Source of the DNA: Chlorokybus atmophyticus
Lineage: Eukaryota; Plantae; Mesostigma and Chlorokybus algae
Length of the DNA: 64,000 nt
Reading direction: 5' to 3'
Assembly (NCBI GenBank): GCA_009103225.1
Contig: RHPI01001259.1
Location: 1-64,000 of the forward strand
Within the stretch, counting starts at the first letter, position 1; every line of letters starts with the position of its first letter. Positions 1-64,000 of this stretch are shown piece after piece. A model generated the notes under the pieces. The model did no database searches, was not told the origin of the DNA, and saw nothing but the letters and a program-made list of their open reading frames with translations. A program made the position numbers and the translations under genes.

Positions 1-18
1 GGGGAGGGAGGGACTTAC

Positions 19-1510
19 TCTAGTTGATTCTCGCGGGACTTTGTAATCTTGGTGATCTCGTCCCGCAGAATGATCTGCTTCTCGTCAACTTGTGCATACT
101 TCTCGTTAGCTTCCTTCGCCAACTTCGCACGCAGACGTTGGCGCTCCCGCTCTGCCTCCAGGTCGGCTTGTCTCTGGTCAATTCAAGGAGGGTAAGAGAC
201 CAACAAACATCGTCGAGAAAATGGGTAGCAGCAGCAGTGCCGCAGCAAAAGGCAGCAGCAGTACCTCAGCGCTCTCGCGCTGTTGGAGCATGGCATCATA
301 CACATTCTTGCGATAACGGTCCTGCTCATCGCGCAGGCGGGCGATGTCCGCCTCCTTGGCCCTGAGTGCTTCAGCAGCCTGGAGGCGGGTGTAGTACGCG
401 TCCTTCTGCTCCTTGGTCATGTCCTCAAGGTCACTGGCAAGCTGAGAGAACCTGTCAGCAGCAATCCTCGCCACCTCTCCGGTCACAGCCTCGCGCTCGT
501 CCACATACTGCTGATCCTGACCCACCATGATGATCTGCACAGCGCAAGATTAGAACGCAGTTAGCAGCGTATGTGTTTAAATGCTTCTACGCAATCTACA
601 CATGCCACTCATGCCATACATGCACACATACTCGCAGAGTGCACATGGACACAGAGTAGTTGAGATGTATGCATGTGTCACACCTCGGAGCGAGAGCTTC
701 GGACAAGGCTGCTGCTGCTGCTCGACGAGAATGATGCGGCCTGGTAGCCAGATCCTTCGGTAGCACCATCGGACTCGACGACGACCCACTCCGCCTGCTG
801 CCGCTGGGATCCCGAGCCTCCAGCTGGCCCATCATCCACCTCCTGCTCTTCATCAGACTGCCGCAAAGAAGAAGAAGAAGCACGCTCATCATCATCATCC
901 TGGGTTGTGGTTGGGTTGGTGTTGATGTTGGTGTTGCCACCCGAAAGCGTCACGCCTCGCAACCATGACTGAAGAGAAAGAGCCACGAGGCCCAGGAAGA
1001 GGAGCACGTGTAGCGCACATCTCAACCATGCATGCATTGCGACGCGGATGCAGCGGAAGCAGCAGCAGCATACTACATACACAAACACTACAGCCTTCCC
1101 GTTAGCAGAGAGTGTGCGGCTTACAAAGAAGGTGGTGTTCTTGGTGGTGTTCTTGTCATCGCTGCTCTGGGGGGTGGCCTGGCACCTGATGGTGCTGCGG
1201 TGGAGAGCAGGGGAGGCCACGGGGCGCACGCGGCTGCGCACAGCTGGAGGAAGCACAGCATGACAGGAGTATCAGTCCACGGAGGAAGGTAGCAAAGATA
1301 CATGCTGTTCTCGCATGCATTCTGACTGGGACAGACAACAAGACGCGTGTCGGTTGTCATGAGGCGCTCACCACGGTGTGCAGCGCTTCGGGACAGGAGG
1401 CTGGGGCGAGCCACCACCGGGGAGGCGGAGATGGGAGCCACGGCGTGCATGCACATGCTGGCGGTCGGCGCCATGGCGAGGACGGACAAGGAGGACGTCA
1501 TGGACGACAT
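19..1510 (-). CDS. Multi-exon coiled-coil protein with a predicted plastid transit peptide; 3' end lies outside the window
   Basis: ATG at 1510 opens a Ser/Ala/Arg-rich leader (MSSMTSSLSVLAMAPTAS...). GT-AG bounded exons follow. The last two visible exons splice in frame (…QQRESAE|RQADLEAERERQRLRAKLAKEANEKYAQVDEK…ENQLE|gtaagt at 18). Confidence 0.65.
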
Positions 1511-2013
1511 TGATAACTACTACAGCTGGTGTTGCTGGTTCTCAATAACACCACAAGTCTAAACCACTGGGCGAGTGACAGAAGTGACAGCAGTGGGGCC
1601 TGGCCGGATGTACGTAGCAGTCTAACTGGTCAATTCGCATCGCCCTCTGGTATATATACGGGCACTTGGAGGCTTGCTCTGACAGCCACGCCGAGCCTGA
1701 AAACTTCCACACCACACAGTCGCATGCGTTGAATGCATGATGGGACAGGCCGAGAGAGAGAGCAAGATACGGCCACGCTACTAGGGATTCAATCCTTGTT
1801 CCCTGCCTGAGCAGTGGGACATAGCGTGGCCATGTTCTTGGCTTGGCTTGTACCAAAACAAGAGATCCCTGCTGCTGCGCATTGCGCGCCCATCCAGGCG
1901 TCGGCGGATGAAGGCATGCACAATGTGTGCGCCGCAGCGTGGCCCATAAAGCCACGCATACAGCCACTCCCTGCCCCGGCCTGCCACCATGGCCTCCCAA
2001 ACTGACAATAGAT

Positions 2014-2217
2014 ATTTATCATTCACCATTATCACTCACGGATGCATTCACTGATCAGTTGACATTGTCAACTCGACATCTGCGACTGTGGCCAATTCGA
2101 TCCCGACGCTGGCGCATTTATCATTCACCATTATCACTCACGGATGCATTCACTGATCAGTTGACATTGTCAACTCGACATCTGCGACTGTGGCCAATTC
2201 GATCCCGACGCTGGCGC
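2014..2217. repeat. Exact 102-bp tandem duplication (2 copies)
   Basis: The unit atttatcattcaccattatc…cccgacgctggcgc starts at 2014 and again at 2116. Each unit contains the palindrome agttgaca-t-tgtcaact. Confidence 0.95.
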
Positions 2218-3309
2218 ATAAAATCGCACAATGTGTCAGAGAGGCTGACTGCGTCAGCTCACGTGTCCTTTCTGATGCGCACCGCAGCGAATCTGCTGCA
2301 GTTCAGATAACAGCGCGCATTGAATAGCGCGCATTAGACACGTGGTAAGGACCTTGCCTTTTGCGGCATGCATTGAGTAGGTAGCATGCTCAACCGCTGC
2401 GCGCCTGCCTAGTCCTCGGCTTTGCTTGCGATCTGCCGTCCACCCGCTTGCTTGCCCGCGCAATCTGTCGGCGCACTGGTCAGTCGACAGCTTGTTGCGC
2501 CGACGTGTCCGAGCTAATCTCGGCTGTTGGGGATCATGCAGCATGAAGCATGCTCAGCTACAGTGTCCATTACAATGTACACTTGTATCTGAGTGGCTAC
2601 ATTCTTCAATATACACACTCTACCATGTATACATTGTACCATGCCATAGAATGTATGCAATTTGAGTGTACTTCTCGCTTGTATGGGTATCAAGTAACTA
2701 TAAATTATTAATGCTATTCTTAAATCGCATGGATGCTAAATCGTATGTATGATAATATTTTATACCCTCTTCACTTTGCAGTCGATGCATATGCATGTCA
2801 ATGTATATGTATTCAGATGAATATCACCATGTGATGCAAATTTTAAATGTAAAAGGTGAAGCTTGTATAATTGCAGCCGCAACATGGTATACACAGACTG
2901 TGTCATTACGATAGTGCAATAGCAGAAAAACTCATCAAGGTAGTGGCATGCCGCAAGTAGAATTAACAAACGATTTGGATACAAGCACTGCTTATAATAT
3001 AACACAAGTAATAGAGCAAAAGAGTTGGTGGTTTGCACTCGTTAAATTACCATTCATGAAAGGTTACGGTTAAGCGAGTGCATTCATAATGTATGTAACA
3101 ATATTCGGGTGCTAGGGAGCGCTGCCATATACGACATCGCTCACACAGTCACAGAGTATCGGTGACTATCGTACGTGCATACACATACACGCGCGCGTGC
3201 GTGCACGCACACACACACACACACACTGTCACGTAGACCCCTTACTTATCTGCTAGTAAGGGTTACAAACTTCTGCACAAGCATATGACTTTTATAACAC
3301 ACCTTGCAG

Positions 3310-4166
3310 GCTGTCGGGTCGAGGAGAGTCGAGGTCACACTGTCTCGGGCCGCTGTAGGGGAAGACATGCTTGCTGCCCCTGTCGCTGCAACATGTTATA
3401 ACATGTAGCAAAAGTTAAGATAATTCAGCTCGTATGACGAGAAGTGCTTGGTGGAGCTGCTCCGCTGTCGCTGAATCACACGGACATGTGGAGGCGGTGT
3501 CCTCCTTAGTGTACATGCTGTGCTGTAGGGCACACATTCAACAAGCCTGGTAACCGGGATGGCGTGTTCGCAGTTCAAGTCGTTTCACAAGCTCTTAGCT
3601 TTCTCACTCACAGTGTCACCAGCTGATCCGGTGAACACTGTGACTACTTATACATGTCACATCATGACTGTTCTGAACATAAGCTAACGGTCACATCGAG
3701 GCTATTTCAACAGCACTCGCCACTTAATATAGAACACATCTTATAACTGAACTCACGTCTGAACAGCTACGCGCGGTGCCTATGTAGGCTATGGTCGTGA
3801 GCTACTGTAGAGTCATAACCTAGCTACTGGTTGGTGACGCGCGCGCGCTGGTATGCTGGTAGGCCGGGCGATGGTTTCGATGTAGACATGCCCGATGAAG
3901 GCTGGTATGCGTGGGCATTAGGCATGACAGCTGTCGGGTCGAGGAGAGTCGAGGGTCACACTGTCTCGGGTTGCTGCAGGGGAAGACATGCTTGTCAGCC
4001 CTGTCGCTGCAACATGTTATAACATGTAGCAAAAGTAAAAGATAATTCAGCTCGTATGGCGAGGAGTGCTTGGTGGAGCTGCTCCGCTGTCGCTGAATCA
4101 CACGGACATGTGGACGCGGTGTCCTCCTTAATGTACATGCTGTGCTGGGCACACAGTCAACAAGCC
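3310..4166. repeat. Direct repeat pair A (3310-3547) and A' (3930-4166) flanking B
   Basis: gctgtcgggtcgaggagagtcgagg…cacacattcaacaagcc occurs on both sides of B. On the minus strand AAGGGGGG (4175-4168, PPT-like) abuts A' and is followed by TG. Confidence 0.9.
3554..3929. repeat. LTR segment B, left copy
   Basis: ccgggatggcgtgttcgcag…gggcattaggcatgaca matches 11840-12219. Differences are concentrated in the centre. Confidence 0.93.
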
Positions 4167-4212
4167 ACCCCCCTTGAGCTTCTGGGGAGATTTCAGCTCC
4201 AGAGCGCAGTTG

Positions 4213-4385
4213 TTAACGCAGATGAGGAGGACCGTTGGTGCGGCAATCGTCGCACCAGTACTCCTCCATGGGTATAGCGTCCAATGGGGGCTCCAGACAG
4301 TAGCAATGCAGGCCCTTGTTGCAGCCATCGCAGAGCATCATGAGAGCGTCGTCGCCGGCGCTGCCGCAGCATTCACAACATGTGC
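4213..4385 (-). pseudogene. PHD finger at the C-terminus of the Gypsy integrase
   Basis: Manual translation gives TCCECCGSAGDDALMMLCDGCNKGLHCYCLEPPLDAIPMEEYWCDDCRTNGPPHLR*, a complete C4HC3 pattern. Not present in the ORF track. Confidence 0.9.
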
Positions 4386-5500
4386 TGCGGGCGGGGCGAG
4401 GGTGCTACATGCGCGCAAAGCCCGCTATGTAGGGAAGGTGGCATGGCGCACAGTTCACCATGTTGTCTTTCAACCTCTCGCCGTTTTGACCAAGGAGGTC
4501 CAGCACTGCTGTGGGGTACACCTTGAGTACCTTGTAGACGGTGCGGCCCACGGAGGTGTTGAGCGTGTCCTTGGTGGCTGCCATGCGGTAGGCAAAGTCC
4601 CCTGCTTAAAACCGCCGTTGGCGCTCCTTGTAGAAGCCACTTCGCACGCGCTCGTAGCGCAAGGTGTAGCGGTGCTGTGCGATACGCAAGTTATTGGAGG
4701 CCATCGAGACGGTGTGCTCGAACATCGTGACGCGTTTGGTAATGTCGTGGTGCATCCAGTCGGGATCGTCGAGGTTGTTCACCACACGGTCTACTTTCTG
4801 CTGTGCACGAAAGGGCAGCAATGGCGGACGCCCGAACATATAGTAAGGGCTGTACTCGTGCAGAGCCGCCTGCTTTGACAATTGGTATCCAAGAGCCACC
4901 CACGGCAGGTGGTCGTCCCAGGTGTTCTTATCACACTCCAGCACGTATTTGCAGAGTGCCTTCTTGATGGTCTGTACTATTCGCTCGGCGAGACCGTCGG
5001 CTTGGGGGTGGTCACGCGAAGTGCGGCGATGATCGATGTAGCATCTGCCCAGCAGGGTGTCGAACTCCCCTCTGAACTCAATGCCTTGGTCGATGATGAC
5101 CTCAACGGAGCTGCCGAACCGGCTAAGGACATGGGAGAGGAAGGCTTGAGACCCCCCCCCCCTTGCTGCTCTTGTCGGGTAATGGCACCAGCTCCACCCA
5201 TTTGGAGAAGTGCTTGCTCATGACCAGGATGTAACGGTTGCCACGTGCCGAGGGTGCCAAGTCTCCCAAGATGTCGAGTCCCCAGCGACAGAAAAGACCG
5301 GAGATGGGGAGAGGGTGCAAGGTGGCGCTGCGTGTGTTGAGGCTGGCGCGTACCATGTCACACTGTTGACAGTGACTAACGAACCCCTGCACCTGTTTGG
5401 GCAGCCCATACCACTAATATTGCGCCCTTACCAGACTGACGGTACGCTTGACACCGAAGTGTCCAAGCTCAGTGTGGAGGGCAGCGATGATGCTCTCGCG
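4386..5500 (-). pseudogene. Gypsy integrase (H2C2 plus DDE core), frameshifted
   Basis: ALHTELGHFGVKRT…SHCQQC zinc motif; RWGLDILG (D1); VLSRFGSSVEVIIDQGIEFRGEF (D2); DHPQADGLAERIVQTIK (E); WDDHLPWVALGY. Frameshift at the G-run near 5152-5162. Confidence 0.92.
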
Positions 5501-5934
5501 TGTGGTTAGTGTCGGCACCTCCTTGTCCTCGCCATGGACGCGGCGATACAACTTGTCATCCGCCCACCGATAGTGGCGGGTGCGTTGCTTGACACGATCT
5601 TTCTCTCGTGCACTCATGTTGGAGGGAAGCTGGCCACTCTGAAGGAAGGAGAGTGATGGCTTGTCCAGCCATATGTCCTGCCTGATGTTGGTGGGTGCCA
5701 GCTGGGTGTCATCGACTTCAATGTCGACCGCGTGGACGTCCCCTAGGGGTGTGGTCACTGTGGGACCGGTAGACTCAAAGGCAGGAATCTCCTCTGCCAT
5801 TGAGGTGGCGATGGTGTTGATCTGGCGCCCTGAACGTAATGCGGCAACAGCAAACATGGCTGCTACGGTGGGAGCTGCTGCTGCAGGGCTGAGCTCGTGC
5901 CGAGCTCCGGTTGCATAGTCGGTACTAAGGTGAG

Positions 5935-6150
5935 GGTTGCGACTGAGGCCATCGGCGTCCTAATTGGTGAGGCCGGTGCGGTGGTCGATCTCGAAGTCAT
6001 ACTCCTGCAACAACAGAGCCCAGCGAGCAAGTTTCCCTATCGGATGTTGGTTGGTCATCAACCATTTGAGTGGCTAATAATCGTTGATCAGCTGGAATTG
6101 CCGACCAAAAAGGAGCTTGTTCGGTGTTCACCAACTCGATGTCCACCTAA
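5935..6150 (-). pseudogene. RT N-terminal stub fused directly to the RNase H C-terminus (internal deletion)
   Basis: VDIELVNTEQAP is followed at once by LFGRQFQLINDY*PLKWLMTNQHPIGKLARWALLLQEYDFEIDHRTGLTN*DADGLSRNP. No YxDD RT core was found anywhere in the element. Confidence 0.8.
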
Positions 6151-6449
6151 TAAACTGAGCAAACGCACAGTTCCTTCACGCTGAAGCTGAACTGACTCCT
6201 CCACTTGTTGAGGAGAGCCTCAAGTTGTTCTCGCATCTGGCCGGTAGCCAGTGGTCCAATGGCATGGAACCAAGAGGTAGCGTTGGCAACTATCGGGATG
6301 TCCTCCACCGTGACTGCTGCCTGCTCCTCCATATGAGCGATTTCGAGGGCGGTGTGTGCCGCTTTGGTCTCTTGCACGCGATCGGCCCACCCCCCCGTCA
6401 GGTGTTCGAGCTCCCAGAACGACATATAGCGGTCTCGGAGAGCAACGCA

Positions 6450-7420
6450 TATTTTCAATAACCATACCATGCTGTTCTGATCCATGGCGCGTCCCAACAG
6501 CTGAAATTGCTGATTGTCGGTCAGCGTAGAACTTGTAATACTGCCTGGAGAGAATCTCATGGCGCGTCCGCGCTCACGTGCATTGGGTTCCTCTAGTTGG
6601 CCTGTGTTAAAATCCAACACCATGCCTTTGCCGTGGTTGCGGAAGGCGTATGATCCTGGGTAAGACACCAGAGTGGGGAGCGCACGATGTGGTTGACCAG
6701 GCTGGTTGCACTGGTAGAAGTTGTGATCGTGTCGGGTGACTGGTTGTGCTTTGCGCCCAGAGTCCAGGATAGCGTCGACGGTCAGATCGCGTGGACGACT
6801 GCTGTGTAGATATTCAGCACCAAAAAGATTTTCAACTGTTGCCAGGTTGGTCCACTTGGCGCGGACGCGATGAGCACGGCAGCCATGCCGGGCTGCGTTG
6901 ATTCTGAGAGGATGTCCAAGCAGGAAACACACCTGTCGGAAGCTGTTGGCCACGTGATGGCGCTTATCGTCCTCGGAGTGCACATTCTCGATGATATATC
7001 CTGGAGGCCTGGACAGCGGGCTGCTCTGCAGGATTTTGATGACACGCATCAGTTCCCAGAGCAGTCGTGAGCGAGGATCAGCGAGTCCTTGGCCGCTGCC
7101 TGCTCTGCAGTGTCCTTGACACTCCCATCCTGCTATCAGCAGGTCGATGTTGCCCACCGCTAGGAGGTGATTCGCAGTGATTAAACGGATGTTCTGTAGC
7201 AGTGCCTTCAGACTGCCTTGCAGTGCCGATAGCGGCAGTCGCTGCGGGTAGCATTTGTGCAGGTGGCGCAGATGGTGGCTCAGTGCAATCTGTGCGTGTG
7301 GATCAGGGGCACAATAGAAGTACTAGGTGACCGTGCGCCGGTGTTGAGGACATCGGCGAGGCCACTATCTATTCCTCCAAATAGTTCCAACACGGTGATG
7401 CCTTGTTGTCGACGGAATAC
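6450..7420 (-). pseudogene. C5 cytosine DNA methyltransferase domain within the Gypsy pol, between protease and RT
   Basis: Motif I VLELFGGIDSG (~7365-7400); motif IV IDLLIAGWECQG; motif VI YIIENV; motif VIII HGCRAHRVRAKWTN; motifs IX-X EPNARERGRAMRF…QQFQLLGRAMD. Frameshift just after motif I. Confidence 0.88.
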
Positions 7421-7759
7421 GTGACACTCCACGACTCCAGTGGCCACCTGATGTTGCTCCTGGACCGCAGCCTGATCCTTGTAGAAAGGGAACCGTGAAG
7501 TGAGTCGTAGTCTGGTCAGTAGTAGATGTGCGACCACCTGTGCGCGCCAGCGGCAATCCAGCTAGTTTCTGGTGGGCCACTTCCTTAGAGGTATCTTTCT
7601 GAGACTCGTCGTATGGGATAGGAGAGTTGGTCAAAGTTGTGAGTGCCCGCAGCTGATCTGTTAGTGGTTGTTAAAACCGACATGTGGGTGGCTGTTGCAG
7701 CTGACCTGTTAGTGGTTCTCGACAACGACTTGTAGGTGGCTGTTGCAGCTGACTTTCGG

Positions 7760-8200
7760 TGAGAGCGAGTGCGAGCCACCAGCTCGAGAGGCAAATATCT
7801 TTGAACTACTCCATCCTCCTCATCCCAATGAAGACAAAACCATGCCTTCTCTGTCCAGCAGTCCAGCCCCATGCCTACAGGGAAGTTGAAGTCCTGTCCC
7901 AACAACAGGTTGAAGGATCCTGCGTACGTGACCACACACTTCTGTATGACCTCGGTGCTGTGGGACGGGTCCACTCCTGTCAAGCGAATGCAGAGGGCTT
8001 GCTTGGTGATGCCAATCACCTTGCCACGGCTGCCGGTTGCGGTGTCGAGTACGTATGGGCACGGCATCAACTCAGCGCTGGTGATGCCAAGGTCGCGTGC
8101 GAGGTAACGTCCGATGATGACAGGCTGGGCTCCACAAACCAGCATTACACGCTTGGGTGCTCGTCCATTGATAGTGACATGCTTACCTTGGTTGGCGATC
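7760..8200 (-). pseudogene. Retropepsin-like aspartic protease, catalytic Asp lost
   Basis: RVMLVCGAQPVIIG (degenerate LD[S/T]GA) and downstream FNLLLGQDF in ORF 7585..8343. Confidence 0.7.
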
Positions 8201-8399
8201 ATGGCTGCATTGGACGCGCAGCAGCTTGAATCATCGGTGGCGTGTGCGTGGGGTGACTGCTGTTGAGGTCTCCTCCGGTGGTGTCGAGCGCAGTGCGGCA
8301 AGCGCCCCTCGACCAGCTGGGTCTTAAGAACCTCCTTGACCACGGCTTGGCCCGAACCGTTCTTGTCTTGGCTGTTGGTATACGCGCTGCGGCCTAGGT

Positions 8400-11300
8400 G
8401 CTGGTGGTGCTGCTTGTGGTTGCCCTGGTTGTGGCGCAGGGGGATTACGCCTCTGTGTGGCCGAGGTCATTCCTGGCGGCGTAGCCAATGCTTATTGGGG
8501 AAACCCTAAAGGACTAGGTGGTTGTGGGCCCGCCTCCCGTGCAGCATGTTCTTCCACATAAGTCCAGCGTACTGCATGAGCTGCCTCCCTGACCAGTGTA
8601 CCTTCTTATGTGGCTGTTGGGTTGTTGACCACGTTACTCCAGCGGTGATTCTAAGGCATGGGCTTGAGATACACTGCGCGCAGGAGCCGCGCTCTTATGT
8701 CGTGGGTGATGGTGGGAACCCTTAGGATCCCTGCCATGTAGGCATCCCATCTGCCATTGACCACCCCCACTTCCAGCACCGTTGTTGCTCGCGCCCGCAC
8801 AGTGAAGTAAATCTCTGACTGTTGGACATGCTGCTCGTAAGCAGCTGCGATGCGTCTGCGTTGCCGCGCTGCTTCCACCCCTGGCAACCTCAGTATGGCC
8901 TCTTGAGCTCCTTCTATGGTGTTAGTGGCTGCTGAGGCAACCTCGTCATAGGCTTGCCGTAGTGAGCGTAGGAAGGCGTCCAGCTAAAACAATTTGGTGC
9001 CGAATGCGAACAGGGGAACTGCCAGGTGATTGGTGACTAGCGAAGTCACCAGTCTTGCTCAAGCTGCATTACCACCTTTCCGCATCCGGCCAACATCCGT
9101 CTCAGGCCGATGCCTTCTTGTCGATGTAGCATGGTTACTTGTCGCAACAGGGCTGTGCGAAGTTGCTGTTCTCCGATTAAGCCTGCTTCATCTCGTTGTG
9201 TACACCCTTGTGGTGTGAAGTAGCCTCTCCCTGGATCCCGTTGATCGTCAGGCAAGTCTTCCATTAAGGCGGGTAGCAGCGGCGCGATCACCTCCCTGGT
9301 TTGTTGGGCCAGCGCCCTCGTCTGGTCAATGTTGGGCCCACAGACGAGAGGTGTCGTGCTGGACGATGGGCCAGCAACTGTGGGTTGAAGAACGCTAGCG
9401 CGAGCATTGGCAAGGGCTTGCGCTCTTGTATTGATTGCTGCCGCTTGGTCCTATCGCCAGGTGAACGCCTGTTCCAGCGCGGTGTAGCGCTCATAAAGCC
9501 GAACGGTAGTGAGGGGCCTCAGTGCTTCATTGTCACCCAGAGGCATATCGGCTGTATCAGCGATGTGCTGCTATACGTTAAGTTGCCGGTCCCAATATGT
9601 GTTCAGCGGGCTTGGCTCGAAGGATTCATGACGGACTGGTGCGTGCGTGGTGCAGTCTGCATGTTGTTATGCAGAGTCTAAAACAGCTGTAGTGCCAACT
9701 CTAATACAACAGGTGTTCCTACCACAAAGACACGGTTGCGCATGGGAGGCGCCGTGCCTGCAAGGATTTCATCCTCCAGTTGTTGCTGAGTCTGTTCTGG
9801 CAAGGTGTGATTTTCAGGCAGTGGGAAGACTCGGTCGCTGCGTTCAACGCGTGTTGTGCGCTCCCCTCCCCGCCCAAATGCAATAGTAGTGGGATCTGCT
9901 CCACGCATGATGGTCTCCCATGCACGCTCAGCTTGCTGACCTCGCGGGACAGCTTGAGTGACGTCGAGGGCAAGCAATGTAGCTGCGCGCGTCGCTGCAG
10001 TGGTAGCATGCTCGAAGATGGCACTGCCGGTGGTGGCGAGAGTGCCGCTCAGTGGCGCAAGGGTAGTCTTAACACTTGCCGACACAGGTGGTCCTGCAGT
10101 TGAAGCGGGACCGGTGCGACCTTCTGCTGCAGGGATGGTGACAGCAGTGGCTGTTGCCAGCGTGCTCGCTGGTATACCAACTTCTGGTGAAACTGGAGCA
10201 GTTGTTGCTGACGTTGACGGAGTTGATGTAACTGTTGCTGCTGGTGCAGCACCATCAGTGGCTTCGGAGGAGGCGGCTGCTAACGATGTTGCGGCTTTCC
10301 CTCAAACTCGTCGGGATGGTTGAATACGTGACGGAGTGCTGGTGTCTCTCGTGCGCTTTAGAGCTATCAGTGCCCACCGGGCAGAGTAGCAGGCGCGGTA
10401 GTCCTGCTCCTTGTCTTCCTCCAAGCGTGCCATACGCGCCATGAGGGCAGCCATATGGTCATCACCTGGCGGGTTGGCTGGAGCCTTGGCGGCAACAGCA
10501 GCAGCGCGCGGACGTCCATCCAATCCCTTGCGTTGAGGAGGGCGATTCTTCCCCCTGTAACCTTGCGGGGAGACGAAGTGCAGCGTATAGAACCTTGAGG
10601 GGAGAGTCAGAGATTGCAGCACCTACAGTGATGGCTGGTGCGCGCAGTGCAACTAAACCGAGGGTGAAAGCACTGCCTCCCGCACGAGAGCCAGGTGTTG
10701 CCAAAGGTAGGGGTGTGCCCACCTCAACTGCTGCGGTTCGTTGTTCCTCAAGGATGATAGTAGAACGGTCTAGGATCCGGGCCCGTCGTGCGGCCGTCTT
10801 AATCTCAATCTCTGCAGGGGTCAGGTTGACGATCACCAATTCAGGTTCCTCCTCCTCTGCTCTGTCAATGGCTGCCGCTATGGACAGCCCGGTGACTGCA
10901 GCGGGAGTGGCAAGTGGAAAGACGGCTGTTGGACTGTGCAGTGACGCAGATGTTATGGTACTGGCGAGCTCGCCATAGCCATCAACTCGATGCAGTTCAC
11001 CAACAGACTTCTAGACATCATGTGCTTCATGGTCCAGATACTGAGCAGCAATGTGAAAAGAGATCTCATCTGACCAGTCTTTGTTCTTCAGAGTCTGCTG
11101 TCGCATCCTGGAGTGAAACTTGATGATGAATTCGTTCAGCGAGGTAGTGCCAGCACGTCCGAAAAAGCGCAGAGACGTGGTTGAGCTGGAAGACTCCTTT
11201 TCGTAGTCGTCACTGTCGGACGAGAGTAGAGAAGCTCGATGTCGAGGAGTGGACAGGAACAGAGTGACGTCGGAAACAGATCGCGAGCCTCGGCTGCTAC

Positions 11301-11400
11301 CATCGTTGCTCCCGTCACTGGTCCGCCCGTAGGTGAGATTGGAGGTTGGGCTCCAGCTGCTGAGGTCACCCACGTCTATTGGAGAGAACGGGCTGGGGCC
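8400..11400 (-). pseudogene. Fragmented gag-like region
   Basis: Lies between the 5' repeat and the protease. Contains FFGRAGTTSLNEFIIKF…AAQYL and a degenerate knuckle remnant (GHTEA) near 8440-8470. Many stops. Confidence 0.55.
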
Positions 11401-11839
11401 TGCTCATACAGCTAGTCCAAAGGTGAGAGTGCATGCAGGGTAGAGTGTTTGTGCTGTACTGCCTGTCTCGATGCCGCTACCACTCACCAAACTAGTGCTA
11501 GTGTATGCACTATGTAATGACAGTGATAACGAATGCACAGGGATGTGTCCCCAGATACAGACTGCACTACGTGATGCAGACTGCAACGCACTCACTTGAG
11601 CAAAGAGGGTGACACTGTGACCACGACTATAGGTAATGCTGTTTACACAGTTATTTGCATGAGCGGAAAATGTGTTACACTGTTAAGTGAGGTGAATGAG
11701 CAAGCAACACATCGATACTATGCCCTAACTGATGCCAACAAACACACTGCAACCAGGCACACCAAGCTCACAGCAATGACAAGCACGATGCACACACAAG
11801 CATGCACAGGCTCTTACACAGTGAGGGGGTTCTTAGTCT

Positions 11840-12219
11840 CCGGGATGGCGTGTTCGCAGTTCAAGTCGTTTCACAAGCTTTTAGCTTTCTCACTCACAGT
11901 ATCACCAGCTGATCCGGTGAACACTGTGACTACTTATATATACAAGTCAAACCATGACTGTTTAGAACTTAAGATAACGGTCATATCGAGGCTATTTCCA
12001 CAGCACTCGCCACTCGATATGAAACACAACTTGTAACTAAACTCACAACTCAACAGCTACGCGCGGTGCCTATGTAGGCTATGGTCGTGAGCTACTTTGG
12101 AGTCATGACCTAGCTACTCGTTGGTGACGCGCGCGCGCTGGTATGCTGGTAGGCCGGGCGATGGTTTCGATGTAGACATGCCCGATGAAGGCTGGTATGC
12201 GTGGGCACTAGGCATGACA
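11840..12219. repeat. LTR segment B', right copy (element 5' end)
   Basis: Direct repeat of 3554-3929, ending ggcactaggcatgaca. Confidence 0.93.
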
Positions 12220-12888
12220 AGTCCCTTGCTGCCACCTACACCCAACCAGAGGTTCCCGCCTCTACTTGGAGTACAGAGAGAGCAGCTTCAACACCTTCAG
12301 CCAGGCACCCTACACACAAGTGGCTGATGCAAGGCCATTAACTGATTGCCTCCACAAGCTGGCATTATGCTGTATACCGTTTGCTGCTTTCCGACTTGGC
12401 AAGTACATAAGCCAAGAAGGCTTTGCAAGGCCAATTGCCACCTACTAGTATAGAGTATAATAGGCACTGTGCAAACTTGTCATCACATGCTGACCTTGTC
12501 CACTCTTGGACACATAAGCACATGCAGCACCTTGTGCTGCCTTAGTGGCACTACGTTAAATACCAACCAGTTGTGTACTTAATGTCTTGTGTAGCTGCAA
12601 TGTCCTTGAACACCAAGTGCACAAGAACTGACCTCATGAGCACGTATGCCAAATGCTAAACACCATGCTTGTACGGTATCATCATTGAGTCCTTCTTACT
12701 TATTACATAATTGTAAATAGGAAACCGAGACTCTTTTAGGCTAGCCCTTCAGGCGTGACATACACGCACACGCACGCACCGCATATATATGTTCACATAC
12801 TTGTGCGTCGGAGCGTCCGTGCGTATATGTGTGTCATCATGCATTTTAGTGTGCAGGTGACCGTGCACACGTGCCACATGCACACACG

Positions 12889-12919
<31 letters not shown>

Positions 12920-12921
12920 TG
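12889..12921. repeat. (GTGC)n microsatellite
   Basis: gcgtgcgtgcgt… run read directly. Confidence 0.9.
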
Positions 12922-13113
12922 ACTTTCAGTCATGATATTGATATTCATCAAATTGTAAGAAAACAATTAATAAGCAAAAAAAGTCTTTGAGAGCGTGAGT
13001 GCTCACACGTGCACGCACGATGTGTGCATGCGCGCAAGAAAGTTGTGGCTTTTGTATTAATGTGTAAATGATTGAATAGAAGCCACAAAACACGCTTTAT
13101 CCGAATGGTGCAG

Positions 13114-13117
<4 letters not shown>

Positions 13118-13191
<74 letters not shown>

Positions 13192-13204
13192 NAGAGAGAG
13201 AGAG
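13118..13204. repeat. (AG)n microsatellite
   Basis: Direct reading; contains one N. Confidence 0.95.
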
Positions 13205-14878
13205 TTGCTAACAAACCAGAAACTCTATTTGAATGCAATATTGGCAAGGTTATGGTAATCATGCATAAGCATACTATAAGTCTGCATTAACAATTGTCAC
13301 TTAATTCAAAGGTTGACCCCAATGCAATGCCGTGCATGCTCGAACACATATGGTTGCAATATCAGCCACAATATGCAATAGGTGCTCCAGTTATACAACC
13401 AAAGCATTACAGCAGCAAAATGAGTAGTAGGTATAACTTTTCAATGACGCCAGCAATCATCGTCCGGACAACTTGTGTTGAACACATAATCACACATCAA
13501 ACCACCCACACCATTGCATCAACACCAGGCAAACATGCAGTATTTAGAGTTGTGTGTTTGCTTTGGCATTGAATTCTTTGGCCCTTTACTCTACCCTATG
13601 CAGGCTGCAGGCATCAAGCAATGCAATCGCAATTACAAGCGCAAAACCGACCACCTGTGTCATACGCGCAAATGTACAAGGGTGCGGTATCGCGATTGTC
13701 GCATGTTAGCACACACAACAGTAGCACACAAATACAGCACGAGAACAAGCACAACACCATTGCTGCACTAGTCACCGAGAGGGCTGCGTAAGAGTACATG
13801 TGAGCAATTGCTGCTAAGACACCAGGACAACACGGTCCCGGCGACAGCTTTGGCAGATATTGCTGCCCCGACACAATATGGCTTAAGTTGCTATAATTAT
13901 TGGTAGTGTTTGAGATGAACAATTAGCCCCCGAACTTGTATGCCTTAATGTTATACACTTCATTGCTGCTGAAAGATTGGTTATCATAATTAAATTACAG
14001 TCATTCCTATCAAGCCTGTCATAAAGGCAGGCACGACGGACTGCCCGTCCGTCCGGGATTGCAGTGTAACCATGCGTAATAATGTGCATTGCACTGCTTT
14101 GCTGGCATGCTTGTAGGGTTAAGAAGTTCAACCTGCACTGGCATGCGTTGTATACTTTGCGGGTATGCCGCAAGTAATAAGTAGTAGCCATTAGCACAGA
14201 TAAGGCGTGCACCTATTCTATGGTTGGGTTTATACATTCGTAGGAGTAAATTGAGTACATAGTCAATAACGCTGTGGCCGCTCTCCTAACGTATTACAAG
14301 CGTGCGCTGATACATTACAATCAACTTATGTGCATCTACGCAATTTGACGTTCAATGGGTTGCAAGGCACTCAACAGCTAGTGACATCTGTTGACCAGGC
14401 CTGTAAAGGATAGGGGTCAACGACAAGGAAGCAACATGTGCAACATTGAAATGGCAATAGGTCAAATGCTGAACTTGCATGTACAAAAGAACCAAAGGAG
14501 TGAGCACATGTAAATATGTGTGTGTGTGTGTGTGCTCGTGTTTTGCAATGGTCAATTGCCACATGTCAACCATGCACAATGCATATATGCTGTATCATGG
14601 AAGCATCCATGAACAAGCACAACAAACAAGCACAGGTAGCCCGGTGGTTGGCTGTGTTGGCATTGGGTGGCATTGCTATGTTGTAGTGATGCCTTGGCGT
14701 CCTGCGTGTGTTGCATGCAGCTAAACCGCGCCATTCTTGTGTACACATAGGATCACAAGGGAATGTACACATATCCAACACACAAGATTGCTGCCGCGCA
14801 AATGTACAAAGACCTGTTCCATTCTAGCAAATGACACGCTGTCGTTGGACAGCCCACTCTGACCCTGGTGCGACAGCA

Positions 14879-17800
14879 CTACAGTATGTGGCATTGCTCA
14901 TTGCAACTGGACGTTGCTACTGACTGTGAGTTGCTGGCAAGTTGCTTGGCAAAGTTAAGAGCTTGCATGACATGCTCTGCTTCAGCAGCGGGGCTTGGGT
15001 TCGGCGGCAGCAGCTGCAGGGGGCTTGCTGGCGACAGACTGGGACTCAGCTGGACTTTGAACTTGGTCTTCACCCGAGCCTGCTTAACCACTTGCTCTGT
15101 GTCGGTAGCCGGACTTGCAACGCCTGGACTCAGATGATGCAACCTTGATTTCTTGTCGGCTTGCGCGCGTTTCACGCTGCGCTCTTCCCGATCCAGCGCA
15201 ATGGCCTCAGGTGAATGCAGCAAGGAGAGGGACTCTATGTGCCTTTGCGTGGCCTTCACCGCTCGCTTGGAGCGCGTTGTGCCGATGATGATCACCTTGC
15301 TGGCCCCAGTGGTCGGGGGTGTTAATGCCACCGCACTGCACAAAATGTTAATGTCAGCAGCCTACATACATGTATGCCAGATGCAATTGTTGGGTGACCA
15401 GCATGTGTACCTTGACATATCCAAGGACTTTAAGGTTACTGGGGGTTGGGTAGCTACTTCTCGTTTCCTTTTTGGGGCCTTCGGGACACCACTCATGGCA
15501 TCATCCCACTTCAACTGACCGTCGAGCAACCTCTGCGGCGGAGGACCCAACACGAAGTGGTTGTCTTCTGCGGGGCCGGCGCTCGCCATAGCCTTCTGCA
15601 GGAAGGTCGTGTGCGGGAAGATCAAGACACCGCTCTCCGAGTGCTGGCGTCGCTCCAACTCTGTGCAGTCACGGAATCCGAACGAGTTGCGCCATGTGTC
15701 ATCAACCCCATTGATTGCGGGAAGCACCAGATCCGCCACGCCGAGACACTTCAACAGCTGTTGCAGAATATAGTACAACCATGAGAAGGCACATACACAC
15801 ACGCACACGCGCATGCTGCTTGCAGCACCAACGCCAAGTGTACCTTTTCAATGGCTGCCAGTAGTCGTCGAGCTAAGCCTTGCCTTCTGTAATTGAACTT
15901 GGTAGCGATGAGGGGCATCTCAGCCAAATGCCGGCCAAACACTCTATCAAACAGTGCAATCTCAATAAAAGCAGTCATACACAAACAACAGAACAGAGTA
16001 CTACTACAGAAGTTATCAACCCTCAGGTATCGTCTATACCTCAACGTGGCAACGCAAACCACCTCTCCTTGCTTGTGTAAGATGACATTGAAGAAGCCGG
16101 AGAAGTCCATTAGAAGCGACCTGTCGTGGCAAGTACAGTTGAACATGAATCTGCATCGCGTGTGCATGCAATAGGCACAGCTACACACCAAGCACTGTGC
16201 ACATCCAAGCTTACAGTGTCACTCACTTCGAGCTGTGCATGATCAGAGGTATTAGGTCTTGCTTTGATCGTGGGTCTTCAATGGGATGGAAGCATTCTTG
16301 CATGACCATCAGAGCAGACTTGAGCAAGCGCGCAGATGCTGGGGAATCGTTCAGCCCTCTGCTGTTCAACACCTCCCAACTGAGCTCCTCATCAATGGGC
16401 TGTTGTTGGCTGCGAAGACGTGTCAAAAGCTCCGTGACCTGCGCCGGAATCCGCATGAGAGATATGCCCAAAACGCGCATGCACGCACGCGCGTGCAAGC
16501 GCGCTTGTGTCTGCGTTCAGCATGAGAGATGTGTGACGGTTGAACTCGCATGCGCGCGTGCGTCTATGTGCAACAGGTGTGTTTGACAGCACCTGCAAGC
16601 AAGCCTCGCTGCAGTACCAATCGCCTGGCGGAATCTCCTCTAACCCAAAGCCCAACTCCCTCCGCAAGCAGCCAACATGGTCTGCGCGTCACATTGCAGC
16701 ATGAAGTGTTGATAGACAAGTTTTCATTAGATTAAAACAGCACGATACACAGCAGCAGCAGACTCACACTCGCGTTCGCACTGATCGCATATAAGCACAG
16801 TCTTTTCGTTGAACCCCTCAGGCGCAAACTCGCTCTTGCCGCAGATGCGACACTGGCACGATGGGCAATACCAATTGCCGGAAGGAACTTCCTGCATGCC
16901 AGCCAATAAGATCTCTACCGTCGTATGTCACGGCATTTGCTAGCTGCCCACAACATCAATGCGTGCAGCACTTGCCTCGAGACCCATGCATTGAAGATGG
17001 AATGTTGCCGGGCAGGAATCACAGCAAATGAGATCTCCGCCTTCACCGCAAAGGCGACACTGATCGTCACTCATGTCCATGTTCTCAGGAAGCGCCTCTT
17101 TTTCACCGGGCCCTGTAAGCCCTGCAGCGCATTCCTGCCGACATACAACAAGTCAGTTGGTTGCTTATGAGAAGCAACACTGTGCAACAAACTGAACAGC
17201 AACGTGCTGCTGGGCCTCATAAGCTGTATACACGTACCATGAGGGATCTGCCATCGCTCATGAATGTGTACTGCGAAGGGCGGTGGGCAGTGCCGCCGGC
17301 ATGGAACTCAAACGCCGACAGCGTGACAATGCGATTGCAGTGTCCGCACTCAATGCCCTCTTCTCGCACAAGACCTGTGTTGAGAAGTTCCCCTCTCTTG
17401 CTCCTGTAGATCAAGGGGTCACCGTCCTTGACAATGCCCGCTGCAAACAAGCGCTTCCAGGCCGGCGTCCCACCAATCATCTTGCTGCTACCCGTCACCC
17501 CTCGCGGCGACATCATGGATGTGCGCCCAGGAGCTGCTGTTGGGGCCTCCAGACGTACTCTTGCCCCATCTTCTTGAGGTAGTGCTGCTTGTTCTTGTGG
17601 CGCTGCTGTTGAGGGTTCACTTAGCGCCAACTTCGGAACTTCTTTTGGAGCTTCTTTCAGGGTTGCCTTCAGGGTTGCTTTCACGGCTGCTGTCGGCACT
17701 TCTGACGTATCTTGCCGGGCTGCTGCAGCAGATTGTGCACTTGCATGCGCTGCTATGGCGGCTACGCCGCATGGACACTTTCGCACACTGATGCCGCATT

Positions 17801-19959
17801 TGGTGCAATTGGGAGGCCTCCCTCTGCCTCGCCACTGCGGCAGCATTGGCAGTGCAGATGTCACAATTGCTGCTGTTGTGGATGGGACTGCTTGCACAGC
17901 CGGCTGTACAAGCCTTGTCACGTCAGGGGCACTCGTCGCTGGCAAACCCATCCGCACTGTGATTGTGACATTCTTCTTGGAGCGCGGCCGCTTGATCGTG
18001 GCAGCCTGTTTGTGCTCGACAGCATCACTTGCAATCGGCTGACCACCAGCAATTGGCTGATGATCTACAGCTTGCGCAGGGACCGCTGATAATGGCGGCT
18101 TTGTGACAGCGGGCTCAGACATGGGCACAGGGGGCTGTGCTTCACACTCGTGCTTCTTCGCCATGCAGCCACTAGGGCGACAACCATCCCTTTTGGTCTT
18201 GACCTTGTGGGTTGTGGCCTGCGGTGTGGACGCGCGCTCGGCAGCATCGGCTACCACACAATCCTTGTGGCCATTCGCAACGGCAAGCCCACTTGGGCCA
18301 GGCACGGTGGGGTCTGGTTCCTGGCTGGTAGAGTCGCCGATTGTCACCTGAATCAATGGTGGCTTCTGCTTGCGTGCAGCCTTGCTTCCAGCAGAGCACC
18401 AGCCATACTGAATCAGATTGCGGACCAGCGCCTCATGCGGGCTGCCAGCTGGTGCGGGAAGGGCAGGATCTTGGCTGGGAACAATGGCGAGGCTGGGCGA
18501 AACAGAAGCGAGCTTGGTTGTAGGGTTCTGTGCCTTGGCCACACCTTTGCGCACCTGCATTAGTACAAACAAGACGCGGCTTACGCACGCGCGGTGCGGT
18601 GGTGGTGGTGGTGGGGGGGGGGNNNNNNNNNNNNNNNNNNNNNNNNNNNNNNNNNNNNNNNNNNNNNNNNNNNNNNNNNNNNNNNNNNNNNNNNNNNNNN
18701 NNNNNNNNNNNNNNNNNNNNNNNNNNNNNNNNNNNNNNNNNNNNNNNNNNNNNNNNNNNNNNNNNNNNNNNNNNNNNNNNNNNNNNNNNNNNNNNNNNNN
18801 NNNNNNNNNNNNNNNNNNNNNNNNNNNNNNNNNNNNNNNNNNNNNNNNNNNNNNNNNNNNNNNNNNNNNNNNNNNNCGGGGGCATGTGTGTATGTGCGTG
18901 CGCGTGTCTTCGTACCTTGCTCAACCAACCGATCCACCACATCGGAGGCACGAAAGGCAGCCACGTGTCATCAGCAGCGTCCCAGGTCAACGCCATCCTG
19001 AGCTGCGAAACAGGCAAGACCTGCTCATCATCTTCGTCGGGAAACGACACCGTCACTTTGTTGTCCACGCGAGCACCTGATTGGCTTATCCAAGTCACTC
19101 ACAAGCGAACGACCACAAGGCAGGGCGTGCATGTATGCTTGGTCTCCACACATGCACACCCTGCGTACCTGAGATGATGCCATGCCACCACGCATCGCTA
19201 ACCCTTGCTTCGACAAATGTGCCGACGGCCCAGTCGCTGTTGGGCGGAAGCCGTCTGGGAGGAACGGGCCGTATTCTGAGAAAACTGCCAAAAACCTTGC
19301 CCGGCGTGGCGGGGCTTCGCGCCGTTGCGGCACGGCCGTCAACGGGGCTGGTCACGCGCACCCACTCTGTCAATGGGCACTTCAACTCGTCGTCCGCATG
19401 CAGCTCAGTAAAGCGAACAGCTCGACTGCCAGGTTTCCAGTCGTACACAACCCCTTCGAACCAGGCACCGCGTAGCCCTTGCTCTGTCTGCAACACCTGT
19501 GTACGTACAGCAACGGACCTAAACAAACAACATGCCAACTGTGCGAGACATTTGGGCTGATAATGTGGCATGCAGCTTATGGCTCTGATCACCACCCCTA
19601 CCCCTTGCTCTACCAACAGGTGTTTCAAGCGTTAGCACAGCAAAGCTACCAACAGGTGCTTCCAGCGTTAGCACACAGCAAAGCGCATAACACATTGTGC
19701 AACCGTGTGGGATTTTCAGCAAGCTTGACAACATGGCATGCAGTTTAAGTCTTACTGCGTCATCCCTTAAAACCTTGTCAACTGTATACATCAGTATTTC
19801 ACACTGCACTGTGCTATCTCAAAGTGTTGATACGTCATCCCTATATACCATGCTGACTGCATAAAGAACTTCCCACTGAATCATGCTAACTCAACCTGCA
19901 ATAGCAGAGACTCAAGACAGACTGACCTCAACCGGCGTGTTGGGCAGCAGCTTTGCCAT
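14879..19959 (-). CDS. IDM1/ROS4-like protein: tandem Agenet, disordered linker, Tify-like domain, double PHD, GNAT acetyltransferase
   Basis: ATG 19959 MAKLLPNTPVE|VLQTEQGLRGAWFEGVV and AVGTFVEARVSDAWWHGII (Agenet). EEGIECGHCNRIVTLSAFEFHAG (Tify-like). DDQCRLCGEGGDLICCDSCPATFHLQCMGLE|EVPSGNWYCPSCQCRICG…LICDQCERE (PHD). DFSGFFNVIL…VCVATLR|VFGRHLAEMPLIATKFNYRRQGLARRLL…LVLPA (GNAT). An N-gap lies within an intron. Confidence 0.88.
18623..18876. other. Assembly gap (N-run)
   Basis: Run of N preceded by a G-rich tract. Confidence 1.
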
Positions 19960-21284
19960 TGAGGCCTACAAGGCACAACATGTGCAGGCCTCCTGTACCG
20001 AATTGGCTGTCACTGGGTCCTTCTGCCTGAGATGGCCACCATAAGATGCACAGATCGCTACTGTTGCAACTTCCGCAAGGGGATTATGTCAGACAAGAAC
20101 AAACTGCCGCAAGGCTGTGATGCGTGACTTGAAGACAGCCATAGCGTCCACAAATGAGTTTTGGCAAATATGCGTGGAAGGGGCTGAACTGGGAGCTCAC
20201 GCACAAAATGCCGAGAGAAGAGAAGCCACTAGTACCGTACCTTCTGTGGCAGCCACTGGCAGCCGCTTGGTTGCAAACCCTAACATCAAAAATCTGCCTA
20301 CCAGCTTGCCACCCGCACTGACACAGCGCGGGTGAAGGGCAGTGCCAACGCCACAACAAACGTGACGTACACCTCAAAGACGCACAGACACACTGTGACC
20401 GTCCACGCCGCCGCCGCCGCCGCCGCTGCCGCCGCCCACGCCCGCGCGGCTTTCGCTGGCGGGAAAACGTGCAACCAATTTGCCGCAGTTTAGGGTTTTG
20501 TTTTGACGCCGACACTTGGACATGTGCGGACACTTGGCGCAGGACCAATCCAACGTGCGTTGGCGATGGACGCCATCGACATCAACGTCGACGTCCACGT
20601 CTAAGGCGGTGGTGTGGGCGTCCGGGAGGGCGCCACCTCCTGCTTCCTTCCTGCCGCCTTCCCCCCGGCAGGCAGCGGAGAGAGGCGCGGCGGAGGGCAG
20701 GGTGGTGTGGGACGGCAACAGGGCGGCAGGGCGATAGGAAGTGGCTGATAAGATCAGGGGGCGGGAGACAAGCGGCTGGCGTCGTTGGTGCTACCAAGGT
20801 GGACGGCGCTGTAGGACGGCCAACAGTTGCAGGATTTGTTGTATGCGTAGGCTTACTAGCTGCAACTGCGGTTAGTGTTTGGTCCATCGGTGTGTTGGCT
20901 GAACAGTCGCAGGGTGTGTTGTATGTGTAGGCTCGCTAGGTTGGTTGATGCTTAGTTCATCGATCTGGTAGCAAACGCTGGCTTGAAACGTTGCGTTGGT
21001 GCGTACATGGCTGGCCAACAGTCGCAGGGTGGAATGCACGCACGCACATGCACAAAGCACACCAATACAGCAACACGACACAAACGCAGAACACACCGTG
21101 CATGTGTTCCTTCCAGCATACCATCTGTTGTACACATGCGCGCTCACTCATGAAGTACACTGTAGTACACACGGGCGCACACACATAAAGGTATAATGCA
21201 ACATGCAATGTGCCATAAAAGTATGAACAGACAAGAAGTTTAGCAAGGCAAAGATTAGAACAGCAGATTGAGGGGTCAGAGTCT

Positions 21285-21307
21285 GCTGGTCTGACCGTCA
21301 GACCAGC
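21285..21307. other. Perfect 23-bp palindrome
   Basis: gctggtctgac-c-gtcagaccagc. Confidence 0.9.
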
Positions 21308-22172
21308 GCCTAACCCACAGGATAACCAGACCATATAGCCTAACCGCTAGACCAGAACCCAGGCTTAAACAAGCAGCAGCAGGGCGGGGCAAGGCAGAGC
21401 GGGGTACACAGGTACAAGTCCACTACCTGCGCAACAACGAAGAGAGAAGGTAAGAAGGTAAGCCTAGCGTCCTCATCATCAAGGCGACCATGTTGACGAC
21501 GCTAAGGACGCCTATCTCTCTCGCTCGGCCCCCGCCGCCAGCAGTCAGAGATGGTAGCGTCATGTGTGCATTTTCATGACATTGTACCTGCAACACACGA
21601 CACACCAAACGGCTGCAGGCATTGGGATTGTTGTAGGATTTGGGTTAGTAGGGGGGTAATTGCTACGGTACTTTTAGCAGTCCCCATGCAAGGTGAGGTG
21701 GTCTCATGCGGGCAGGAGACCTGCTCCCCCGTACTCACCTTGTAACTGACTTGTACTACCTCTCCCCTGCTATTCCCACATGTGTTGTTGCACTGTGTGC
21801 CTCGATCCTTCACTTTGATACTTAAATGGCCTTCATCCGCAGTGTGCACGTGCCGAAGTCGCCTGCTCTGCTCTGCTTTTTGTTTTTAAATGCTTAAAAG
21901 GCAGTTCTAGTAGTAAAGCCCAGCTGATAGCGTTTCTAATCTTGTATTTGGGTACATCAAACACTGTATGAGTACATTGCTGCCTAAACCTCTTCAAGCC
22001 AGAATAACTATGGTGATAGTAGTAGCATTGACAATCTGTACATGTACCATATAACCTTTTCGAGCCAAACGATGTTGAGATAGTCGTAGCAACGACAATC
22101 ACCTCTAATACACGTTTATTCATAACACAATAGCTTGCATTGCGTATATTAAAAAAGTATGACTCTTCAATG

Positions 22173-22197
22173 TAGGGTTAGGGTTGGGGTTAGGGTT
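22173..22197 (+). repeat. Short interstitial TTAGGG-like repeat
   Basis: tagggttagggttggggttagggtt. Confidence 0.75.
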
Positions 22198-22199
22198 CT

Positions 22200-23581
22200 C
22201 GACCCATCCAAGTCGTCCACGAGTACCTGACGATAGAAGAATACCTTGCAACTGGTGAGTTAGTGCAAGAATTTGCCAATCACGCATGCTTGTTGCTTTG
22301 TTGCAGCCTTCTGTGCGTTTTCGTGACTTGTGTGTCTATTTTGTTGCAGCCAAAGTCAAAACCTCGCCTGCGAAACCAAGCAAGCAGACCGGTGAGTTTA
22401 TGTGCATATTTGGATTGCAGTTGTGCAAACTGCTTGTAGCGTCCACTAGAGCTGACATGTATGTTGTCGTAGCAGGCAAAAGGTCAAGAAACAGCATTTT
22501 TACGTAGACTGATAGTCCTCCTGAGCCTCGTGGCACAGTACCAAAAGATATCGACCTGGACTGGGAGACTGCCCTGGAAGCACTGCAGCGAGGCCAGCCC
22601 CTCTCAGACCCTCAATTGATGTCTACTAGCGTGAAGTGTCCGAGCATGTACTTCACGGTCTTGTCAGTCGCAGCATCCACCGGCACCGTTGATCTCTGCA
22701 AGGGTGAAGAACTCAAGGCATGGGTGAAAGCTTGGCTCAAGAGTCTGCCGTCTTCCATGGTTATGCATGCTATCAACTGTGCAATCTACCACCAGCGGCC
22801 CAACAACAGCATGGCCTTGCTGAACTGGTTTCAGTCAAAGCACGGTGTCCACTACACCTCGCTGCCAGGCTTGCTGGAGGCTGCTTGTGATATGTGCGAC
22901 TTCAAGGTGTACCATGCAGTCGCTGCACTGAATGTTATGAAGAAAAAGGTGGTTGAGATGGCACAGGACCTTCTGCGCCAAGTTGCCTGTTGCAACCACA
23001 GGAATTTACCCTTTGAGGCTGCCAAAGCGATCTGCAACGACATTGTGGCCAAGTTGTTTTGTGAGGTAAATCGCGTGTGTCTACATGTCTGGGCAGTGAG
23101 AATTGTAGTGGTTTTGAGTTATATTGACTCGCTACGTGGCGCAGAATCAGAAGAACGAGTTCTTACCAGGCCAAGTGGAGGCAGCTGTAGCTGCAGCCAA
23201 GGCTAACGGTGACAACATGTTGCTGACCATACTGGGGGCCTTTTCCAGCTTCGCTACAGTTCTCTCCACGCACCTCTCTGCAAAGCGTCAGCGCGCGTTT
23301 GTGCCATCCAGCGGGGTGCGTTGCTTTATTGCTGGTGTGTGTGAGGCTGCTTAGAGCGCTAACACTTGGAGGTGCAGGTAATCGCCCTGACCGGCCCTGA
23401 CATCAAGGAAGAGGTCGATGACTCCCCCGCTGTTGAAGCTGCACCGCTGGAGGCGATTGCCATGGCCTCTGCCGCTGGTGTAGATGTTAGTGTTGCTGGG
23501 CCGGCAGCAGCCAAGCCCAAGAAGAAAAAACAGGCGAAGAAGGCCAGGCTTGGCAGAGAGATTCGCGCATTGCAGGCTTGA
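22200..23581 (+). CDS. Multi-exon helical protein of unknown function; no clear start
   Basis: Short exons with gtgagt donors (22253, 22392), a long open exon 22510-23065 and a Lys-rich C-terminal exon (…KPKKKKQAKKARLGREIRALQA*). No recognisable domain. Confidence 0.45.
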
Positions 23582-23784
23582 GATTGGACTTGTGACTCCA
23601 ATGTGTTGTGGCACAGGATCTGTATAGTGCCTTGTTATCTGGTATTAGGCATGTGTTGCGTTCAGGCTCAGACCTGTGATTCAGTTCAAACTGTTCAGCA
23701 TCTATGCCTTGTTCTTTTCCACCTTGCCCCCCCCTCCAAAAAAGAAAGAATTAGCCCCCTCCCTCCAGCATGATGCAGACCCCC

Positions 23785-23982
23785 NNNNNNNNNNNNNNNN
23801 NNNNNNNNNNNNNNNNNNNNNNNNNNNNNNNNNNNNNNNNNNNNNNNNNNNNNNNNNNNNNNNNNNNNNNNNNNNNNNNNNNNNNNNNNNNNNNNNNNNN
23901 NNNNNNNNNNNNNNNNNNNNNNNNNNNNNNNNNNNNNNNNNNNNNNNNNNNNNNNNNNNNNNNNNNNNNNNNNNNNNNNNNN
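23785..23982. other. Assembly gap (N-run) abutting the left end of the YR element
   Basis: Run of N after a C-tract. Confidence 1.
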
Positions 23983-24192
23983 ATGGTCATTACTCGTTGA
24001 GGCTGACTATTGGTCAGCTAGATTGAAATAACAAACTGTTAACCATTTAATTAGTACTAGTTGTTAGCGCTAGGGTTAATTGACACACACACGTGTCAAC
24101 TCACTGTTCAGTCGCGGCCGTCACCTCAGCGGCGTCGCTAGCGGCGGCGCTGACGGCCGAAAGTTCGGCTGAGAGTTTGGGGAGAGGGGACA

Positions 24193-25624
24193 ATGCCGCC
24201 AAAGAGGCGGGCCGCGGCTGCTGGTGGGCAGGGCGGCCGGAAGAAAAAGGCCGCTCAAGCTACGCAGCCTGAGCAGGCCGCTGGAGGTGAAGAAGCGGCC
24301 GACGAGGGGCCGACCAGCGAGGCCAGCCCAAGGCGTGCGCGCAAGGCTACGCAGGCTACGCAGGCTACGCAGCCTGCTGCGCCGCTAGCTACACGGCCGC
24401 CGCCAACGTCACGCGCGGACAAAAGGCACGACGCTGTGACGCTGGCTCAGGGCGTAACGCTGGAAGGCGCTGCACAGCCTTCAGCGCTCGCTGTGGAGCT
24501 GCCCAAGGTGCCACGGCTTCGGCGCAGCAGAGGGGAGACCTCCTCCTCTTCAGATGAGGAGGAGGAGGTGAACAAAAAGAAAAGAGACAAGAAGAAGAAC
24601 AAGAAGAGAAAGAAGAAGAAGGCGAAGACAATCACGTCATCCTCGTCTTCAACTTCCTCATCGTCATTCAGTTCTGATGAGGACAGCTCCGACTCTGGGG
24701 ACAAACATACCAAGTACATCAAGCACACAGGCTTCATCAAGCCCATGTCCAGACAATCGGACGTATGCCTTGTGGGAAGAGTATCGCACGCGCAACCTCT
24801 CCACAGGCGTGAAGGGCTGCTTCGAGGCAATCGGTCGCGCCCTCTTCACAGGTCCTCCAGCTGCGCAGTTGGTGTCTTTTCTGTATCAGATGCTGCTCAC
24901 GCACGTGCACGGTAGTGTCGACTTTGCCACAGCCTTTGCGACCGGGGCACGGGGTATCATTAACGATGCCCGCATCGATCGCAAGCACAAGGAAGCCAAG
25001 GTCATCCGCCGCCTGACAAAGCTCGCCAACAGCTTCCAGGGCAAGGCAGCAATGCAGAAAGCCAAGACCTCCATTCCTCAGTAAGTCTACTGTTCATCTG
25101 AGAAGTTGGCTCATGAGAATGCACAATGTGTGCATGCAATCTGCGCAGCAGCTGCTCAACTATAATGGTGCAATGCGCGCCTGTTCATGGACATGCACAA
25201 TGAGTGCATGCAGTCTGCTCGGCAGCTGCTCAACTATAATGGTGCAATGCGCGCCTGTTCATGAACATGCACAATGTGTGCATGCAGTCTGCTCAGCAGC
25301 TGCTCAATTGTTATGGTGCAATGCGCGCCTGTTCAATAACTTGCACAATGTGCGCATACAGCATGCACGCCGGTTGAAGCCAGATATACATGGTGCTACG
25401 CGCGCCTATACGTCAATATGCACATTGAGTGCATAACATACACACATCACTTGCAGTGTCATGTCAATTGTGCAGTGCACGCCGCGTTGACGCAATTGTG
25501 CGCATGCAGGCGCTCTGTCACAGAAGAGGGGAACACCCAGTTCCTGCCACAGCGTGGTCGAGGTCGCGATTACGGCCGTGGCGGTCGCGGAGGTTATGGT
25601 CACGGAGGAGGCTACTATGCTTAG
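24193..25624 (+). CDS. ORF1 (gag-like) of the YR element, with one frameshift, one intron and an RGG-rich tail
   Basis: Basic/acidic low-complexity N-terminus, then a +1 shift near 24740. GT-AG intron 25081-25509 splices in frame (IPQ|RSVTEEG…RGRGRDYGRGGRGGYG). Confidence 0.7.
25119..25355. repeat. 74-bp tandem minisatellite (3 copies plus a partial) inside the ORF1 intron
   Basis: The unit atgcacaatgtgtgcatgca…gcgcgcctgttcatg starts at 25119, 25193, 25267 and 25341. Confidence 0.9.
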
Positions 25625-25941
25625 CAGGCAGCACCCGCTCCACAGGATGTTGCCTACTATGTGCCTGTGCAAGAGCAGCCCCGCCTAGCCTTGCAGCAGT
25701 GAGTGGTGCCACTAGTCACGCGCGAGTAGCGCATAAGCAATGCATGTCTGAAGGTGGCCATGTGTATCATAGCAAGTGCGCATGTATGCATGTACGTGCG
25801 CATATGCGCGTGTCTGTGTGTCTCGATGATGATGTATCATAATGTACATGACTCAGAGTGCAGCTCTTGACTGTCGTTACAATACCTACAGGAATTACAT
25901 GTCCAGTACATTGCAACTAGCTTCATGCTAAAGGTGCACCC

Positions 25942-28286
25942 TTGCACAGTATAACCGAGTTGCATGTGCGCAGATGTAGCACATATGACGAAGTTGTTGC
26001 TATTAGCGACATTGATGAGGATGATTGCATACAAGATGAGTGGGATCCTGCAATGCCAGCATTGGCAATAGACCCTTTGTCCCCACCAGAGGCATACATT
26101 GACGTCATTCCACAAGTGAAACGCACTGTTGAAGTCATACCTGCTGAACAACAATGCAGCGACATTCGCTCCGTATATGCGGAGCTGTCACAGGTGACAA
26201 ATGGTTTGGAAGAATGTCCCACCTCAGCAATGCAATGGGCAGAGCAACTACGCGCAGACACTTTGGATGCGGACAACTTTGTGGCAGCTTCTTTGCAGCA
26301 GCGGATAACCGCTTGGGCCACCTGGTTGCAACTGACTATGCAAGGCAAGAAGAGCTTTGTGCTGGATTGGTTGCGTGACGGGTATCGCTTACAATGGGTA
26401 GGCACTCAAGCATCTGATACACGCAAGTGGGACGAAGTGCAAGCACTGTTGAAGGCCGAAGGCTTTGGAGATAATGATATTACAGCCATGCTGTCACGCA
26501 ATTCACCAACACCAGTTGTGTTTCGAAATCGCAAGTCCGCTTCCATACATGGCAGTTATGTTGTCAGTGAATTGGCCAATTTGGTGAAAACAGGAGCAAT
26601 TTCTGTTGTTGATGCCAGTGATGTGGCAGTAGTCACTGGCATAGGTGTGGTGGAACAAGAAAAGCGTTTGAGGCTCTGAGATACATCAACCTCTTTTTGC
26701 GCCACATTCCCTTCAGCTATGAGCGGTTGCGCGATGTGTTGTTATACACCAAGCGTCATTTCTGGCAAGTTACCGCAGATCTCAAGTCAGGCTATCATCA
26801 TGTGCCCATTCACAAAGACAGTAAGCCTTACTTGGCTCTGCGCTTTGCTGGGGTCACCTACAGGTGGAATGTACTGCCGTTTGGCCTGACTTAAGCCTGC
26901 TGGCTGTTTACAACCTTGATGTCGACTGTGTTCACGCCTTTGCGGGCAATGGGTTTTCCTTGCCTTGCTTATATTGACGACATGCACTTCAGCCATTCCA
27001 ATCGTTGGCATTTGTGTTGGCGCCGCGCGCCGCGTGGCCGCGTGCTGCGTCTTTTGAAGTTGCTTGGGATATTTGTCTCTGTGAAGAAAAGCCAATTGCG
27101 GCCAGAGCAAGTTGTGCAGTTGTTGGGTCCGCTGGTGGACACGGTCACTGGCTCGTTTGTCATACCCGCCAACAAGCTGGCTAAGATATTGCAGTTAATG
27201 AAGGACATCACGCACGCGCCTGTACTGACCAAGCGTTACTTCGCACGCATTGCTGGCAAACTCATTGCGTTGAAGCTCGCATTTGCACCTGCAAGCATTT
27301 ATGCTTGCCACCTGATGGGTCTGGCATTGGCAACAGATGCATGGGATGACAGCATCGGTGATTTGAGCGCCTTCAGACACTTTTGTGATTGGACTGCTGC
27401 GGGCTTGCAGACCTACAATGGCAATGCTTGGTGGAAGCCCCCTGTGCAGCTTGAGCTACATGTGGATGCATCCGGTACAATTGGTTGGGGGGCGACAGGA
27501 CCTTGGCCTCGCATGGCAGGCAACTTCAAGCCTGAGCATATGACACTGCCTTCAGCGGTTAAGGAGGCACTAGCCTATGTGCAAGCATTTACCGAGGTTG
27601 CGCGCGCGTTTCATCTCCAGCACTGTACAGTGCGCATTATTGGCGATTGTCAACCAGCTATACAGATGTTGAACAAGCTGTCTGCATCAGACCCTCAAGT
27701 GCTGCAGGCCTTACATCAATTGTGGTCCTTGTGCTGGGAGCGTGACATAGCGCTGACATGTGTGTGGCGCTCTCGCGATGCACTGCGCAATGCGGACGCA
27801 TTGTCCAAGTTTGTGGATAGAGGGGACTGGTGTCTAACAGCAGATGCAACTGCGCATGTGCAGCAACATGTTGGACAACCGGCGTTGGATTGTTTTGCAG
27901 CCGATTGGAACAGCAAAACACCCGCTTATTTCAGCTACATACACATGCCTGGAAGTTTGGGAAATGCTCTAACTACAAACTGGCGTGACGTTCTTCAGCG
28001 CTTGGGTGGCGGCTTTGTTTGGTGTCACCCGCCATTGGCTCTCCTGAATGAAGCCATAGCATTATTGCAGTACTATCAGCTACCAGCTATGGTGTTGGTG
28101 CCTGAATGGCACTCTGCTGTGTGGTGGCCAGTATTTCACAATTGGCAATTCAGTTATTTTGAGAGGTTGGGCTCAAAACCTGAGTGGTTTCAAAGGGGTG
28201 CGCGAGTACCCGCAAACAGCATCAACCCTGGACGCTACCCATACATTTGTGCTTTTGTGCATTGGGTAAGCATACCTCTCATGTAA
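25942..28286 (+). pseudogene. YR-element pol: RT, RNase H and Dam-like N6-adenine methyltransferase domain
   Basis: TADLKSGYHHV, NVLPFGL and LAYIDD (RT); LHVDASG…EALA…IIGDCQ…NADALSK (RNase H); LDCFAADWN…VWCHPP…VLVPEW (MT). Two lesions: a frameshift near 26677 and TAA at ~26892. Confidence 0.92.
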
Positions 28287-29432
28287 ATAACGATGCATGA
28301 TAACAGGACCTCTCCATGTGCCTTGAGCTTGTATTTCTTCCAGGGTGACACCGGCATGAAAGGCACTCTGTGCAGCACCACGCCGAAAGGAATGCAACCC
28401 CAGGTGCGGCCTATAAATGCCACATGCCTTGCAGCAACGCACGAAGGCATGATAAGCACAATTGCCTGACATGCAGTGTTCTTCCCATTTCGACCTATTC
28501 TTTGCAACAGGTCGGAATAAAGGACCAGCAGTGATGGCAAATGAGCTGTTGCGACAATATGTCAGATAGGCGTAGAGCACTTCAGAGAACTCCACAGGGA
28601 GACCACTGCTGCGCACTTGTATAGTAGGTGCACCTCCCGTGCTGTAATTTTTCAGATGTGGTAAAGTGGCCGCTAGCCCTGAGCTTGAATCAGCCGCTTG
28701 TATCTTGTGCATTTGTAAACGCGCACCTTCACCACCCCGTTGCCATGTGCACCACAGGTATATGCATAATGTGTAGTCGCGCCAGAGCACAGCCTTGTCA
28801 TGTGTGATAGTAGATGGCTGAGGTATGGTAGACAGCTGTTGCTGGAAGTGGTAGATCAGCGTGCGCATATCATCCATCGGCAGTGGTACAGTAGCAATAG
28901 GTTGCACGCCTTGCCGAGCAGCAATCTTCGCATACCCTTGGCGAAACTCGCGCACGTCTATGGACAGAAGCGGGTTGCCCACAGACCTGTCGCTGTCCCA
29001 AGGGCTGATGCGTCCCAGCAATCTGAAGGAGCATGTGAGATGGGAAATGACATTGTCCAGTGTCGTGCTAGCGATCATGCGATGGCCATGGCGGTCAAGC
29101 CTGCGAGCTTTGCCAATGTGTGTGTCGGTCCAGTGCCCAGCAAGGTAGCTTGTGACAACTGCTGGGGTGACGTTGGCAACAGCAATACTCAGCTCAGGAT
29201 GTTGCAGATAGTTGACAAACTCTTGCCACACGCGATCACGTTGATTGCGAGTCTCATCGCAGACAGCTTCACGGCTGATGCGCTCCACGTCTATCAGCGC
29301 TGCCGCAGCTCGCTCACGCAGATTACAACTGGTTATTGGTTGAGGACGAATTGCTGCGCGTGCGGTGCGTTGCACATCAGCGGTTTGCTGCAACCGCTGT
29401 GCAAAATCCATCTGCGGACACAGAGAAACCAT
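28173..29432 (-). CDS. Tyrosine recombinase, antisense to pol, uninterrupted
   Basis: First ATG at 29411. Catalytic set present: WQRGGE (R), LKN (K), HSFRRG (HxxR), GTW (W), HRY (Y). Its 3' end overlaps the pol 3' end by 114 bp. Confidence 0.93.
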   Translation of the reverse strand: MVSLCPQMDFAQRLQQTADVQRTARAAIRPQPITSCNLRERAAAALIDVERISREAVCDETRNQRDRVWQEFVNYLQHPELSIAVANVTPAVVTSYLAGHWTDTHIGKARRLDRHGHRMIASTTLDNVISHLTCSFRLLGRISPWDSDRSVGNPLLSIDVREFRQGYAKIAARQGVQPIATVPLPMDDMRTLIYHFQQQLSTIPQPSTITHDKAVLWRDYTLCIYLWCTWQRGGEGARLQMHKIQAADSSSGLAATLPHLKNYSTGGAPTIQVRSSGLPVEFSEVLYAYLTYCRNSSFAITAGPLFRPVAKNRSKWEEHCMSGNCAYHAFVRCCKACGIYRPHLGLHSFRRGAAQSAFHAGVTLEEIQAQGTWRGPVIMHRYLHERYAYPMHKSTNVWVASRVDAVCGYSRTPLKPLRF

Positions 29433-30288
29433 TACTCAACTACTAAACACAATGACCTTGACTATAACTTTGGCAAGAAACTATACCAAGCTCTACACCT
29501 ATAACCCTTACCTACTAATGTATGCTTGGGAGGGTGCGGTAGAATGTTTGATGCATCTACAGTTGTTCATCGTGTAAACCACAACTATAACGATGAATGC
29601 GTTGCATCGTAGGGCTTAGGTGTTTTTGCCAAAGTTGGACTGTAGGTAGGATTGTTGTTTGCGACAAAAGGAATGTAAATCGCTCATCGTGTGCAAAGTA
29701 GTGTAATGGTCATTACTCGTTGAGGCTGACTATTGGTCAGCTAGATTGAAATAACAAACTGTTAGCCATTTAATTAGTACTAGTTGTTAGCGCTAGGGTT
29801 AATTGACACACACACGTGTCAACTTACTGTTCAATCGCGGCCGTCACCTCAGCGGCGTCGCTGGCGGCGGCGCTAACGGCCGAAAGTTTGCCCTTCCCGC
29901 CCCACCCTGTTGCGCCGCTGCGCCAGACACATGCGCCCAGTCTCGATTGCGCTGGCCAGTGCGTACGCAATTGTTGATCAAACTGAACTGATTGTGAATC
30001 CGAATGCGTTCATGACATGTAACGAAGATCCGGTTCATGCAAACAGCGTGTTTATCACCGTACGTTCGTGTCGTTACATCGACGGTGATACGTGTCATTA
30101 TCAACCACCGTCGGTACGTCCCGAATGTTTGATGCATCTACAGTTGTTCATCGTGTAAACCACATCTATAACGATGAATGCGTTGCATCGTAGGGCTTAG
30201 GTGTTCTTGCCAAAGTTGGACTGTAGGTAGGATTGTTGTTTGCGACAAAAGGAATGTAAATCGCTCATCGTGTGCAAAGTAGTATAAT

Positions 30289-30766
30289 CTCGTAACGGCC
30301 GGCGCGTTCCAGTACCTGGTGCCGCTCACGGGCACGGACTGGGCCCCTGTCCGGCGGGCAACAACCTGGTTTCCGGTGGCACCGACGAGGACGGCACGGA
30401 CCGAAAGGTGTGCGGTTTCGTCACAATGAAGGGGGAGACAATCTACGGCAAGTACAGGGACAACGACACCAAGTGTTATGGTGGCCTCAACCAGAAGGAA
30501 AAGACGAGCACCGAGCCGTTCCTCTTGACCGTGGGCGACAGGTACCAGTGGTCGGACACCAAGCCGGCCGCCGACAAGGCCGTCAAGCCGTGGCTCGGCA
30601 CCACCACGGACACTACGATCTGCCGAGCGCCCAACCAGCAGACGGTGGGCATGTACGTGCCTGGCAAGTACGTGGACAACGTCTGCTATTAGTAATAGCC
30701 TATTACAGCTACAACGGCAAGGAGTACCCGTCGACCAGCGGGAACCAGTTTCTGGCAAAAAAGTAA
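30289..30766 (+). pseudogene. 5'-truncated DM9/DUF3421-like repeat (lectin-like) gene
   Basis: FQYLV…W…PAGNNLVSGGTDEDG…VCGF…GETIYGKY…CYGG…KE, then ICRA…VPGKYVDNVCY..YNGKEY (DM9-type pattern). Intronless, codons strongly G/C-ending. Frameshift near 30347 and a 14-bp insertion at ~30690. Confidence 0.7.
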
Positions 30767-31189
30767 ATACATCTCCCGCTACCTGAGACCAATCTTGCGA
30801 GGTTAATTTTAGGCTAGGGTTTGGGCGGCGGCGGGGTTGGCGGCGGCGGCGGCGGAGGCGTCACTGGTAGGTACTATGGTCACAATGCAAGGGGGTGGGA
30901 GTGCACGCTGAGACTTGCCTGCTTGTGTGCAGCATTGGTATCTTTTGAATCGGTATATATCCAGAGATCTTTTTAAGAGTTATGCACATATCTGTTACTG
31001 CTTTAATTCAACATGGTAATTACTAAGTTTAACCGCTTATCATTAATCTTTGTGCAGTGCTGTGCGTGCAGTGCTGCACACCCTCACATTCGATTACTAC
31101 TCTTCTTATTCCTTTTTTTTTAGCTACCTGCTGGACTGGACTGGACTTGATTGGACTGGACTGGACTGGCCTGGAAGTTTCTGAACGCA

Positions 31190-33030
31190 ATGGCTGACAC
31201 GGACTCAACGTCGATCGCCGCAAGGCTCGCTGATGCCAGACAAGAGAAGCAACGATTGTTCGAACATTATCTGGCAGAGAAGGACACAACACGCGCCGAC
31301 CAGCTACACGGAATGTGGCTAGCAGCGGATGCAGTAGTAAAGGAGCTTGACCGTGAGCTTGCCTGCTTTCGGGCACAAGAGAAAGAGAGCGAGAGAGCAG
31401 TAGAAGCAGCGGCGAGAGCGATAAAAGAAGAAGAGAGAGCGAGAAAGAGACAGAGAGAAGAACAAGATGACGTCCCAGATTAAACGGCACTCCTTCTCGC
31501 TACTATCCAGTGGCCCACGGTAACACCGGCATTCCAAGAGCTCCGCGATATGTTTCAGCGGGGTCCAGTATGCGCTGATGGCTCTCGATTTCGTCTGCCC
31601 GTTGAGAATCATTTCTTCAGAAAAAGTGTTTTGGCTAACCAGTCCCTCACCCAGCGTTTGGCACCAGTTCACGAGTCTAGTGCTTGGACCATGAGTCATC
31701 TGACTACAAGGGCACTAGAGCTATCAAGAGGATTCCAATCGGAGAGTTTTGTAGCCGGTAAGCATTGTGCAGTCTGTTCAGTACACAAGTTTGTGTTTTT
31801 GCTTACTCGGCAAGTCGTGGCGTGTGGCGCAGGTTATGCTGATTCGCTATTCATGGACATGCTTCAACTTTTGTCAGAGAATAACATTGCAAACGGCAGA
31901 GTCAGCATCAGACGCGATACCACTGAGCGTCTCTCACCTTGAAGCGGATGAGACCAGATTTTATGGCATTTGCGGGCGGGGCACTGTTGGTCAAGGGCGA
32001 GGAGAAAGCAGATGCACGCGAATTGAGCATTGCCCAAAGTGAGCTGCAACTCAAGATGGCAAAGTGGAGTGATGCCTACCATGACACGGTGAGATGTGTG
32101 CTTGCGGTGACTTATGCTCATCATAACTGCACGTAACATCATCTGCACTTTTTGCAGGTACAGTATTTGCTGTGCTATGCAGCTGCAGGCTCAGATTGGC
32201 AGACGTGTGCTCTTAAGCGTGGTGACATCAACATTCACGATGTAACCGAGATATCTGACATGACAACCCTCAATGGTAGGATAAATGTGCTTTTGTCCGC
32301 CATGGTTGTTTATGGAATTATCCAATGCCAGATCAAGCAGGTACCCAAAGACTTCACTCCACTGGGCCACAAGTTGGAGCGCTCCCATGGCACGACTATT
32401 GAATACTTTGACAGCTTCATAGAGAAGCGCATCAGGGTCCAGAGCGGGTGCACTTACAGCCACTTGAGACAAGAGTTGCAAAAGTTGCGCAGGATGTTCA
32501 CAGCGGTACGCGACTGTCCGTATGTAGTGCATGCCACGTCAGCCCCCGCTATTAAGAGCGGTTGTTACGTCGTGCACCTAGAGCCTGTTGGCAGCGCGCT
32601 CGACGGACCCGTTCAAGGTACCCGTGAAACGGTTGCAACAGCCATCAAGTGCATTCTCTGCGGCTTGCAAGCACTGCACCGGGAGCGTCGAGGGCATGGA
32701 GACTTGCGTTGGCAGAATGTCGCACTCTTGACTACGAGACAGTACTTCTTCCTTTTTGACATGGAGTTGTCGTTGAACTTGGACCAGCCACCGCCCTATA
32801 CGTTGCGACCGTCTGGATGGGATGGTGACACTGCTCTGGTTAACGGTCAGTACACCGCGGCTTCTGACCTATTCCAATTGGGTCGCATGCTACTGGAAGC
32901 ATTGAGTGCCAATAGCATTGCTGATATGATGGCACATGCTTTAGCAGAGCAATTAATAGCTAAAGCGTTGTCTGTAGAAGACGCGCAACTTCACGACTGG
33001 CTGTGCTTGGGCACGGACATAGTTTTGTAG
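31190..33030 (+). pseudogene. Crinkler/CR-type effector-like gene: coiled coil, PD-(D/E)xK REase-like domain, protein kinase
   Basis: RPDFMAFAGGALLVKGEEK (nuclease-like), then YLLCYAAAG; kinase motifs HLEPVG, ALHRERRGHGDLRWQNV, FLFDME and ASDLFQLG. Stop at 31481 and a frameshift near 31940. The last exon (32158-33030) is open. Confidence 0.75.
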
Positions 33031-33613
33031 TGCTCAACAGCATTAACTGTTTTCCCGGAACTTCATTCTGTTCTGTGCATGGTTGATTCGTGTGCTGCAT
33101 CGACGTAACCTAGGTGTGTGAGCCTTTTCTGAAAAAGTATGACGCTCACAACATGTGGTACGTTACATAATTAATCCAACCAACTCAACAACTAAGAGCA
33201 GCCACCAGTATCCAGCACACCCTACTTTGCAAAGCACACTGGTTTACCACATTTCACCAATCAAGCCGCACACAAGGACACTATCTCCCTCTTCTCCCCT
33301 GGACTCGGCAGCAACTCACTCATCTGAGCTTTCTTTTGTGCGCCTTATTTGTTGAAGCCACTGCTGCAGAGTGCTGCCGGCCACTTGCGTTGACATCAGC
33401 AGTGTTGTTGTTCCTGGCATGAAACAATTGGTGTGACAAGGAGTACGTTGTTTGCAAGGAGGACAAGTTTGTTGAGGGCTGGCAATGCGCAGCTGACTGA
33501 ACACAGCATGGCACAACATCCGATCGGCGATCTCTTGGTGATTGTGGTGTACACGTATGTGTGCTGATGGTTGCGTGTGCGCGCGAGTGCGTGTGTGTGC
33601 GTACGTGTCTCAC

Positions 33614-34700
33614 CAGTGGCGTTTGCGTTCATTGGTGAACCACTTGTTGATCTGATGCAGGCTAAGGCCCGTCTGCGCCTCAAACTTCCGCTTTTTCCTT
33701 TCACTCGGGTACAGCTTCTCCGTTTGCCCCACACACCACTCCTGTCACAAACACACACTGTTGCGGCCCTCACGATCATAACCAAACACGCACCAATACT
33801 CACTTTGAGTATGCGCACGGCCGCAACAGGCAGCTTTCCCAGTTTTTTGGTCTCAGCTTCCCGCTGGAACTCTCCAGCTCAGGCAGAAACTTCTCCTCCA
33901 ACTGGCAAAGGAGAAACAAAACGGACAGGTTGTTCAGTAACTGCGGCATTAGACTATTGATGCAAGTAAGCAACTAAGCAAGCAGTTGACCGCACTTGTG
34001 CAATCACTCACTTACTCATCCAGTCACTGACTGATTCACTCACTCACTCACTCATCCACTTACGCACCTGTCTTCTTGTTGACGCGCTAACACTGCGAAG
34101 CACCATAGCATCGCCCGAGCCCGTGATGTCCAGTCCAGCGTAATCCAATATTGACTGCAAAGCCTCCTTGCTGTCGACACATTCTTCCTGTCTCTTCTTC
34201 CATATGGTGGTTATGTTGTTGCCGTTTCCCTCCTCTTCATCGGTGTTGTCGCCACAACTTTCGCTCAGACGCTCGGTGAACTCGTGCAACTCACGCTCGA
34301 AGCTCACGCAACGCTGTTGCGCCTCGCTCAATTCCCCCTGCAGAGCTCTTGCAAACTCCTCCGTAGCCTTAAAATAGACCTCCTGTGGCAGCAAGACTGC
34401 TCATCACCATAACAAGAGCCATGCATCTGCGCATGCACACATGCAGGCCACTTGCCGCTCTGAGAGGCATATACACAGGCGCACGCACGCACAGGCCTGC
34501 ACGTACGCGTGCGCACCTACACGGACAAGCGCGCGCACACACGCAGTTGTGTGTCATACAGTGCACTTCACCCTTACCACGAATTGGCCTATCGCAGGGT
34601 CATGGTCGAGCAGGTGGGTGTTGTCGTGTATGACGGCGCGCTCGGCCGACCGCAACTGTGCGCGGTACTCTGAGGAAGCACCCATGGACCGGCAAGCAAC
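33614..34700 (-). CDS. Divergent KNOX-like TALE homeobox gene (KNOX1/2, ELK, homeodomain) with one apparent frameshift
   Basis: Exons 34700-34578 (VACRSMGASSEYRAQL…DPAIGQFV), 34382-34068 (EVYFKATEEFARALQGELSEA…), 33901-33804 (LEEKFLPELE/EFQREAETKKLGKLPVAAVRILK) and 33741-33614 (EWCVGQTEKLYPSERKKRKFEAQTGLSLHQINKWFTNERKRHW). All junctions are GT-AG. Frameshift near 33870. Start and last exons not resolved. Confidence 0.82.
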
Positions 34701-35720
34701 CTGCAGAGGGAGACATGTGACACCATGATGTGGGTGTGAGTTAGCGCACGCACCCAACCCCTCACGCACAACGTTGTGCGCGTGCATTTTCACGTGGGTG
34801 CCTCCAATGTGACTATACGACTGCAGGTACACGTGCTTGCACCATGCAGGCGCATTGTGCTCGCATGCACACATGTCCGTGTGTACATGAGAGCAGGTGC
34901 GTATCAGACGTAGATTTCTACGCTCACGCGCACGTACCCATCTATCGCAATTGCTGCCATGCATGCGTAGCACATGGAGCACTTAGCGCATTGCCAAGTC
35001 CTGGAAGTCATAATCTATGCTGTCCCTGCCTGCCCTGCCGCACCACGGTGGTGTTGTGGTTGTTGTGTCATGCTGAAGTACACCCTATGCAGGTGGAGTG
35101 TACCCTATGTAGGTGGAGTGCCCGCGGCAGGTGGTCAAGGTCAAGGCACCCGCACGCACCCACCAAATCGCAGGCGCGACACGTGTGCACACACGCACAT
35201 GCACGGACCCGGCGGTGACACATATGCACGCATGCAGGCGCAAATGCATGACTCTCTGTGGGGACATGAATACGTAAACTAATCAGTTGTACTGCTGATC
35301 ATGTAGGGTAGTATGCGTAGGCAGATATACTTCACGTCCTGGTAGGCACTCTGGAAGTTGGCAATCACTTAATCTGCAGGACTGTATGTATAAACAATTT
35401 CACCTCTAGAATTGTTGATGGTGCCATAACAACCAGACAAAAAACACTGGCGGCATCGCTGCTGTGTTATCGACTGGTATCGGTCGCCCTAACACCCACA
35501 GCTTGCATGTAGGTTGCAATCAGCCAACATGCGTATTCCACGTGCCCCATGGGGAGCCCCGATGCACACTCCAGCAAAGCAAGGCACCAATATTGCAAAC
35601 AACGAACAAACAAAACAATTCCCCAAGCAAAACTTCTTGTTGATCAGTCGTCAACACGCCCGCCCCACCCACTCTATTCTACACCGCACCATTCCAAAAC
35701 TGTTGTACTCGCATTCCCTC

Positions 35721-38216
<2,496 letters not shown>

Positions 38217-41200
38217 CTTGGTGTGCGAGTGCAAGAAACGATCAACACGCTGTTGATCAAACCTGAAGCGGGCAGAAAGAAAATGAACAAGGCAGTCCCC
38301 TTCATGCCATGTGGTGATAGGTAAACTAAAGCCTCGGTGGGTTGTGAGGACGTGCGTACACGCTGGTGTGGAGGACTGTGTGCGTGGGGTGAGAAGTAAG
38401 TGCGTGTGTTGTTGATAAAGTTATGACAGAAATGTTTCAACTCCCCCCCACCAAAAGATTTAAAAATACTACACGCGCGCGTGCATGAGTGCAACAAGCC
38501 TCAGTGGATTGTGAACACATCCGCACGCGCAAGTGTTTTTGGGGTGCGTGCGCGCGCATACACACGTAATAAGATCTTTTTCTTTCAAAATAATTTTTTT
38601 TAACGATTTGAGGCTTAAGTTCAGCGGCGTCGTGCACAAGGGCGTTGCACTTATTAGATCAGCGCGACGATGATGTGCAACCAGACAAGATATTACTCGT
38701 GACACGTTGATTCAGACAGCAGACAAGCGACTCATTCCCATATCCAAGCACTGTGCATTGTGCTATCAGCGATGGGCACAATCACATCTATTTCACAACT
38801 CCAGTATGACCCAAAAAGTAAACGCCAGCCTTGTGTAAATAGACTAGACTGGCGGTACTTTGAAGACTGTCATCATCCAACGCTACTACTTGAACACGTT
38901 ATTTGACCTGATCATCATCTGACGACGGAATGTTTTCTTGCTGCATAGCTTCTGTGCTCATGCAAGCATTACACAGCATATCAGTCAAGTCTTACACTCG
39001 TCCTTCACTGTTGCCGCGCCGTTTACGTGTCTGGCCTGGTTGGGCCTGGTAAAAGGCCAGGTCTAGGCCTTGGACGCCACTTGATTGTTGTCTTCTCTCG
39101 GTCTGGCCTGGCCTGACCTCCGCCGCCTTGCAACGCCCGGCCTGGCCTGGCCTCGGCACTTGGCCTGGCCTCTTCAGTCGTGGGCGGATAATACGGCGGT
39201 TGTTGTTGTTGCCGCGTTTGTCCGATATAACGGGCACAGCAGGCGCGTCGGCGCTGCTGAGGTGGAACTAACGAACACCGTGTGGAAGGTAGTTAGCCGA
39301 GTCACACAGAGCCTTTTCGTGCTGTACAATGGGGGAATGTGCCAAATGGTAGTTACCTGCTTCAGCCTACAACATGGTCATGGGTAGGCTACAAATGCCT
39401 TCTTTTGCACGCGTTGCTGTTGTTGTACCGGTAATGCGCGTTATACAATTTCGAACCTATCATTTGTACCGTGCCATTTGTACTGACCATATCGCTGGTT
39501 TAATTAAATGAATTTTAAGCTCTGTAGCTTTGAATGTGTTTAACGTACTCACATTCATGTACATAAATAAAGAGTATTATGTAGGTACACATACACGCTA
39601 ACTGACATGAACAACATTGATTGCATTGTTCGCTATGGCATATCACAATATGCGTGTTATGCAAACACTGACACATTTGCAATGATATGGTAATAGTACT
39701 TGTTAATGCATATAGCCACAATAACCATTAACGTTTGGTATGTATCTGTCATTTACATGCATACCTCTGTTGTACGTGTGTCGTGTGACGATAATATGAG
39801 CATACCGAACGTGAAACCACCAGGTACCCGTGCAAGATACTATCTCTCACTGTAATAGCGCAGATTTTATTACTGGTGGTGCTGGTCAAGGCAAGAACTT
39901 TATTCGCCGGGGCTATGGGCCATGATCGCGTCTCCCTCACACCAAAACTCTGAAGCCTCTGCGCATGCATTCACATGATGCATCAACTTATTCAACCAGT
40001 ATGTGCATTAATAATATGCGGCGCCATAAACTCTATTTGTCAAATCTGTTGCAAGCATGTAAGGGGCAGGACTCGGCCCCTTGTAAACAATGCTTGTTGC
40101 AAGTCTGGCTAGCAAACTGCGTTCACTGTTGCTTAAAATGCCATCATCCATAGAGGTGTGCCCATGATAAGGTTATTTCTTTTACAATGTGCACTGTTGC
40201 CAATTGTGCACAGTATGCATGTATCATATGTGGGCGATCCCCCCTTCCGCAAAGCTCAGATAACGGATCAGAGCATTTGACGTCCGAAGGTTAAGGTAGA
40301 CAAACATTTTGATGTCATACGCGCCGTAATTGCAAGATTAACAAAGTCGTACAAAACATAAACAATATGGTATCTACATTTACCATTTTTGTACAATTTT
40401 ATGTGAGCGATAGGCGTACCTTTGTTCATATGTGGATAAAGTTTATTTGATAACAGCTTGATACACTTTAAACATCAATTTGTAAACTTGTTCCACAATT
40501 ATTATTTTGCATTTTTTTGCTTTTAGTATTATGAATAATGTCTTTATGATGGGCATACAACCTCGGTATTGCTAATCCAAATAGTGGTGCTTTGCACTTT
40601 TGTACAACCAAGCTACATCGAGAAGGAATCTCATCATGTTGGTACATTTTACCCCCGCAAAAATTGACAACACGCACGCAATGAGGTACTGATATTTCAT
40701 GCTACACACGCTACACATAAATAATCGAGCTACAATCCTGTTCGCATAAGGTTTTGAACAATCATGTTGATGCAACCAATGTGAATCTATAGATAACAAT
40801 CAATAAAAAATAAGAACATACAAATTGCCACTGTATATCATCAGCTAATCTTGACTTACTGTTGTTAATAATGTCAAAAGCTTATCAGCGAATTGAGTAT
40901 CTTTTAATATTTATCATTTATGTTGGGTGGATGGACAACACCTTCCATGGTGTGAACATATCGGTATTCACTAATCGAGTTGAATAATACTGACAGATTC
41001 CAATTTTATTGGTTTATTATTGTCATTGCAACTTGCAAGGACAAGAACGGATTCGTAATTCATGATAACATGGTCAGGTACACAGTCATCAGCAATTACA
41101 TTACGAGTGAGTTGGCATTCTGATCGGGTACTGGCAACTTGACAGCACCCGATCAGAAGCTGCTGATTTAGCACAATAGGCCCTACTGAGTAGGGCCTGG

Positions 41201-41700
41201 TGTGCCAAAAGCTCATGAAGGTTGGAAGATGATTCCCCAGCAAGGACCTCTTGCCATCGCTATACCGAGGCAAGGCACGACTGTCCTTGCAGTCAATGGA
41301 AACGCTCACAACCCCAAAAAGCAAAAAGTACAGCAAGGGGTGGCAATGATGGTTCATACCACGCACCTGGGCGGCGGCATGCTTGTGGGCGTGGGTGGCG
41401 ACGGCGAGGGGTGGGGGCAGAGCATGGAGGGGCTAAGACAGGCTTGGAGGTAGCTAGGAAATGCGTTTTTAGCGGAGATGGCCATGGAGTCATTGCCGCC
41501 GTCGTCCTACGCACGGCGCAGTAGCCCTTGCAGTCAAGCTGGACTAGGCTAGGGGAAAGGGGGCACCGCCTACTGAGCCTGCTGCTCTTCAGCCTGGGCT
41601 AAAGACCACTTGCACAAGCATTTGTCAAGTGGAACGGGGCAGCTAGACCCCTCCAGCCTTGTGCAGAGTGGGTCAGGCGGCAGTGTAGTGTGAAAAGTAG

Positions 41701-44700
41701 ATGGAGACTGGGAAAAGTTTTTTTCCTGGTCTGAAGGGTGAGGCTGAGCTACGTGCTTTGTTCGGTATTGAGCCTGGTGAGGCGCTTGTAGAGGACTTTG
41801 CTTGTGCGCTATCCAGCCGCATTCTGCTGCAGGGCCGACTCTACCTCTTCTCTGAACACGCCTGCTTCTACTCCAACATATTTGGCTACGAGACAAACAT
41901 CAAGATCCCATTCCGTGACATCACCGCAATCAAAAAAGCCAAACTCTCATACGTACGTTGCTCATTTTAACGCACATACCCACATGCACACACTTAGCCC
42001 GGTGGTTGCACATGTATGCGAGAGTGAGTGACGTGGATGTGTGAGGTTGGCGTGGGTTGCAAAGTAGGCATGCAGAATGTGTGATATATGCACTTTGCAT
42101 GTGTGCAGCAGCAACTCGGAATACTGCATTCACACACGCGCAGCATGGCATGTGGGAGCAGCCTATATTGTGAGCCCACAAAGGAAGCATACGCATGTTT
42201 ATGTGTGACTTACATCATGCAGGTTTTCCCGAACGCGATTGAAGTGCATGCTTTTGGCAAGAAGCGTCTCTTTGCTTCCTTTTTGTTCCGTCACGAGGCG
42301 TACAACTCGCTGACGACACTGTGGTGCAAAAACTCCAACTACGCGCGTCTGTACCTCGGCGACCACGCCCCCGTCGACAACGGCGGCAGTGCCGACTCCG
42401 AGGAGCTGTTACTCGAAGACGACCCCGAGGCTGAGATTGAGGCCAACAGCATTGCCGCTGATCCCGACAGCAACGTGCTTGCGGCGCCTCCACCAACACC
42501 AATGCCCGTGCCTCCAACGCCGGTATGCACAACATGCATGCACAGTTCTGCTTGTAATGCTCATGTGTAACTGTCTCAATGCGTTGATTGTGAGAAGAAG
42601 ATTGTGCGCGTTGTGTACAGGTTAAGGCTGGAATGTTGATGTGGTTTTTGTCTCTTGTCTTTGATTCGTAGCTATGCATGCGTGTACACACTTCTGCGCA
42701 AAACTTGCTCAGAAGTGTTTACACGCATGCACACATAGCACATGCTGCCCATGTGCAGGAGGCGCCGACACCTCGGTCATATCTGATGTCTCCGGGCAGC
42801 AGCGGTGGCAGTGGTGACGTTGGTCAGGCTATTGGAGACGCCGTGCGCAAAGGCATCAAAGCACTCTCGTTCAATCGCGTGGCCACACCCGTGGCCGCTG
42901 TGAATGGGGTGGCGGAGGATGCCCGCGTCGGCAGCAGCCCGGCCACAATGTTGGCAACCGATGCCGCAGCAGATCAACCGACAACGAGCGCGGCACCTAT
43001 AGACCACTCACAGGTGGCACACGCGCTGCGCACATGCACGCATGCATGCGCATGCACATGCATATACACACGCAAGCACACAGGAGCCATTTTGTTGTGG
43101 TTGAATGCTGGTTACATCTGCCTGTGCAAACTGTGCATTGACACTAGTGCAACTTGGCATGCGTGCAGGCGCTTGGCACCAAGTCATTGGCCCCAGGGAT
43201 GGAGCATCCGCCACCTCCATCAGCCAAGATGGAGGTGAGAGGTCGCAACTCTACTGTAAATCTTCTTTGTCTGTAGGCAACATTCTAGCAACGAGGCCTG
43301 CGTACTCAAGCCTCATGCTACTGTGTACTTGCACAAGCAAAAAAGCACTGGTTGTTCCAATGTGACCACAGTGGTGCATACATGGTCGCAGCATGATTAT
43401 TACTAATGTATAGTTGTAGTGTCTGCGTGTTCGTCCCTTACATGTATGCCGAGGCTTGAACGGCAACAATTGTCCTCCCTCGGTGGTCAAAGTCACATGT
43501 GTTGTGTTGACAGGAGATTGTGTCTACGGAACTGCCCGTGAGCGTGGAGACCTTTTTTGAGCAATTTTTGGCGGACAAGTGCGGCTTCACAGAGGAGTGG
43601 CGAGTGACGCGAGGAGACTCCGACATACGCACCACCCCATGGACACAAGAGGTAAAAACATACATCACATTGCTTCTTTTGCCACCACCACCATCACCAC
43701 CACAACAACACGAACAATAACAACAGGTGCTGGGGCATGGTTGGGCAGTTCGTGAGGTGACCTTCCGGTCCCCCGTGAAGGCGAGCTTTGGCCCACGCTC
43801 CACAATGGTGCACGAGACGCAGCGACACCATGCCTTTGGTTCGGCCACGCCGCAGGTGCATCTCGTACTCGAGTCCTCGCAAGTGCTTCAGGACATCCCG
43901 TTCGGGGATCACTTCAGCGTGGAGACCCGCGTGGACGTGTCCCCGCTGCCTCCCGCACCTGGTGGCGGGAAAACAGCGCGATGTCTGTTGAAAGTATACC
44001 TCGAGGTGCGCTATTAAAAAACACTCACACTCTCACACAAACGCACGCGCGCGCGCTCGGGCACGCACACATGCTTTGCAACAGCGTGATGGCAGCCAGT
44101 GCCGCGATGTGGACACACAATGTGCGCAGAGGGCTGTGCCTGCACGTGTCGTCGCGTGTTCATGTGTGTTTGACTGCCAGGTTGTATTCTCCAAGAAGAC
44201 GATGTGGCGTCCAAAGATTGAGTCTGGTGTGAAAAGCGGCACGGTTGAGTCTTACGAGAGCATGGTCATGTATATCAAGAAGAAACTGGATGCCGGAACG
44301 AAACGGCCGCGAGTGACCGGCAACCAGGAGGTACACACACATATCACATATGATTTGTGTGCGTGTTAATTGTGTTTTGGCCATCGCTCATACGTTGTTA
44401 CATTCCTTGCGGCAGGTGGACCTGAACCGCATAGCATCCATGTTGGAGAACGAGAACGTGCCCGTGGACTACGCGCAGAAGATCCGCGCCATGCTCAACC
44501 TCCCGCCCGAGCACGCAGACACAAACTCATTCCAACGGCAGGCCGCCGCATCGTCCCGCAGTGGCGGCGGCGGCATCGTCTCTATTCTCATATCCGGCAT
44601 CACGGGCACGCTCTCATCGGCTTTTTCGCACGTGCCTCTGACCGCGGGACTTGTGCTCCTCCTCGCCTTCCTCCTATGCCAGTGGTACCTACTCTCCAGC

Positions 44701-44835
44701 TTCACGCGCGTGCAGGCGGACTTCAACGCCCTCCGTGGGGATGTTGCCAACCTTGCTAAAGCCCTCGCGCATCGTGCAGCTGCCCAAGCCGATGACACGT
44801 GCAGCAATGATGCCGGCGGCAGCTGCCAGCAATGA
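41701..44835 (+). CDS. GRAM-VASt (StART-like)-TM-coiled-coil sterol transfer protein, VAD1/LAM/Aster family
   Basis: EDFACAL…LLQGRLYLF…CFYSNIFG…IPFRDITAIKK|VFPNAIEV…FASF (GRAM). LPVSVETFF…RGDSDIRTTPW…DIPFGDHFSVETR (VASt). Hydrophobic LVLLLAFLLCQWYLL followed by a coil. Confidence 0.92.
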
Positions 44836-45854
44836 TGTTGGGATTGGGCACTCTCCATTGTTGGATATGTGACACATACGCACATGCGCGCAACCTTTTC
44901 TTGTACATTTGGCTTAGTAGGTAGTAGGCAGACTGCAGTCAGTTAGGGGCAGCGCGCATGTCCCTCGGTAAGTAGTAACGGACATTTCCCCTGTATGAAA
45001 AGCTTTCAAAAGAGTGTCATGCGCATTGTGGTGTGTTTTTCTGGCGAGCGGCTGTATACATGAACACACTGCTGCACTGCGTGCGCATGCGTGTCCTGCA
45101 TTTGATGTACACAGGAAAGCATGCAGTGTCTACTGGCACGGTACACCCCAAGAGACATAGCAAAACAAGCTACAAGGCAGTGGCCGTGTGGCAGCAACCA
45201 AAGCCATCAGTTCAGCTTGTTCAGCAGCAAGCATGGTTTGATTGTACTGGTAGATACTGCATAACCGCCTGCTACACTTTTGAGAAGTTATGGCTTACTC
45301 AACATGATGTCTTCGCATTGCTTGCAGCACCCCTGTTGACATGGGCAAACACATGGTCACTGTCTAAAGTGACAGACATGTCTCCAACACCAAGCACGCA
45401 CCATTGTCATATATTGTTGTGTTACTTTACTGTTACACAATTGTTATCTGCCCGTACGTTATCATTTAGCAGAACTCTGTGTGACAACCTGAGCCAGCTG
45501 TTTACTCCGTTCTCCTACCCCATATCGCAGTACACCTATTCTCTATGCTGGCGGCGCAGAGGCGTGATGAGGGCATGACGCTGCGCGCAATGCGCGTGGA
45601 GTACAGAAATCCCCAAGACTATTCTAGGCATGCAATAAATGGGTGCGAAGTGCGTGGTGTCATGTGGGTGTGCACGTGACCGTGTGTGAGGTATAGCAGC
45701 ACAGTGCTACACAATCTGAGCATACTATATCTTATGCACACCGTATGTACGTATGTATATAGGTTTTGTACTATTTACTGCGCTACACCACCACGGGGCA
45801 CGTAGTTGGCGTGTCAACGACAACCCAAACATCGCCATAAGCACGATAACAACG

Positions 45855-45899
<45 letters not shown>
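45855..45899. repeat. (ATC)n microsatellite
   Basis: Direct reading. Confidence 0.95.
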
Positions 45900-47149
45900 C
45901 GTGTTCTCTGTGCAGAGCCTGCAGCAGTGCTCATTCTCAACATGTGGCCTATCTTGTGTCTCTTGGCACAGAGAGCCATACTTGACATGTTGGGGCCGGC
46001 ATGCGCGTGGAGGGCGAGCGTGATGAGGTGTACAAGAGATGGTATGCCAGTTAGGTGTGCAGCTTCTACAACTCCTGCTCCCATGCAACTCATGCTGCGA
46101 CATGCCACACCCGCCCAGAGAAGTTGACAGGGCCTTAGCTCCCTAGTGCTCTCTGTTGCATTGCAAAATGGATCCCGCGCGTGGGAGAGCAGCTAGCAAA
46201 TGTGTTCGAGTGTGACTGCCGCATAAAGGCTGCATGGGGCAAGCAAGCACAAGTACTACAGACATTGCGTATGCCTGCGCATGAGCGCTTGTGGGAAGCT
46301 TTGTGCATTTGCGTGCGTGTATGTGGGTATGTATGTGTTCGTATACGCGTGCATGTGCGTGAGTGTATGCGCACGCGTGCGCGCGTGCGTTTGTGTCATA
46401 CTAAGCCCACTTGTTGATTAAGAACACGGCGTAAGCGTGCATGAGACATGCCTGTATGAGAAAGAGAGTAGGCAGTGGCATAGCTGCTGCGTCTGCATGC
46501 ATGCGCACGCAGACAGACACAGACACAGACACACGCGCACAGAAGGACACCCAAGCACGCAAGCACACACACAAGCGCACGCAGGTACACATGTAGGTGT
46601 GTACGGACGCATGTAAACAAACAGGCTCAACCTCACCTGCACCCACTTCTGCACCACCCAGTTTCCAATCCACCGGCCAGGCTACCTTCTTGTCCTTCTC
46701 CACATCCCTCAGCTGCTGCTCTGGCTCAAAGGCTTCTCAAAGGCTCTGAGCTCCTTCTTCTCCACGCCACGGACATCATCGCGCAGAGGTGGGTGTTGCG
46801 GTCAGCAAGCGTTGCTGCACACTGTGGGTTTGGGGGATAGGGCTATGCAAGCGGGCTGATTGTGACAGCTTTATTTAATCTTGGCACCATGCGTGCAGGC
46901 AACAGCTGAGTGTGGTGACTGTGACAAGACACCAAGTTGCATGCACGAATTGAGAGTGGCATGGCAGGCTGACACAGAGAGAGAGAGAGAGAGTGGTTCA
47001 AGACGTTCATCACGCCCAATTACCGGTATGCGCTGTCGCCACTCGCTGCTGCTACTGCACGAGGTAGCGAGTGATGTGACGGGGCCAAACCAGGCCCTTT
47101 CATTCATTTCCTTCGGGCTTCCAACTTGAAGGTTAGCCGTCCCTGCACA

Positions 47150-47181
<32 letters not shown>

Positions 47182-48622
47182 CTGCACCAAGTGACGCGCA
47201 AGCCCCCTTCAAGGTAGAACGGGAAGGGCTTTTCAGAAGCCTTGGAGACGGACGGACAGGCAAGCGCAGGGAGCGCACCATGTTGACCCAAGTCGGGCAT
47301 ATCTGCAGGTGCATGCCTGCGATGGTTCTTGTCGGCACAATGTTGGCACCACCACGCCATCCATTCAGTCAGTCAGTCCGTCCGTCAGTCGTTCCCTGTT
47401 TTCTTCTGCCCGCACATCACGACTAATTTACATCGTCAAAACCGTCTCGGAAACAAAACTTACAACAAAGCTGTCAAGCAATAGGTCGCGTGTAGGTAAA
47501 CAACGCTTTCCTGCCTTGCCAACACGCATGTTGCTTTGCAAGAGTCCTGCCTGTTGTTGGTCGCTACTCTCAAAATCCGACGCAACAACGTGTTTTCTAC
47601 CTTTCTTATGTGATGTGATGTGGACGGTGGACAACAGGTTGCCGAACCAAACGCCGCCGCCACGTGCTGGACATGGGCTCTTTAACGCTCCTTCGCGCAC
47701 GCGGTTGGTCTCAACCTTCCCTTCATGCCATCCGCATCCCGTTCGCATGCCAAAGCGTGGCTCGCACCCTCGACTCGATTTGGACATACGATGCCAGGTG
47801 CACATTCCCATAAGTCAACTCGCTGCTGCTGTGTGCATCATTGTACGTGCCTGCTTGGCCTGGTACACCTGGCTAGGCAGGTGTGGTTGACTTGTATGTG
47901 CTGCTTGCATGACGAGTAACGAGTCATGGCAGGCAGCAGAAGCCGCTCGCCCCCCTCCGCCCCCGTCCACGGGTGTCTTCAACCGTGACGAAGAGCTGGA
48001 GTTTTGGCTTGACCTGCTGGGAGACGAGCCCGAAACCGTCATGGTACGTCGATGCGCATGTATAGGGTGTAATTCATATGTTTGTCTAGCCAAACAACTG
48101 CTCACACTCTAACTAGTAGACGTTGTATGCTTGTTGTGCAACAACGGACTCGTAGTTGTCCCTTGCTTCTTCTCTTCTATATAAGGCCGTTCTCTAACTA
48201 TGTGCTGCTCACGCTGCAACAACAGGTGATGATCGGTCCACGCAACTGCGGGAAGACATCACTGTTGTTGGAACTGCAGCGCATAAGGTCCCAAACTCCG
48301 GGAGCAAGGGTCGATTATTTTTCGATGCGCGCGAATGACGTGGCCACTCCCACCGCATTTGCGTATATGCTAACCCGCTCAAAGCTTTGGACTCTGCTTC
48401 CAGAGCTGGACTTGAAGCTGGCCTTTGAAAAGCTCCGCCCTGAAGTGCAGTTCAGTCTTCAGTCGACACCACCTGCAGCGGAGGCATCACCGCTCAGGTC
48501 GGTGTATGCTGCATGCTGCATTGACGAAGCTGTCAGCACCAGACGGGCTGCACCTTGTGCTGGAGCATTCAAAGCAACTCATCATCAACTTGGAGTCTGC
48601 TACAGTATATCCATGCATCATA

Positions 48623-48865
48623 CCAGACGAGGAAAAAAGACTCCGACGTCGCCAAGATGACATGCGTTTTACCGGCCTCCTTTGTCATATAGACAAAATA
48701 CCGGAGCAGCTCTTCAAGGGTTTTGCAAACATGTTCGCCAGATGGCAACGCGGTGACGATGCGGCCGCCCTTGAAGAGCTGCTCCGGTATTTTGTCTATA
48801 TGACAAAGGAGGCCGGTAAAACGCATGTCATCTTGGCGACGTTGGAGTCTTTTTTCTTCGTTTGG
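48623..48865. repeat. Foldback inverted repeat: 98-bp arms, 47-bp loop
   Basis: 48623-48720 is the reverse complement of 48768-48865 with 3 mismatches. Confidence 0.95.
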
Positions 48866-49275
48866 GTTACAAAGCGTGAGTTTCAATGCATAGATGGGTG
48901 GTATTGTTGATGTCATTGCGTCGTATATGAAAAAAGCAGACTTGCCCGACTACAACGATGTCGCCATTACTGGTGATCGCAGTGAAAGTAAAGCGCAGCG
49001 GTCTTACGAGCAATATTTGCTGCCGCAGCGCTCGTCCAGCCGTGGTGATGACGACCCCGTCATGACTGAGGTGCTTACAACCAAGCTCTGCTGGTTCTCG
49101 TGATGCTGTCATCTTCTTTACTAGTTATAACGTTGGCATGCCTTTGAGCCTAACAAGTGTTGTGATCGTAGGGGAGCTGGCCAACGGTGTATGCCATATG
49201 TGGCGGTAATATGGGGAGTATCGAACGGTTTGCAGTCTATGCTCGGGCTCTGCGAGATGTTGTGGCAGGTATGCA

Positions 49276-49682
<407 letters not shown>

Positions 49683-51299
49683 NAGTTCACACTTGCTATT
49701 GCTGAAGAGCAATGGGTAGGACGTGGTTTGGAATTGGTGGGAAAGGTCGTTGATGCCAACATATCGACCTCCCCTGCGGAGCCTCCACCCAAGTGGACCC
49801 GGAAGCAAGCAACATTTGTTTACCAGCAGATCAGCTATTGTACTCGTGGTGTGGATACCAAAGCATCATTGCTCAAGGACATGCCTGATGGCAATGAAAG
49901 TCAGGCGTTAATGTCCATGGTGATGTACAATGCGGTGAGCTTCGAATGTACAAACAGTTTTGATGTTGCTGATGTTTGCTTTCAATTCTTAATGCGACCC
50001 CGCAGAGTGCTGACTGCAGTGTGTAGGTATTCCAACGCCCTATGTTCAAGCAGGCGGCACGCGCAACGGATGTGAGGCGGACGTGGCGCTGGCAGGAGCT
50101 GCTTGACTGTGTATAGCTTAGCAAGGCAGTTTGCTGTGCTGCTGGGCAAGTGTTGCTGGGCATGGACACGTTGTACGTTCGGCATGTGCTCAGTTAATGC
50201 AGTAGTGTTTGATGGGATTACTGTCCGTCAGTCAGCTGCTCATGCGCTACAATGAAGCTTACTCGTTTTCCACCACCACTGCCGTAGCTGCTGCTGGTGA
50301 TGGCGGTGGCGGTGGCGGGAGAAGGGACGTCAGCGTGGAGGAGGCGCTGCGCTGACGTCGGGGGATAGCAGGAGAAGCCGCAGCAGATGGAGCTGGGTGA
50401 AAGTGCATTCGCCGGTGAGCAAGTGTGCGCTGCTATTCTTACGGGCGTGAGCACGTTAGCAGCACTGCTTCGCGTGGAGAGGATGACTGCGTGGGCGACT
50501 GGCAGTCATGGTCGCTAGTCAACGTTCTCATAGGGTGCGCATGTGTCTGGTTGGATATGTCATGCATTGCACAGGCAGGCACAAGCAGCACCTCGTCGAT
50601 GAAGTAAGCAATTGCATGCATGCTTTGCTTGCGGACTAGCTAGCGTCTGCTGGCTGGGCAGCGTACATTGTTTGTTGTGTGTACGGGGTGCTCTGACATA
50701 CATGAGCAGAGTGGACATGCGCACGCTGTTGTACATGATCAGCATGCACGCACGCAGCCATCAGCACATACACAGCATTCTATTACACCGCCAGGCTATG
50801 TGCCTATGCTAACTCCACTACCCCTAACATGCACAGCCCCCACAACAACCCGCAGTTGTTGTAGTACCTGCAACACCGCCGGTGTGTACATAAATCCAAG
50901 ACAGAATTGTGTGTGTTTGTGCACAGCATGCCAATGAATGTCTTGTTGCTGTTGTTCACACCGCATGAAATAGCGCAAAGCGTCAGCAGCACTGCAATGG
51001 AAGCAGGCATTCCCGTGTCGATTCTGCCTATCACAATGGCTGTGCCAACTTTCCTCACAGCATATTGCTAACAAGCATGCATACCAACCTCGTGAGTCAA
51101 GTGCAAGGCTATCAGAGTTTCACTAGCCAACAGTCATGTACAAATGAGAAGGCTAACAGACAACAGTAACCAAACGCAAACGTCAGCTTGATAGAAAGTT
51201 GGGTTGGGTTGACGGGGCAGGTGCAGCCAGCCTGGGACCTCAGTAGCAAATCCCATGGAGAACTGAACCAGCTCAACAAGCCTGGGCAGGACAGGTGCT

Positions 51300-53187
51300 T
51301 CAGCGGTCTTCTGCGGCGTGCACAGCAGCCTGCCTTGCCAGGTTTGCGACCGTGTTGATGCCGTGGGCCTCCACTTCTATCGTCGTGCGCCCAAAGTAAA
51401 AAGATGTCTCAATCTTACGCTGAATGCCCAGTGCAGTCAGGGCACGGTGTGTCACACTCCCCAAGCAGTAAAAGTGTAAGAGCGCTGTCTGTTGTATATA
51501 CTTGGGCAGATCGCCTGGATTGCTCTCGGTGCTGAAAACTGTTTCTCTCATGGCACGCTGCTGCTTGTCTATTGCCACCAATGCTCACAACAGGGTAGTC
51601 CCGCTCAGTTAGCTGCCCCTTTCGCACAAGGACTGTGTAGTTGTGGCTGCACTTCCAACCAGCGTCTGACTGGGATCTGTACTCTGCAAGATCACCCGGC
51701 TCGAACTTGCGTACACAACCTGCCACGTATGTCCGGCGTGCAAATCGACAGCAAGCAATTTTAGAGGTGTTGAGGGCATACGCCCTGAACCACGGCAACT
51801 CCCGAAAGCAGCGGGTTGCGAACCCGCCTTTAGGAGGCCACCTGTTCCTGCGTGGGTGCAGGTCAGTGTCAGCGCGCATGTGGGTACCAGTTAGCTGAAG
51901 GTTAACATAGGTCACTCGCCAGACACAGTGTGCTACAAGCATTACACTCACTTGCAGGTATATCGATTCGGCAAAGCCTCCCACCAGCAGAATGTGCGGG
52001 TTTGCATTGCACAACGCCTCGCTTGCCAACATGCTGTCCAGGCACGTGAGCGCGCTGCGCATCACTTTGCTGAAACACTCCTCCAGCTCGGCAGTCGATA
52101 GCTTCAAAGCGCGTGTGCTGCGCTTGAGTTTTTGCCAGCTGGGTTCGTCAGACCCAGCTCCAAGGGACTGTTTCAGCAGCTCACACCAATCAAGAGCCAC
52201 AGAAGCGGGCATATCACCTGAGCGTGGAGTTTCGGTGCGATCAAATGAGTGGTTTGTTATCAACCAGTGGCGCATGAGCAAAGCATACTCCTCTGGATCA
52301 GACAATGCAAGGTCCTGCGCGCAAAGGCAAGTCTTTTGTCGAGTGGTTTTGCTGAGGTGCATGTTTTTCCCACAAGCACCTTACCTTTATGCGTGAGACC
52401 TTCTTTGCGGCAAAGCGCATGAAAGCATCATCAACATCAGTACCGCCACAGCGTTCCCCTTTGCCAATGGCCAGCTCCTTGATGCGACCGTCAGGCATGA
52501 CCCTCGTGTGCGACCGCGTCTATCGTGCCCCCTCCTACATCAAGCACAATATACTGATCCCCTCTCTTCAATTTCAGATCCCCGACACCCTTGGCTTGGC
52601 CGTACAGGGAAGCTGCTGTGGGTTCAAGGCATATCAGCAGTTTGAAAGGGCTGCCCTGGTCATCCGTGTCAGGTCCATCCTTCCCCCTTGTGAGTCCCGC
52701 CAACTAACAAACGGTTTAGTCAGCTAACAGTGACCGACTCAACATCTGCGTCACAAACATCTGCACAACACATTATTGTACATCTGGCTTGTACATAAGG
52801 TGAGCTTACTTGGGCTGCAGCCTGCATTGTTGCTTTTGCTTCATCAGTCCAGATGGCGGGCACTGTCAAGCACCACTGCACGTGACACTTGCGGATGGTA
52901 GGGTGCTGCCTGTTGAAGTCATTCATGGCGAAGTTCTCAATCGAGTGAATGAAGTTGGCAGTGGTGATGCGCTTGGTTGTGAGGGCTGCAGGCAGAGTGG
53001 TTGGGCGCAACGCCGGTTCAACCAGCCATAGCTTGAAGCGCTCTACAACCAGGTACCCGCTATCAGCATGGACAAAGCCATCTTCGTCATCAATGTCGTC
53101 GCAGCTGCCGTCGTCACCAACTTCTGCAGATGTTGCACGTCTTGACAAATCTTTACTCTTGAGGCATCCTTCAGCCTGTGGCACCAA
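51300..53187 (-). pseudogene. HSPA12-type Hsp70/actin-fold protein, copy 1, N-terminus missing
   Basis: VERFKLWL, VQWCLTVPAIWTDEAK, LEPTAAS, VLDVGGGTID, GERCGGTDVD, ILLVGGFAES, RFARRTY, FYFGRTTIEVEA. Several frameshifts; no IDFGT exon. Confidence 0.88.
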
Positions 53188-53329
53188 ACCCCTTGCAGAG
53201 TCCTATTGCGTGCAACAATGCATCTGCTGGCCCGGTTTCTGTCCATGTCACTGTCGCTCTGTCTAAGGCTGCTGGCAGCCGCTGTGGTTGCATTTCAATG
53301 CACCTGAAGTGTACCGCTCAAGTGTGCTG

Positions 53330-54245
53330 TGGCAGGCCTGCTTGGTGCGGTCCTATGCCAGATTCTTCGAGCGTGAACTGGTTGACGATGAGGGACCTTC
53401 CTTCCTCGAGCACCATGCGGAGATTTCAAAAGTATTACTCCGCCACAAGCTCCTCAGGCAGTTCGTGGCCTGAAGTCCAGTCCGCACTGGACAAGTGGCG
53501 TTATTACTCGCAAATCCACCTCTGCCAAACGCTAGTGCAGGTTCTGCTCATGCCGACTCAATCCGCACAGTGCATTGGTAGCAACGTGGATGGGAGTGAC
53601 ACATATGCACACATAAGTACACCTTGTGCCGCCGATGCATTGTTCAACTGTGCAATTGCTGTTGTCCAGCGCATGTCATTGTCCTTGTCAACTGCGTGTA
53701 CTGTGTACTCGCAACTTCACGTGTCTATGTCCCACAGATGAACCGACCAGCACATGCAAGGTGTCTGCTTGTGAAGCATCATTCTGACTTGGTTGTTTAC
53801 AGGAGCTGACAGCGCAGCGCAAGGCGAGCGTCAGCAAGCCATTGACATCCTGGCAAAGCTGTGGGACTTCTTCAGCCATGAAGGCGAAGCTGTGCTTGGA
53901 GTATGGGAGGACACTTTGTGGAAGCTGCACTTGCTGTCACACGCGTTTCTGGTACCTCCGTCCATCATCAGGCGCACTTGCGGTCAGGTCGTCAACGCCG
54001 GCGACATTCTGTGCCAGATCATCAGCGAGCCTGTGGCCAGCAAGGCCAATGATACTCGCGGTCGGGCCGCACTCCGCTCTGATTCGAATGTGGCCCTGAT
54101 GGTGTTCTTCGGCATGTCGCTTGGCTCGCATCACGTGCTGCCGTGTCAAGTTGTACTCATGCCTGCTGCGGAGGTCTCTCCTCCAACACGGAAGCAATGC
54201 GCAGGGCGCAAAGCATCCCCCACACTTGCGAACCAAGCGGTGTAG
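53330..54245 (+). pseudogene. Partner gene B, copy 1 (GIL1/IRKI-like C-terminal domain), 5' part missing
   Basis: ACLVRSYARFF…WPEVQSALDKW, then LWKLHLLSHAFLVPPSIIRRTCGQ…VALMVFFGMSLGSHHVLPCQVVL. Frameshifted after EHHAE relative to copy 2. Confidence 0.6.
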
Positions 54246-55354
54246 GCGGCACATTTGCAAGGTGGTGCGCTGCAGCCACAGCATGGTTGTTCATACCCAA
54301 TACAAAGGCGCTGTTAGAGGAATGACAGTCACTTCTAGCTGTGCAAAGGCTTGGGGAAGTTGAGTGAGTGTGATTGCACCATGCATAAGTGGTAAGGCAT
54401 AACTAGGTCTCTTGGGGCGTGAGCGCTAGCACTGCGTTTCAGCCAGCGTTTGCTAGGTATGTTGGCAATATGAGTTAAGGTAGCATGTGTCGAGGTAGTG
54501 AAGCCGGAAGTGAACTGACATGGTAGTCCCGCATGTACAGGCAAAGACAGTGGCACGAGGATTGTCAGGTTGACCATCGGGTGCATTCACTACCTCACAC
54601 GCTGCACTATCCCTACCACCCCGTTAGCCATGTGTGTGTGCGCGCATTCGCCGTACGTGTCTAGATTTTTAGATGCTTGTGGCTGATCATTGGGGCTGCG
54701 CCAATTTTGCATTTGCTGTTGCTGTTGAAAGTGGAAGAAGATGACACAGCATTGGTTGTAAAAGTCGTCATCGAGGACATGTCGAGCAAAGCGCATCATC
54801 CACCTGAGCGGTTCAAACAGTAAATGTGGGTCTACGGCACCAAAACTTGCTTGTAATGACCTGAGTCATGCAGAAGCAACATCTGCATGTATTGCAGGGA
54901 AGGGCCAGATCTGTCATATCAACATAGATTAAATACTGGCGCTGCAACATGAGAAGTTGAATTGTTACATCAGCATGTCTTGATGTGATAGGTTTTCCCA
55001 GATATGGTGACGTGTGAGGTATGTGTGCTGATGTTTGCCAAAAGTGATAGCACGCGCGTGTCAGATATTAGCACCTGTCTTGAACAGCGGTGTCCAATTG
55101 CCAAGCACACTTGATGATGGTCTGTGGAAGTAGCATGAATGCGTGCAAGGCATTAGCAAAGCAATGGCTGCCATGCTGCACGCCTTTCTGAACCATCATG
55201 ATGATCAATACCACATCGCGGAGATTGAAGCACGCAGAGCCTCACAGGTGAGACATGCACGTGTAACCATTGTTGCACAAGCACCACAATACATGCTCTC
55301 AGATTAAACAATGATCTGCGCGATGACCTCGTGCCCAACCGCCTATTAGGCTTC

Positions 55355-55700
55355 TGGCTTTACATGATTGTTGGCTAATGCTGTGTGATAGCCTCACACC
55401 CTAACTGACGAGGTTTGTATGGACGCTTGTTAGGAGTGTACTGTGTGGACCATGGGCAGAGGCATTGTGACACGCAGGCTTGATTCAGAGAGATAGCCTT
55501 CTTGCATTGCAGTGCTGCTGACGGTTCATATTGTTCAAGGCAGTCTGCACGATCACAATGAGACAATCGATTGGAACGTTGTGCACAGTCAACAGCATAC
55601 TTGCTAACCATGCACTCTGGCTAGTCCGCATGAGAGCAAGTCAGGTGCGGCTTGAGGCTCACCTGCAACGACCCAATACCCAGAGAGGATGTGACCATAT
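55355..55700 (+). repeat. Further copy of the sequence found downstream of the Hsp70-like genes
   Basis: Aligns by eye to 63605-63960 (same strand) and in part to 51070-51140 (opposite strand). Confidence 0.8.
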
Positions 55701-56542
55701 GACCAATCAGCTTTCATACCACAAAGCCAAGCACTATGCTTTGTAATAGTGGTTGCGGCTAAGAGCTCGGAGGATACTGCGTTGGGTACAAACAAGCGGA
55801 AAACGAGCTGATACCTAAGCTCATAACAAACAGCACAGCGTCTACCTAGCTGACGCACCTTGCAATTGAAGTGGTGTGCGATGATGAATGACTGACATTG
55901 AGCGAGTCCAGCATGTACACAACCAGGCTCCGACCAGCCTCCCCACCGCCGCCTCCTCCTCCTCGTCCTCGTCCTCCGCCTCTGGCATTTAGGGTTTGGT
56001 GCAGGCGGTTTGGGCGGGAACGTGTGTCCGTTTGGAAGGAAAAAACGACGACCAAAGCTTCAAAGTGATTGAATAGATGCGACTCCTTCTCCACTTGCTC
56101 CTTGTGGTGGGGGGCCGGGGCGGCGGGGGTGGGTGGGGGCGCCTGGCGCTGAGTTGAGCTGGGCTGGGCTCGGCTGGGATGAGATGATGGTGAGGGGCTG
56201 TCATGAGTAGTAGGTGGCGTCTGAGGGATGTCGTTGTGGGCTTGGTGGGCGTGCGCAGCTTGCGGCGATTGTTGAGCGGAGCGGCAGACCAGCAGGCAGG
56301 CGGCAACCAGCGCAAGAATTGGACAGGCCAAGCCACGTGCAAGGCAAGCGCCTGCTTGATTGTGTGTTTGTGTGTTCTGCTGTCTCCCTGCGGCATCTGA
56401 AACAGCGACTGTGCACTTCACTGTATGCATGCATGCATCGCACTTGACAGTTGTGGACGTTTTGCTCGGTTGGCTTCAACTAGCTAGCTAGCCATCTAGC
56501 TCGTGTGTAATCGCTGCTAACGAACACGCCATCTGCAGGTTA

Positions 56543-56989
56543 GTGCTGGGCGCCATGGCCGCTCAGGACTTGCCCAACCTCCCCAACATCGTTGGGGGTT
56601 TGCAACGTATACAGGATGAAGTGTCGAAGGTTGCCAACCCGCCAGGGTTCCAGCAGCAGGGCCACCTCTTTCACATGTTCCAGCAACTGCAGAAAGGGCA
56701 AGCCGACATCATAGCAGGACAACAAGGCCTCGCAATGGCGTTGCGATACGCGGACTTCAACAACCAGAGTAGGCTGTTCAACAGCAAGTGTCGACCGGAT
56801 GCGGCACTCCAATGGCTCCGCAACACCAACCAAGGTAATCCCCCCGTCAACCCTCCCGCTACCAAGATGGACGTACACAGCGCGACTGGTGCAGTTATTG
56901 ACAAACTGTTGCAGTTTTATGGCTTGCCGGTTGTCGGGTTGGTTGTAGAGCGTCGCTTTCGCCTGCTGGTTTTCATTGGTGCGGATTAG
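56543..56989 (+). CDS. Intronless small protein: short coil plus Mug135-like C-terminal domain
   Basis: NNQSRLFNS…LQWLRN…NPP.NPPAT…IDKLLQFYGL..VG…RRFRLLVFIG resembles my recollection of the fungal Mug135_C pattern. Clean open frame; likely ATG at 56555. Confidence 0.55.
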   Translation: MLGAMAAQDLPNLPNIVGGLQRIQDEVSKVANPPGFQQQGHLFHMFQQLQKGQADIIAGQQGLAMALRYADFNNQSRLFNSKCRPDAALQWLRNTNQGNPPVNPPATKMDVHSATGAVIDKLLQFYGLPVVGLVVERRFRLLVFIGAD

Positions 56990-57080
56990 TTTTGTTGCAT
57001 TCAAGGTTTCCGCCAGTTGGTTTTGTAGTTTGCCTATTGTTGTACAGGTGACAAAGTTGCGCCTGCAGTTCCCTATTTCG

Positions 57081-57311
57081 TCACTCAGCCCCCCCTATCT
57101 TTCGTGTTGTCCACCTCGCATGAGGGTTTGTTTTGCGCAACGCCTCATTTGCTACCATGCTATCGAGGCAACTGAAAGTGCTGCGCATCACCTCGCTGAA
57201 GCATACCTCCATATCAGTAGTGATAGGCTTCAAGGCGCACGTTTTGCGCTTGAGTTCCTGCGAGCTGCTTTTGTGGGTTAAATTTGAAAAAACTTTCTCA
57301 TGTGCGCGCAT
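57081..57311 (-). pseudogene. Third Hsp70-like fragment
   Basis: QELKRKTCALKPITTDMEVCFSEVMRSTFSCLDSMVANEALRKTNPH is paralogous to copies 1 and 2. Confidence 0.85.
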
Positions 57312-57526
57312 ACGTGTGCGCGTTCAACTGTTTCTGTGCGTGGGGGTGTGCACATGCGCGTGCGCATGCGTGTGTGCATGCGTGTGCGTCATTGTGCTTT
57401 TCTGTCTCTGGCATCTGGTGGCTTCATTACACTTTGTGGCTTTCATTACATAGCTGCATGCTGCACGTTTCACAACCACATTCACAACTCTGCAAAATTC
57501 AGCCACGATTCACTGTTTTTCTGCTG

Positions 57527-57700
57527 CAGGCGTGTCTCATGGACGCGCATGTCACATACTTTTGGGGCGAGCTTTTCAATGCAAAAGGGGCCTCTTCTTT
57601 AAGCAACGCCGAGTGCGCCACTAGGTTTTCCGGCTTCACCATTGCGCGGCTCTCGGCTTGAATGGAAACCTAGCACCTCCGCTCGTCGAACACTATGCCG
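57527..57700 (+). pseudogene. Third, more diverged gene B exon fragment
   Basis: ACLMDAHVTYFWGELFNAKGASSLSNAECATRF aligns with ACLVRSYARFFEHELFDIEGASFLEHHAERAGRF. Confidence 0.6.
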
Positions 57701-58383
57701 GCTGGGTATACTATTGTAGAACGGAGCTCTGCAACCTGCTAGTGAAAGCATGACACTTACATTTTCTATGTGAGAGTCTCCCATACCAATGGTTGGTGCC
57801 GTTATCTCGCCATCACTCGTCAATGTAAAGTGCAAGGTACACAGTTACCACATTGCATGTACTGTTTGCGCACACATTACTTAGCCAGCAACTACCCCAC
57901 ACACTGGCCGAATAAAGTTCCAGTTGCTATGAACCATCGCATAAGTTACTTGAAGATCGACTTGCTGCTCCTTTGAACATTCCAGCTGCTTACATACCCC
58001 AAGGGGAAGTCCTCATTGTGGCACAAATGTGTGAGCCCGCAGTACCTGCGTGTTGTTACATGCTGCTATCGGCGTACCACGACATGTTGAGGGGCAGCAC
58101 ATCACTGTTGGTTAAGTGCATGCAGGCAGTCAAGCATGCTTGCTAGCCTGCTTGCCTGCTAGCCTGCTACTGCTACTGACTTACTGTGGCTGCTAGTTGC
58201 CTAACCACTAACCTGCTACTGCCTACAGCTGCTTACCTACTGGCTAAAAAGTGTGTGCATGAGTGTAGTTGTCTCGCTGAGCTGTTGACAGTGAGTTGTT
58301 CAAGTCATTTCATGCTTTTGCCTAGCAGATTGGCACACAGCGCATGCATCCACTCATGTGCCAGAACTGCCAATGCAACAATA

Positions 58384-60290
58384 TTACAGGCTTAACGCTG
58401 CCATCCCTCCAACAAGGTCTTTGTCTTGGGTTTGCGCAAGTTTGTTGTCTTCAAGTTGTGGCTGCAGCGCACCATCTTGCGGATGTACCGCCTGCACTGC
58501 TTGGTTTGCGAGTGCCGGGGATGCTGTGGGCCATGCGCATTGCGTCTGTGCCGGACGAAAGACCTCCGCAGCAGGCATGAGTACAACTTGACACGGCAGC
58601 GTGTGATGCTTGCCGAGCGACATGCCAAAGAACACCATCAAGGCCACATTAGATGCATGAGAGCGGCGAGTGGTAATGGCCTTCTTGGCCACGGGCTCGT
58701 TGATGATCTGGCACAAATTGTCGCTGGCGTCAACAACCTGACCGTAAGTGCGTCTGATGATGGGCGGAGGTACCAGAAACGCGTGACACAGCAGGTGAAG
58801 CTTCCACAAAGTGTCCTCCCATACTCCGAGCACAGCTTTGCCTTGGTAATTTATGTAGGCCCACAGCTTTGCATGGATGTCATTTGCTTGATGATACTCA
58901 CCAGCTTTCATCTCCTGTGAAAAACCAAGACAGAATGAGCGTGACAAGCAGACCACCCCGTATGTGCTGCTTAGTGTTGACAATATACACGCAAAGCTGC
59001 AAGTACACACTACTTGACACTGACATGTGCTGAACAACAGCATCATTCCACGGTTGCAACTGGAACAAACACGCTGCATCACTGGCAGATGGTGCATATG
59101 CTCTTGTACTAGTCCCAGTGTAGTCTTCCCATCAGCATTACCAAAAGGCACTGTGCGGGTTGCGTTGTCGCATGAACAATACCTGCACTAGCATTTCGCA
59201 GAGGTGGATTCGGGAGTGATAACGCCACTTGTCCAGCGCGAACTGGACTTCGGGCCATGCGGTGCCAGAGGAACTTTTGGTGGAGTAGTACTTCTGGAAC
59301 CTGCCAGCGCGCTCAGCATGGTGTTCGAGGAACGAAGCTCCCTCAATGTCAAACAGTTCATGCTCGAAGAATCTGGCATAGGACCGCACCAAGCAGGCCT
59401 GCCAAAGCAATCACACAAGCACTTACAGCAGTGCAGATCAAATGCAGTGAAGTGCAACCATGCACACATTGGCAGCCGGCAGCTGCTTGCTTACAAGCGG
59501 CCAAACCACAACATGGCATGCAGCTGACTGTTCAACTTACATAGGTCACGTAAGTTACATGCGTACAATGTGGACCTCACAGCGCAGACAGTACAAGACG
59601 CAACCATCAGCACGGGTAGGGGACATCCGCATGCAACGTGAACGCCTCACCTGCACCCACTGCTTGGCAACCCAGTCTTTGTCTCCAGACAACGCGAGTA
59701 CACTCCTGGGCAAGAGCTGATCTGCATTATCGATGACCCAGTCTGCAATCTCCTGTCAGCAATGTTGTTCAGCGAGCAGGATTGGCGATGTAATGAAGCA
59801 CGCATTGCTGTGCATCTTAACCTGCGCAGCTCTGCCCGCATCAGCTTGTGCAAGCAAGAACTGCCGGTCAAGAGCTGGTGGCACCGCTAGTGACGCAGTG
59901 GCACTGCTGCCTGTGACACTGCATAAGCGCAAAAAGGTCAACTGCAATGTGACATGGGCGGAATGCGCTGCCATGCAAGCACTCATACCTACCTGTAAGC
60001 AAGCTGCAACTGGTTCTGGAGAGCTGCATTAGCCGTCTCTGCTGCATGGCGCAGCGGCTGCTGTTGTTGCAACTGCGTATTGAGTAACTGGTTGTGAGCT
60101 TCCAGCTGGTATGCGCTCGCCTGTGCCTGCGTGCGCAATTGCTGCTCCTCGTGCTTGCTGGTTTCGCTGGAAACCAGTAGCTCTGTCAGATCCAGCAGCT
60201 CAGATCGGAGTCTCTTGCAATCCTCAGCATGGTTAGCTGGGTTGCCAAAAAGCATTCGGCTAAGCCCGCGGAATCGCCCCATGGCTACTG
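58384..60290 (-). CDS. Partner gene B, copy 2: N-terminal coiled coil, helical middle region, GIL1/IRKI-like C-terminal domain
   Basis: Coil exon DCKRLRSELLDLTELL…ETANAALQNQLQLAY (59990-60290). Middle exon 59160-59400 is open. C-terminal exon LWKLHLLCHAFLVPPPIIRRTYGQ…VALMVFFGMSLGKHHTLPCQVVL. Internal exons between 59500 and 59990 not fully resolved. Confidence 0.6.
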
Positions 60291-61089
60291 AGACCAGATA
60301 AGTCATGCTGCACTCAGTGGCGCGGTAGAATGAACAGCAACGCCCTCTGTGCGCCAAGTAAAGCAATCAGCGTTGGACAGGCATACCTACAAGAAGGTGT
60401 GTGCTGCTTGGCTTGACAGACTGTGCTGCTCGCTCTCTCTTGCCCCTTGAAGCTGGGCATCATGCGTGCACAGGTTGTGCCTGTCCCATCAACAAGGCGA
60501 ACGTGCGTAAAAGGTACGCAACTTCGGCATGTGCGGTCTGTCACTTCACTGAGGCAGCTGGCAAGGAAGCTAGCACGCTCCAGGTCACGTTGTGCGCGCT
60601 GTCACATCACCAACTCCTACAACTCCTGCGTACAACTTGCGCACAGCTTAGAGTGGAAGCGTGCATGTTGGTGACCAATGGGAGTTGCGCTGCGGCTCTT
60701 CAGCCAGTTGACGTCGGCGTCGTTAGGGCCTACAGCGACAGGGACACCGGCAGAGGGCGTAAGTTATACGCAGCGATCACCGTACAAACAGCGTGATCAA
60801 GCAGGACGAGCGCTCAGTTGACAGTTTTGCAGTCGAAGCCGTTCTCAAGGTAAGCAACTTGCAACGCACACGTAAGGTTCCGTCAATGTTGCAGGCCAGT
60901 AGCTACCAGTGTTGTCAATGCAGAACAGATGACACTGATACCGCATGTTCAGGCATCGGAGACTGGCTCACGCAATGGCTCCTCACCTGTGTCTAGAGGA
61001 GGTGGGCAAAAGAGCAACGCAACTGAGTTCTGTATTCTGCTCTGTATGCACCCATGCATGCATTGCTGACTGCCAACAGTCGCCTACGC

Positions 61090-63461
61090 AGGCCAAGCCG
61101 CGTGCTGTTGTGGCAATTGACTTCGGAACGACGTACTCAGGTATGTAGCACGCACGCGCCCACACACACAACTGTATATGTGCACACGCCCCAGAGCCAC
61201 AGCTCAGTTGCAATGGTTTTAGTGTCGCAGCAACCAATGTATACAGCGTTTGGTAACGGGCTTCTCCTGGAGCAGAAAGGATGGTGAAGTGCACACCTGT
61301 TACCAATGGCCGCAACAGCTGATGAGCTACTGCAAGACACCAACTGTATTGGCATATGCAAAGGCAGGCAAAGTAGTTTTATTTTGTTGCTGGCTGTGCT
61401 GAACCCTCTATGCCAACACATTGTTGCTGCAGGACACGCATGGCCGTTGGCAGGCCAAGAAGTGGGGCTGGCCTGCTTCACTGGCCAACCGCACCGCGCA
61501 AGCAGACAGCGACCGACTCACTGCACTGGTGGCAACCATGCAAGGTTTGCAATTGCTGTCAGACTTAATAGCTGCTCATGTTGCATGGAGGGGTCTAAGC
61601 GTACGCTGTCTTGCCACAGGCTGAAAGGTGCCTTACTATAAAAGACTCGGCAAGACGCGCAACATCTGCAGGAGGCGATGATGACTGCAACTACGATGAC
61701 ATTGACGACGAAGATGGCTTTGTCCATGTTGATGACGGTTACCTGGTCGTAGAGCGCTTCAAGCTATGGTTGATGGAACCTGCGTTGCGCCCAACCACTC
61801 TGCCAGCGGTGCTCACCACCAAGCGCGTCATTGCGGACTTTCTCCGCTTGATTGGGAGATTTGCCATGGACGACCTTAACCAGAAGCACCCTACCATCCG
61901 CAAGGCTCACGTTCAGTGGTGCTTGACAGTCCCCGCCATCTGGACTGATGAAGCGAAGGAAACCATGCAGGCTGCAGCCCAAGTAAGCTCATCTCCTGTA
62001 CAACTGTTTGGCACAGACATTTGTGATTGGGGGTGTAGAATTCGTCGCCACCCAGCTGACCAAAACCGTTTGTTAGTTGGCGGGACTTACAAGGGCGAAG
62101 CACGGAGGTGGCACGGATGACGAGGCCAGCCCGTTCGAACTGCTGATATGCCTTGAACCCGAGGCAGCTTCCTTGTACTGCCAATGGTGTCGGGGATCTG
62201 AAGTTGAGGAAAGGGGACCAGTATGTTGTGCTTGATGTGGGAGGGGGCACAATAGATGCGGTTGCACACAAAGTGAAGCGGGACGGCCGCATCAAGGAAT
62301 TGGCCATGGGCATAGGGGAACGCTGTGGCGGTACTGATGTTGATGATGCTTTCATGCGCTTTGCCGCAGAACAGATTCCACCCATAAAGGTAATGTGCTT
62401 ATCACATCTTGTATCTCAGCTAGAGCATTCAGCAAACAACTTGCCTTGCGTACAGGGCCTTGCATTGTCTGATCCAGAGGAGTACGCTTTGCTTATGCGC
62501 AATTGGTTGATAACAAAACATGCGTTTGACGGCATTGAAGCCCCGCGCTCAGTCGATTTGCCTGCTTCAGTGGCTCTTGACTGGTTTGAGCTACTGAAAA
62601 AGTCGGCTGATGAAAGCAGCTTGCAGAAACTCAAACGCAGCACGCGCGCCTTGAAGCTATCAACTGATGACATGGAGGAATGCTTCAGCGAGGTGATGTG
62701 CAGCGTGTTCAGTTGCCTGGACAGCATGTTGGCAAGCGAGGCATTGCGCAACACAAACCCCCACATTCTGCTAGTGGGAGGGTTCGCCGAGTCGTTGTAC
62801 CTGCGAGTGAGTGTTGTTTTCCATGCTTGTGCCTGCCTGCCTGGCGCAATCCATACTGACCTTTGGCTATGTATCTACATGCACGCACTGACACTCACCT
62901 GTGCCCGCGCAGGAACAGATGGCCTTTGACAAGCGTGTTCACGTCCCGCTGCTTCCAGGTGTTGCCGTGGTTCATGGGGCAAGCTTGTATGCGCTCAACA
63001 CCTCCAAGATTGCTTGTCGATTTGCACGCCGGACATATGTGGCAAGCTGCGCCCGCGGCGTCAGGCTAGGTGATCCTGAAGAGTACAAATTCCACACCGA
63101 CTCAGGTTGGTTGTGCCGCCATGCATACACAGTCCTTGTGGAAAAGGGACAGCTCATTGAGCAGGACAAACCTGTTGTGAGCACTGGAAGCCCAGTAAGC
63201 AAGCAGCAGCGTGCCATCACAAAAAAGGTTTTTAGCACCGAGAGCGATCCGGACGATCTGCCCAAGTATACAACAGACAGTGCGTTTACACTGCTTGGAG
63301 AGTTTGTCATCCCGTGCCCTGACACTGCACTAGGCATTGATCGCGACATTGAAACTTCTTACTACTTTGGGCGCACGACAATAGAAGTGGAGGCCCGCCG
63401 CATCAACACAGTTGCGGATCTGGCAAGACAGGTCGCTGTGCAAACCTCAGCAGAACTCTGA
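61090..63461 (+). pseudogene. HSPA12-type Hsp70/actin-fold protein, copy 2, nearly full length
   Basis: RAVVAIDFGTTYSG (phosphate-1), TVPAIWTDEAK, LEPEAAS, VLDVGGGTIDAV, LLVGGFAES, PGVAVVHGA, YYFGRTTIEVEA. A 5-bp deletion relative to copy 1 near 62180 shifts the frame. Confidence 0.88.
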
Positions 63462-64000
63462 CGCCACCTGCCATGCCCAAGCTTGTTGAGCTGGTCCAGT
63501 TCTCCATGCGATTGGTGGTGAAGCCATAGGCTGCACCTGCGCCGTCAGCCCAACTTACTTGTAAGCTGACTCCCCGTTAGTTACTGTTGTCTGTTAGGCT
63601 TCTAACTTTACATGATTGTTTGCTAATAAACTCTGATAGCCTTACACCTGACGAGGTTGGTATGGATGATTGCTAGCATGATGCTGTGAGGAAACGGGCA
63701 GAGGCATTGTGACAAGCAGGCTTGGCACAGAAAGCCTTCTTGCATTGCATTGCTGCTGACGGTTCATGCTGTTCTATGCAATCTGCACGATCACAACGAG
63801 ACATTCGACTGGAACGTTGTGCACAGTCAACAGTGTACTTGCTCACCTGCATGCACTCATGCTAGTCCGCATACGAGCAAGGCATTCAGTTGACCAGGTC
63901 CTGCTTGAGCCTACCTGCAATGCATGACATACCCAGAGAGGGTGTTATGACTATGACTGGGCAATCCCACACAGTCATATTCTCTTTGCAAAAGCAGTGC

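Follow-up and report, generated by a model that had tools for sequence, protein, structure and literature searches.

A probably decaying cluster of duplicated HSPA12-type Hsp70 and coiled-coil genes in the alga Chlorokybus atmophyticus

The window, by which we mean the whole 64,000-nucleotide stretch of DNA analysed here, comes from Chlorokybus atmophyticus (JGI Chlat1) and carries two genes lying head to head, an Hsp70-like ATPase gene and a gene for a coiled-coil protein, here called gene B. Two copies of the pair are found in opposite orientations (Table 1). In self-BLASTN the Hsp70 block (50918-53183 vs 63825-61612) is 77.7% identical over 2294 nt and the gene B block (53285-54328 vs 59460-58398) 74.8% over 1104 nt, both at E 0.0, and 50918-54328 and 58398-63825 are a single inverted duplication covering both genes at 75-78% identity. 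An earlier note on this DNA had described a head-to-head pair duplicated as a unit, and these blocks bear it out. The third, remnant pair that it placed in the polarity of copy 1 is likewise present. Among the degraded fragments between the two pair copies, an Hsp70 fragment (57121-57271 vs 62763-62613) is 83.6% identical by BLASTN and 72.5% identical in amino acids by TBLASTN (E 1e-16), and two gene B fragments of the same polarity as copy 1 are 40-44% identical by TBLASTN (E 3e-5 and 2e-4).

Table 1. Features of the duplicated locus, in coordinates of the window
Feature	Position	Strand	Description
Hsp70 copy 1	50918-53183	-	HSPA12-type pseudogene, coding remains about 51300-53187, plus 3' flank
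Gene B copy 1	53285-54328	+	Truncated and frameshifted; homology block to copy 2
Isolated extra Hsp70 3' flank	55343-55692	+	78% identical to 63591-63945, 71% to 50918-51159
Third Hsp70 copy remnant	57120-57272	-	Portion of the large middle exon
Third gene B copy remnant	57521-57747	+	Middle exon; fragments 57521-57658 and 57703-57747
Gene B copy 2	58092-60859	-	Intact, expressed and spliced
Segment found in copy 2 only	59460-61612		5' exons of both genes and the intergenic region
Hsp70 copy 2	61080-63461	+	HSPA12-type pseudogene
Antisense spliced RNA over Hsp70 copy 2	60986-64000	-	RNA contigs with canonical GT-AG introns

The two arms differ by a loss that the earlier note had overlooked: the 2.15 kb with the 5' exons of Hsp70 and gene B and the sequence between them are missing from copy 1, where the gap between the self-BLASTN blocks leaves about 100 bp instead. 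The possibility that the pair derives from a mobile element or a virus was considered and rejected, as no terminal repeats, viral relatives or adjoining element genes were found.

HSPA12-type Hsp70 genes are known chiefly from animals, with a large expansion in bivalves. Judged by its sequence the window Hsp70 is of this class, as had been proposed. Its best database matches are animal HSPA12A-like proteins (E 6e-8, 51 bits), and colinear TBLASTN matches to HSPA12 reach a summed E of 2e-27; HSPA12 is thus closer than canonical DnaK/Hsc70, with DnaK/HscA matches of only 13-17 bits and a weak match to PF00012 (E 0.005). The last exon matches the HSPA12-specific C-terminal region (P0004 residues 273-427) at E 5e-16, and the C-terminal region of an oyster HSPA12A-like protein is 30% identical to the window Hsp70 over 158 aa (E 5e-16). 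For the same exon there was no Pfam match and no solved-structure match at E<=10, the latter arguing that the canonical substrate-binding domain is absent; HSPA12A and HSPA12B similarly have a C-terminal region of their own in place of that domain and its lid. Further likeness to these two proteins lies in the Hsp70/actin-like ATPase motifs (DFGTT, DVGGGT, LVGGFAES) and in TVPAIW and LEPEAAS. All of the Hsp70 motifs quoted earlier (LTVPAIWTDEAK, LEPEAAS and FGRTTIEVEA) were found, as was the gene B tail (WKLHLL..AF..P..IIRR..GQVV...VALMVFFG...PCQVVL). The family also resembles bivalve HSPA12 genes in its local duplication and pseudogenisation. However, the window Hsp70 is only about 27-30% identical to animal HSPA12, the host is a streptophyte alga, and the window copies are pseudogenes, with no intact copy seen in the window. 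Literature searches yielded no account of algal HSPA12 or of an Hsp70/coiled-coil pair like this one, metagenome and viral contig scans detected no relatives of the Hsp70 exon or of gene B, and NCBIfam and PADLOC gave no additional family match.

To judge from their reading frames, the Hsp70 copies in the window are pseudogenes: their frames are shifted both against one another and against the outgroup P0004, and neither copy keeps an intact frame. Copy 2 retains AIDFGTTYSG at 61107-61142, LDVGGGTID and LLVGGFAES inside the 62153-62929 ORF, LTVPAIW, LEPEAAS and the FGRTTIEVEA tail, and has candidate N-terminal exons at 61141-61611. A 5-bp deletion near 62178, inside the ATPase domain, puts LEPEAAS and DVGGGT out of frame with each other; TBLASTN accordingly places P0004 residues 47-62 (62137-62184) and 65-267 (62159-62815) in differing frames, and an RNA contig (62091-62368) confirms the sequence over the deletion with 0 differences. 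In copy 1 a +1 insertion near 52505 yields DAVAHEGHA-stop, an 8-bp deletion lies near 51790, and the last exon has additional indels of 2 bp and 6 bp; this copy is without the N-terminal exons bearing the DFGTT motif, and its HSPs to P0004 are split between frames. The split frame of copy 2 and the frame-breaking indels in both genes of copy 1 had escaped the earlier note. A plus-strand intron skipping the 5-bp frameshift was also considered and rejected, the sole GT..AG candidate being 29 nt long and out of phase, against 69-446 nt for the introns observed at the locus. Since copy 2 has a single unambiguous lesion and keeps all of its ATPase motifs, its death may be recent, or it is possibly intact in other strains.

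The dN/dS among paralogues, a comparison suggested in the earlier note, came to 0.41 for Hsp70 and 0.36 for gene B, rough values as the aligned blocks contain some intron read-through. These figures fit constraint over part of the history with relaxation later, and since both families give values below 1, the pair probably functioned in the ancestor.

The two gene B copies, both of which are annotated, have fared differently. Copy 1 corresponds to model Chlat1 4746 (P0001, 184 aa), which maps at 100% identity and uses 53388-53501 and 53805-54245. Set against copy 2, 11 bp are deleted near 53419 and 8 bp inserted near 53812, no coiled-coil exon is left, and the 184-aa model is probably a pseudogene product. 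Copy 2 has an RNA-supported coding sequence running from an ATG at 60282 to a stop ending at 58384, an intact frame of 411 aa, and an alternative isoform of 398 aa starts at an ATG at 60463. Its annotated model, Chlat1 4747 (P0002, 459 aa), includes first and last exons that are without RNA support.

Transcription of the locus was read from RNA contigs of one informative run, whose RNA status was guessed by the tool and is supported by canonical splicing. All 11 verified contig joints between 57850 and 63600 are canonical minus-strand introns, and plus-strand joints number 0. Those of gene B copy 2 (58913>59182, 59751>59821, 59918>59993 and 60166/60287>60387) are minus-strand GT-AG, and gene B is the only long ORF of the spliced minus-strand RNA. 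Spliced RNA also runs antisense over Hsp70 copy 2, beginning past the window end, with minus-strand introns at 61297-61742, 61891/62004-62090, 62801-62898, 63076-63171, 63258-63362 and probably 63537-63846, none of them plus-strand compatible. With a longest ORF of 183 codons, this RNA appears to be non-coding and would be either a long gene B leader or a separate lncRNA. A rare sense Hsp70 transcript is possible, as the contigs prove presence and not absence. Contigs further cover 60387-60859 and 60986-61294, the latter spliced on the minus strand to 61741-61890, and the supposed bidirectional promoter at 60300-61100 is thus transcribed through on the minus strand. Together with the minus-strand-only joints, this contradicts the co-regulated bidirectional expression that had been proposed from that region.

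It had also been suggested that gene B resembles GrpE. GrpE is the nucleotide-exchange factor of Hsp70; its fold joins long helices in pairs to a four-helix bundle and a beta domain at the C-terminus, and it binds the Hsp70 ATPase domain and accelerates nucleotide exchange. The likeness of gene B to it is in crude layout only, a long helical or coiled N-terminus and, after it, a C-terminal portion containing some beta strands. In contrast to GrpE, gene B has no sequence or profile similarity to PF01025, its C-terminal part is predicted, at low confidence, to be mainly helical with one hairpin, and the partner Hsp70 is not intact. Neither P0001, P0002 nor the C-terminal exon gave a Pfam match at E<=10 to GrpE, to PF04859 or to PF24994 (GIL1_IRKI_C), for the last of which HMMER filters may conceal very weak matches; the scan returned only generic coiled-coil families (E 0.5-0.8). 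A PDB profile search with gene B returned only coiled-coil chains, with no solved GrpE chain among them. AlphaFold2 models of P0001 and full-length P0002, each from a two-sequence alignment, have mean pLDDT of 37.9 and 35.6, too low for a usable fold, and the predicted secondary structure is, with low confidence, nearly all helix with a single hairpin. The GrpE proposal therefore finds no support in these searches, and our best guess for gene B is a scaffold protein of coiled-coil type whose C-terminal domain is helical.

A second suggestion on gene B, that its tail is like that of GIL1/IRKI, fares a little better. The DUF641 family (GIL1, IRKI, PSI, COST1; PF04859 and PF24994) is streptophyte-restricted, as is fitting for this host, and its members have an N-terminal coiled coil and then a conserved C-terminal tail, a layout resembling gene B. 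A language-model search with gene B residues 125-425 listed a streptophyte PF24994 GIL1_IRKI_C cluster, the sole named family in the list, at rank 26 with a score of 0.85 (under the 0.9 line) and 134/256 shared features, and the same family had been named from the motif in the earlier note; the highest-ranked matches are unnamed fungal clusters, and P0001 gave no usable match. Against this, neither Pfam model of the family matches gene B, and a HMMER profile search of 1.84 billion proteins retrieved no GIL1-like protein and no relative of gene B in any other organism. We regard it as a tentative possibility, somewhat short of an even chance, that gene B is a highly diverged streptophyte DUF641/GIL1-IRKI member beside Hsp70 by the accident of one duplicated block. 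As this concerns the ancestry of gene B alone, it is compatible with a decaying cluster; gene B would possibly be a very distant relative of the family, now acting without its Hsp70 neighbour, the Hsp70 copies all being pseudogenes. We know of no reported connection between the DUF641 family and Hsp70s. One coiled-coil member of DUF641, COST1, reportedly uses its coiled coil to bind the RHD3 GTPase and stimulate it (PMC13189119), so that an NTPase regulator of the coiled-coil kind is conceivable. By this analogy, gene B might be a basal, very diverged member of the family, coupled both genomically and functionally to an HSPA12-type ATPase in an early streptophyte and regulating it much as COST1 is reported to do with RHD3, the locus being the last relic and an intact partner perhaps surviving elsewhere in the genome; we consider this very unlikely.

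Such findings bear on the idea that the pair functions today as a co-regulated module, gene B serving the Hsp70 as a GrpE-like exchange factor or as a cognate partner of some other kind, with both genes expressed from a shared promoter and the module evolving by birth and death. The repeated duplication of the two genes together, the dN/dS below 1 in both families and the precedent of COST1 favour it. However, both Hsp70 copies are frameshifted and gene B outlives its dead neighbour, a GrpE signal is absent from Pfam and solved structures, the secondary structure is predicted, at low confidence, to be almost wholly helical, and the RNA joints all lie on the minus strand and run through the "promoter". 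Gene B is also without a detectable relative in other organisms, so that any cross-taxon linkage is invisible. For the present-day locus the module is largely refuted, and we consider it very unlikely. Of the birth-and-death proposal, one part holds, in that the pair was copied more than once and the copies decay; the working module does not. Paired NLR immune receptors offer a partial parallel in their divergent orientation, duplication of the pair as a unit and many dead copies at a locus, but here nothing points to joint function or co-expression, the intergenic region is transcribed through on one strand, and only one member of one pair survives.

We consider it probable that the locus is a cluster of segmental duplications in decay, as opposed to a working chaperone and partner, since the Hsp70 copies are broken and only one gene B is intact and expressed. 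In the order of duplication, loss and frameshift that we infer, an ancestral head-to-head pair, made up of an HSPA12-type Hsp70-like ATPase gene and the lineage-restricted gene B, would have been copied as one block at least two times, one of them a large inverted duplication. Copy 1 would afterwards have lost the 5' region common to both genes and accumulated frameshifts in both, the third copy would have been reduced to fragments of 150-230 bp, and Hsp70 copy 2 would have gained its 5-bp frameshift. Gene B copy 2, with its spliced minus-strand transcript and 411-aa frame, would be the sole remaining working gene, and minus-strand spliced transcription also crosses the dead Hsp70 copy 2 and the supposed common promoter.

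A role at the level of RNA was also weighed, in which the antisense RNA, or read-through of the inverted arms, would give dsRNA or a natural antisense transcript regulating HSPA12-type paralogues elsewhere. The antisense spliced RNA is real, and the pair copies form an inverted repeat with about 4 kb between its arms. However, the arms share only 75-78% identity, a poor match for siRNA targeting, an intact target paralogue is not known, and antisense transcription through pseudogenes is commonplace and usually without function. We therefore hold such a role to be highly improbable.

If the decaying-cluster explanation is correct, a streptophyte alga once possessed HSPA12-type Hsp70 genes and is now losing them, and a lineage-restricted, multi-exon coiled-coil gene has outlasted its duplicated neighbours. 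Beyond the annotation the significance is small, though should the weak GIL1/IRKI lead be true, gene B would take the history of this little-understood family of plant proteins back to the earliest-diverging streptophyte lineage. Elsewhere in the genome there may be a paralogue of HSPA12 type that is still intact, whether or not it has gene B as a neighbour. Some loose ends of the RNA contigs are absent from the window, indicating that related sequence is transcribed from elsewhere.

A single large inverted duplication in the window, detected by self-BLASTN, covers both the Hsp70 gene and gene B, its head-to-head coiled-coil neighbour, and since homology runs through both genes the pair was copied as a unit, as proposed in the earlier note, whose coordinates and motifs were correct. 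The breakpoints fall in the Hsp70 intron before the TVPAIW exon and in the gene B intron before the middle exon. An additional 2.15 kb in copy 2 (59460-61612) supplies the 5' exons of each gene together with the intergenic region; copy 1 has only ~100 bp in this place. Across the other 50 kb of the window TBLASTN found no further copy. The locus is a duplicated cluster in decay: both Hsp70s are dead, gene B is dead in one copy and alive in the other, and various fragments accompany them. Our comparison covers the 64-kb window together with protein, viral and metagenomic searches, and within that reach the linkage is only a local series of segmental duplications, the outcome that the earlier note had itself set against a birth-and-death module. 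Just upstream of the cluster lies a perfect (CT)n microsatellite (202 copies, 404 bp, 100% matches, 49279-49682). In the spacer between the inverted arms, one 450-bp stretch (56540-57004) is open on each strand for ~150 aa; the plus-strand frame, 56543-56989, matched no family in Pfam, with DUF7722 at E 0.07 only.

Features of the duplicated cluster and of the RNA crossing Hsp70 copy 2
Feature	Coordinates	Strand or orientation	Identity	Evidence
Hsp70-side arm	50918-53183 vs 63825-61612	inverted	77.7%	self-BLASTN
Gene B-side arm	53285-54328 vs 59460-58398	inverted	74.8%	self-BLASTN
Third-pair Hsp70 fragment	57120-57272	-		BLASTN/TBLASTN
Third-pair gene B fragment	57521-57747	+		TBLASTN
Separate copy of Hsp70 3' flank	55343-55692			self-BLASTN
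Introns over Hsp70 copy 2	61297-61742; 61891 or 62004-62090; 62801-62898; 63076-63171; 63258-63362	-		RNA contigs

The Hsp70 was searched one exon at a time rather than as a joined or frame-corrected model. Best relatives of its large middle exon were animal HSPA12A-like proteins (oyster P0004, our outgroup, E 6e-8; a fish protein, E 2e-6), canonical Hsp70 models gave only 13-17 bits, and P0004 was colinear with copy 2 at a summed E of 2e-27. The last exon alone matched the HSPA12-specific C-terminal region (E 5e-16) and no solved structure, so it is without the canonical substrate-binding domain. The HSPA12 assignment is sound, and the earlier reading of the family was right.

Both Hsp70 copies are broken. 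Copy 2 has lost 5 bp near 62178, which places LEPEAAS and DVGGGT in different frames, at a site that is a single frame in copy 1 and in the outgroup; an RNA-derived contig over 62091-62368 crosses it with 0 differences, and the deletion is therefore not an assembly error. For the exons at 61141-61611 of copy 2 we found no in-frame linkage either, a point treated as uncertain. Copy 1 has a +1 insertion near 52505 leading to a stop after DAVAH, an 8-bp deletion near 51790 with more indels in the last exon, and missing N-terminal exons. No annotated protein for either copy was recovered among database proteins of 142-451 aa.

Both copies of gene B are annotated genes, and the names of their proteins identify the window as Chlorokybus atmophyticus, a streptophyte alga of an early branch. 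The C-terminal exon, used in a word search, returned one protein, P0001 (jgi/Chlat1/4746/Chrsp308S04735), encoded at 53388-53501 and 53805-54242 with 100% identity, and the HMMER profile search returned P0002 (jgi/Chlat1/4747/Chrsp308S04737), encoded on the minus strand at 60460-57905. All coiled-coil exons are absent from copy 1, which compared with copy 2 is missing 11 bp near 53419 and has gained 8 bp near 53812, lesions that its annotated 184-aa model steps around. Copy 2 is alive. In contigs from the RNA sequencing run X1 the splice joints are 58913>59182, 59751>59821, 59918>59993 and 60166 or 60287>60387, a loose end implies a further joint at 59402>59655, and every joint checked is a canonical minus-strand GT-AG intron. 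Joining the exons gave one long ORF of 411 aa (ATG 60282, stop ending 58384), or 398 aa from ATG 60463 with an alternative acceptor. The first (60460-60389) and last (57985-57905) exons of P0002 are without RNA contig support; the contigs use a donor at 60387, shifting the frame relative to P0002 so that the start is ATG 60282 or 60463, and continue uninterrupted past 58411 to the stop ending at 58384.

The idea of a co-regulated bidirectional pair is contradicted by the RNA. All joints within the plus-strand Hsp70 copy 2 are minus-strand introns, none fits plus-strand splice sites, and contigs over 60387-60859 and 60986-61294 run through the proposed bidirectional promoter. Joints and contig cover together describe a spliced minus-strand RNA lying antisense through the Hsp70 pseudogene, toward gene B. 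A loose end at 63540 resumes at 63851, consistent from the sequence with an additional minus-strand intron at 63537-63846, and the spliced RNA has no long ORF besides gene B. The antisense RNA may form one transcript with gene B or be a separate one, and a rare sense Hsp70 transcript is possible. The antisense introns coincide almost exactly with the pseudogene's sense introns (61983-62090, 62801-62912): minus-strand 62004-62090 against plus-strand ~61983-62076, and 62801-62898 against ~62807-62912. Good splice signals occur there on both strands, e.g., ACTCAC, which is GTGAGT on the minus strand.

A GrpE-like gene B, the other half of the proposed chaperone module, found no support. At E<=10 Pfam gave gene B no family, including GrpE (PF01025), DUF641 (PF04859) and GIL1_IRKI_C (PF24994, present in Pfam 38.1); NCBIfam and PADLOC gave nothing, and its profile matched only coiled-coil proteins, e.g., myosin, among PDB chains. 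Both AlphaFold2 models, of P0001 and P0002, were unusable (pLDDT 37.9 and 35.6), nearly all helix with one hairpin, and as weak evidence this predicted secondary structure would not suggest GrpE. Word searches found the two window copies only, and among 1.84 billion representative proteins the HMMER profile added one spurious repeat protein. A language-model search placed a streptophyte cluster with PF24994 at rank 26 (score 0.85, under the method's reliability line), notable only as the same family that the earlier note had named; we regard the GIL1/IRKI likeness as a lead. The DUF641 protein COST1 was recently reported to stimulate the RHD3 GTPase through its coiled coil (PMC13189119), which leaves an ancestral role as an NTPase regulator just conceivable.

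Nei-Gojobori estimates over aligned coding blocks, rough and including some intron read-through, gave dS 0.62 and dN/dS 0.41 for the Hsp70 copies and dS 0.37 and dN/dS 0.36 for gene B. The duplication is old, and these values are consistent with early constraint and later relaxation in the dead copies. Scans of viral and metagenomic contigs found no relatives. One X1 contig is 90-95% like the gene B middle exon (59233-59402 loose end), and a contig diverges at 63517 in both X1 and X2, the latter being another sample from the same study. Their non-matching parts do not occur in the window even when up to 3 mismatches are allowed (0 matches), which shows that a further related copy is transcribed elsewhere in this genome or strain. 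The cluster may extend past the window end, or more copies may exist. X2 contigs were only 90-95% alike at 61059-61157 (the DFGTT exon region) and 61385-61563, suggesting that X2 comes from a diverged strain, or from a cryptic species, in which this part is transcribed too.

Elsewhere in the window, three minus-strand ORFs had domain matches: 336 aa at 6147-7157 with a C-5 cytosine DNA methyltransferase domain fragment (PF00145, E 1e-7), 451 aa at 17217-18572 with a Tify-domain-binding domain (TDBD, PF16135, E 3e-14) at its end, and 419 aa at 28173-29432 with a weak, below-cutoff match to Phage_integrase, the tyrosine recombinase family (E 5.5e-4), which may be a Crypton/DIRS-type mobile element.
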